Of a stretch of DNA of 37,170 nucleotides, positions 1 through 37,170 are shown in pieces. The DNA lies in the IMG/VR virus record IMGVR_UViG_3300025723_002011, positions 1-37,170 of that record; one strand, written 5' to 3'. Numbering within the stretch: position 1 is the stretch's first letter; each line of letters starts with the position of its first letter. This DNA comes from a virus. Taxonomy: Duplodnaviria; Caudoviricetes. The position numbers and the translations under genes are program-made. Below the pieces are notes generated by a model that searched no databases, had not been told where the DNA came from, and saw only the letters and a program-made list of their open reading frames with translations.

Positions 1-7
1 AAATCCT

Positions 8-364
8 TTGGAGTCCACAGCAAAATTTTGGGCCAACGCTCCCATGATTGCTCATCATCACAAAGTGGATCCTTACGATTTCAAACATTGGCCCACTCCT
101 TGGGATATAATAGTGGAAAATCGCTATGATGACTTCACTCTGGCTTTGATGATTGGATACACTCTCAAGCTCAGCGAACCATTCAAAAATCACCAAATTG
201 AGGTTAGAACGATGGTTGATTATTCTAAAACAAAGTTATATAATTTAGTCTTTGTAAATGGCATAGATATTTTAAACTACACGCCAGGCGAGGTAGTTAA
301 TACCCAAGACATTGATCAAACGCTTTATCTGGAAAATATGGTTCAAGTCATTTTTCCAAGGTAA
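8..364 (+). CDS. Hypothetical phage protein, probably 5'-truncated by the window edge
   Basis: Open frame from the window start (TTG at 8) ending just before nrdA; no family recognised. Confidence 0.6.
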   Translation: MESTAKFWANAPMIAHHHKVDPYDFKHWPTPWDIIVENRYDDFTLALMIGYTLKLSEPFKNHQIEVRTMVDYSKTKLYNLVFVNGIDILNYTPGEVVNTQDIDQTLYLENMVQVIFPR

Positions 365-412
365 ATATCATCGCGTCAGTATAGTTTATTAAAATAATAA
401 AAGGTCGAAGTA

Positions 413-1357
413 ATGATCACAGTGGTTAAACGTAACGGAGAAAGAGTACCGTTAGACATTTCAAAAATCCAAAGACAGGTGGCGTATGATTGTAGAGGAA
501 TTGACAGCGTGAGTCCGTCAATGATTGAGATCAAAGCCCAGTTGGAACTGCATGATGGAATGAGTACCAAGACCATAGATGAATTGTTGCTCAAGGCCAT
601 GGTAAATTTAATTGACGAAAATGAAAACCCCGAGATCAACAACACCAATTATCAGTATGTGGCGGGCAGGCAAAGAGTCAGCATGCTGCGAAAAGAAGTT
701 TACGGAACCTACACACCTCCAAAACTTTTCTCAATTGTGAAAAAAAATATCGAACTTGGCATGTATACTCCTGCTCTTTTAGAATGGTATACCGAAGACG
801 AATGGAATATCATTGATCTTTTTATAGATCACAGCAAGGACGAAGATTATACCTATGCAGCTATCGCACAGCTGACAGAAAAATATCTAGTGCAAAATCG
901 TGCCACTGGTCAGGTTTTTGAAACTCCCCAAGTGCGATACGCTGTTGCAGCCGCCACAGCGTTCCATGCCGAGCCCAAAGATGCTAGATTGAAATTGGTC
1001 AAAGAATATTATGAATGTGCCAGCGACGGCCATTTTACCTTGGCCACTCCTGTGCTTGCCGGATTGGGAACCACTACCAAACAATTTTCCAGCTGCGTTT
1101 TAATCAGCAGTGACGATACTTTGGACAGCATCTTTGCAGCCGGCGAAATGATGGCCAAATATGCATCAAAACGAGCCGGAATTGGTCTGGAAATAGGCAG
1201 AATACGACCCTTAGGGGCGCCAATTCGCAATGGCGAGATCAAACATACAGGACTAGTGCCCTTTTTAAAGAAATGGTTCGCAGATCTACGTAGTTGTTGT
1301 GTAACTCCTGACACTTGGGTAGAAATTATAGACGAAGGAGATTCTGAGGATAAGTAA
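413..1357 (+). CDS. nrdA: Ribonucleotide reductase class Ia alpha subunit, N-terminal part (ATP cone), fused to a 19-aa N-intein
   Basis: ATP cone MITVVKRNG..; ETPQ, TLATPVLAG, QFSSCVLI, SKRAGIG, HTGLVPFLK motifs. RNR similarity stops at DLRSC and is followed by CVTPDTWVEIIDEGDSEDK*. Confidence 0.95.
   Translation: MITVVKRNGERVPLDISKIQRQVAYDCRGIDSVSPSMIEIKAQLELHDGMSTKTIDELLLKAMVNLIDENENPEINNTNYQYVAGRQRVSMLRKEVYGTYTPPKLFSIVKKNIELGMYTPALLEWYTEDEWNIIDLFIDHSKDEDYTYAAIAQLTEKYLVQNRATGQVFETPQVRYAVAAATAFHAEPKDARLKLVKEYYECASDGHFTLATPVLAGLGTTTKQFSSCVLISSDDTLDSIFAAGEMMAKYASKRAGIGLEIGRIRPLGAPIRNGEIKHTGLVPFLKKWFADLRSCCVTPDTWVEIIDEGDSEDK
1298..1354 (+). mobile_element. Split intein N-fragment (IntN, 19 aa)
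   Basis: CVTPDTWVEI matches intein block A (C-x-x-x-D-T-x-V) and ends in an acidic tail before the stop at 1355-1357. Confidence 0.88.
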
Positions 1358-1385
1358 TAGTTTTTCGCATACCAGCATAAATACT

Positions 1386-2495
1386 ATGGAGGTATGCGAA
1401 ATGCTAGATTATCTAAATGAATCATATAATGGATCAATAACAAATATGCTAACAAATTCTGCTTATTATTGTTATACTTTAAAAGACGCCAAAACTGGAA
1501 AGTTTTATTCGGGGTCTCGTGGAGTAGAAGGCAGCAATAAGCACGATTTGCTGGTAAAATATTTTACTAGTTCAACTGTAGTAGATTTTAAAGAAAAACT
1601 AAAAAAGTTCCCCTATACATTTGAATACCGAGTGGAATATTTTAAGACTAGGAGTGATGCCTTTGTCGCAGAAAAAGCGTTTCATCAAAAGCATCAAGTT
1701 GGTAGAAATCCTAGTTTTTTAAATTCTCTTACTGCCGGCGGAACAAACTGCGGAGCAGGTTCGGTTTTGTGTAAAGATATAGAAGGCAACACATATCGAG
1801 TGTCAGTAGAAGAATTTGCTACAGGAAACCATATGCATGTTTCAAAAGGCATGATGAACATTCGAACAGAATTAGGGATTAAAAAGATATTTACTACTGA
1901 CTTTGATCCTAATATTCACTCTACTGAATTTAAAGATTATGTCTTAGCATTGGATACTGTTACTGAGAAAACTTGTAGAATTCCAAAATCTGAGTTTGAT
2001 AGTGACAGCAGGTATGTAGGAATAACAAAAGGATTAGTAGTTGCGTATGACACCGTTACTAAATCAAGAGTATCTATTACCAAAGATAAATTTAAAAATT
2101 CAAATGGTAGATATGTAGGAAACACGTTTGGTCTAGTACCGGTAGTAGATAAGATCACCGGTGAACGGAAACTAGTGAAAAAAGAACACTACGATAAAAA
2201 GTTATATGAGCATCATAATACCGGGAATGTAGCAGTTTACTCAATTCCTAAAAGAAAAAATGTTACAATAAGCAAAGAAGAATATCAAACAAATTCGAAT
2301 GACTATGCTAATTTAGCCACTAAAGTTTTCTACAAAGTAGACGGTAAGTTTTTTAAGTCAAAAGATTTACTAGATCAATATTACAGAAAAACTAGAGGTA
2401 AAACAGTATTAAAGGTCAGCCAATTTGAAATGTCTACTAAGTTTAACGACATTGAAACAATAACAAAAGAAGATTATGAAAATAGTAAAAACTAA
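1386..2495 (+). CDS. Free-standing GIY-YIG/Seg-like homing endonuclease with a repeated C-terminal putative DNA-binding module (likely start ATG 1401)
   Basis: YYCYTLKD..KFYSGSR (GIY-YIG variant), YFTSS, AFVAEKAFHQ..FLN; degenerate ~30-aa repeats (DTVT..RYVG). GGAGG at 1388-1392 suits ATG 1401. Lies between the nrdA halves. Confidence 0.75.
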   Translation: MEVCEMLDYLNESYNGSITNMLTNSAYYCYTLKDAKTGKFYSGSRGVEGSNKHDLLVKYFTSSTVVDFKEKLKKFPYTFEYRVEYFKTRSDAFVAEKAFHQKHQVGRNPSFLNSLTAGGTNCGAGSVLCKDIEGNTYRVSVEEFATGNHMHVSKGMMNIRTELGIKKIFTTDFDPNIHSTEFKDYVLALDTVTEKTCRIPKSEFDSDSRYVGITKGLVVAYDTVTKSRVSITKDKFKNSNGRYVGNTFGLVPVVDKITGERKLVKKEHYDKKLYEHHNTGNVAVYSIPKRKNVTISKEEYQTNSNDYANLATKVFYKVDGKFFKSKDLLDQYYRKTRGKTVLKVSQFEMSTKFNDIETITKEDYENSKN

Positions 2496-2886
2496 AAAAA
2501 TTCAAATTAAAGACCTAGCAGTAGGTATGAAGATTAAGAGTAAAGACGAAACAGGCACGATTGTTTTTAAAACAATTACCAATAAATGGGAAACTGTTGT
2601 CAAACAAGAAGACCAAGTTCGATTGGAATTTGAAAATGGTGTAGTACTAAATTGTTCCGTAAATCATCCAATAATGTGCCTGGATCAGACGGGATCATTT
2701 GTTCAAAAATTACCAAAGACTATTAACACTGAAGATCGAGTATTAACCGAAGGAGGATTCACTAGGTTATTAACTGCTGACTTTGTGCAAGACAATGATG
2801 AAAATTATATCGATATCACGGTAGAAGATACTCACACATTTTTTGCATCTTCTAATAAAGAAGGCCCAATGGTTCTGACTCACAAT
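2476..2886 (+). mobile_element. Split intein C-fragment (IntC, 137 aa, no endonuclease domain)
   Basis: Basic N-terminus MKIVKTKKIQIKDL, block B CSVNHPI, block F YIDITVEDTHTFF, block G LTHN followed by Ser+1 (AGC 2887-2889). Confidence 0.9.
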
Positions 2887-4332
2887 AGCCAAGGTGGCAT
2901 ACGTAATGCCAGTTGCACTGTGACATTTCCAATTTGGCATGCTCAATTTGAAGATTTGATTGTGTTGAAAAACAATCAAGGAACCGAAGAAAACCGTGTG
3001 CGACAAATGGATTATTCAGTAGTGGTATCATCACTGTTTTGGCGCCGTTACAAAAACAATGAAAATATAACATTGTTTGATCCGCATGAGGTTCCTGATC
3101 TTTACGAGGCCTATTATAGAGACAGTAAGGAATTTGAGAAACTTTATCATTTTTACGAACAGGATAAGTTTGTCAAGAAGAAAGTGGTTTCTGCTGAAGA
3201 AATCTTTAAAAATGGAATACTCAAAGAACGAACAGATACTGGCAGGATTTATCTTGTCAATATTGACAATGTGATTAATCAAGGACCCTTTAATACCTTG
3301 ACTGATCCTATATATCAAAGTAATCTCTGCCAAGAAATCTTGTTGCCCACTCGTCCATTCCAACGTATTGAAGACGAAAACGGCAGGATCTCTCTTTGCA
3401 CTCTTGGATCAATCAATTGGGGAGCTTTTACCAGTCCTCAACAGATGCGCAAGGCCTGTCGAGTGCTGGTTCGTAGTTTGAGCAATCTTTTGAGCTATCA
3501 AGACTTTCTATCTGTGCAAAGCCAATTGGCCAATCAAGATTTTGAACCACTAGGAGTTGGCATCACCAATCTGGCCTATTGGCATGCACGCCGCAATCTC
3601 AAATATGGTGAATCATCTGCTCTCAAAGAAGTCAAACGATGGATGGAGCATCAGGCTTTTTATCTTACCGAAATCAGTGTGGAACTGGCACAGGAGCGAG
3701 GATCCTGCAAACGCAGTCAACATACCTATTACGGACAAGGAATATTTCCTTGGGAAAGGCGTAACCCAAATGTGGACGAACTTACCAATTTTGAACCCAG
3801 CGGCAATTTGGACTGGGAAAATTTGCGGGTTAACATGAAACAGTACGGCATACGCAATGCTACTCTAATGGCCATTGCTCCTGTAGAATCCAGTTCAGTA
3901 GTACTTAACAGTACCAATGGTATTGAAATGCCTATGGAATTGATCAGTGTCAAGGAAAGCAAAGCGGGCAGCTTTGTCCAGGTAGTGCCGGAATACAAAC
4001 GTCTAAAGAATAGATATCAATTGATGTGGAATCAAAAGGACTGTGTGGAATACTTGAAAACGGCTGCAGTGTTAGCTGCCTATATTGATCAAAGCATTTC
4101 TACCAATACCTTTTATTCTCCGGCACATTTCAAGGACGGTAAGATTCCAGGCACGCTGATCGCCAAAAATTTAATGTTGGCCTATCGTTGGGGGTTGAAA
4201 ACCATCTACTACAGTTTAATAAGTAAAACTGGCAGCAAGAATATTTTGAATACACACAGCGAAGTTACAAAGGTCATCGTTCCTATTAAATCAATCGAGG
4301 ATGAGGATTCATGCGAATCCTGTAAACTATAA
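2476..4332 (+). CDS. nrdA: C-intein (137 aa) fused to the C-terminal part of RNR class Ia alpha subunit
   Basis: After VLTHN the protein resumes SQGGIRNASCTVTFPIWH; catalytic SNLCQEI, LCTLGSIN, AIAPVESSS, KTIYY and C-terminal CESCKL are present. Confidence 0.95.
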   Translation: MKIVKTKKIQIKDLAVGMKIKSKDETGTIVFKTITNKWETVVKQEDQVRLEFENGVVLNCSVNHPIMCLDQTGSFVQKLPKTINTEDRVLTEGGFTRLLTADFVQDNDENYIDITVEDTHTFFASSNKEGPMVLTHNSQGGIRNASCTVTFPIWHAQFEDLIVLKNNQGTEENRVRQMDYSVVVSSLFWRRYKNNENITLFDPHEVPDLYEAYYRDSKEFEKLYHFYEQDKFVKKKVVSAEEIFKNGILKERTDTGRIYLVNIDNVINQGPFNTLTDPIYQSNLCQEILLPTRPFQRIEDENGRISLCTLGSINWGAFTSPQQMRKACRVLVRSLSNLLSYQDFLSVQSQLANQDFEPLGVGITNLAYWHARRNLKYGESSALKEVKRWMEHQAFYLTEISVELAQERGSCKRSQHTYYGQGIFPWERRNPNVDELTNFEPSGNLDWENLRVNMKQYGIRNATLMAIAPVESSSVVLNSTNGIEMPMELISVKESKAGSFVQVVPEYKRLKNRYQLMWNQKDCVEYLKTAAVLAAYIDQSISTNTFYSPAHFKDGKIPGTLIAKNLMLAYRWGLKTIYYSLISKTGSKNILNTHSEVTKVIVPIKSIEDEDSCESCKL

Positions 4333-4341
4333 GGATATAAC

Positions 4342-5436
4342 ATGAGTAAAGGTCAATACGATTTAACAAATAAAACCAATTACCTCAAGAGAAAAATGTT
4401 TCTTGACGGGGCAGTCACTGTTCAGCGATTTGAAGAATTTCGATTTCCCAAGATAGCCAAGTTCGAGGAGTTACAAAGAGGTTTTTTTTGGGTTCCTGAA
4501 GAAATCAGTCTTACCAAAGACAAGATGGATCATAAAGATGCCAGTGATGCAGTCAAACATATTTTTACCAGCAATCTCTTAAGACAAACTGCGTTAGATA
4601 GTATTCAAGGACGCGCTCCTTCGCAGATCTTTAGTCCAGTAGTTAGTGTTCCGGAAATGGAATCTCTTGTCAATGTGTGGAGTTTCTTTGAAACAAACAT
4701 ACACAGCAAGTCCTACAGTCATATCATACGCAATGTGTATGGCGTTCCCAAAGATGAGTTCAACAAAATACACGATACCAAAGAAATCATAGACATGGCG
4801 GCCAACATTGGTCGATATTATGAAGACCTGCATACTTTGAATTGTCGCAAAGAATTGGGAGAAAAGGTTTCTGTGCATGATCATAAACGAGCTATCTGGT
4901 TGGCACTAAACGCCAGCTATGCGCTGGAAGCGTTTAGATTCATGGTCAGTTTTGCTACCAGCCTGGCCATGGTAGAAAATAAAATCTATATCGGTAACGG
5001 CAACATCATCAGCTTGATATTGCAGGATGAATTGTTACACGCCGAATGGACTGCATGGATAATTAACAATGTAGGCAAGGATGATCCTGACTTTGTAAAA
5101 CTGGAACAGGAATGCCGTGACGAAGTTTATGCCATGTACATGGAAGTGATCAAGGAAGAAAAAAGTTGGGCCGATTATCTTTTTAAAAAGGGCGTGGTAA
5201 TTGGACTCAATTCCAATATCCTCAAGGACTTTGTGGATTGGACCGCCTTTACCAGATTGAAGGATATTGGAATCAAATATTTGGAAGAATATCCCAAGTC
5301 AAATCCTATACCTTGGTTCAATAAACATACTCAAATCAATAAAAAACAGAGTGCTTTACAAGAAACTGAATCAACCAATTATGTAGTAGGGGCTATGAGT
5401 TCTGATATTAATTACCATGAACTACCGGATCTCTAA
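4342..5436 (+). CDS. nrdB: Ribonucleotide reductase class Ia beta subunit
   Basis: FFWVPEEISL, LDSIQGR, ETNIHSKSY (radical Tyr), EAFRFMVSF, DELLH, ALQETESTNY. Confidence 0.96.
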   Translation: MSKGQYDLTNKTNYLKRKMFLDGAVTVQRFEEFRFPKIAKFEELQRGFFWVPEEISLTKDKMDHKDASDAVKHIFTSNLLRQTALDSIQGRAPSQIFSPVVSVPEMESLVNVWSFFETNIHSKSYSHIIRNVYGVPKDEFNKIHDTKEIIDMAANIGRYYEDLHTLNCRKELGEKVSVHDHKRAIWLALNASYALEAFRFMVSFATSLAMVENKIYIGNGNIISLILQDELLHAEWTAWIINNVGKDDPDFVKLEQECRDEVYAMYMEVIKEEKSWADYLFKKGVVIGLNSNILKDFVDWTAFTRLKDIGIKYLEEYPKSNPIPWFNKHTQINKKQSALQETESTNYVVGAMSSDINYHELPDL

Positions 5437-5446
5437 AGGAAAAATA

Positions 5447-5671
5447 ATGAAAGTGATAATTTGGAGCAAAAGTAATTGCAGCTATTGCGAACAGGCAAAA
5501 AGTCTATTAGAAATCAAAGGCATTGAATTTGAGGAAAGAAAGATTGGAGATGGGTATAGCAAGGAAGATCTTTTAGAACAAGTGCCTACGGCACGGTCAG
5601 TTCCTCAAATCTTTATCAACGAAGAGCTGATTGGCGGCTACACAGAACTTAAGTATTTTTTAGCAGATTAA
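5447..5671 (+). CDS. Glutaredoxin
   Basis: CSYC active site, RSVPQIFI..IGGY; start at ATG 5447 after AAGGA. Confidence 0.92.
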   Translation: MKVIIWSKSNCSYCEQAKSLLEIKGIEFEERKIGDGYSKEDLLEQVPTARSVPQIFINEELIGGYTELKYFLAD

Positions 5672-5676
5672 TTTAG

Positions 5677-5823
5677 ATGAAAACACCCCAAGCGCGAGTC
5701 GAAGAAATGGAACAGCAACTGAAGAAACAGGCGCAGGCTCTAAATCTAATTCTGCGTCGTTTGGCTTTTTTAGAACAAGAAAACAGTCGCCGCAAAAATG
5801 ACATTCGTAGGTTGAAACCATGA
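5677..5823 (+). CDS. Small coiled-coil hypothetical protein (48 aa)
   Basis: MKTPQARVEEMEQQLKKQ..RLKP*, read by hand; fills the gap and overlaps the next start (ATGA). Confidence 0.6.
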   Translation: MKTPQARVEEMEQQLKKQAQALNLILRRLAFLEQENSRRKNDIRRLKP

Positions 5824-6209
5824 GTCAACAAGACCTGCTAGAATCATGGCTTGAAAAACACGGGATAAAAATACTTGACAAAAGTAAACGTGCACACATA
5901 TGGACCAAACAAAATGTTGCTTATTTTCAATATTCCCACGACTATAACATGACCAAAGAACTGGCCCCCGAACTGGAAACAGAGAGACTTTATACAGTCG
6001 AAATATCTGAGAGTGAGCTAGAAAGCCTGGCAAAATTTGAAGCACAGGTTTTTAATAATCTGGTGCGCCACGGTCATTTCAATATGTTTGAAGCCCTAAT
6101 GGAACAAAAGAAACAAGAACAGTTGTTTAAGGACAAATACCCGGCCGTGAAAAAAGCATATGAGCACTACAGTCTCATGCTCAAGATGGCCGAAAGTGGC
6201 GAATTATAA
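5820..6209 (+). CDS. Hypothetical protein
   Basis: Operon-coupled ORF; no recognised motif. Confidence 0.7.
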   Translation: MSQQDLLESWLEKHGIKILDKSKRAHIWTKQNVAYFQYSHDYNMTKELAPELETERLYTVEISESELESLAKFEAQVFNNLVRHGHFNMFEALMEQKKQEQLFKDKYPAVKKAYEHYSLMLKMAESGEL

Positions 6210-6217
6210 AAGGAGAT

Positions 6218-6517
6218 ATGATGTTAATCAAAAAATCACATCGTGAAGGTGATGTAGTAAGTGTCAAATTGACCAATGATGGAGAGCTGTTGGCAAGATT
6301 TGAAAGTGATAACGCTGACACCGTTACAGTTTCCAAGCCCATGCGTGTGGTAATTGTGGATCGTGCTGGCAATATTGGATTAATTCCCTGGATCAACACC
6401 GGCGTATGCAACATGGTTGATCTTCCAAAGACACAAATCATTGTGTGTGTTCCTGCCATACAGGACTATGCCGATCAATATATTGAAGGCACCACCGGAA
6501 TAGCGTTGGCCAAGTAA
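6218..6517 (+). CDS. Small beta-rich protein, possibly Sm/LSm-like fold
   Basis: AGGAG RBS; VVSVKLTNDGELLARF..VTVSKP pattern resembles Sm-like proteins of T4-like phages. Confidence 0.55.
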   Translation: MMLIKKSHREGDVVSVKLTNDGELLARFESDNADTVTVSKPMRVVIVDRAGNIGLIPWINTGVCNMVDLPKTQIIVCVPAIQDYADQYIEGTTGIALAK

Positions 6518-6522
6518 TCACA

Positions 6523-7602
6523 ATGTCACTGGCATCTGCAATACATTTGACCCTGCATGAAAAACCTGTTTTACACATAAATCTAGCAGGCTCGTTTACC
6601 ATGCAGGGTATCTTTGATTCATTGCAATCAGCCGTTGCCAATAGCACAAGTACAGGCACTGTGGCCAAGGTGGTGGGTATATCTGTACCCTTGCTGGGTA
6701 TTACCTGCAACACCAAATTTGTGATAGACCCCATAACAGATATTAAAAAAATCGTATCAAGGCTCTATAACTATTTGCTACAATCAATATTGAATCCTGT
6801 TTGGACAGCGCTGTACGCTTTATATAACGCATTAAAAAGATTTGGGTTGGCCATTTTAGATTTAAAACTACCTGTTTTGAATCTTCATATCAGTGATCTG
6901 TTTGATCCCAATTTGTACGAAAAAATCAAAGCTGCGGTAACAGAACTGTATCATAAAGGAAAAGACAAGCTATTGGCCATATTGAAAACATTGGGTATTC
7001 CTTTTCCATTTTTTATCAATATACAAAGTATAGAACTGGAAATTGAAGCCTTGGTAGAAAAAATCTTTTACAGTTTGATGGGACTGTTATTTCAAAAAAT
7101 TGAAAAGATACTCACTATTATTGAAATTGGATTGGAAGCCTATGATCTGATCACTTATGGCATTCCCACATTATCGCTATTGTTGAAAAACCTTATCAAG
7201 ACCGTTTTGGGCAAAATCATCGATCTACTGATCAACCCTCCTACCATACAGCAAATACATGATGCTTTGGTAGCATTTGCTAAAAAACTTTATAACAAAG
7301 CCGAAGTGACCTATCAGGAACTGATCAATGCCATTCAACATTTCAAATTGCCCATAATTGGATTTCCCCTGGATTGGGTATTGCCGATCAACATCAGAGT
7401 CAGTATTCCCAATGTGGATTTTGAAAAACTGTTGACTGACATGAAAAATTACATCAATAATTTCTGTGTCAATCTCATAAAGAAATTCATAAGAGAAATT
7501 GCCAAGATACTGTCCATATTCAATATAAATTTTACCCTTCCCATCATACCCGTTCCTTTTGGGCTTTGTTATGCCAATCAATCCGGCCCTATCCCAAACT
7601 AA
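6523..7602 (+). CDS. Hypothetical Ile/Leu/Pro-rich protein
   Basis: Long ORF with recurring (L/F)KLP motifs; function unknown. Confidence 0.65.
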   Translation: MSLASAIHLTLHEKPVLHINLAGSFTMQGIFDSLQSAVANSTSTGTVAKVVGISVPLLGITCNTKFVIDPITDIKKIVSRLYNYLLQSILNPVWTALYALYNALKRFGLAILDLKLPVLNLHISDLFDPNLYEKIKAAVTELYHKGKDKLLAILKTLGIPFPFFINIQSIELEIEALVEKIFYSLMGLLFQKIEKILTIIEIGLEAYDLITYGIPTLSLLLKNLIKTVLGKIIDLLINPPTIQQIHDALVAFAKKLYNKAEVTYQELINAIQHFKLPIIGFPLDWVLPINIRVSIPNVDFEKLLTDMKNYINNFCVNLIKKFIREIAKILSIFNINFTLPIIPVPFGLCYANQSGPIPN

Positions 7603-7610
7603 ATATTCAT

Positions 7611-7736
7611 GATCCGGCGGGGGTAAACTGTGTAACAGTTGGTTGGGTGCAAGGCTTCAACGAGTCCAAGCGAAGGATGTCAACGCCCCGGGGAATTCGC
7701 TAGGTTGACAGCATCCCTAAATTGCTGCTCTAGATC
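7611..7736 (+). ncRNA. Candidate structured non-coding RNA, family unknown
   Basis: GC-rich intergenic island after TAAATA (7600-7605); stems AACTG/CAGTT, TGTCAAC/GTTGACA, GGATG/CATCC; GATC at both ends. Strand inferred from the promoter motif. Confidence 0.5.
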
Positions 7737-7824
7737 TCTTTCAACATAAATAATTATATTACAGTTTTATTACGAAATGAAGCCGTATAAATATTTTTGT
7801 GATTAACTAACGGAGGTCACTATC

Positions 7825-7926
7825 ATGGCACTATATCTATCAATCACCACCGGCATTATTGTGTGTTCAGTAGGCACCATAGGAGTTTTACTCACTATGA
7901 TATCAATCCATTGTTTTAAAAAATAA
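7825..7926 (+). CDS. Small hydrophobic single-TM protein (33 aa)
   Basis: GGAGG RBS, TATAAATA at 7786-7793; MALYLSITTGIIVCSVGTIGVLLTMISIHCFKK*. Confidence 0.5.
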   Translation: MALYLSITTGIIVCSVGTIGVLLTMISIHCFKK

Positions 7927-7938
7927 CGGTAATATCCA

Positions 7939-7969
7939 TTGCTTTTTGATCATTAAGCTGTTATAAATA
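7939..7969 (+). promoter_or_regulatory. Promoter for tmRNA: TTGCTT-N17-TATAAA overlapping TATAAATA
   Basis: TTGCTT 7939-7944, TATAAATA 7962-7969. Confidence 0.6.
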
Positions 7970-7974
7970 CGCTT

Positions 7975-8260
7975 AATGGTAGTAAACTCTTAGCTAAAAG
8001 CGTTTTGGACGCAACTCATAAACGACGTAAACATTGAACTAAAATCAGTTTGGACCGGGGTTCGATTCCCCGATGCTCCACCAACTATGGGGCATATCGG
8101 TTTCGACAGGCTGCGTAATACACTCAATGCGTCCGAAAGGTGACTGACGTAATCAGCACAAAAAAAAGTAAATGCAAACGATAGCAATTACCACATGGCA
8201 CTAGCCGCCTAATAACGGTGTAGTTTTCCAGAGTTAACCGCTTGGTAACAGAAAGGTTAG
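7975..8260 (+). ncRNA. ssrA: Circularly permuted (two-piece) tmRNA, tag (A)ANDSNYHMALAA; outer ends approximate
   Basis: T-arm CGGGG-TTCGATT-CCCCG (8056-8072) and ATGCTCC-A-CCA (8073-8083) precede the 5' acceptor strand GGGGCAT (8089-8095), giving a 7-bp stem with G3.U; tag frame 8174-8212 ends LAA*. Confidence 0.93.
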
Positions 8261-8289
8261 TAATAGGAGCTTCGGCTCCTATTATTTTT
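8261..8289 (+). terminator. Rho-independent terminator
   Basis: TAATAGGAGC-TTCG-GCTCCTATTA followed by a T run. Confidence 0.9.
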
Positions 8290-8297
8290 ATTTTTCA

Positions 8298-8334
8298 ATA
8301 GACATTGCCTATTGCTGCAATAGAATCAAAGTAT
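8298..8334 (+). promoter_or_regulatory. OxyR-type binding site upstream of ahpC
   Basis: ATAG-acattgc-CTAT-tgctgca-ATAG-aatcaaa-GTAT: one mismatch to ATAG-N7-CTAT-N7-ATAG-N7-CTAT. Confidence 0.75.
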
Positions 8335-8440
8335 TGAAAAACCATCAAAAATCCATAGATTTAGTGTGTATAAAATGCTAAATTAGTGTGATAGTTAATA
8401 ATAGGTATTAACACACAACTACACACAATAGGGGATTACC

Positions 8441-8986
8441 ATGAAAACAGTAGGAGATACGTTAGAAGCGTTTGAGATTGTTGGAGTCAAACCGGGACAG
8501 CCGGATGATGCTTTCTTTACCATCGACCAAAACAGTTTTGCAGGCAAGTGGAAGGTGATTGTTTACTACCCGAAGGACTTTACCTTTGTTTGCCCTTCAG
8601 AGATCGTGGCCTACGACAAACTAAATCAGGATTTTGCCGATCGCGATGCAGTGCTGCTCACCGGCAGTACCGATAATGAATTCTGCAAGGTGGCTTGGCA
8701 GAAGGCTCATCCAGATTTGGCCAAGATTACCCATACACAGTTTGCAGATACCGCGCGGGACGAACGCAGCCTTATCAATCAATTGGGCGCGTTCTATGCT
8801 CCTGCTGGCGCCGCTCTGCGTGCCACATTTGTCGTTGATCCCAACAATGTTATTCAGCATGTCACTGTCAACAACTTGGATGTGGGTCGAAATCCTGAAG
8901 AAACACTTCGTGTATTGGATTCCTGCCAAACGGGAGAACTTTGTGCATGTAATCGTGCCATTGGCGGCCAAACACTGTCGGTATAA
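8441..8986 (+). CDS. ahpC: Peroxiredoxin (alkyl hydroperoxide reductase C)
   Basis: YPKDFTFVCPSEI peroxidatic motif, VGRNPEETLRVLD, ELCAC resolving region. Confidence 0.95.
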   Translation: MKTVGDTLEAFEIVGVKPGQPDDAFFTIDQNSFAGKWKVIVYYPKDFTFVCPSEIVAYDKLNQDFADRDAVLLTGSTDNEFCKVAWQKAHPDLAKITHTQFADTARDERSLINQLGAFYAPAGAALRATFVVDPNNVIQHVTVNNLDVGRNPEETLRVLDSCQTGELCACNRAIGGQTLSV

Positions 8987-8997
8987 GGAGAAACGTC

Positions 8998-9504
8998 ATG
9001 AGTTTTATTGAAACAGTCAAGAATTCTTTGCCGGATTACGCCAAAGACATCAGGCTCAATCTCGATGCGGTGTTGCTGAGAAGCACACTGACGCCTGAAG
9101 TGGCCATGGGCTGTGCAGTAGCAGCTTTGGCCGCTGCCGGCAATGGCAAAGTATTGTCGGCCCTGTTGAGCGATGACCCGATTCATGCCGATGCTGCCAT
9201 GACGGCTGCCAGTTTAATGGCAATGACCAATACCTGGTATCCCTACGTGGAAATGACCAATGATCCGCAACTGTCAGGACTTCCTGCACAGTTGCGCATG
9301 AACTCCATTGTCACGCACGGGGGCACCAGCAAGGCCAACTTTGAGGCATTTAGCCTAGCAGCCAGCATTGTGGGCAAATGTCATTTTTGCGTCAAGGCGC
9401 ACTATGACACACTGCGAGCAGAAGGATACACTGTGGAACAGCTTCGTGACGTTGGACGAATCGCTGCTGTCATGAACAGTGTGGCCAAAGTGTTGGTGGG
9501 CTAG
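8998..9504 (+). CDS. ahpD: Alkylhydroperoxidase AhpD
   Basis: LPDYAKDIRLNL, MAMTNTWY, SIVGKCHFCVKAH (CxxC..H); directly follows ahpC. Confidence 0.93.
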   Translation: MSFIETVKNSLPDYAKDIRLNLDAVLLRSTLTPEVAMGCAVAALAAAGNGKVLSALLSDDPIHADAAMTAASLMAMTNTWYPYVEMTNDPQLSGLPAQLRMNSIVTHGGTSKANFEAFSLAASIVGKCHFCVKAHYDTLRAEGYTVEQLRDVGRIAAVMNSVAKVLVG

Positions 9505-9718
9505 GGTCGTGCAAGGCATAAATTCCTTACAGGATCTCAAAACTCGTTTAGAAATTGCAGGATTTGAAATCATGGACTACTCAGGGTGGTATTTAAACAC
9601 CGCCCATGGTCGTTGGACCATGCTGTTTGGTCAGGTTTATTTGAACAACGTGGTCATCAATCACATGCATGATGCTCCTGTGATCAAGAAGCGGAAAACC
9701 AGGAAACTACAATCCTAG
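9479..9718 (+). CDS. Hypothetical protein (true start probably GTG near 9509)
   Basis: ORF filling the gap after ahpD; no recognised motif. Confidence 0.5.
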   Translation: MWPKCWWARVVQGINSLQDLKTRLEIAGFEIMDYSGWYLNTAHGRWTMLFGQVYLNNVVINHMHDAPVIKKRKTRKLQS

Positions 9719-9731
9719 ATCCTGATTCTGC

Positions 9732-9760
9732 TTGACTTTGAGATAAAAGAGATATATAAT
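9732..9760 (+). promoter_or_regulatory. sigma70-type promoter
   Basis: TTGACT-N17-TATAAT. Confidence 0.75.
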
Positions 9761-9811
9761 AGTACAAGCTATATAAACTATAGCGTTTTTAAAAATAAAG
9801 AGGTAATTTAA

Positions 9812-10264
9812 ATGAAGAAGTTAATTCTAGCAACAATGTTGGCAACTGCAATGGGCACTGCATCCGCTGTTGAACTGGGCGTAAATGCCGGTTTCAACAC
9901 TTCGGGACCTGGTGCTGTTTCCTACGGCGTTACTGTGGGTGAGAAGATGGGCGCTGTTGGCGTTACCGGCGGGTATGATCGTGACAATCGTACCACTCGA
10001 GTAGGCAATCGCTACAGTGTGGTGGCTTCCTATGATCTCGTGAACGTGGGCAACGTGACCCTGGTTCCCAAGGTTGGCGGAGCTTATCTTGACAATGAGG
10101 CTGTGGCAACCAACGGTTATGCTGTGCTTGCCGGTGTGGGCGCCGAAGTTGTTTTGGTCAAGCATGTGGTAGCCACTGCCGACTATCGTTATCAGTTTGG
10201 CCAGGATCGCGTCAAGGATCTAAATGGCAATCAGCTGTTTGCTGGTGTCAAGGTCAAGTTTTAA
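9812..10264 (+). CDS. Small outer-membrane beta-barrel protein (OmpA/Ail/Lom-like)
   Basis: Signal peptide ending ASA, alternating beta-strand pattern, C-terminal beta signal ..AGVKVKF. Confidence 0.85.
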   Translation: MKKLILATMLATAMGTASAVELGVNAGFNTSGPGAVSYGVTVGEKMGAVGVTGGYDRDNRTTRVGNRYSVVASYDLVNVGNVTLVPKVGGAYLDNEAVATNGYAVLAGVGAEVVLVKHVVATADYRYQFGQDRVKDLNGNQLFAGVKVKF

Positions 10265-10285
10265 TCAATCGTTAAAACTATCAAT

Positions 10286-10313
10286 AAAAAGGCTACCTAG
10301 GTAGCCTTTTTTT
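10286..10313 (+). terminator. Rho-independent terminator, potentially bidirectional
   Basis: AAAAAGGCTAC-CTAG-GTAGCCTTTTTTT. Confidence 0.88.
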
Positions 10314-10360
10314 ATGAACGCCGTAATACTAATGCAATAGTTTTCTGCTTAAATATAGGT

Positions 10361-11230
10361 ATGAAAAAAACTTATCGTAGTATTTTTATTAGTGATATAC
10401 ATCTTGGAACTCTTGATTGCAAAGCCGAAGAACTAGACCATTTCCTCAAAAATAACACATGCGAAACTTTGTATCTAGTGGGTGATATAATTGATGCATG
10501 GCGTATACAACAAAATAAATGGCGGTGGAAACAGAGTCATACCAATGTGGTCAAAAGAATATTGCAACACAGCAAGCACCATACAAGAATAGTGTACGTG
10601 GCTGGTAATCATGATGAATTTTTGAGACCCATGATTCCATATGGGCTAAGTTTTGGCAGGATCGAGGTTGTAAATCAAACTGAACACATGGGTCTAGATG
10701 GCTATCGCTACCTTGTTACTCACGGTGATTTATTTGATGGTATTACTAAATTGGCTCCTTGGATTTCCTTCCTGGGAGATAAAGCATATGATTATATATT
10801 ACGTCTCAATTCCAAGTTTAATTGGTTACGTAGAAAGATGGGGTTTGGTTACTGGTCTTTAAGTAAGTTCTTAAAACATCGAGTCAAAAAGGCGGTAGAT
10901 TTTATGTTTAGATTTGAAAACAATCTAGCTGACTATTGCAAGAAGAGAGGATTTGACGGAGTGATTTGTGGTCATATACATAATCCTGAAATAAAACGAG
11001 TTGAAAATATTTGGTATTTAAATGATGGTGATTTTGTAGAAAGTCTTTCTGGATTAATTGAAACTCACGACGGGGATTGGGTTCTTATTCATTTAGAAGA
11101 AAATGAATGGCGTCCTTTCCAAGTATTAGATCGCCAGACTGATCAAATACTAACAGGAGAACTTTGTGTCCGTTGGTTTGAGAAGAAAGGATTTTCTGTT
11201 TTACTATATCAAAATCCCGGCTCAAAGTGA
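10361..11230 (+). CDS. Calcineurin-like metallophosphoesterase, LpxH/UDP-2,3-diacylglucosamine hydrolase-like
   Basis: SDIHLG, LVGDIID, GNHD, HGDLFD, CGHIH, YLNDGDFVES; the last ~45 aa overlap the opposite-strand gene. Confidence 0.85.
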   Translation: MKKTYRSIFISDIHLGTLDCKAEELDHFLKNNTCETLYLVGDIIDAWRIQQNKWRWKQSHTNVVKRILQHSKHHTRIVYVAGNHDEFLRPMIPYGLSFGRIEVVNQTEHMGLDGYRYLVTHGDLFDGITKLAPWISFLGDKAYDYILRLNSKFNWLRRKMGFGYWSLSKFLKHRVKKAVDFMFRFENNLADYCKKRGFDGVICGHIHNPEIKRVENIWYLNDGDFVESLSGLIETHDGDWVLIHLEENEWRPFQVLDRQTDQILTGELCVRWFEKKGFSVLLYQNPGSK

Positions 11231-12056
11231 ATAAACTTTTAATTTCTACAACTAAATTATCGTCAGGAACAAAGAAATCACAATAGTATCTACGAGTTTT
11301 TCCTTGCCATTCATACCATAGTTCTGGCATATCTTTTTTACGATATTTTATTTGATTTTCTAGAAACTTGGTCTTTAAATAATCAAATCCATACGGTTCA
11401 TACCCTTGTAGATATATGATTTCACCGTTAGATAAAACGTATTTTTTTCTTTTCTTGAATCTATTGTAGCAAAGTTTTTCAGCTATTTCCGGTATATGAA
11501 CAGGATTATATACTCCATATTTTGCAAATTGTTTTTCTTGCCATCCGATAAAATTATGTTCTATACCGTATTTTTTTAACATGGTATCAACTCTTTTTTG
11601 TTTTACTTGATCGTTACTACTAGGATTTTCTACTCCGTACTTTTCTAAAAAATGTTTTTTCCTTTTTTCCATTACTCCGGGTATATACATTGAATTAGTA
11701 ATATCTTTGCCATATTTTTCTACAAGAGATTTCCTTTGAATATCAACATTTCCTTTTCCTGCAACTTTATGATTGGCAAACATGCTATATCCTTCGCTCA
11801 TGCCCGGAATATCTATTTTTTCAATAGCATCGCCGGCTCTCCATTTCCTTTCTAGTCCTGAAATAGGACATAATGGAATAATGTTGGTATCTTTCCAATA
11901 ATGCCATAATTTTCTTTGCAGATTCCATTCCTCTGGTAAATTCATTTGATTAAATTTATTTTCCAATTGATTAAACCATGGAGCTTTATGTAAACTGAAG
12001 ATTAATTTCTTTTTTAACGATGATTCTTTCAAGTATTTTAAAATTTTTTTCTTCAT
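11085..12056 (-). CDS. Putative PD-(D/E)xK homing-type endonuclease with KYG repeats
   Basis: Repeated EKYG/KKYG(V/I) units, LQGYEPY, YYCDFFVPDDNLVVEIKS; very AT-rich and inverted relative to its neighbours. Confidence 0.75.
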   Translation of the reverse strand: MKKKILKYLKESSLKKKLIFSLHKAPWFNQLENKFNQMNLPEEWNLQRKLWHYWKDTNIIPLCPISGLERKWRAGDAIEKIDIPGMSEGYSMFANHKVAGKGNVDIQRKSLVEKYGKDITNSMYIPGVMEKRKKHFLEKYGVENPSSNDQVKQKRVDTMLKKYGIEHNFIGWQEKQFAKYGVYNPVHIPEIAEKLCYNRFKKRKKYVLSNGEIIYLQGYEPYGFDYLKTKFLENQIKYRKKDMPELWYEWQGKTRRYYCDFFVPDDNLVVEIKSLFTLSRDFDIVKQKILSSQTNGHKVLLLVFDQSGDLILGKDAIHFLLNE

Positions 12057-12184
12057 AACTTTATTTATTTAAATAGCGGAGAAACTATTTTAATTTAAGT
12101 TGTCATATAAATCACATTATAAAATGTTTAAATATATTTGAAATCAAATATCAACTGTGTTTAACTTACGGACAGACAAATCAA

Positions 12185-13066
12185 ATGACAATGCTAATAC
12201 TTTCAAAACAGGATCGAGACGAACATGAAACAGAACGATTGGTAGAAAGTTTTACCAATCAAGGATGTGTCGTTAAAGTTTGTAACCCCAATGATTTTGA
12301 TCTAATCGTTGATGGAGATTTGACCAAGGGTGTGAATTATCAAGGCGAAAGGATAGAATTACCCCAGATGGTATTGGTCAGGATGGGGGCAGGAATAACC
12401 CCTTTTCAATTGGCTGTTATCCGGCATCTGGAGCAATCCGGAGTTACCTGCATCAATAGCAGTAACTCCATTGAAATCGTAAAAGATAAACTGCGTACCA
12501 GTCAGATTCTAAGCAGGAACAAAATTGCAATTCCCAATACCATGATGGTTCGTTTTCCAATTGATCAATTTTTAGTTGCCAACAACATTGGGTTTCCGTG
12601 CGTGGTCAAAGTGGTTACTGGCAGCTATGGTGAAGGCGTTTATCTTTGTGAAAAAGAAAAAGATTTTAAGAAACTCATGGAATTGATTGATAATCTGGGT
12701 GGAAAGAAATCAATCCTGGTACAGGAATATATGGGTGAGCGTCCAGGCGAAGATTTAAGAGTGTTGGTCATTGGCGGCAAAGTGATAGGTGCTATGAAAC
12801 GCACAGCCCCGGAAGGTGATTTCCGAGCCAATATCAGCAGTGGCGGAACAGGATGCCCATATCCAGTGACTGAAGAAATTGAGACTATGGCCTTGAGCAC
12901 AGCTGGATGTCTTGGCCTAGAGATAGCAGGAATTGATTTGCTTTTTGACAAGGCGGGATTCCGTGTGTGCGAGGCCAATTCAAATCCGGGATTTAAGGGA
13001 TTTGAAACCTATTGTGAAATTGATGTAGCAGATAAAATCGCAAGGTATGTAAGAAGCAAAACATAA
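12185..13066 (+). CDS. rimK: RimK-family ATP-grasp ligase
   Basis: DKLRTSQIL, GSYGEGV, LVQEY, DLRVLVIGGKV, DFRANISSGG, AGIDLL, EANSNPGF. Confidence 0.85.
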   Translation: MTMLILSKQDRDEHETERLVESFTNQGCVVKVCNPNDFDLIVDGDLTKGVNYQGERIELPQMVLVRMGAGITPFQLAVIRHLEQSGVTCINSSNSIEIVKDKLRTSQILSRNKIAIPNTMMVRFPIDQFLVANNIGFPCVVKVVTGSYGEGVYLCEKEKDFKKLMELIDNLGGKKSILVQEYMGERPGEDLRVLVIGGKVIGAMKRTAPEGDFRANISSGGTGCPYPVTEEIETMALSTAGCLGLEIAGIDLLFDKAGFRVCEANSNPGFKGFETYCEIDVADKIARYVRSKT

Positions 13067-13101
13067 CGGTTTACAGAATATTACAACTAGAGGATACGGT
13101 A

Positions 13102-13242
13102 ATGAATACAAATAAATTTATAAAAACTAAGACCTGTATCGAAAAGAATAACAACAAATTATTCCAGAAAAGTTTTGTCAAGAATTTTAAAAGACAGCGT
13201 ACCGGTAAACCATTTACCACTAGATGGACCACAATTAGATAA
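13102..13242 (+). CDS. Small basic hypothetical protein (46 aa)
   Basis: GAGGA upstream; MNTNKFIKTK..TTIR*, read by hand. Confidence 0.35.
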   Translation: MNTNKFIKTKTCIEKNNNKLFQKSFVKNFKRQRTGKPFTTRWTTIR

Positions 13243-13247
13243 CCCAG

Positions 13248-13276
13248 TTGACATATCAACTCTAAACTTGTATTAT
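13248..13276 (+). promoter_or_regulatory. sigma70-type promoter
   Basis: TTGACA-N17-TATTAT. Confidence 0.75.
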
Positions 13277-13297
13277 ATACAAAGTAAGGAATAAGAT

Positions 13298-13483
13298 ATG
13301 TCAGCAGGAACTACTGCTAATGCGCTTTTTAGGTCTTACAACGCTTTCGCAAATGCTACTGGATTTTGGAAAAACAGTGAATCCCTATGTTGCCGATGCC
13401 GAAAGTGGGTTGAATCATGTATCTTGGTCAACCGAATTGTACGGCAGCTGGCTTCCTTTACTCTTACGAATAATTTAATTTAA
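13298..13483 (+). CDS. Hypothetical protein
   Basis: AAGGA RBS directly after a promoter; no recognised motif. Confidence 0.35.
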   Translation: MSAGTTANALFRSYNAFANATGFWKNSESLCCRCRKWVESCILVNRIVRQLASFTLTNNLI

Positions 13484-13512
13484 TGATCGGCTTTTCACGA
13501 GGGCACATTTAA

Positions 13513-13911
13513 ATGAGCATGCATCTAGTTGGACCATGGCTTTCTACCACAGGTAAGAAAAAAGGCAAAAAGAAATGGGCATCTGCCGAACACAAGCGTC
13601 GTGCTGAATTGGCACAGCAGCAGCAGCAGGCTCTCTATCAAGCCCATGGCATCGCAGCAAAGAAGGCCAAGCCTGCTGCAAACAATCGCACAGCTCTTGT
13701 TGGCTTGGCCAACAACAATACCCGCTATCAAGATCACATCAAACAGGAAGTGGTCAGTCATGAACCCACATGGGCGGTCTGTGCCAAACCACACACTCCT
13801 CGATATACAGGAACACGCATCATTGGCATAGCTGTCCTACATAAGTCTTGTTTGCAGCCGGTGTCTTCACAAAAAGAAGCAGAGGAAATTTCTAAAATGA
13901 GGAGGAACTAG
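13513..13911 (+). CDS. Basic hypothetical phage protein
   Basis: MSMHLVGPWLSTTGKKK..YTGTRIIGIAVLHKS..; plausible gene of unknown function. Confidence 0.75.
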   Translation: MSMHLVGPWLSTTGKKKGKKKWASAEHKRRAELAQQQQQALYQAHGIAAKKAKPAANNRTALVGLANNNTRYQDHIKQEVVSHEPTWAVCAKPHTPRYTGTRIIGIAVLHKSCLQPVSSQKEAEEISKMRRN

Positions 13912-13986
13912 GTTTTTTGCATTTATCAAAATGAAAGTCGCGGTTAGTTTTTAACAAACAGTTGTTAGATAACAATAAATAATTTC

Positions 13987-15003
13987 ATGAATAACTCATT
14001 AACTAACAAAATCATAGCCTATCTTACTCTTTTAAGTGGGCTTTCTATCTCTGCAGTTGCGGTGTATTATTCAGTGGCTGGTCTAACAGCTATATTTTCT
14101 GCGGCTGCCATTCCAATTATTATTATGGGCGTGGCATTGGAAATCAGTAAACTGATAGCCACAGTTTGGCTCAAACAAAATTGGAAAATAGCTCCCCTCA
14201 CAATTAAATCCTATCTTGTTGCTGCTGTTGTAGTACTCATGTTGATTACCAGCATGGGTATTTTTGGTTTTTTGAGTCGCGCACATAGCGATCAAAGTTT
14301 GGTAAGCGGCGATGTGTCTGCAAAAATTGCAGTCTATGATGAAAAAATTGCTGTTGAAAAAGAAAATATTGAAACCAATCGAAAAGCATTACAACAACTG
14401 GACGCTGGTGTTGACCAGCTTATGAGTAGGTCATCTGATGCACACGGTGCTGATCGCGCTGTTTTTTTAAGAAAATCACAGTCAAAGGAGCGTGCCAGAT
14501 TATACGAAGAAATCTCAAAATCACAAAGCACTATCTCTAAATTAAATGAAGATCGAGCACCCATAGCTGCGGAATCACGCAAAGTCGAGGCCGAAGTAGG
14601 ACCAATTAAATATATTGCAGCTTTTTTTTATGGCAGTACAGATCAAACTGTGCTAGAAAAAGCTGTGGTGTGGGTAATTTTGGCATTAATTTTAGTTTTT
14701 GATCCTTTGGCAATCATAATGCTGCTGGCAAGCCAACACAGTTTTTTAATGATGTCAGAGGCATACAATGCCACATCATCAACTGATCATGAGACGCCAG
14801 TGGCCGATAATCAAGACACATCGATTACCAACAATAAAGTATCAACATATGTTCAAAATGAAGAACAGCTCGATAGCGGAAAATGGAAGAATATAAGCAA
14901 AATTATTTCTGAAAAAGAATACCAAGAAGCATCTAGAGAAAAAATTAAAGAAATGGAAGATCGTTTGAAAGCGTCACACAACGAGCCCAACAATGCCGGC
15001 TAA
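13987..15003 (+). CDS. Membrane protein with a central coiled coil
   Basis: Three N-terminal hydrophobic helices, a coiled coil, EVGPIKYIA, then another TM segment (VFDPLA). Confidence 0.8.
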   Translation: MNNSLTNKIIAYLTLLSGLSISAVAVYYSVAGLTAIFSAAAIPIIIMGVALEISKLIATVWLKQNWKIAPLTIKSYLVAAVVVLMLITSMGIFGFLSRAHSDQSLVSGDVSAKIAVYDEKIAVEKENIETNRKALQQLDAGVDQLMSRSSDAHGADRAVFLRKSQSKERARLYEEISKSQSTISKLNEDRAPIAAESRKVEAEVGPIKYIAAFFYGSTDQTVLEKAVVWVILALILVFDPLAIIMLLASQHSFLMMSEAYNATSSTDHETPVADNQDTSITNNKVSTYVQNEEQLDSGKWKNISKIISEKEYQEASREKIKEMEDRLKASHNEPNNAG

Positions 15004-15382
15004 CATAACACTGGTAACTCCGCCGGACATTTACCAAAACGATCAAGAAAGCATTTTGTTTTTTGACCTAACTGAAAAAGAACAAGATGATGTAATACAT
15101 TGGTTAAAAAACATTGATTTGAGTATCAATATTTATTTTTATCAAGGAGAGCCAAATGTTGCTTGGGTATTGCATTCATTGTCTAGTGCCAATTTTAAAT
15201 ATTGTAACCTGAACAATATGTCAGCTGTAACAAGTTATCTGGCTGGCTATATTTTATCAAAATCAAATGTCTTTTACAGCACCAACGATGTAAATGTTGC
15301 TGAACTATATAGCCATATTAATCTTAATAGAGTTACTGACGCCGTTGATTTTTTAGAAAGGATTTTTAGTGGAAAAGAATAA
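14993..15382 (+). CDS. Hypothetical protein
   Basis: Overlaps both neighbours in an operon-like arrangement. Confidence 0.7.
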   Translation: MPANITLVTPPDIYQNDQESILFFDLTEKEQDDVIHWLKNIDLSINIYFYQGEPNVAWVLHSLSSANFKYCNLNNMSAVTSYLAGYILSKSNVFYSTNDVNVAELYSHINLNRVTDAVDFLERIFSGKE

Positions 15383-16610
15383 AACACATGCCTGTGACTT
15401 TTGCGGTAAATCAAAAGAGGATGTTGGCAAGTTAATTGTTGGCGATACCTCTGCAATTTGTAATGATTGCATTGAACTTTGCGTGAGCATATTAGAAGAA
15501 GAAAAAATTAAAAAATTCTCACCCGATGATGGAACTGCTGTACTCAACCCGGCCAAGATCAAAGAATACTTGGATGAGTATGTGATTGGTCAAGAATATG
15601 CAAAAATGGTTTTAAGCGTGGCAGTGTGCCAACACTTTAAGCGTATTTCTAATCCCAGCAAAGATATACAACTAGAAAAAACCAATGTGCTTATGTTGGG
15701 ACCAACCGGCTGCGGAAAAACCATGCTGGCAAAAAAATTAGCAGATTATCTAGATGTACCGTTTGCCATTTGTGATGCTACCAGTATTACCGAAGCAGGC
15801 TACGTGGGCGATGATGTGGAAAGTGTACTTAATCGATTGATGTCAGTGGCCGATGGTGACCTTGAAAAAGTAAAAAACGGCATTATTTACATTGACGAAA
15901 TTGACAAGCTCAGTCGCAAAGGGGAAAGCACCAGTTTAACTAGAGATGTAGGCGGCGAGGGTGTGCAGCAGGGTTTATTGAAAATGATCGAAGGCACTGT
16001 GGTACGTGTGCCCACTTCGGGAAAGAGAAAACATCCCCGAGGGGATATGGCCGAAATTGATACCAGCAGCATACTGTTTATCTGCGGTGGCGCCTTTGTT
16101 GGTCTAGACAAAATTATAAGCAAAAGATTAGGATCTACATCAACATCCGTGGGCTTCAATGCTGTTGTTACTTCAAGCAAGAAAGAAGATAAAAACTGGG
16201 ACAAGACTGAAACTAAAGATCTTGTCACATACGGAATGATTCCCGAGTTTGTTGGCAGATTTGGTCTAATCACTCATGTAGAAGAATTGGTTGTGTCAGA
16301 TTTGGTAAGAATACTCAAAGAACCCAAAAACAGTTTGATATTGCAGTATAAATACCTCTTTAATTTGGACGGCATTGAGATAGACTTTGACCAAGATGCA
16401 CTTACAGCCATCGCGGAAAAAGCTAAAAATATGAAAACAAATGCGCGTGGGCTAAAAAATATCCTAGAAAAAATACTGTTACCTTATCAATTTGATGCAG
16501 TGGATTTGGTTGAACGAGGATTAACCAAACTAGTGATAAGTAAAGACACAGTGGACGGTGGGCCCGCGACATTGATTTTTAACAAAAATAAAGTAGAAAA
16601 AATATCATGA
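15369..16610 (+). CDS. clpX: ATP-dependent Clp protease ATP-binding subunit ClpX
   Basis: Zn domain CDFC..CNDC, Walker A GPTGCGKT, GYVG pore loop, IDEIDK, RDVGGEGVQQGLLK, RKH loop, VGF (IGF-like) loop; GTG start. Confidence 0.96.
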   Translation: MEKNKTHACDFCGKSKEDVGKLIVGDTSAICNDCIELCVSILEEEKIKKFSPDDGTAVLNPAKIKEYLDEYVIGQEYAKMVLSVAVCQHFKRISNPSKDIQLEKTNVLMLGPTGCGKTMLAKKLADYLDVPFAICDATSITEAGYVGDDVESVLNRLMSVADGDLEKVKNGIIYIDEIDKLSRKGESTSLTRDVGGEGVQQGLLKMIEGTVVRVPTSGKRKHPRGDMAEIDTSSILFICGGAFVGLDKIISKRLGSTSTSVGFNAVVTSSKKEDKNWDKTETKDLVTYGMIPEFVGRFGLITHVEELVVSDLVRILKEPKNSLILQYKYLFNLDGIEIDFDQDALTAIAEKAKNMKTNARGLKNILEKILLPYQFDAVDLVERGLTKLVISKDTVDGGPATLIFNKNKVEKIS

Positions 16611-16813
16611 AAATATTTGTAAAGGATGGCAACGTGGATGGCGCTTTGAGAAAACTCAAAAAGAAAATTGAGGAAAGTGGCCGATTAATGGAAGTACTCA
16701 AAAGACAAGAGTATGAAAAGCCAACCACTATGAGAAAGAGAAAAGCAGCGGCTGCTAGAGCCAGATGGAAGAAAAAACTTAGAGATCAAAATCTTCCAAA
16801 ATCAACAAGATAA
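16607..16813 (+). CDS. rpsU: Ribosomal protein bS21
   Basis: NVDGALRKLKKK..RQEYEKPTTMRKRKAAAARAR. Confidence 0.92.
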   Translation: MKIFVKDGNVDGALRKLKKKIEESGRLMEVLKRQEYEKPTTMRKRKAAAARARWKKKLRDQNLPKSTR

Positions 16814-16821
16814 ACATTAAT

Positions 16822-16850
16822 TTGACAAATTTCCTTAGATATAATAAAAT
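16822..16850 (+). promoter_or_regulatory. sigma70-type promoter
   Basis: TTGACA-N17-TAAAAT. Confidence 0.7.
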
Positions 16851-16879
16851 ACAAATATTAATTTAAACGGAAAAGATCA

Positions 16880-17401
16880 ATGTCAAAACATTTGATGGTG
16901 GATTTAGAGACGTTGGCTGTGTCTCCTGATGCAGCCATTTTAACTCTCGGAGCTGTGCATTTTGATCCTATGTCACACGTCATGGGAGAAAAACTGTACA
17001 TGCGATTTAATCTTGACGATCAAGACAAATTGAAAAGATACATTGATCCTAATACATTAGATTGGTGGGCCAAACAAGATCCTGCAATCATGGAAGAAGC
17101 TTTTAGTGATCATGATCGAGTGCCTGTAGCTGATGCCATAGATAAATTCCATAAATTTGCATGGGGATGTAAAGGATTTTGGTCACATGGTTCCGTATTT
17201 GATATCGTGATTTTGGAAAATCTTTACCGTCAATTAAAAAGAACTCCTCCCTGGAGCTTCTGGCAGATCCGTGATACCAGAACTATTTTTGATCTTGGTC
17301 ATGATCCTGATATGCCTCAGGAAAGCAAACACGATGCCTTGCAGGATGCTATACGACAGGCTATCGGAGTACAAAATGTTTACAAGTCCCTTAAAAAATG
17401 A
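16880..17401 (+). CDS. DEDDh 3'-5' exonuclease
   Basis: MVDLETL, HGSVFD, RDTRT, HDALQDA. Confidence 0.88.
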   Translation: MSKHLMVDLETLAVSPDAAILTLGAVHFDPMSHVMGEKLYMRFNLDDQDKLKRYIDPNTLDWWAKQDPAIMEEAFSDHDRVPVADAIDKFHKFAWGCKGFWSHGSVFDIVILENLYRQLKRTPPWSFWQIRDTRTIFDLGHDPDMPQESKHDALQDAIRQAIGVQNVYKSLKK

Positions 17402-17958
17402 AAACACAATTTCAATTGTTAGTAGAATCTTTTGATCAGCCGCCCTATCCAAAGATTACACGCAGTGATTTAGGATACCAACAAACACAAGAGCATATAC
17501 AATCAGAAGTTTCGAGATTGGTAGATATATATCGAGCACTTGAGTCGATTGATCAAAAGGCCAGATTGGTGCGCGATGGCATTGATCTTTATTTGCGTAG
17601 ATATCAATCATATACTATTGAGTTTCAAATTGGATCGCATTATCGCCAATGCGGCGTTGATAAAAATGATTGCGATTTTGAGCATGTGATTCCTCAGGCC
17701 AAGATACGAGATATGTTGATACAAGGAAAGCTCACCATTGCACAAGCCATGAATCCTCCCACATGCCTTCTGCATCACGAACATCATAAAAGTCTTAAAA
17801 AAACCGGATGGGCTAGTAAGACACCTAGCCTATGGAACTTTTTTGATAGATATACTGCAATTTTTGATGCAACTTATGAAACCGCTTACGGACAACTAAT
17901 TGAGAACCCGCATGATTGGACTTTGGAAAAACATTATGAATATTTTAATATTACTTAA
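17398..17958 (+). CDS. Hypothetical protein with a possible HNH-like motif
   Basis: DFEHVIP..PTCLLHHEHH; weak similarity only. Confidence 0.6.
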   Translation: MKTQFQLLVESFDQPPYPKITRSDLGYQQTQEHIQSEVSRLVDIYRALESIDQKARLVRDGIDLYLRRYQSYTIEFQIGSHYRQCGVDKNDCDFEHVIPQAKIRDMLIQGKLTIAQAMNPPTCLLHHEHHKSLKKTGWASKTPSLWNFFDRYTAIFDATYETAYGQLIENPHDWTLEKHYEYFNIT

Positions 17959-18370
17959 ACCAACCTAATTTTTTACCTTGAGCTATTCTGCGATCAGATT
18001 CAGCCCGGCTGCCTGGCAGTTTTGCAGCCCACAGTATTATCAAAGCAAAGAATAAGCCCAGTCCTAGACACAATTTCCAATTATGATTTTTCCAATAGAT
18101 CAATATTAAACTGAAATCCATACTTAAAAACATGGCCCATTTGGCCAATGTGGGAAATACACGACCCTGTGACCAATTTTTAATAAATGGACCAAACAAC
18201 TTATGGTTCAGCATGTAATCATGGAAACGTTTGGAGCTTTTGCTGAAACACCATGCTGCTACTAAACTGGGAGTACTCCATGGTAACCCGGGTACAAATG
18301 TCCCTAGATAGGCAATGCCTAAAAACAATATGCCCATTGTAAACCAAAATGCCTTTTTAATTTTTTCCAT
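17951..18370 (-). CDS. ybaN: YbaN/DUF454 family inner-membrane protein
   Basis: LG..VPGLPWSTP..AAWCFSKSSKRFHDYMLNHKLFGPFIKNW. Confidence 0.85.
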   Translation of the reverse strand: MEKIKKAFWFTMGILFLGIAYLGTFVPGLPWSTPSLVAAWCFSKSSKRFHDYMLNHKLFGPFIKNWSQGRVFPTLAKWAMFLSMDFSLILIYWKNHNWKLCLGLGLFFALIILWAAKLPGSRAESDRRIAQGKKLGWFK

Positions 18371-18380
18371 AATAGCTCCT

Positions 18381-18425
18381 TATAAATATTTATCGATTGA
18401 CTATTATGCAATTTTCATTTACACT
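18381..18425. promoter_or_regulatory. Divergent promoter region
   Basis: TATAAATA at 18381-18388 (+), ATAAATA on the minus strand, and TTGACT-N17-TACACT at 18397-18425 (+). Confidence 0.55.
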
Positions 18426-18455
18426 TGCATAATCTTAGATCTTTAGGAGTTTGCT

Positions 18456-18731
18456 GTGAAAATTTGGCATTTTATCAAATGGCAATGGAATAAATTTGAG
18501 CTATATGCAAAGTTTTTTTTAATTAATGCACTTTTAATGATTTTAACAGTGATAATTGCACTGCTTGGATATAAGAAAGCTGCTCTAGAACTGTATGACA
18601 TCACCGAAGCAATGGCGATTGTGATTGTATTGTATTTTATTGTATGGGATGGTATTAAATTTTCATATGCACAGTATCAAAAAGATCAAGAGAGATTGAT
18701 CAGCACCATTAAGGAATCCCATAACAAATGA
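18456..18731 (+). CDS. Hypothetical two-TM membrane protein
   Basis: AGGAG RBS, GTG start, two hydrophobic stretches. Confidence 0.7.
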   Translation: MKIWHFIKWQWNKFELYAKFFLINALLMILTVIIALLGYKKAALELYDITEAMAIVIVLYFIVWDGIKFSYAQYQKDQERLISTIKESHNK

Positions 18732-19540
18732 AAATTTCCTTGGTTTCTGATCTGCATTTAGAAATGGCCTATCAAGAATTGTCTGGCGGAGAAGTTTTAA
18801 TCTTGGGTGGAGATATTGCTGAGTCAAGGCATGTGCAGAATCACTTTCGCGCCGCCGAACTGTGTAGCCATGTGCCTTCTGTTGAACATCGCTGCTGGGA
18901 TTTTTTCCTCCATGAATGTGCCAAATACCAAAAGGTGTTTTATGTGATGGGCAATCACGAACACTATCGAGGCAAATACCACGAGACCAAACAGCTATTG
19001 GAATCCATGATGCCCGCCAACGTGAGCATCTTGGAAAACCAAGCAGTGGAATACGAGGGCGTGATGTTCATGGGTGCCACTCTGTGGACTGATGTGAACC
19101 GAGGAGATCCCGTATCTGCACTGGCTATAAAACAGAACATGAACGATTATCGTGCCATCACAATGTTAAACAGCAAGCAAGAATATCACAAGCTGACTAC
19201 GGACTATACCCAGGGAGTCCACCGCACCACTCTGGAGTATTTCAAGAAAACGCTGGAAGAGCATGCTCACAAGCCGTTCGTGGTAATGACACATCACGCG
19301 CCCAGCCGTCAAAGCATCCATGAAACCTACAAGCATGATTATCACATGAATGGCGGCTATGTTAGCGATCTTGATGATTTTATCTTGGATCATCCTAATA
19401 TACACACCTGGACCCACGGCCACACACATACACCTTTTGACTATAAAATTGGAAACACACGAGTTTTGTGCAATCCGCGGGGCTATGTGCCCTATGAAGC
19501 AGACAACGGATTTGATCCACATTTTACTTTCGAGATTTAA
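18728..19540 (+). CDS. Calcineurin-like metallophosphoesterase
   Basis: SDLHLE, LGGDI, GNHEHY, GATLWTD, THHAPS, HGHTH, CNPRGY. Confidence 0.9.
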   Translation: MKISLVSDLHLEMAYQELSGGEVLILGGDIAESRHVQNHFRAAELCSHVPSVEHRCWDFFLHECAKYQKVFYVMGNHEHYRGKYHETKQLLESMMPANVSILENQAVEYEGVMFMGATLWTDVNRGDPVSALAIKQNMNDYRAITMLNSKQEYHKLTTDYTQGVHRTTLEYFKKTLEEHAHKPFVVMTHHAPSRQSIHETYKHDYHMNGGYVSDLDDFILDHPNIHTWTHGHTHTPFDYKIGNTRVLCNPRGYVPYEADNGFDPHFTFEI

Positions 19541-19747
19541 ATGATCAGTGTAAAGTTAGATAGAGAATATTATCATTTACAGGCCGATATGGAAAAATGG
19601 TGCACAGAAAATCTAGGTCCAGGCATGTGGGGGGATCTTGGGAAAATGCCCGATTGTATTTGGTCAATTGCCAGTAATTTTGGAATTACTTTTTTTACTT
19701 TTAGAACAGAAAAACAGGCCAGCATGTTTTTGTTGAGGTGGTGGTGA
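19541..19747 (+). CDS. Small hypothetical phage protein (FxF..A..F.LRW family)
   Basis: C-terminal FTFRTEKQASMFLLRWW resembles that of 21430..21657. Confidence 0.7.
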   Translation: MISVKLDREYYHLQADMEKWCTENLGPGMWGDLGKMPDCIWSIASNFGITFFTFRTEKQASMFLLRWW

Positions 19748-19890
19748 GTAAAAAAATAGTTAATATCCAGCCTTATATAGATAAGAAAAACAAAGAAAAG
19801 GCTGCTAGAGATAAAATTATAATACCATTCCCGAAATTATTTTTAAAAAATGGGCAATGGACCACAGAAAAACCCAAGGATAAATTATGA
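19744..19890 (+). CDS. Small basic hypothetical protein (48 aa)
   Basis: GTGA and ATGA overlaps with both neighbours; MSKKIVNIQPY..KDKL*. Confidence 0.55.
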   Translation: MSKKIVNIQPYIDKKNKEKAARDKIIIPFPKLFLKNGQWTTEKPKDKL

Positions 19891-20654
19891 AATCTTGCTT
19901 TGTATATCAACCACAGGGATTGGGAGATATTATTTTTGTGCAAAAAATTGTACATCACTATAAATCCTTAGGATATCGAATTATTTTTCCCATTATTGAA
20001 CATTACAAATGGGCTATTCCTTATTTTGAACAATCCAATGTAGAGTTTGTAGTTCTTACCAACGACAGAAAAGTTATTGAACCATTTGAGCACAGCGATC
20101 AAATTACCTATTTGATGCAATCTACAGATGCGTTATTCAGGCGACCTGTGCATGCTTTGGATTTTGTGTATCTTTCCTGCGGTCCGTCAACAATTGATTC
20201 AAATGAGATGATGACATCCAAATATGCTGTTTCAGATGTTGATTACAATGATTGGCAAAAATACGTAAAAATTAATAGGAATATTGAAACAGAATATAAA
20301 CTGTTTTATGATATTTTAGGATTAAGTGATGGAGAAAAATACACTTTAATTAATGAAAAGAGCAGTTCGGAACATATATCAATCAATGATGCTCCGGGTA
20401 AAAATATTAGATTAATTAACATAGAAGGATATTCTTTTTTTGATTGGATTATGGTTATAAAGAACGCCAGTCGCATTATAACGATTGATACATCCATTTG
20501 TTATTTGGCCGAAGTTTATTGTTCAAAAAATATTGATTGCTATATTATTAATAGATACAATACTCCTAGCTTTGTAGATCTTCCAAAAATATTTAAGTTG
20601 CCCTGGAAATACTGCTTAAATAGCGGAGAGGTAAATTTAAATGCAAATATTTGA
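19887..20654 (+). CDS. Putative glycosyltransferase-like protein (GT-B/GT9-like)
   Basis: QGLGDIIF N-terminus; IKNASRIITIDTSICYLA resembles the GT9 DS/DT motif. Confidence 0.6.
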   Translation: MKSCFVYQPQGLGDIIFVQKIVHHYKSLGYRIIFPIIEHYKWAIPYFEQSNVEFVVLTNDRKVIEPFEHSDQITYLMQSTDALFRRPVHALDFVYLSCGPSTIDSNEMMTSKYAVSDVDYNDWQKYVKINRNIETEYKLFYDILGLSDGEKYTLINEKSSSEHISINDAPGKNIRLINIEGYSFFDWIMVIKNASRIITIDTSICYLAEVYCSKNIDCYIINRYNTPSFVDLPKIFKLPWKYCLNSGEVNLNANI

Positions 20655-21420
20655 TCAAATATTAATACAAGGAAGATTGTATCTTGGAGATTGTTTGGTA
20701 ATGTCCGGAATGGTAAATTATTATTCTGATAGATGCGAAATGGTGCATCTTTCTGTTTTTCCTTGGCATTTCAAAACATTGACCTCACTTTACAAAGAAA
20801 ACCCTAGAGTTCGAATAGTTCAAATCACCAGTCTGGATGATGAAAATCGCTATGTGATGCAAAATAATCTTTCTCGCATACGCGCTAACGAGTCGAGTCC
20901 ATCAATAATTTATAAAAATATACTGGTTCACCCCTATTGGGATCTTTTTGTTTATGATTGGTATGAACTTCCTTATAGTACCAGATACAAGTATTTTAGA
21001 GTACCTGGATTTGTGGAGGGAGCCAAAGAACTGCATGATAAGTTATCCCAAGGAGATCCATACATCTTGATACATCGTAGACCGTCTCCTGAACTACCCG
21101 GAGGATTTCCAATGGATGTTGATTGTTTTAGAAAAATCAAAGGACTCCCTGATTATCGAATAATTGAAGTCACTCCTGACATCACAGATGACATGATGCA
21201 GTATGTGGAACTTATTAAAAATGCCAAAGAAATACATTGCGTAGGCAGTAGTTTTCATTGTTTAGTGGACGGCATGACCCAACATACCAATGCAGAACTA
21301 TTTTATCATGATATAAGAAGATTCGCACTAATGCGTATTAATTCTAAATGGAATAATTATCGATGGAATATGGTAGAGTATGGTCCTGGTCTACTAGATA
21401 ACGGGTCCGATATTCCATAA
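20641..21420 (+). CDS. Putative glycosyltransferase-like protein (GT-B/GT9-like)
   Basis: LYLGDCLV; IKNAKEIHCVGSSFHCLVD; probable paralog of the upstream gene. Confidence 0.6.
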   Translation: MQIFDQILIQGRLYLGDCLVMSGMVNYYSDRCEMVHLSVFPWHFKTLTSLYKENPRVRIVQITSLDDENRYVMQNNLSRIRANESSPSIIYKNILVHPYWDLFVYDWYELPYSTRYKYFRVPGFVEGAKELHDKLSQGDPYILIHRRPSPELPGGFPMDVDCFRKIKGLPDYRIIEVTPDITDDMMQYVELIKNAKEIHCVGSSFHCLVDGMTQHTNAELFYHDIRRFALMRINSKWNNYRWNMVEYGPGLLDNGSDIP

Positions 21421-21429
21421 TAGATCATA

Positions 21430-21657
21430 ATGAAAAAGTTTGATTGTTGGCCTCCGCCAAAATGGACCGAAGTAATCATAACGTGGAATGATTTAATGTC
21501 ACGCAATCAATCAGGAATTGTAAACAAAATGTTAGACTGGTTGTATGATCACCCTGGTGATGGATATCATTTACACGGATATAAAAGCACGGAAGGATTT
21601 GCTTTTAGATTTAAAAATCCTCAAGATGCTGTAATATTTGCCTTGAGATGGTCATGA
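21430..21657 (+). CDS. Small hypothetical phage protein (FxF..A..F.LRW family)
   Basis: FRFKNPQDAVIFALRWS. Confidence 0.7.
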   Translation: MKKFDCWPPPKWTEVIITWNDLMSRNQSGIVNKMLDWLYDHPGDGYHLHGYKSTEGFAFRFKNPQDAVIFALRWS

Positions 21658-21670
21658 TTTTTAGTCATCT

Positions 21671-21853
21671 ATGAAATTCAACGCTGGACAATCTTTTGAG
21701 GAATGGGCCATGCAGGTAAAAGCATATGAATACAAACTGGCCCTTAAAAAAATAGCTCAGGGCAAAGATTACCAACAAGTGATGGAAGACATGAGTCGCA
21801 GAATCGTGCAAAAGCTAAATCATGCTAGAATATTGTTAATTAAAAATACTTAA
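21671..21853 (+). CDS. Small protein resembling the glutamyl-tRNA reductase (HemA) dimerisation domain
   Basis: EYKLALKKIAQGKDYQQVMEDMSRRIVQKLNH parallels the HemA C-terminal pattern E..AL..L..G.D...V...L...L..KL.H. Confidence 0.6.
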   Translation: MKFNAGQSFEEWAMQVKAYEYKLALKKIAQGKDYQQVMEDMSRRIVQKLNHARILLIKNT

Positions 21854-21857
21854 TCAC

Positions 21858-21892
21858 TTGACTGCACGGTGTTTTTTCAATTATAATAAATA
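21858..21892 (+). promoter_or_regulatory. sigma70-type promoter with an overlapping ATAAATA motif
   Basis: TTGACT-N18-TATAAT running into AAATA. Confidence 0.6.
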
Positions 21893-21974
21893 ATGTTGTA
21901 AAAGACCTATACGGATTTTACACACACGGGCATAGGGCCCATTTGATTCAACTTACTTATTAAAGGAGATTAAT

Positions 21975-22418
21975 ATGAATCAGTTAGTTCGTTTTGACAC
22001 TAATACTTTGAACATGCTAAACAAGGCATTGCTGGGTTTTGACCATTTGTTTACTGATTTCGAACATCGTTTTGCTAATCAAATTAACAGTAGCTATCCG
22101 CCGTATAATATTTTAAAAGTTGACAAGGATACTTACGAGATCCAAGTTGCCGTTACCGGGTTTGATCCAGCGGAAATTTCCGTTGAAATCGACCAAAATC
22201 AGTTGATCGTGAAGGGTGAAATTAAAAGCGACAAGGAAGACGAGGTCCAATATATTCATCGCGGACTGGCTGGGCGTAACTTTACCAGAGTGTTTCCGCT
22301 TGCGGAGCATCTAGAGGTACGCGAAGGAACCATTAAAAATGGTGTACTCAGTATCAGAATTGATCGAGTAGTTCCTGACTCTTTAAAGCCTCGTTTACTT
22401 AAGATTAAAGCTCTTTAA
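21975..22418 (+). CDS. Small heat-shock protein (Hsp20/IbpA family)
   Basis: YPPYNI, AVTGF, YIHRGLAGRNFTRVF, NGVLSI. Confidence 0.95.
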   Translation: MNQLVRFDTNTLNMLNKALLGFDHLFTDFEHRFANQINSSYPPYNILKVDKDTYEIQVAVTGFDPAEISVEIDQNQLIVKGEIKSDKEDEVQYIHRGLAGRNFTRVFPLAEHLEVREGTIKNGVLSIRIDRVVPDSLKPRLLKIKAL

Positions 22419-22427
22419 TCGTTGCGG

Positions 22428-22456
22428 AGAGAGTGGAGATAACTCCACTCTCTTTC
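22428..22456 (+). terminator. Hairpin, probable terminator or processing stem
   Basis: AGAGAGTGGAG-ATAA-CTCCACTCTCT followed by a short T-rich tail. Confidence 0.7.
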
Positions 22457-22484
22457 TATATCAAATCAAAAAAACGGAGTACAC

Positions 22485-22787
22485 ATGACCGACGTTGAGG
22501 TAAAGAAAAAAGACAGTGTAAAAAATCGTATCAAAGAACCCAAAAAATACAAGGTAGTTGTGCTCAATGACGATTATACTCCCATGGATTTTGTGGTGGC
22601 TATATTGATGCAGATTTTTAGACATTCCGAATCTCAAGCCATGTCTTTGACCTTGCAGATTCACAACGAAGGTTCTGCTGTAGCTGGAATTTACAACTAC
22701 GAAATAGCAGAACAAAAAGGAATTGAAGCCACTGGTGTAGCTAGAGAAAATGGTCATCCTTTGCAAATCAAGGTGGAATCAGAATGA
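22485..22787 (+). CDS. clpS: ATP-dependent Clp protease adaptor ClpS
   Basis: YKVVVLNDDYTPMDFVV, IHNEGSAVAGIY, EIAEQK, HPL. Confidence 0.95.
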   Translation: MTDVEVKKKDSVKNRIKEPKKYKVVVLNDDYTPMDFVVAILMQIFRHSESQAMSLTLQIHNEGSAVAGIYNYEIAEQKGIEATGVARENGHPLQIKVESE

Positions 22788-23323
22788 GTTTGAAAGATTT
22801 AACCAAAGACAGCCATACTGCCGCAGAAAAAACCAAATTTATGAAAGCGGCATTTCAAGGTCGCATGACTCAATCGATATGGGCCGATTGGACTTATCAA
22901 AAAACATTATTTTATAATGCCATAGAAAGTTCTGCTAGCGCGGTAAATTTATTATTAGGAATGAATGAGTTAAAGAGAACATTCCTATTGTTGGAAGATT
23001 ATAAAGTCATGGCAAAGGCCGAAACGGCCACCTATTACAAAAAAAGTGTTATCGAATATTATCAATATATCATGAATCTATACCCTGACAAGTCACGTAT
23101 CATGGCACATTTATATACATGGCATATGGGTGATTTGCACGGCGGTCAGATGATTAAAAAGATTTTACCATTCAGTCATCTCAGTTTGGAATTTACTCGG
23201 CCGGAAGAATTAAAAATAGCCATTAGAGAAAAACTCAATGACACCATGGCAGACGAAGCTAATACAGCATTTAAATGGGCAATCAAGATGATGGAAGAAT
23301 ATGACAACCAGTTTGATATTTGA
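22784..23323 (+). CDS. Heme oxygenase (biliverdin-producing)
   Basis: LKDLTKDSHTAAE (proximal His), AHLYTWHMGDLHGGQMIKK, EANTAF. Confidence 0.9.
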   Translation: MSLKDLTKDSHTAAEKTKFMKAAFQGRMTQSIWADWTYQKTLFYNAIESSASAVNLLLGMNELKRTFLLLEDYKVMAKAETATYYKKSVIEYYQYIMNLYPDKSRIMAHLYTWHMGDLHGGQMIKKILPFSHLSLEFTRPEELKIAIREKLNDTMADEANTAFKWAIKMMEEYDNQFDI

Positions 23324-23975
23324 TAAAGTAGAAAATTTTTCAAACGAGTTGCTGGCGCGTCTCAATTCCACAGGCATAAGATTGGATCACAATGATCAAA
23401 GATTTCCCTGGAATGATTTGGTTTTCATAGGCGACAATTATCGTAGAGCGCATCTCAATATCGTAGATGCCAGAGAAGAAAAAAATCTTCTAATGATGCA
23501 CTGTTGTATTTTTCCGCACATAAACGACCCCAGCCCCATATTTGGATTAGACATCATCGCGGGACCTAGCAGGATCAGTGGAGCGTTCCATGATTTTTCC
23601 AGCGCTGGCAATCCGGATCATTTTATGATCAAATGGTTTGATCAACGAGCAACTGACTTGAACTGGAAAAAACCTAGACAGCTTCCGGATTGGGCTCTAA
23701 AAATTTTTAGTCCTGCCATGATAGCTGCCGGAGCCATGAATAGTGAAACAGAAATAAATCAACTTATCTCAGTGTCTTTGATTAATTTAGAATATTATCT
23801 AGATAATGTAGGAGCCACCATGCGACCTGGTAAGAACTATACAGCAGAACAGAATCGCTATTGCCACTATCAAAAACAAAATCCTCATAATCCTAGAGTG
23901 ATGCAGAGCCTAGGACTCAGCGAAGATGATGCACTCAGTTATGTTGAGGAAGTGATGTTTCCGGAAATACGTTAA
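23301..23975 (+). CDS. Ferredoxin-dependent bilin reductase (PcyA/PcyX-like)
   Basis: RRAHL, MMHCCIFP, PIFGLDIIAG, GAFHDFS, RQLPDWA..IFS, YCHYQKQNPH; coupled to the heme oxygenase. Confidence 0.88.
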   Translation: MTTSLIFDKVENFSNELLARLNSTGIRLDHNDQRFPWNDLVFIGDNYRRAHLNIVDAREEKNLLMMHCCIFPHINDPSPIFGLDIIAGPSRISGAFHDFSSAGNPDHFMIKWFDQRATDLNWKKPRQLPDWALKIFSPAMIAAGAMNSETEINQLISVSLINLEYYLDNVGATMRPGKNYTAEQNRYCHYQKQNPHNPRVMQSLGLSEDDALSYVEEVMFPEIR

Positions 23976-24169
23976 CAGTAAGGACCGCCGTCGTGCACAT
24001 GATGATGTCCCAACGAATGGATTAATTCTCCAATTTCATTAAAGATCTTTGCCGAAAAGAACTCTTTTAGTTCAAGGAAGGCCAACGCTTCTTCAACGGT
24101 ATGGAAAAGATAGACTCTAGTGGATAAATGTCCTTCATCCCATTTGTGTGTTTTGACATGATATTTCAT
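23972..24169 (-). CDS. Small hypothetical protein with a His-rich C-terminus
   Basis: AAAGGA RBS; ends HSLGHHHVHDGGPYC. Confidence 0.65.
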   Translation of the reverse strand: MKYHVKTHKWDEGHLSTRVYLFHTVEEALAFLELKEFFSAKIFNEIGELIHSLGHHHVHDGGPYC

Positions 24170-24173
24170 AGAC

Positions 24174-25244
24174 TTATCCTTTGTTGAACATATTTACCCA
24201 AATTTTATTGGTTCTTTCTGTGTAGTTATTTAAATTGCGTTGATTTAAAAATACGTTGATCTGTGGAAATTGATAGGTTCTGTACATGACGTCGGCCAGT
24301 TGATCGCTGTTGGTAGGATCAGCATTGAAAAATCTACTGGACCAAGGAATTTCCTTAGTTCCAATTATAGGCACTCCTTGACTGATTAGATCTGCACTGA
24401 CAATATTAAAGGTTTCGCTGAAATTGCATTGTAAACCCATATCCATGCTGGCGCATGTTTTCAAAAATTCTTCTCTCGGTGTCCATTCATGAGTGATCAA
24501 TTGATGATTGTATTCATGCAACTGTTGAAACGATCCATAAAGATTATGCAGAACAGGATCACCCTTCATTTCGATTCGCCCGCCATTGATATGAAATCTC
24601 AATTGCTTACCAATTCGGTTGGCAAATTTGATTGAGGCAAAGGCCTGTAGCAAATGATTTTTCAACAAACGAACCGCGCCAAAACAGGCAACGTCTATCC
24701 AATACTTGTCACGCCTGTAACTTTTATGCTTATAGTCTTGCGGATAATAATTGGGCATATAAATTACTCGGGATTCGGTTTGTTCTTTGCACCAGTTATT
24801 GCGTGTTTTTAAATATTCCCGTATTTCGCCTAGCATTCTAGGAGCATTAATTCCTATTACAATGTTAGCAAAGTCTGAGTAATCACCCAACCAATCCATG
24901 GCTATTCCTTCGCCGGACATGAAAGGAAGTTCACTGTGCAAACGAACTATCCATTTTACCGTTGGATGCAGTTTGGTTAAAACTGCAAATTTTGAAGGAA
25001 CCACCCACAATGCTTCCAGTATAACGTGCGTGGGTTTGTGTCGTGAAACTAGTCTATCTATGCAGTTATTATCGATAGCTACTTCTATCTCAGCATCGAC
25101 TCCGGAATTTACCAACATTTCCTGCATGAATTTGGCAGAATTATAAAGTCCTGTACTAAGACCCAATGGACTGTGTTTGATGGGAATAAAATCTTCTCGG
25201 CGTTTGAGAATGAATAAGATGCGTGTGTCCATGGTAAACCTCAC
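24174..25244 (-). CDS. Putative GT-B glycosyltransferase (start may be ATG 25232)
   Basis: FGAVRLLKNH, SETFNIVSADLISQGVPII (GT4-like motif); TATAAATA upstream at 25255-25262 on the minus strand. Confidence 0.7.
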   Translation of the reverse strand: MRFTMDTRILFILKRREDFIPIKHSPLGLSTGLYNSAKFMQEMLVNSGVDAEIEVAIDNNCIDRLVSRHKPTHVILEALWVVPSKFAVLTKLHPTVKWIVRLHSELPFMSGEGIAMDWLGDYSDFANIVIGINAPRMLGEIREYLKTRNNWCKEQTESRVIYMPNYYPQDYKHKSYRRDKYWIDVACFGAVRLLKNHLLQAFASIKFANRIGKQLRFHINGGRIEMKGDPVLHNLYGSFQQLHEYNHQLITHEWTPREEFLKTCASMDMGLQCNFSETFNIVSADLISQGVPIIGTKEIPWSSRFFNADPTNSDQLADVMYRTYQFPQINVFLNQRNLNNYTERTNKIWVNMFNKG

Positions 25245-25295
25245 AATGACGTAGTATTTATAAGAGGCATCATTAAGATCTTATTACAGCATATA

Positions 25296-25754
25296 TTAAT
25301 CCAGAATTCTTTTAATATTTTCTACATAATCACTGCAAATTCCAAAACAATTTACATTTAAATTTTCAAAAGATGGATCATGCCATTCTGGCATCACCAT
25401 GATACTTTTGTTTGTTAATTCTTTTCCAGGATAAGTCCATATATATTTTTTACTTGTTATCACAAAATCATCTTCTTGATGCCAAAAAAAGTTTAAATCA
25501 TCTTCATTGGTTAACCAATGTAATGCTTGTAAATTTTTAGCATGTATCCAAAGTTTTTCACTATGGTCTGATAAAAAATTTTTGTTTATTACATACTGAG
25601 CATCATCGTGTCCTAGCATTAATTTAGATCCGATAATTCGTAGATCAATTTCACAATCAAATCCTTGATTAATTGCTTTTGCAATTTGTTCTGGATGATT
25701 CTCAATATTTTTGTCCGGGCCTTGAGTAAGACCTCTGTGTGCTATTAACTGCAT
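25296..25754 (-). CDS. Glycerophosphodiester phosphodiesterase-like protein
   Basis: LIAHRG, EN, DCEIDL, LGHD, WIHAKN, GICSDY. Confidence 0.8.
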   Translation of the reverse strand: MQLIAHRGLTQGPDKNIENHPEQIAKAINQGFDCEIDLRIIGSKLMLGHDDAQYVINKNFLSDHSEKLWIHAKNLQALHWLTNEDDLNFFWHQEDDFVITSKKYIWTYPGKELTNKSIMVMPEWHDPSFENLNVNCFGICSDYVENIKRILD

Positions 25755-25773
25755 TTTATCCTCGATTTTATTT

Positions 25774-27144
25774 TTATAAATTATAATTTTTTAAAAAATA
25801 ATTTAAATCTTCAGGAGTTCCAAGCCCCCACATTTTATCAATCTGTTTAATTCTAATTTTTTTATTATCTTGTATTGCTTCATTATATACAGGACAAACA
25901 TAAAATTCATTATTGACACGGATATTTTTTTGTATCATTTGTTCTGCATATTTGACATAATCGCTTCCTTTGGTCCAATAATAAATTCCCACTGTGGCAT
26001 CGTTACTTATAACTTTTTTCTCGGCCACTTCAGAAACAAAACCATCTTTACCAGTTTGAGCATAACTCCATTTAGGATGATGAGATTTAAAAGTTAAAAT
26101 ACCCCCATCTATATTATCAGCTGAAAATGCATACATACATTCGTTGCTGTTCCATTCTACATACTGATCACTATTTGCTATCAACAATGGATCATTATTA
26201 TTAATTAAATCTTTAGCAAGTAAGGTTGTGCATGCTGCTCCTTCTGTAACTCCATCTATTTGTACGATATCACAGTTTGGCGCTATTAGATTTAATAGAT
26301 ATTTTAAGTTATACTTTTTGTAGTGTTCTTTTTGAACTAAGAAAATATAATGAGATTCTAAATTGAGATTATTTACTACAACTTCAATCATAGGTTTTCC
26401 GTTAACCTCGATCAATGGTTTAGGAAATGTATAACCTGCATGAGCAAATCTACTGCCTGCTCCCGCCATAGGAATTAATACATTCATTTTTTTATTTCTC
26501 CAGGGAACCCTGTTCCTATCAACTACATTTAAAATATCTATAGCTTCTTGTATTTTTTCATTTGTTAGATCAGCGGTATCGATTACAGGAATCAAATAGG
26601 CTCCGCTATCTAATGCTCCTTGACGACCAATATGACTATCTTCAATAATTACTGTGTTTTTTGGAAGGCTGTTGCATTCTGTCATGCACTTCCAGTACAT
26701 TTCTGGGTAGGGTTTGGCACGCTTGACATCTTCATTGCTAACAAAATAATCTACAAATTCTATTATGCCTATACTTAAAAGTGATAATTTGATTGTTTCT
26801 CTTATACTATTGCTAGCTACAGCAATTTTAAAATCTTGTTTTTTTAAATTAGAGAATATTTCTATTAACTTTTGATCCTTGGAAAATTTTTTAATTAAGT
26901 CAAAAGTTGCAGTTTGTTTGTCTTGCCATATTTGATTAAAATAAAATTTCTCTAATTCTTTGCGTTCAGAAAGCATTTCTAATTTTTTAGTGGTGCTTAA
27001 CCCGTCATAATAGCTCAAATGTTCTTCTCGAGAAATTACATATTTTGCTCCGACTTTTTCTAAAGCAGAATTAAGAGCATAAAAATGCAAATCTCTACTT
27101 TCAATTAGGACTCCGTCTAAATCAAATATAATTAATTTATTCAT
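25774..27144 (-). CDS. HAD phosphatase fused to a sugar-phosphate nucleotidyltransferase-like domain
   Basis: IFDLDGVL, KPYPE, IEDS..G, then LIPMAGAGSRF..PKPLIEV and GLGTPEDL; start reassigned to ATG 27144. Confidence 0.88.
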   Translation of the reverse strand: MNKLIIFDLDGVLIESRDLHFYALNSALEKVGAKYVISREEHLSYYDGLSTTKKLEMLSERKELEKFYFNQIWQDKQTATFDLIKKFSKDQKLIEIFSNLKKQDFKIAVASNSIRETIKLSLLSIGIIEFVDYFVSNEDVKRAKPYPEMYWKCMTECNSLPKNTVIIEDSHIGRQGALDSGAYLIPVIDTADLTNEKIQEAIDILNVVDRNRVPWRNKKMNVLIPMAGAGSRFAHAGYTFPKPLIEVNGKPMIEVVVNNLNLESHYIFLVQKEHYKKYNLKYLLNLIAPNCDIVQIDGVTEGAACTTLLAKDLINNNDPLLIANSDQYVEWNSNECMYAFSADNIDGGILTFKSHHPKWSYAQTGKDGFVSEVAEKKVISNDATVGIYYWTKGSDYVKYAEQMIQKNIRVNNEFYVCPVYNEAIQDNKKIRIKQIDKMWGLGTPEDLNYFLKNYNL

Positions 27145-27230
27145 TATTTGATATATCTGCCATTTCCGGGGTCGTGCAACATGTTTACTGTGCTGCAAGT
27201 ACGGAGTATTATTAAAAGATTTCTAAACAT
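27144..27230 (-). pseudogene. 28-aa mini-ORF, possibly a truncated gene remnant
   Basis: MFRNLLIILRTCSTVNMLHDPGNGRYIK*; starts just after the upstream stop and is TAATG-coupled to the next gene. Confidence 0.4.
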
Positions 27231-27236
27231 TGTTTA

Positions 27237-28178
27237 TCACCATATAAAATTTTCTTTATAATATTCGACAATTAGTTTAAGTTCAAAATCAAAATTTGCT
27301 TTAGGCTTCCACCCTAGTAATTGTAATTTAGAATCGTTGACTGCATAGCGAACGTCTTGACCCGGACGTGTTATATTTAGATCTAAATATTGTTCAGGCG
27401 ATCCTGTTAATCCCATTAATTTAACAATCTTGTTAGCAACGACAATATTTTGTTCTTCAAAATTTCCTGATATATTATAAATCTCATTGGTTACTCCTGA
27501 ATGTATAATAGTAATTATTGCCGAGGCAGTATCGCTAGCATGTAACCAAGTCCTATAAGGCATTCCCTTATCGTGCAAAGGAGCAGACTTTCCTAAATTA
27601 AGATATTTAATAGTATGAGGAATAAATTTTTCTGTATACTGACCTATTCCATAGTTATTAGTAGGGCGAACAATCACATATGGAATTTTATAAGTTCTAG
27701 CCCAAGCGCCAATCAACATGTCAGCCGCTGCTTTGGTTGCGGAATATGGGTTACTTGGTTTCAATAGATCGTTTTCGGTATGAGCTCCTTCGACTAAATC
27801 GCCGTACACTTCATCTGTAGAAAAATGCAAAAGCGTAGGCATACGAAATTTATGTTTTTCTTTAATTAAATTTAAAAGATGATGAACTCCACCGATGTTA
27901 CTACGAACAAAAACATCACTCGATGCAATAGAATTGTCTACATGAGTCTCTGCCGCGGTATTTATAACATAATCACATTCGTAAATAACATCAATGTCAT
28001 TTATGTCTTTTTCTTCAAATATAAAACGATCATAATTTAAGAGTTCTGGCAGTAAATTCCAGTTAGCCGCATAAGTTCCTTTATCAATTCCTCGAACATA
28101 CCAGCCCTGTTCAAGACAAGCCTTAGTTACGTGGTAACCTATAAATCCTAAACATCCTGTAATATAAACTACCTTCAT
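27237..28178 (-). CDS. rfbB: NDP-glucose 4,6-dehydratase (RmlB/RfbB-like)
   Basis: TGCLGFIG, AAETHVDNSI, STDEVYG, YSATK, NNYG, RPGQDVRY. Confidence 0.9.
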   Translation of the reverse strand: MKVVYITGCLGFIGYHVTKACLEQGWYVRGIDKGTYAANWNLLPELLNYDRFIFEEKDINDIDVIYECDYVINTAAETHVDNSIASSDVFVRSNIGGVHHLLNLIKEKHKFRMPTLLHFSTDEVYGDLVEGAHTENDLLKPSNPYSATKAAADMLIGAWARTYKIPYVIVRPTNNYGIGQYTEKFIPHTIKYLNLGKSAPLHDKGMPYRTWLHASDTASAIITIIHSGVTNEIYNISGNFEEQNIVVANKIVKLMGLTGSPEQYLDLNITRPGQDVRYAVNDSKLQLLGWKPKANFDFELKLIVEYYKENFIW

Positions 28179-28253
28179 TACTGATCCTTTTTTTAATTTT
28201 TAATCCCGATCTATACTGTTCAGTTTGGAATGAACCCTATATGACTCATTCCA

Positions 28254-29570
28254 CTAAACATATGATTTCATAAATTTATCAACTATTTCACCAATGTAAG
28301 CAATTTGCTCTGGACTTATTACCGGACTGGTTCCATGAAAGAAAGTATGTGTCATAGTATAAGTGGCGACAGGGAAATTATCTCTTGCTTGAACGGGATT
28401 CATCAGATGACTATATGCCGGCTGCAACATAATATTTCCAGCAAAGTAAGGGCGAGTTTGAATTAAATTTTCCTCTAAAAAGTCAACTAATTGTGTACGA
28501 TTGAATGGAGCATTTTCACGTATGGTAAGAGGAAAAGCAAACCAACTGGGATCGCTTTTTTCTTGTGCTCTTGGAAGATAAAAGAATTCTTCATATTTTT
28601 CATAGATATTAAACAACAATTGATAGTTTCGCTGTCTTAAATTATGAATTAGAGGAAGTTTTTTAATTTGTTCTAATCCTATAGCGGCTTGTAGTTCTAT
28701 AGGTTTCAAATTAAAACCAATTTCATCGTAAACATACTTGTGATCAAATATTTCTCCAGGCATTTCTGGAATCCATTCGTTAAATCTTTTGTTACAGGTT
28801 CCGTTCTTGAGTTTATTTGCCTTGGCCCCTACACAATAACATCCACGTCCCCATTCACGAAAGCTACGTATAATATTATGCTGATTAGGATCGCTGGTTG
28901 CAACAAAGCCGCCTTCTCCCATGGTCATATGGTGTGCAGGATAAAAACTGCAAGATGCCATGAACCCAAAACTTCCTAATGGCTGCCCGTCGTACGTTGT
29001 TCCTAGACCGTCGCAGCAATCTTCAAGAAGAACCATATCATACTTTTTAACCAGTGCCATAACGTCATCCATGTTAGGAGGATTGCCCAACACATGCGCA
29101 AATGTAAAGACCTTGATATTGTGTTTTTTGATTAGTTCTTCAGCTTTGGTCAAATCAACATTTAACGTTTTAACTTCGATATCTAAAAATACTGGTTCAA
29201 AGCCCATCTGCAATGTGGGATTCAAAGTGGTAGGAAACCCTGCAATAGGCATTAACACCTTTGTACCTTTAGGAAAGTTATAACCTCTTTTACTGGTCAA
29301 AGATGCCATCATTAAAAGATTAGCAGAAGATCCGCTGTTGGTTAATATTCCTAGTTTTTTGCCGAACTGTTTAGGAAATACGTTTTCAAATCTTACTCCG
29401 CAATTCCCCATCACTAACCAGCCCTTCAGTAAGGCCTCGACTCCTGCCACATACTCAGAAGAATCAAATAACGCGCCGGCGTAATTGACAAAATCTTTTC
29501 CTGCTACCCAAATTTTCTTTTTTTGTTCTTCTTCGATATAACTTCGAACTTGATCTAAAATCTCTTTCAT
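28254..29570 (-). CDS. rfbH: NDP-4-keto-6-deoxyglucose 3-dehydrase (RfbH/DdhC)
   Basis: NSGSSANL, EDCCD, SFYPAHHMTMGEGG (His at the usual PLP-Lys position), WGRGCYC..TC, DHKYVY..GFNLK. Confidence 0.9.
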   Translation of the reverse strand: MKEILDQVRSYIEEEQKKKIWVAGKDFVNYAGALFDSSEYVAGVEALLKGWLVMGNCGVRFENVFPKQFGKKLGILTNSGSSANLLMMASLTSKRGYNFPKGTKVLMPIAGFPTTLNPTLQMGFEPVFLDIEVKTLNVDLTKAEELIKKHNIKVFTFAHVLGNPPNMDDVMALVKKYDMVLLEDCCDGLGTTYDGQPLGSFGFMASCSFYPAHHMTMGEGGFVATSDPNQHNIIRSFREWGRGCYCVGAKANKLKNGTCNKRFNEWIPEMPGEIFDHKYVYDEIGFNLKPIELQAAIGLEQIKKLPLIHNLRQRNYQLLFNIYEKYEEFFYLPRAQEKSDPSWFAFPLTIRENAPFNRTQLVDFLEENLIQTRPYFAGNIMLQPAYSHLMNPVQARDNFPVATYTMTHTFFHGTSPVISPEQIAYIGEIVDKFMKSYV

Positions 29571-29937
29571 TTTTTTCCTTATTTTTTATAATTTACTACT
29601 AATTAAAAAACTGTAGATAATCTTTTATGTTATAGATTTTTTTGTCTATTGTCAATCTTTATACATTTTGAAAAAACAAAAAATGCTTTATACATTTTGC
29701 ATAGTTTCCCAATCTAATGAAATAAATACATACATAATTATTTATATAGCACAAAATAAAAAACCTAAATGATTGGTATCTATCACTACTTTGGAAAACA
29801 ATTCAACCATTGTGGAATAAGTAGATCGAGAGTTTATTATTACAAAATGTTGCAGAGACGTGCGGTTGTAAAATAATTTGCTATTGCAAATACCCAATAA
29901 ATATCATAAACTATACAATTAATAAAAAGGAAAATAA

Positions 29938-30741
29938 ATGACAGTGAAAAACTTTACTACTATGGGAACATTTGGCGATACTATATATAGCCTGTGTCTA
30001 ATGAAAATGTTAGGCGGAGGTAATTTATATGTAAAATTAGATGCGCTCGATAATTTTTGTAAAACTGTGATTGGGTGGCCAAGTGCTGGCTCAGCTGTTG
30101 GTAGATACACACAAAATGATTACGAAAGTATTAAACCTTTGCTAGATGCACAAGATTATTTGCATGAAGTGGCAGTTTGGAACGGTCAGCAGGATGACCA
30201 TATTCAACTATTAGATCATTGGAAAATGCATCTCGTTAAAGGTTGGCAAGGAAATCAAACGGAATGCTATGCATTAACAATGGGAATGAACATTCATGAT
30301 CCTGCGATACGCAAGCAATTATTAATTGACCCTTGGTTAACTCCGGTTGACCCTATTAAGATTCCTGGAAAATTATATGTAGTGAACCGCACTTCCAGGC
30401 ATCATCACGGCGTTACGCCCAGCGAAGAATGGTATACATGGGTCAAAAATGGATTGTGTGATTACGGTGTATTCACAGGTTCTAGAGAAGAGCATTCTGA
30501 TTTTGAAAATTTATTTAACACCAAAATTGATTACTATCCAACAAAAAATTTATTAGAATTGGCACAAGTCATTCAAGGATGTGAGCAATTTATTGGAAAT
30601 CAAAGTGTTGCACTGAGTATCGCTATTGGATTAGGCAAAAGTTATCAATGTGAAGTTCGTAAAGATTATGAGCGCACACGAACTCCACATGGCGGCTACG
30701 GTGATACGTGGTTTCCTCGGGTCAACGGATTTTATTTCTAA
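29938..30741 (+). CDS. Putative glycosyltransferase (GT9/heptosyltransferase-like)
   Basis: GTFGDTIYSL; LLELAQVIQGCEQFIGNQS..IAIGLGK. Confidence 0.65.
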   Translation: MTVKNFTTMGTFGDTIYSLCLMKMLGGGNLYVKLDALDNFCKTVIGWPSAGSAVGRYTQNDYESIKPLLDAQDYLHEVAVWNGQQDDHIQLLDHWKMHLVKGWQGNQTECYALTMGMNIHDPAIRKQLLIDPWLTPVDPIKIPGKLYVVNRTSRHHHGVTPSEEWYTWVKNGLCDYGVFTGSREEHSDFENLFNTKIDYYPTKNLLELAQVIQGCEQFIGNQSVALSIAIGLGKSYQCEVRKDYERTRTPHGGYGDTWFPRVNGFYF

Positions 30742-30750
30742 AGGATTAAC

Positions 30751-31455
30751 ATGCACGCACTTATTACATTTCATAATGAAAAATATCAACCACTTGCCGA
30801 TTTAACCTGGGATCAAAACAGGTTGATGTATGCAGCCATTCACGGGTATGGAGCACATTGTAAAACAGACGATTTTATTGGCGTCTATGGAGTTGGATTA
30901 GAAAAAATTCATTTTACCAAACATATTCTTGAAAATCATCCAGAATACGAATGGGTTTGGTGGACCGGTACTGACACAATGATCACGAATTTTTCAACAC
31001 GCATTGAAGATCGCATTAACAATAACTATCATTTTATTGTTAGTGTAGACATTAATGGTATTAATGCTGATAGTTATTTGGTTCGCAATACGCCCGAAGG
31101 TAGAGGATTTATCGACGACATTATTTCGATACAAGACGAGGCAGTTCAGCATTGGGACCATGAACAATGGGCTATGTGTAATCTTTTGGGATTCCCTGGA
31201 ACTGGGCTGCCGGGATGGCCTTTTGGTAGAGATTTGCAAGTTGCAGAAAAGTATAGAAATATAGTAAAACTTATGCCGCAAAGATACATGAATGGTTTTA
31301 ATTATAAATTATATAGACAGTATGCAGTACATCGTGACAGGTTAGATTTTGACGGAAATTGGCAGTTTGGCGATTGGTTAATACATTGGCCTGCAACGAA
31401 TTTAGAAACCCGGATTCAATTAGCAAACTATTATAAAGATTACATAATCCAATAG
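30751..31455 (+). CDS. Putative GT-A glycosyltransferase (GT34-like)
   Basis: YAAIHGY, EWVWWTGTD, INADSYLVRN, HEQ, GDWLIHWP. Confidence 0.7.
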   Translation: MHALITFHNEKYQPLADLTWDQNRLMYAAIHGYGAHCKTDDFIGVYGVGLEKIHFTKHILENHPEYEWVWWTGTDTMITNFSTRIEDRINNNYHFIVSVDINGINADSYLVRNTPEGRGFIDDIISIQDEAVQHWDHEQWAMCNLLGFPGTGLPGWPFGRDLQVAEKYRNIVKLMPQRYMNGFNYKLYRQYAVHRDRLDFDGNWQFGDWLIHWPATNLETRIQLANYYKDYIIQ

Positions 31456-31546
31456 TTGCAAAACTTATAAAAAGACATACAAATATAATATATTTAAGAA
31501 CAACAACTAAATTAAATCCACATAGCTAATTTATGAGTATATATCA

Positions 31547-32359
31547 ATGAAAATTTTTATCACTGGTAGTTCGGGGTTTATAGGAAAGAATCTTGTTAAG
31601 TTTTATAAAAATTATACGATTTTTGAATTCCGTAAAGGCATGAACATCTCTGATGAAATACATAAGTTTGATCCTGATCTAATTATTAATTGTGCTGCTG
31701 AGATTTACAATAGTGATGTCATGTTTGAAACTAATGTAGACTTAGTTCGTAAATGTCTGGAATATGTAAAAAAAAATCCGTTAACTAAAATGATACAATT
31801 GGGATCAAGCTCAGAATACGGAACTTATGATAAAGCCACGAGTGAAACAGATGTTTTAAAACCTGAAAATATATATGCAGGAACCAAAGCTGCTGCTACT
31901 GTTCTGTGCCAGTCTTATGCAATCTTGTATAATTTAGACATAATTATAGTGCGTCCATATAGTCCGTATGGTCCTGGAGACACATCCCATAGATTATTTC
32001 CGTCACTATGGAGGTCTTTTATACTTGATGAACCTATGACGTTGGTCCAAGGAGTTCATGATTTTTGCTATATAGATGATTTTATCGAAGCTTTGGATAT
32101 AATAATTCACAGCAACAAACGGATTCCTGGAGAAATAATCAACATTAGTTCAGGAATACAAATCAGTAACCAACAGTTACTTACTGCATTTAAAACTGTT
32201 ACTGGGCGCGACGGTAAAGTTACCGTCGTTGATACATTTGTAACGCCTTTGATCTGGCAAGCCAATATTGAATATATAAGACAAAAGTATCAATGGAGCC
32301 CGAAAGAAACATTGCACAGTGGTATTAAGAAGTTTTTAAAGAGAGCAAATTATGAATAA
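31547..32359 (+). CDS. NAD-dependent epimerase/dehydratase or reductase (extended SDR)
   Basis: TGSSGFIG, GSSSEYG, YAGTK, SPYGPG, DFCYIDD. Confidence 0.9.
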   Translation: MKIFITGSSGFIGKNLVKFYKNYTIFEFRKGMNISDEIHKFDPDLIINCAAEIYNSDVMFETNVDLVRKCLEYVKKNPLTKMIQLGSSSEYGTYDKATSETDVLKPENIYAGTKAAATVLCQSYAILYNLDIIIVRPYSPYGPGDTSHRLFPSLWRSFILDEPMTLVQGVHDFCYIDDFIEALDIIIHSNKRIPGEIINISSGIQISNQQLLTAFKTVTGRDGKVTVVDTFVTPLIWQANIEYIRQKYQWSPKETLHSGIKKFLKRANYE

Positions 32360-32972
32360 AGCAGACTTAATCAATTTTGAAACTGAGATAGGCAATCTTT
32401 TTAATGCCGCTAAAATTAGAGCTCCAATTCATCTATACGCAAATAATGAAGAAAACATCATGAACGTTTTTGAAAAAATTGATTGTGAAAAAGATTGGGT
32501 ATGCTGTACTTGGAGGAATCACTATCAAGCATTGCTTAAAGGTATTCCGGCAGATTTGCTTAAAGAAAAAATCATACAGGGCAAGAGTATGGTTATGAAT
32601 TTGCCCGAATACAAGTTTATCTGTTCCAGTATAGTTGGAGGAATTCCTAGCATTGCAACAGGGCTTGCCTTAGCAGCTAAACTTAAAGCCAGTAATGAGC
32701 ACGTATGGTGTTGGGTTGGAGATATGAGCGCAGAAACCGGCGCATGGAGCGAAGCTTATCGTTATGCAGTCGCTCAAAATTTACCAATCACATTTGTTGT
32801 AGAAGATAATGAACTTAGCGTAATGACCCCTACTCACGAAGTATGGGGATCTCATAAATGGTATCTGCCTGAACAGGATTTACAGTACTACGAGAGCTCT
32901 CATCTTATATATTACAAATACAAAAATCAAAAATATCCTCATGCAGGAGCCGGAGTGCGAGTTCAGTTTTGA
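32352..32972 (+). CDS. Short ThDP-dependent E1 alpha-like subunit
   Basis: APIHL, TWRNHY, SSIVGG, ThDP motif GDMSAETG..VVEDN. Confidence 0.85.
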   Translation: MNKADLINFETEIGNLFNAAKIRAPIHLYANNEENIMNVFEKIDCEKDWVCCTWRNHYQALLKGIPADLLKEKIIQGKSMVMNLPEYKFICSSIVGGIPSIATGLALAAKLKASNEHVWCWVGDMSAETGAWSEAYRYAVAQNLPITFVVEDNELSVMTPTHEVWGSHKWYLPEQDLQYYESSHLIYYKYKNQKYPHAGAGVRVQF

Positions 32973-32990
32973 AACAAATAAAGGACAATA

Positions 32991-33524
32991 ATGGCAACTA
33001 CTCAAGAATATAATAATGCTTTAAAAAGAGCAATGAATTGGTTAGCAGAGCAAAATGACACTATTTTTTTAGGTCAAGCAGTGTCTTACGCAGGTACAGG
33101 ATGTTATGAAAGCCTCACGGAGGTTCCTGATAGTAAAAAATTAGAATTTCCAGTGGCAGAAAATTTGCAAATCGGAGTCAGTACAGGGTTAGCACTTAAC
33201 GGCTATGTTCCCATTAGTATAGTTCCTCGTTGGAATTTTTTACTATGTGCTGCGGATCAAATTATTAATCATCTTGATAAGATGCCATTAATGAACGAAA
33301 CTTGCCAACCCAAGGTAATAATTCGTGTTGCAGTTGGATCTGAAAATCCAGTGGACCCTCAAGATCAACACAAGGGAAATTTTTCACAAGCATTTAGATC
33401 AATGTGCAAAACTATGCGTGTTGTAGAGCTTACTGATCATACTCATATTGAAGAAAAATATAAAGAGGCATATTCACATTCTCTTAGTTCCATTATGGTA
33501 GAATTTCCTGATTACGGCAAATAA
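32991..33524 (+). CDS. ThDP-dependent E1 beta-like subunit (pyrimidine-binding domain only)
   Basis: IFLGQAV, EFPVAEN..G.STGLAL.G, DQIINH, PQDQH. Confidence 0.85.
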   Translation: MATTQEYNNALKRAMNWLAEQNDTIFLGQAVSYAGTGCYESLTEVPDSKKLEFPVAENLQIGVSTGLALNGYVPISIVPRWNFLLCAADQIINHLDKMPLMNETCQPKVIIRVAVGSENPVDPQDQHKGNFSQAFRSMCKTMRVVELTDHTHIEEKYKEAYSHSLSSIMVEFPDYGK

Positions 33525-33582
33525 AACATCTATAGTAAAAAATCTTATAATAAATATAGAAAAATTTCAAGGAGTAAATTAA

Positions 33583-34305
33583 ATGACAGGAATTTCTTTT
33601 TGTGTCCAGACCGGAGGACAAACAGATCATATAGTCCAGCGCTGTATTGATAGCATAACCAATTTAAACATTCCTGAATATGAAATTATTATTTGTGGCG
33701 GAGATACTACCTCGATTGAATTAAATGATATCGTTAAACATATACCATTCGACGAACACACTAATATCCGTTGGATAACTAGGAAAAAGAATATTTCTGT
33801 ATTAGCAGCAAAATACGAAATTTGTGTTGTTTTTCATGATTATATAATTTTTGATAAAGATTGGTATAATGGATTTAAAGAATTTGGAACTCATTGGGAT
33901 ATTTGTCATCATCAAACAATACAGCAAAATGGAATGAGAACAAGTGGATGGAGAGTACAACAATATCCCGGACTTCCTCATATTTGTATGATACCCTATG
34001 ATGTAGAAGGTTTAGAACAATTTATGCCTATACAGGGAAACTATTTCTGTATTAAGAGAACTAGATATTTAAAAGATCCACAAGATGAAGCATATGTAGG
34101 ATATGTTGCAAGTGACATGGAATGGAGTCGAAGGATAGTTCCAACTAGCCATATACGATGTAATCCAAAATGTATCGTTATTGAAGGTAAAGAAATGAAC
34201 GCACAAGACTTTGCAGCCACTAGACATGCGATTCAAGAGGCGTTACAATATGAACACGTTTTCCAGCAATTAAGAAATTGTCATGTAAAAAACTTAATTC
34301 TTTAA
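33583..34305 (+). CDS. Putative GT2-like glycosyltransferase
   Basis: ISFCV, CIDSI, YEIII, ITRKKN, AKYEICVVFHDY, DMEWS. Confidence 0.7.
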   Translation: MTGISFCVQTGGQTDHIVQRCIDSITNLNIPEYEIIICGGDTTSIELNDIVKHIPFDEHTNIRWITRKKNISVLAAKYEICVVFHDYIIFDKDWYNGFKEFGTHWDICHHQTIQQNGMRTSGWRVQQYPGLPHICMIPYDVEGLEQFMPIQGNYFCIKRTRYLKDPQDEAYVGYVASDMEWSRRIVPTSHIRCNPKCIVIEGKEMNAQDFAATRHAIQEALQYEHVFQQLRNCHVKNLIL

Positions 34306-34333
34306 AACATGTCAATCAATAAAAAGAAAAAAA

Positions 34334-35179
34334 ATGAAAATTTATGACTGTTTTACGTTTTATAACGAGCTTGATATTCTAGAACTGCGTCTCTCCGAGC
34401 ATTATGATCACGTTGATCATTTTGTTATCGCCGAAGCTAGCAAAACACATCAAGGAAGAGATAAACCATATTTTTTACAAGAAAATTGGGATAGATTTAA
34501 AAATTTCCACGACAAAATTATTCATATCAAAGTAGATGATATGCCTACACATCCTAATGCATGGGTTCCTGAAAATTTTCAAAGAGAAGCGCTTTCCAGG
34601 GGATTAACTGGTACAGAAGCTAATGATATCGTAATAATCTCTGACGCGGATGAAATAATGAGAGCTAATGCGTTCAATATTATAAGAAATAGTGAATTTA
34701 AACTTTATACGTGTAGATGCCCTATATTTTATTTTAAACTTAACTACATGATGATTCATCCTAATGCCTTTTGGATTAATCATGTAGCCGTACGAGCAGG
34801 CTTAGGATATTCTCCACAAACTTTAAGAAATATGACACATCAATTCAGTTCTATGCCTTACGATTATGTTAACAATGATATTTGCACAATACCACACGGA
34901 GGATGGCATTTTACTTATTTTGGAAATTCTGAACATGCTGCAAACAAACTACGAAATTTTGCACATCAAGAGTCAATTCACCTAGCTGATAAGGTATCAA
35001 CGGACGATTTTATCAAGCATAAAAGAGGCCTCGACTCTAATTGCGACGAAAGATTTGAATATATAGTTATAGATGAATATTTTCCAGAAACCATTTTAAA
35101 AAATAAAGAAAGATGGAAAGACTATATTATTCCCAATGCAACTGCACAAATCAAAGATTATCTTCCGGGATTAAAATAA
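34334..35179 (+). CDS. GT17-family glycosyltransferase (beta-1,4-GlcNAc transferase-like)
   Basis: YDCFTFYNELDILELRL, ENFQRE, ISDADEI, GGWHFTY, NFAHQE. Confidence 0.85.
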   Translation: MKIYDCFTFYNELDILELRLSEHYDHVDHFVIAEASKTHQGRDKPYFLQENWDRFKNFHDKIIHIKVDDMPTHPNAWVPENFQREALSRGLTGTEANDIVIISDADEIMRANAFNIIRNSEFKLYTCRCPIFYFKLNYMMIHPNAFWINHVAVRAGLGYSPQTLRNMTHQFSSMPYDYVNNDICTIPHGGWHFTYFGNSEHAANKLRNFAHQESIHLADKVSTDDFIKHKRGLDSNCDERFEYIVIDEYFPETILKNKERWKDYIIPNATAQIKDYLPGLK

Positions 35180-35274
35180 TTTTCAATACTTTTACACATT
35201 CCGGAACTACTGATAACAAACTAGAATATTATTTCCGGAATCAGACTGACTTAACAATTCTTAAAGGAGAATAA

Positions 35275-35838
35275 ATGGAACACTTTTATCAAAATATCGA
35301 TGGGTGGTTTAGTTATGAATGGCTTTATAAACAGGCTGTTCAGGAAGCACAAGATGGCGCAGTTTTTGTAGAAATAGGATCATGGAAAGGAAGAAGTAGT
35401 GCCTTTTTAACTGTTGAAGCACTAAACAGCGGAAAAAATATTTCTGTTACATGTATTGATACCTGGATGGGCAGTAGTGAACATCAAGAAGGCGCAGAAT
35501 GCCAAGATGAAACGGTTATAAATGGTACACTGTATCAGACCTTTGTCAAAAACATGAAACCGGTTTGGGGGAAATTCCATCATCTTAGAATTGATAGCGT
35601 TGATGCTGCTTCGTTGTTTGATGACAATAGTGTAGATTTTCTTATGATTGACGCTGCACACGAAACTGAATTAGTGATTCAAGATATTGAAGCTTGGCTA
35701 CCAAAAATGAAAAAAGGTGGCATGATGACCGGTGACGACTGCTGGATTGGATCCTCTCCTAGAGTAGCGGCAGAAAAAGCATTGGCAAAGTACGGAGTAC
35801 AATTTCCAAATAATCATTTTGTTGCAATTATTAAGTAA
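35275..35838 (+). CDS. Class I SAM-dependent methyltransferase (Methyltransf_24-like)
   Basis: VEIGSWKGRSS, IDTW, IDAAH, KKGG..GDD. Confidence 0.88.
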   Translation: MEHFYQNIDGWFSYEWLYKQAVQEAQDGAVFVEIGSWKGRSSAFLTVEALNSGKNISVTCIDTWMGSSEHQEGAECQDETVINGTLYQTFVKNMKPVWGKFHHLRIDSVDAASLFDDNSVDFLMIDAAHETELVIQDIEAWLPKMKKGGMMTGDDCWIGSSPRVAAEKALAKYGVQFPNNHFVAIIK

Positions 35839-35840
35839 CT

Positions 35841-36953
35841 ATGGAAATAATACAAAGGAAAAAATGCATATTATCCGATAGCGACAATATCGAACATGTC
35901 TTCACTTTTGAAAAATTTCCTATTCGTATTACTTCTACAGATTCTCTAGATCAATCTACAGATCAATTTGAAGATATGGTTTGGGGATCTTCATCTTTAG
36001 GTCAAATTCAATTAATTAATTTACTAGATCCAGATATAATTTATTCTAACTATCATAGTACCGGAGTGATTGGGAAAATCTGGACCGAACATCATAAGAA
36101 ATTTTTTAATTTTATTAATCTAGAGCCTAATTCAAAAATATTAGAAATTGGAGGGGGCAGTGGAAAACTTGCCGAACATTTTTGTGAAACCGATAAAAAT
36201 TTCGAATACGAAATTATAGAACCGTCAAACAAATCAACCATCAGTGATTCTCGATTTAAATTTACACAAGGATTTTTTGAAAATTATAAATTTGATAAAA
36301 AATTTAATATTATAGCGCACTCTCATTGCATTGAACATACTTATGATCCTATTAAATTTCTTAATAAAATTAATGATCTTTTAAATTACGGTGATTATCA
36401 GTACATTTCTATACCTAATATGAAATATGGGTTGGAAAATAATTCTGCCAACACTTTAAGTTTTGAACATACTTTTTATATAGATGACAATGTTTTAGAG
36501 TACTTGCTAAACAAAACAGATTTTAAAATCGAACATAAAATCATCGAAGAACACTCTATTTTTGTAAAAGCGGTGAAAGAAAAGATTAAAAAACCTGTAA
36601 AGCCTGATTTTTCTTATATAAAAGAATTGTTTGTTAAATATGTAGATAATTTACACAACGAAGTTTCTGAGATTTCTAATAAAATAAAGGACAAAAAGTT
36701 TTATTTGTTTGGAGCACATATGTTTTCCTTAGTTTTATTAAATCTCGGATTAGAATCAAATTTATTAGAATGTATTTTAGATAACGATAAACAAAAACAA
36801 AATAAAAGAATGTACGGAACCAAATTTCTTATTAAGTCTCCGGAGTGCTTAGTCAATCTAGAATCACCTATCGTTGTATTACGTGGGGGAGTTTACACGG
36901 AAGAAATTAAACAAACTATTTTAAAAATAAACTCTACAACGGTATTTGTATAA
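35841..36953 (+). CDS. SAM-dependent methyltransferase, NDP-sugar C-methyltransferase-like architecture
   Basis: ILEIGGGSG, HCIEH, ISIPN, FEH, and a C-terminal LFGA..ILDND..KQ domain. Confidence 0.75.
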   Translation: MEIIQRKKCILSDSDNIEHVFTFEKFPIRITSTDSLDQSTDQFEDMVWGSSSLGQIQLINLLDPDIIYSNYHSTGVIGKIWTEHHKKFFNFINLEPNSKILEIGGGSGKLAEHFCETDKNFEYEIIEPSNKSTISDSRFKFTQGFFENYKFDKKFNIIAHSHCIEHTYDPIKFLNKINDLLNYGDYQYISIPNMKYGLENNSANTLSFEHTFYIDDNVLEYLLNKTDFKIEHKIIEEHSIFVKAVKEKIKKPVKPDFSYIKELFVKYVDNLHNEVSEISNKIKDKKFYLFGAHMFSLVLLNLGLESNLLECILDNDKQKQNKRMYGTKFLIKSPECLVNLESPIVVLRGGVYTEEIKQTILKINSTTVFV

Positions 36954-36954
36954 C

Positions 36955-37170
36955 ATGAATATAATAATTCCAATGGTTGGGTTAGGATCTAGATTTCAAA
37001 AGGAAGGTTATACCCTACCTAAACCTTTGATCGAGGTCGCAGGAAAAACACTGATAGAACATAGTATCGATAGCTTTAATGTGCCGGGTAAATTTATTTT
37101 TATTACTAGAGACTTTCATAATGCAGAGCATAACAAAGTGCTTTCTTCAGTTTTGAAGAAGAAACGCCCA
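36955..37170 (+). CDS. Sugar-phosphate nucleotidyltransferase-like protein, 3'-truncated by the window edge
   Basis: MNIIIPMVGLGSRFQKEGYTLPKPLIEV, read by hand; similar to the C-terminal domain of 25774..27144. Confidence 0.85.
   Translation, partial: MNIIIPMVGLGSRFQKEGYTLPKPLIEVAGKTLIEHSIDSFNVPGKFIFITRDFHNAEHNKVLSSVLKKKRP

Follow-up and report, generated by a model that had tools for sequence, protein, structure and literature searches.

We found that, in the 37,170-nt stretch of viral DNA analysed here (the window), nrdA is divided at its specificity loop by a cassette that holds both a two-part intein and the gene for a predicted GIY-YIG endonuclease, and we consider it very probable that the two pieces are translated separately and trans-spliced into one normal chain. 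The arrangement of two ORFs (413-1357 and 2476-4332) with a 19-aa IntN and a 137-aa IntC had been described in a first-pass annotation, and it holds. The source is a freshwater phage, and the features of the locus are as follows.

413..1297, plus strand: NrdA N-extein, 295 aa, ending ...DLRSC (Cys-1), with the ATP cone, all-alpha domain, barrel start, and FSSC motif; Pfam PF03477, PF00317, and PF02867; aligns to E. coli NrdA 6-292
1262..2921, plus strand: putative mobile cassette of IntN, endonuclease, IntC, and nrdA flanks of ~36 nt and ~35 nt, delimited by contigs of runs X16, X17, and X20
1298..1357, plus strand: IntN, 19 aa and stop, with Cys1; residues 1-11 structured (strands 1-2) and 12-19 an acidic tail, from sequence and the model of an unsplit relative
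1358..1406, plus strand: RNA hairpin over the endonuclease ribosome-binding site and start codon, from folding against shuffles and a 15-locus alignment
1401..2495, plus strand: predicted free-standing GIY-YIG (Seg-like) homing endonuclease, 364 aa, from a structure model, Foldseek, and Atlas clusters
2476..2886, plus strand: IntC, 137 aa, with a basic head and blocks B, F, and G, from invariant residues, TIGR01443, and dN/dS
2887..4332, plus strand: NrdA C-extein, 481 aa, starting with Ser+1 (SQGGIRN), with motifs NLCQE, SLCTL, IYYS, and C-terminal CESC; PF02867, E 5.5e-92; E. coli NrdA from 293
4342..5436, plus strand: nrdB, small subunit, intact; NF006576, E 1.2e-93
5417..5671, plus strand: glutaredoxin; PF00462

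The first nrdA ORF (314 aa) ends ...FADLRSC, followed by CVTPDTWVEIIDEGDSEDK, so that IntN occupies nt 1298-1354 ahead of two stop codons, and the second (618 aa) runs for 137 residues to THN before resuming with SQGGIRNASC. Because residues 3-296 of the first align to 6-293 of E. coli NrdA (2r1r) and residues 135-581 of the second to 290-733, the break falls between C292 and S293. The uninterrupted NrdA of Xanthomonas phage X1 reads FSDMRSCSQGGIRNSS across this junction; both it and cassette-free alleles read SC-SQGG, in agreement with the first-pass proposal that splicing would restore RSC-SQGG of class Ia NrdA. Alignment to E. coli NrdA shows that the active-site motifs are complete across the two pieces. 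A dead or mis-assembled gene in a phage that uses the host enzyme seems highly improbable: phage nrdA need not be essential and some relatives carry eroded endonuclease genes, but a single contig of another run (X3) covers 763-3478 with 0 differences and 39 of 60 distinct family members share the layout, which argues against an assembly error, while the complete motifs, the purifying selection described below, and the occurrence of this split in KARL-1, a cultured phage, speak against a dead gene.

The two halves carry what an active intein would be expected to need. Cys1, Pro4, and Glu9 are invariant in 21/21 aligned IntN sequences, and in all 28 aligned IntC sequences so are S61-x-N63-H64 (with Ser at position 61, where Thr is usual), D113 and H120, and T135-H136-N137, which we take to be blocks B, F, and G, respectively. 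The +1 residue is Ser in 56 of 60 family members and Cys in the other 4. All class 1 residues (C1, S61-x-x-H64, D113, H136-N137, and Ser+1) are present. Class 3 inteins have Cys at block F position 4 as part of a Trp-Cys-Thr triplet; we rejected this class, as F4 is Asp and no Trp stands behind the block B His. Among intein profiles, to which the first-pass annotation had pointed, TIGR01443 (intein_Cterm) scores 17.8 bits against IntC alone, over its cut-off of 15.6, whereas matches to Pfam PT-HINT and Intein_splicing fall below theirs. The Hint fold anticipated there is predicted from a model not of the window pair but of a natural unsplit relative, L003, whose IntC is 86% identical to the window's; the model (pLDDT 94) has 59 PDB matches at E<=0.001, and all among the matches listed are Hint/intein domains. 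Its low-confidence loop, residues 16-18, coincides with the window's break. Among 13 loci (78 non-independent pairs), dN/dS is 0.03 for IntN codons 1-11, 0.13 for the IntN tail, and 0.09 for IntC, and ranges over 0.03-0.16 across IntN, tail, IntC, and endonuclease, so both intein halves appear to be under purifying selection; for the N-extein, dS was saturated and gave no ratio.

Where the intein is broken sets its type. In the L003 model, strands lie at IntN residues 2 and 7-11 and the next follows the break, which would put the break at the S1 site, in the loop that follows strand 2, as in VidaL and PolB16 (IntN of 16 and 15 aa, broken right after strand 2, in the accessible parts of PMC13014065 and PMC10189870). 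S1-type atypically split inteins have an IntN of ~15-37 aa on a separate gene with the break after strand 2, and the window's IntN has 19 aa. The same sources, as far as accessible, place AceL TerL and GOS TerL among inteins atypically split at S2; the AceL-TerL likeness put forward in the first-pass annotation is accordingly rejected in favor of S1.

The charge pairing also suggested there is present but local: IntN carries -6 and the first 12 IntC residues +5, while IntC as a whole is -3. Oppositely charged ends are also what would be seen if the NrdA pieces assembled without splicing and the intein-like parts were mere docking tails, as in the split NrdA of phage Aeh1, where, according to the parts of Crona et al. 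2011 (PMC3045599) available to us, a mobE insertion leaves pieces without an intein that assemble non-covalently. As here, a phage class Ia nrdA is cut by an endonuclease gene that an RNA structure keeps from being translated, and the tails are oppositely charged; the Aeh1 break, however, is not in loop 2 but separates the thiyl cysteine from the second redox cysteine. Six of the 39 split relatives even have a further, non-intein break downstream that looks Aeh1-like. Nevertheless, we regard such assembly as improbable because the splicing residues are all invariant and under purifying selection and because the same intein also occurs in 18 contiguous forms, for which splicing is obligatory. 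It would also leave 156 extra residues in the middle of the specificity loop, given the role we presume for that loop. An atypically split Cys1/Ser+1 intein acting by protein trans-splicing, as originally proposed, is thus the best reading of the invariant residues, the L003 Hint model, the selection on both halves, and the absence of an intron signal.

The first-pass annotation was silent on the 364-aa ORF between the halves (1401-2495) and on its hairpin. This ORF has an N-terminal nuclease domain followed by about six 30-residue hairpin-helix repeats, and its last 20 nt overlap the IntC start. Sequence searches of Pfam, PHROG, and PDB gave no match; its structure model (pLDDT 92), by contrast, has as its best Foldseek match in BFVD a GIY-YIG protein (E 6e-16), and Atlas SegE_GIY-YIG clusters score 0.94. 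In PDB it matches the I-TevI catalytic domain with a probability of 0.72 but a nonsignificant E of 0.5. C24-Y25, Y36-S37-G38, E91, and N108 are invariant in 57/57 aligned endonucleases, E91 and N108 presumably corresponding to I-TevI catalytic residues. We therefore predict that the middle ORF encodes a GIY-YIG homing endonuclease, and on this basis the locus is a "fractured gene." A start at 1386 was rejected for 1401 on ribosome-binding energy (+1.2 vs -10.6 kcal/mol).

In the hairpin, the main stem pairs 1363-1373 with 1391-1401, and the GGAGG ribosome-binding site (1388-1392) is covered. It folds at -24.2 kcal/mol (z -5.9, 0/200 shuffles), and across 15 loci, aligned from 27 listed spacers after leaving out 3 duplicates and 9 dissimilar ones, 93% of cells are paired, with two-sided changes at 4/14 pairs. 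Inside it, at 1376-1383, lies a T4-late-promoter-like CATAAATA, one base different from TATAAATA. The exact 8-mer occurs in 2/15 loci. The late-promoter-like 8-mer is at chance level in the window (9 found vs 9.15 expected); only its position, conserved in 13/15 loci, speaks for this element.

Separate translation of the second piece would depend on a start at IntC. Searching 130-137 codons ahead of the IntC end, we found an in-frame start in all 39 split members (37 ATG), and the upstream ribosome-binding energy beats the member's own coding control in 31 of the 39. The window's start is displaced by two codons, relatives reading ACG AAA ATG and the window ATG AAA ATA; L050 has both starts. 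The window's own IntC start has a nearly absent ribosome-binding signal (-0.2 kcal/mol), which, with the overlapping endonuclease repressed in our proposal, counts against the best explanation. This weak site, together with the commonness of endonuclease-bearing introns in phage RNR genes (noted in the accessible part of PMC3653736), would fit removal or skipping of the middle region at the RNA level, by a self-splicing intron or ribosome bypass, giving a single precursor with an ordinary cis intein. We think this very unlikely, since an Rfam search of 300-5600 found no intron match at E<=1 (one chance match, E 0.34), the halves are separated by 18 to 2734 nt, with each of the three frames represented (21/15/3), IntN stops at 12-25 residues in the split members, and the IntC start codon is preserved, its shift in the window being compensated.

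Under trans-splicing, the 19-residue IntN would supply strands 1-2 and Cys1 and dock into the 137-residue IntC, aided by its acidic tail and the basic IntC head; a Cys1 thioester, takeover by Ser+1, and cyclisation of Asn137 would then yield ...RSC-SQGG.... The hairpin would block translation of the endonuclease from long operon transcripts, and its expression would come instead from late transcripts that begin within the hairpin. During mixed infection, the endonuclease would cut cassette-free nrdA near the junction of C and S, and repair would copy the entire cassette plus ~35 nt of flank on each side. Later the endonuclease may be swapped, eroded, or lost, and some lineages may re-fuse the halves.

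The fractured-gene layout and short-IntN inteins are both already known kinds. Dassa et al. 2009 (PMC2677866) described fractured genes with a split intein and a free-standing endonuclease (NrdA-1 to -7, gp41-1, and terminase), and the window shares their three same-strand ORFs: an N-extein with IntN; a short spacer bearing a TATAAATA-like element and a hairpin over the endonuclease ribosome-binding site; a GIY-YIG gene, whose 3' end overlaps the IntC start by 20 nt (6-69 reported); and IntC with the C-extein. Endonuclease-free derivatives exist in both. Their NrdA inteins, in contrast, interrupt the protein at the thiyl cysteine and have the usual split position (IntN 88-105 aa, IntC 33-54 aa), the terminase intein alone being split early, and the text and readable supplement mention no SQGG-site intein. 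VidaL and PolB16 share the short IntN, long IntC, and break after strand 2, but they and the TerL inteins interrupt other host genes and are unrelated in sequence (17% identity to VidaL structure 6vgv; best solved-intein profile match, E 4e-4), and PolB16 is Ser1/Ser+1 rather than Cys1/Ser+1. The suggestion of a new short-IntN intein thus stands for host and site, none being described in RNR or between C292 and S293 in the open-access literature covered, and not for layout or class.

The window's intein belongs to a family of 60 distinct IntC sequences (39 split, 18 contiguous, and 3 cut off), counted after removal of L104, L105, L169, and L170 as partial or unrelated. Among cultured phages, Thanatos-1/-2, VPALA, and SUMAE have contiguous loop-2 inteins and KARL-1, an Acinetobacter phage, a split one, 39-47% identical to IntC; the three records examined carry no intein annotation. 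Those of KARL-1 and Thanatos-2 lie one residue earlier (between S and C, Cys+1), and an annotated intein of Campylobacter phage IBB_35 lies eight residues later (between RGG and S). The KARL-1 IntN, at 12 residues, is the shortest natural one in the family, whose 12-13-aa forms are shorter than the record of 15 in the published sources as far as accessible. Middle genes of the 39 split loci comprise 22 of the same GIY-YIG type, 5 other GIY-YIG-like, 6 of a large DUF7487 type, 1 HNH, and 2 remnants, with none in the remaining 3. A second split intein is present at 8/39 split loci, which would mean a three-piece NrdA. Across 185,579 genomes of bacteria and archaea, an exact short-pattern scan returned only 2 weak, unrelated-looking matches.

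The cassette appears to move between nrdA alleles, with its endonuclease swapped or lost. Contigs of runs X16, X17, and X20 match 1262..2921 at 98% and stop aligning beyond either end; in an X17 record of 5158 nt the cassette is 98% identical, with flanks that do not align at 80%, and cassette-free C-S-Q-G-G nrdA alleles occur in the same runs. On the N-extein tree, monophyly of the intein clade is rejected (p-AU 5.6e-41). The trees are quick ones (LG+G4; 131 and 214 columns) that contain long branches and do not give the direction of change between cis and split forms; overall, extein and IntC identities still correlate (Spearman 0.69). The sharp borders and tree conflict speak indirectly for putative homing through endonuclease cutting. 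Some lineages also appear to re-fuse the halves into a contiguous intein: split L098 and contiguous L165 have flanks 99.8-100% identical, P0159 (one contig) retains 42 residues of endonuclease C-terminus in frame within a contiguous intein, and Met is kept at the IntC start position in 5/18 contiguous forms.

We lean slightly toward a reading in which S1-split inteins of the RNR specificity loop form one family, widespread among phages, that homes as a whole split cassette, trades or loses endonucleases, and re-fuses, so that natural forms would display a full cis-split-cis cycle, with an IntN as short as 12 residues (KARL-1) and three-chain NrdA joined through two different split inteins. Short-IntN split inteins are used for protein labelling, and few natural ones have an IntN short enough to be made by peptide synthesis (AceL TerL, GOS TerL, VidaL, and PolB16, in the sources as far as accessible). 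Consensus design could draw on at least 39 further natural split pairs from this family, distant in sequence, with a junction at Ser+1 and IntN as short as 12-13 residues, and its double split-intein loci would amount to three-piece protein ligation in nature. The gene-breaking model of 2009 becomes testable within one family, the reverse step included, from nearly identical alleles that are split in one case and contiguous in the other, from remnants of endonuclease genes, and from residues left behind in frame.

The nrdA gene of this phage is interrupted at one point, and its parts stand in a row with nrdB:

413-1357, same strand as the other three: first ORF, N-terminal part of NrdA plus the intein N-part (IntN)
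1401-2495, same strand: middle gene
2476-4332, same strand: third ORF, intein C-part (IntC) plus the C-terminal part of NrdA
4342-5436, same strand: nrdB, followed by a glutaredoxin gene

Through residue 295 the first ORF aligns with class Ia NrdA; it then runs on for 19 additional residues, and the third has 137 additional residues ahead of the resumed NrdA. Alignment to E. coli NrdA places the break between C292 and S293, a position we assign to loop 2, the specificity loop; in one phage with an uninterrupted NrdA, this junction reads SCSQGGIRN. The first-pass annotation had read nrdA as two ORFs that carry intein halves, and had noted that splicing would restore the RSC-SQGG junction; this observation is confirmed. 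A single contig from a different run spans 763-3478 with 0 differences, which rules out an assembly error as the source of the layout. The FSSC, NLCQE, SLCTL, YY and CxxC motifs, whose functional roles we assume, form a complete set in the window NrdA, and its redox cysteines would lie one on each piece. The closest relatives are bacteriophage NrdA proteins (Xanthomonas phage X1, 65%; Ralstonia phage RSP15, 58%); the virus record is linear, 37,170 bases long and about 10% complete, and the runs with most of the window sequence are freshwater metagenomes.

Together the two inserts make up a single intein in halves. A model of L003, a natural contiguous relative with an 86% identical IntC, reached a pLDDT of 94 and gave 59 PDB matches at E<=0.001; every match listed is a Hint domain or an intein, with identities of 13-22% (17% for VidaL). 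Since the model has strands at residues 2 and 7-11, then an ill-ordered acidic loop and a following strand at 22-26, the break in the window falls after strand 2, at the S1 site. PMC13014065 places VidaL and PolB16 at S1, in common with the window intein, and the AceL and GOS TerL inteins, unlike it, at S2.

Searches with IntC gave first 42 viral loci, then 59 metagenome and 63 viral loci with alignments, in overlapping sets, as well as 18 phage records in GenBank and 196 protein clusters at E<=1e-8; prokaryote genomes gave 2 weak matches only. After 4 removals, 167 loci were kept, including the window and three from GenBank; of the 60 different IntC sequences among them, 39 come from split forms and 18 from contiguous ones, and 3 are truncated upstream. 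The protein begins at IntC in 107 of 120 clusters among the matches listed. Cys1 of IntN is invariant (21/21 aligned), as are S61, N63, H64, D113, H120, T135, H136 and N137 of IntC (28/28); at position +1, 56 of 60 have Ser and 4 have Cys, and IntN ranges from 12 to 25 residues. Across 13 loci, in 78 non-independent pairs, IntN has a dN/dS of 0.03 over codons 1-11 and of 0.13 over its tail, and the values for IntC and the middle gene are 0.09 and 0.16. An acidic IntN tail facing a basic IntC start had also been noted, and this pairing is local: window IntN carries -6 and the first 22 IntC residues +6, but IntC as a whole -3. Over 38 pairs the corresponding ranges are -1 to -8 and -1 to +8, with a whole-IntC mean of -3.9, and the pairing is weak in Acinetobacter phage KARL-1. 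Distant IntC-like matches (28-31%) occur within genes annotated as DNA helicase in Vibrio phages K453-K461 in GenBank.

We favor separate translation of the NrdA pieces rather than RNA splicing. An Rfam search returned no intron, and the gap from IntN stop to IntC start ranges from 18 to 2734 nt, with all three frames represented. Within the 130-137 codons ahead of the IntC end that our script covered, a start codon is present in 39/39 split members (37 ATG), and the ribosome-binding signal there exceeds its own coding control in 31/39. The window is an exception, with a signal of -0.2 kcal/mol; its IntC start lies two codons upstream of the relatives' position, and both ATGs are present in the related locus L050. 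Invariant splicing residues, the Hint-fold model, dN/dS and the negative intron search together make the trans-splicing mechanism put forward in the first-pass annotation the likeliest reading; the feature is real and this mechanism very probable, with splicing, binding and DNA cleavage as predicted activities.

The 364-aa middle gene has no profile match and 101 homologues. Its model (pLDDT 92, pTM 0.57) shows an N-terminal alpha/beta domain and then about six hairpin-helix repeats. Among viral proteins, Foldseek ranks a GIY-YIG protein first (E 6e-16), and named matches are mostly homing endonucleases; the PDB search found the I-TevI catalytic domain (probability 0.72, E 0.5) and the Atlas SegE-like GIY-YIG clusters (0.94). 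Residues C24-Y25, Y36-S37-G38, E91 and N108 are invariant in 57/57. An RNA hairpin (-24.2 kcal/mol, z -5.9) covers the GGAGG and ATG of this gene; 93% of cells are paired across 15 aligned loci, against 30-54% in slid controls, with two-sided changes at 4 of 14 pairs (reached in 3/500 shuffles) and ATAAATA within the loop in 13/15. Dassa et al. 2009 (PMC2677866) describe fractured genes that share exactly this layout, along with the hairpin, the late-promoter element and the overlap at the 3' end; the NrdA inteins described there differ from that of the window in their thiyl-cysteine site and long IntN.

Over 1262-2921, contigs from runs X16 and X17 (same study) and X20 (a different one) are 98% identical to the window, and the match ends on both sides. 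The X17 contig, of 5158 nt, has no further piece at 80% among the matches listed, and X20 shows about 70% identity over the 30 bases shown past 2921. Cassette-free nrdA alleles (C-S-Q-G-G) are present in X3, X16, X17, X20 and X24. The nearest relative of the window IntC is L003 (IntC 85%, extein 73%), and that of the exteins is L036 (extein 86%, IntC 53%). On the N-extein tree, built from 54/60 rows, 27 rows belonging to the main intein clade are rejected as a clade (p-AU 5.6e-41); extein and IntC identities are still correlated overall (0.69).

Between the halves, 22 split members carry a gene of the window type, 5 another GIY-YIG-like gene, 1 an HNH gene, 2 a remnant and 3 none; in the other 6 the gene is large and DUF7487-bearing, with weak Vsr/PD-(D/E)XK-like matches. 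In L008 and L019, only the final bases of the endonuclease gene are left ahead of the IntC start. The IntC tree implies no fewer than 15 changes between the split and contiguous states, in trees that give no direction of change. Neither the 18 contiguous forms (p-AU 7.5e-35) nor the main clade's 27 non-contiguous rows (p 0.006, a group named post hoc from the tree) make up a clade. Re-fusion of split halves is suggested by P0159, a contiguous intein with 42 endonuclease residues in frame (one contig), by a Met kept at the IntC start position in 5/18 contiguous forms, and by the pair L098 (split) and L165 (contiguous), whose surroundings are 99.8-100% identical. The rival to re-fusion is repeated, independent splitting at a Met that was already there. 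Endonuclease sequence in frame with the IntC start also occurs in P0146 (HNH type), P0154 (DUF7487 type) and P0119 (remnant), as true fusion or frameshift error.

Elsewhere in the window, a tmRNA gene of the permuted, two-piece type, whose tag is ANDSNYHMALAA, lies at 7991-8303, with three late-promoter-like 8-mers closely upstream (7745, 7786, 7962), and a heme oxygenase adjoins a ferredoxin-dependent bilin reductase (22784-23975). A DUF7487 protein with PHROG homing-endonuclease matches (11085-12056, minus strand) overlaps the end of the opposite-strand metallophosphoesterase gene (10361-11230). The regions 8441-16610 and 25774-36953 hold host-like AhpC, CMD-family protein, RimK and ClpX genes and a block of sugar-nucleotide, glycosyltransferase and methyltransferase genes.

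The window locus is both a fractured gene and an atypically split intein of the S1 type, each a known kind. We could not find its host gene and insertion site in print for this intein type: searches of open-access papers yielded no intein with a short IntN, either in ribonucleotide reductase or at the C292|S293 position, and the IntN start sequence had no match in the PMC7090010 supplement. The shortest IntN stated in PMC10189870 and PMC13014065 is 15 residues; 13-residue forms occur in L039, L043 and L093. Related loci include a still shorter IntN and further breaks in NrdA:

KARL-1 (L044, cultured Acinetobacter phage), 2588-2623 and 3504-3893: split intein, 12-residue IntN, Cys+1
L008, L026, L030, L035, L063, L076, L087, L099: NrdA in three ORFs, with the loop-2 short-IntN intein and, at the thiyl cysteine, a split intein of the usual type
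L005, L010, L022, L039, L057, L062, and contiguous L004, L034, L091, L101: second NrdA break with charged, non-intein-looking tails

The KARL-1 intein, not annotated as such in its record, sits one residue upstream of the window site. Another site, between RGG and S, lies eight residues downstream in L040-L042 and L172 (Campylobacter phage IBB_35), which brings the closely spaced intein sites in loop 2 to three; in L040, two inteins stand 8 residues apart. Beyond the loop-2 break, NrdA in the 39 split loci is plain in 14, has a second split intein in 8 and a second non-intein break in 6, and is unclear in 7 and cut off in 4. The second non-intein break lies immediately ahead of the second redox cysteine, often with an endonuclease gene, and resembles that of phage Aeh1 (PMC3045599). 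In the 8 loci with a second split intein, two trans-splicing events would be required to make one NrdA chain.

What the first reader, a model, noticed from the sequence alone, without database searches (positions are those of the whole stretch)
7975..8289. Circularly permuted two-piece tmRNA in a phage-like genome, with only 5 nt between CCA and G1
Seen: the normal 3' end (T-arm 8056-8072, ATGCTCCACCA 8073-8083) lies upstream of the normal 5' end (GGGGCAT 8089-8095), separated by ACTAT. The acceptor stem is 7 bp with the G3.U alanine determinant. Inter-piece helices can be drawn: CAGGCTG (8107-8113) with CAGTTTG (8046-8052), TCAAT (8124-8128) with ATTGA (8033-8037), GCGTCCGAAA (8129-8138) with TTTTGGACGC (8003-8012). 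The tag ANDSNYHMALAA* lies at 8174-8212, followed by a possible pseudoknot and a UUCG terminator. Known: permuted tmRNAs occur in Alphaproteobacteria, some marine cyanobacteria and a betaproteobacterial group. Inference: a phage-borne permuted form that may be an independent lineage; the 5-nt spacer is a tight substrate for RNase P and 3' processing.
Basis: partly seen in the sequence, partly recalled or inferred. Interest (0 to 1): 0.88.

Follow-up and report, generated by a model that had tools for sequence, protein, structure and literature searches.

The report
Phage split tmRNA with homing scar
A large freshwater phage carries a two-piece ribosome-rescue RNA gene (tmRNA) of a known kind, whose 5-base spacer is common in related phages and bacteria; its one unusual feature is a spare copy of the gene's first 39 bases, likely the scar of a selfish DNA-cutting gene that still sits at that spot in a related phage.

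Summary
The permuted tmRNA is real (ARAGORN; Rfam permuted 120 bits, beta 116, alpha 67, cyano and one-piece below cut-off) and not an assembly artefact. Neither headline claim is new. Phage two-piece tmRNAs are published (PMC9004378). Spacers of 4-5 nt are common: 23 of 62 distinct viral genes, and 4 nt in many Rhodocyclales chromosomes. It is a beta-type gene in a phage-restricted sub-clade; an independent permutation is not supported. Only one other of 59 testable viral genes has such a copy (L008/L115). That gene shares an identical 59-nt core with the window and carries a MobE-like HNH endonuclease between the orphan and working arms. The window is a chimera (breakpoint near 8132) with an 11-nt scar where that nuclease sits: likely a homing event followed by nuclease loss. 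It wins in folding, but it is not the conserved, covarying helix. The scan noted phage two-piece tmRNAs with cargo in the spacer on other DNA, but not this upstream layout.

The parts
7962..7969 (+). Candidate promoter: TATAAATA, the T4-type late promoter consensus (recalled); it also reads as an extended -10 box with TTGCTT at 7939-7944
   Evidence: Seen in the sequence. Not reported by the sigma-70 scan. ATAAATA lies just upstream of several relatives. Function inferred.
7974..8012 (+). Orphan copy of the acceptor piece's 5' arm (arm A), ending at the base of the T-stem
   Evidence: 36/39 identical to the working arm of nuclease-less relative L142, 34-35/39 to L124, L126, L130, L279 and L287, and 33/39 to the orphan arm of L115.
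8013..8023 (+). 11-nt scar where relative L115 has 488 nt holding a 153-aa HNH/NUMOD3 endonuclease gene
   Evidence: Pfam HNH and NUMOD3 above cut-off; PHROG 655 homing endonuclease, E 1e-23. Loss of the nuclease is inferred.
8020..8055 (+). Working 5' arm of the acceptor piece (arm B), with inter-piece helix strands 8024-8028, 8033-8037 and 8046-8052
   Evidence: Covariation; closest to L008 of 42 relatives.
8056..8072 (+). T-arm (CGGGG / TTCGATT / CCCCG)
   Evidence: 100% paired in 38 rows.
8073..8083 (+). Acceptor 3' strand, discriminator A and encoded CCA; predicted 3' end of the acceptor piece
8084..8088 (+). 5-nt intervening sequence ACTAT, predicted to be removed
   Evidence: the same ACTAT is in L008, L279 and L287.
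8089..8106 (+). Acceptor 5' strand (G1 = 8089, G3.U70) and D-loop analogue with a 3-nt rather than 4-nt link before GG
   Evidence: 3-nt link in 6 of 32 distinct viral and 1 of 68 distinct bacterial loci.
8050..8108 (+). 59-nt tract identical to the endonuclease-carrying allele L115
   Evidence: tRNA-like domain 51/51 to L008, at most 82% to the other 41 relatives.
8107..8133 (+). Coding-piece strands of the inter-piece helices (8107-8113, 8124-8128, 8129-8133); the donor-like tract ends at about 8131-8133
8140..8159 (+). PK1-derived hairpin GTG-A-CTGA-CGTAA-TCAG-CAC shared with Rhodocyclales and phage relatives
   Evidence: 95.9% paired, 5 of 7 pairs with both-sided changes; variants listed.
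8174..8212 (+). Tag reading frame ANDSNYHMALAA*, followed by a second TAA
8228..8261 (+). Likely PK2-type pseudoknot: CCAG 8228-8231 with TTGG 8242-8245; GTTAACC 8233-8239 with GGTTAGT 8255-8261
   Evidence: 24 of 43 clade members carry the anchor; the second stem varies in step (GACC/GGTC, GACT/AGTC, AACC/GGTT), but the margin over cross-pairings is small (5.9 against 5.2 bp).
8259..8286 (+). Intrinsic-terminator-like hairpin with UUCG loop and U run
   Evidence: near-identical with compensatory changes in syntenic L287.

Best explanation
This is a beta-type, circularly permuted tmRNA gene of a large freshwater phage, predicted to work as a two-piece ribosome-rescue RNA, and it carries a spare 39-base 5' arm that is likely the scar of a homing-endonuclease insertion whose nuclease was later lost. 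Shown: gene anatomy, covarying helices, tag, chimeric make-up, and the nuclease between orphan and working arms in relative L115. Inferred function: one transcript from about 7975 to the terminator; host RNase P cuts at G8089; the 5-nt trailer left after the encoded CCA is trimmed by 3' exonucleases; the acceptor piece is alanylated through G3.U70; the pieces stay paired; with SmpB (host's, or elsewhere in the unseen 90% of the genome) it tags stalled proteins with ANDSNYHMALAA. Inferred history: in a permuted gene the conserved T-arm lies only about 40 nt from the 5' end. A cassette of HNH gene + new 5' arm + variant T-arm/acceptor could therefore insert at the T-stem base, restore the gene and strand the old arm upstream. 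Repair copied donor sequence up to about 8132, and the nuclease gene was later deleted, leaving 11 nt.
For: (identity, beta type). (90.2% of cells paired; 22 of 36 pairs with both-sided changes; above all 500 shuffles and all slid controls). (4-nt spacers in single-copy chromosomal genes; in the family draw all 7 short spacers go with an encoded CCA and all 14 long ones without). (MobE-like HNH/NUMOD3 gene between orphan and working arm in L115, with its own ATAAATA inside a hairpin over the start codon). (of 59 testable distinct viral genes the two top arm-duplication scores are L008, 48, and the window copy L013, 30; next 26). (arm B, tRNA-like domain and helix strand closer to L008 than to any of 41 others; arm A, hairpin, tag and tail closer to 41, 30, 34 and 28 of 41 others). 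(MaxChi break 8131-8133, 0 of 5000 permutations against L287 and against L010). (L279 and L287 are syntenic with the window and have one arm only). PMC13096335 passages: T4/T6 SegB cuts within tRNA genes and donor alleles are cut poorly.
Against: No RNA data: processing, charging and tagging are untested. The nuclease-carrying state is one allele (four contigs with no difference in the nuclease gene or tmRNA; L118 differs only by an upstream tandem copy), so the history rests on one pair of alleles. The window's duplication score (30) is only a little above background (26); it is the 36/39 match to relatives' working arms that establishes the orphan. MaxChi against L279 is weak (197 of 5000) and puts the break elsewhere. 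Outside the 59-nt core, window and donor are only about 70% alike, so the event is old or the core is held by constraint. Of 22 other loci with relatives of this nuclease, none has the layout; one (L305) lies head-to-head with a permuted tmRNA without a duplicated arm. In L115 the last 23 nt of orphan and working arm are nearly the same, so only the T-arm/acceptor is recoded. The unconstrained fold of the window precursor misses two conserved helices.
Confidence: 0.62

Rival explanations
1. Functional two-piece tmRNA, but the spare arm and the chimera come from ordinary recombination or tandem duplication between phage tmRNA alleles; the nuclease entered the gap later in L115 as a passenger.
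For: These loci recombine freely (L279 itself has a different 3' half). Relatives of the nuclease sit in many contexts, including tRNA arrays. L118 shows a tandem copy of the arm region near its contig end.
Against: Both orphan arms stop at the same place, 1-2 nt into the T-stem. The only other allele with an orphan arm is also the nearest in the core and the only one with a nuclease there. The scar retains CATAAA, matching the nuclease's promoter/stop junction in L115 (six letters, suggestive only).
Confidence: 0.22
2. The orphan arm has been co-opted: the RNA uses the 10-11-bp helix 8002-8012/8129-8139 in place of the ancestral 5-bp helix, giving an acceptor piece about 45 nt longer than in relatives.
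For: Pair probabilities near 1 and 3.3 kcal/mol in its favour; 11 bp with at most one G.U is reached in 1 of 500 shuffles.
Against: 33 of 41 working arms from unrelated alleles form 9 bp with the same segment, so the complement follows from the conserved TTYGGACG motif. With any number of G.U pairs 51 of 500 shuffles reach it. GACGT/GCGTC is kept by compensatory change relative to L008. No variation exists to test the new helix.
Confidence: 0.2
3. The gene is a decaying or misfolded relic (or a decoy) that does not rescue ribosomes.
For: The unconstrained fold loses helices 8046-8052/8107-8113 and 8033-8037/8124-8128 (probabilities at most 0.06); the D-loop link is one base shorter than usual.
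Against: All conserved elements are intact: 7/7 acceptor, G3.U70, T-loop, an open tag ending in LAA, a terminator, and compensatory changes in every helix. The 3-nt link recurs in 6 of 32 viral genes.
Confidence: 0.1
4. One reading: an independent, phage-born permutation of tmRNA with an exceptionally tight spacer.
For: No cellular gene sampled exceeds 68% identity; the clade of about 43 genes is viral apart from one 1.5-kb MAG contig; the deep tree cannot place it.
Against: Same junction as cellular two-piece genes; beta model 115.7 bits against alpha 66.8 and cyano 46.4; mean identity 0.646 to beta, 0.619 cyano, 0.603 alpha; shared hairpin and 5' start with Rhodocyclales; 4-nt spacers in Rhodocyclales.
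Confidence: 0.06

Closest known systems
Betaproteobacterial two-piece tmRNA (Rfam RF01850; general model RF04321; Rhodocyclales)
   Same: Permuted order and junction, tRNA-like domain, three inter-piece helices, PK1-derived hairpin, AND...LAA tag, 4-5-nt spacer with encoded CCA.
   Different: Phage-borne; 65% mean identity; scores 116 bits against 160-311 for the cellular hits; 3-nt D-link; extra orphan 5' arm.
Phage-encoded two-piece tmRNAs (Methylophilales phage Melnitz, pelagimyophages, cyanophages, phiCbK-like; PMC9004378)
   Same: Complete permuted ssrA in an aquatic phage.
   Different: Melnitz's gene is reported as alpha-like with a glutamine riboswitch. This one is beta-like, freshwater, with no riboswitch hit. 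No cultured phage among 50,697 records matches more than 17% of it.
Free-standing homing endonucleases of T4-like phages (MobE; SegB in the tRNA region; intronless homing)
   Same: The relative's HNH/NUMOD3 protein resembles MobE (31-34% identity) and sits beside a tRNA-like gene; SegB cuts within tRNA genes (PMC13096335 passages).
   Different: Inserted inside the tmRNA gene with a replacement 5' arm; absent from the window itself; cleavage untested.
Genomic islands integrating into tmRNA genes with a replacement fragment (PMC11915505 mentions the site use; the fragment-replacement detail is recalled)
   Same: Insertion near the T-arm with a duplicated gene fragment that keeps the gene whole.
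   Different: Mirror image: the 5' arm is replaced because the gene is permuted; the agent is a nuclease, and no integrase was seen beside it.

Membership tests
Permuted (two-piece) tmRNA | 3' tRNA-like segment upstream of the 5' segment, separated by an intervening sequence | tested here: met
Permuted (two-piece) tmRNA | 7-bp acceptor stem, G3.U70, discriminator A, T-arm | tested here: met
Permuted (two-piece) tmRNA | Open tag frame ending in hydrophobic/Ala residues | tested here: met
   ANDSNYHMALAA*.
Permuted (two-piece) tmRNA | Inter-piece helices supported by covariation | tested here: met
Permuted (two-piece) tmRNA | Processed into two RNAs, alanylated, tags stalled proteins | not testable with these tools
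   Needs RNA and bench data.
beta_tmRNA RF01850 | Score above the curated cut-off and above the other permuted models | tested here: met
   115.7 against cut-off 84; alpha 66.8; cyano 46.4.
beta_tmRNA RF01850 | Common descent with cellular beta genes to the exclusion of alpha/cyano | tested here: inconclusive
   Deep forks open, bootstrap unsettled; identities favour beta only slightly.
cyano_tmRNA RF01851 / one-piece RF00023 | Score above cut-off | tested here: not met
   46.4 < 70; 27 < 47.
Free-standing homing endonuclease cassette | Intact nuclease gene at the locus | tested here: not met
   Absent from the window (11-nt gap); present in L115. The window can only be a relic.
Free-standing homing endonuclease cassette | Co-converted tract with donor sequence around the site | tested here: met
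   (strong against L287 and L010, weak against L279).
Free-standing homing endonuclease cassette | Enzyme cuts nuclease-less alleles and spares its own | not testable with these tools
   Needs an in vitro cleavage assay.

The most novel reading that the evidence does not exclude
A homing endonuclease cassette invades permuted phage tmRNA genes at the base of the T-stem without an intron, by bringing its own 5' arm and a recoded, cut-resistant tRNA-like domain. In this phage the nuclease has since been deleted and the stranded old arm has been recruited as a new 10-11-bp inter-piece helix that replaces the ancestral one.
Probability: 0.2. Interest if true: 0.6.

Novelty: new variant of a known kind. 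Interest (0 to 1): 0.36.

Why it matters
What it adds is modest. It gives a named, testable pair (L115 nuclease; L142 or L287 target alleles; the window as post-loss state) for intron-free homing into a structured RNA gene by 5'-arm replacement, which only a permuted gene makes cheap. The link between 4-nt spacers and an encoded CCA (7 of 7, against 0 of 14 long spacers) also suggests two maturation routes within one family.

Tried and rejected
No RNA holder was listed among 24 runs; this says nothing on expression. blastn against cultured phages found only short T-arm or terminator matches. The single metagenome scan was mostly filled by non-tmRNA hits: of 80 loci (66 distinct) only 2 distinct ones parsed as this permuted gene, the window type and the donor type; most others are tRNA-Ala genes or their 3' fragments, and L233 is an unrelated permuted gene. 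I considered derivation of the core from tRNA-Ala and set it aside as probable convergence, since alanine acceptors and T-arms have few free positions. One search added five chance hits in a coding sequence. One search added two chance hits (L278, L284). L049 is a tRNA followed by a one-piece gene, not a permuted gene. The tree (all 62 viral, 23 cellular rows from the short-spacer scan and order draw, 12 of 24 alpha rows) did not resolve deep forks. My first spacer parse gave 2 nt by slipping in a G run and was corrected to 4 nt. The two hairpin rows were off by one and are not used. The helix registers were corrected before the count. The AhpC search gave no host name. The window's NrdA is closest to Xanthomonas and Ralstonia phages (58-65%); the host stays unknown. 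The supplement of PMC11915505 gave no hit for three terms, and the 97,179-sequence database itself was not seen and may hold this gene type. Sharkady and Williams 2004 is not held, so the spacer of the experimentally studied Dechloromonas gene is unverified here.

Full report
Observation. ARAGORN calls a permuted tmRNA at 7991-8303 with tag ANDSNYHMALAA. Rfam gives RF04321 (permuted) 120.3 bits and RF01850 (beta) 115.7; run one at a time, alpha scores 66.8, cyano 46.4 (below cut-off) and the one-piece model 27 and 21.4 in two pieces. The acceptor stem has 7 of 7 pairs with G3.U70. The record is a linear virus record estimated 10% complete. Its AhpC protein occurs on contigs of up to 284 kb, and the holders are freshwater or lake metagenomes (rows with at least half the words: 11, three of them possible sources). 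Of 51 ORFs scanned, none hit SmpB; the gene set is that of a large phage (NrdAB, rpS21, ClpX, ClpS, Hsp20, haem oxygenase, bilin reductase, glycosylation genes). The order of the pieces is not an assembly artefact: L116, L117 and L226 are identical to the window over the stretches compared, and one contig of run X5 spans 7964-8700 without a difference. These may all come from one habitat and campaign.

Is a phage two-piece tmRNA new? No. PMC9004378 (passages of the main text; 30 of 53 'permuted' rows of its supplementary table) describes one in phage Melnitz and lists 53 of 133 unique phage tmRNAs as permuted by ARAGORN; some of those calls may be false (my inference). PMC11915505 (parts 1-3 of 5) counts 11,946 permuted and 79 phage sequences. 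PMC7162821 (passages) reports tmRNA and SmpB in huge phages. PMC3985003 and PMC3978253 (passages) give the standard account of processing and function.

Is the 5-nt spacer unusual? No. A pattern allowing 2-30 nt found 42 viral loci; 27 of 42 (18 of 32 distinct) have 4-5 nt, two of them copies of the window's allele. Adding loci found by the 5' arm, which does not select on spacer, gives 23 of 62 distinct viral genes with 4-5 nt and the rest 6-86 nt. In the bacterial collection a 2-8-nt pattern found 72 loci: 65 with 4 nt, 4 with 3 and 3 with 5 (one, L049, is a false parse). 58 of the 72 titles name Rhodocyclales taxa, two of them complete chromosomes. In an even draw from that family, 22 of 61 genomes had a beta-type hit and 21 parsed: 7 have a 4-nt spacer, all with encoded CCA (one is the centre genome, chosen for its short spacer), and 14 have 24-48 nt, none with encoded CCA. 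Alpha-type genes have 22-57 nt (24 of 29 loci parsed). The likely route for short spacers is RNase P at G1 followed by exonucleolytic trimming to the encoded CCA; this is inferred.

Lineage. The gene belongs to a clade of about 43 phage genes that start TAATGGTNGTAAAC and score above the beta cut-off where tested (L008, L010, L119, L124, L142, L279, L287). Mean identity to the window is 0.672 for this clade (41), 0.646 for cellular beta (55), 0.619 for cyano (2) and 0.603 for alpha (24). The PK1-derived hairpin GTG-A-CTGA-CGTAA-TCAG-CAC is a double-compensated form of the Rhodocyclales GCG-A-CGGA-CGTAA-TCCG-CGC. On 38 aligned genes (the window, 17 phage, 20 bacterial, all short-spacer) 90.2% of cells pair and 22 of 36 pairs change on both sides, above all shuffles and slid controls (relatedness inflates the shuffle test). 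The 97-row tree joins the window with L008 (100/95) and leaves deep forks open. I read it as a phage-restricted branch of the beta type, not a separate permutation, though common descent is not proven. The host is unknown; a proteobacterium is likely from the NrdA neighbours and the tmRNA type, but Melnitz shows that phage tmRNA type need not match the host.

Positions 7974-8012 are a second copy of the acceptor piece's 5' arm: 36 of 39 letters match the working arm of L142 and 34-35 those of five others. The arm that actually adjoins the T-arm is 8020-8055, and its GACGT pairs with GCGTC at the place where relatives have GGTAGT/GCTACC, GGTTGT/GCAACC or GGTCGT/GCGACC. Of 62 distinct viral genes, 59 had upstream DNA to test; the top duplication scores are L008 (48) and the window's copy (30), and the next is 26. 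L008 (= L115) is also the nearest relative in the core: 59 identical letters at 8050-8108. Between its orphan and working arms lie 488 nt encoding a 153-aa protein with HNH and NUMOD3 domains, PHROG 655 homing endonuclease, MobE-like. It is preceded by ATAAATA inside a hairpin that covers the start codon. The window has 11 nt there. Both orphan arms stop 1-2 nt into the T-stem.

Chimera. Segment by segment against 42 relatives, arm B, the tRNA-like domain and the helix strand are closer to L008 than to any of the other 41. Arm A, the hairpin, the tag and the tail are closer to 41, 30, 34 and 28 of the 41. MaxChi places a break at 8131-8133 with 0 of 5000 permutations as strong against L287 and against L010. 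Against L279, whose own 3' half differs, the signal is weak (197 of 5000) and elsewhere. L279 and L287 share the window's flanking genes and have one arm only.

Mechanism. Function (inferred, about 0.85): a normal two-piece tmRNA supporting ribosome rescue during infection, possibly from a late promoter (TATAAATA, 7962-7969; consensus recalled). History (inferred, about 0.65): a nuclease cassette cut a resident allele near the T-arm. Because the gene is permuted, only about 40 nt lie upstream of that point, so a cassette carrying a new arm and a variant core restores the gene and strands the old arm. Conversion ran to about 8132 and the nuclease was then deleted. T4/T6 SegB, which cuts inside tRNA genes, is the nearest precedent read here (PMC13096335, passages). 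Against this: one donor allele only; about 70% identity outside the core; none of 22 other loci with relatives of this nuclease has the layout, although three lie in tRNA arrays and one lies head-to-head with a permuted tmRNA.

The third helix. ViennaRNA prefers 8003-8012/8129-8138 to the conserved helix by 3.3 kcal/mol, and the whole precursor folds well above shuffles (z -3.5). But 33 of 41 working arms from other alleles would form 9 bp with the same segment, so the complement needs no selection. The two helices exclude each other, and probing must decide.

Novelty. Listings from four literature searches (titles and abstract starts only) showed no description of an endonuclease inserted into a tmRNA gene with a replacement 5' arm; subscription papers and the tmRNA database files were not visible. 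The scan's own notes hold several phage two-piece tmRNAs with cargo, including nucleases, inside the spacer, and one nuclease with a duplicated gene start, but no look-alike of this sequence. These notes are unchecked leads. Verdict: the finding as stated is a new member of a known kind; the orphan arm and its nuclease-carrying relative make it a modest new variant. Interest 0.36.

Noticed in passing
window 413-4332: nrdA is in two ORFs (413-1357, 2476-4332) with a 369-aa ORF between them. The first ends just after a Cys-start segment and the second begins with a Hint domain ending in HN: it looks like a split intein with a free-standing ORF between the halves, a 'fractured gene' layout (recalled).
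   Followed up: no
window 7825-7926: Unlisted 33-aa hydrophobic ORF with a GGAGG ribosome-binding site just upstream of the tmRNA promoter; syntenic L279 and L287 have a different 47-aa hydrophobic ORF at the same place.
   Followed up: no
L119-L163 (e.g. L120, L133, L150, L155): Near-identical phage tmRNAs differ by presence or absence of 51-86-nt spacer inserts, many closed by a stem.
   Followed up: no
L124-L131, L142, L144, L153: Phage relatives with altered T-loops (GTGCGA, GGCAGTT in place of GTTCGA), possibly recoding against nucleases.
   Followed up: no
L053, L066: Permuted tmRNAs with 5-nt spacers in MAGs titled Gloeobacteraceae and Aphanocapsa lilacina; L053 scores 158 bits on the cyano model.
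   Followed up: partly
L313-L333: In one bacterial family, 4-nt spacers always go with an encoded CCA (7 of 7) and 24-48-nt spacers never do (0 of 14).
   Followed up: partly
window 8056-8095: T-stem and acceptor stem are the same as in many metagenomic tRNA-Ala genes; treated as convergence.
   Followed up: partly
L118 (reverse strand, first 170 nt): 83-nt tandem copy that includes the orphan arm, near the contig end; real amplification or assembly effect.
   Followed up: no
L300-L302, L305: Relatives of the L115 nuclease lie in tRNA arrays (3 loci) or head-to-head with another permuted tmRNA (L305, no duplicated arm).
   Followed up: partly
window 8441-9504: AhpC-AhpD pair with higher GC (0.44-0.48 against about 0.37) directly downstream; the same pair lies just upstream of the tmRNA in several relatives.
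   Followed up: partly
window 15369-23975: ClpX, rpS21, Hsp20, ClpS, haem oxygenase and a ferredoxin-dependent bilin reductase in one stretch; ClpX could serve tagged proteins (inference).
   Followed up: no
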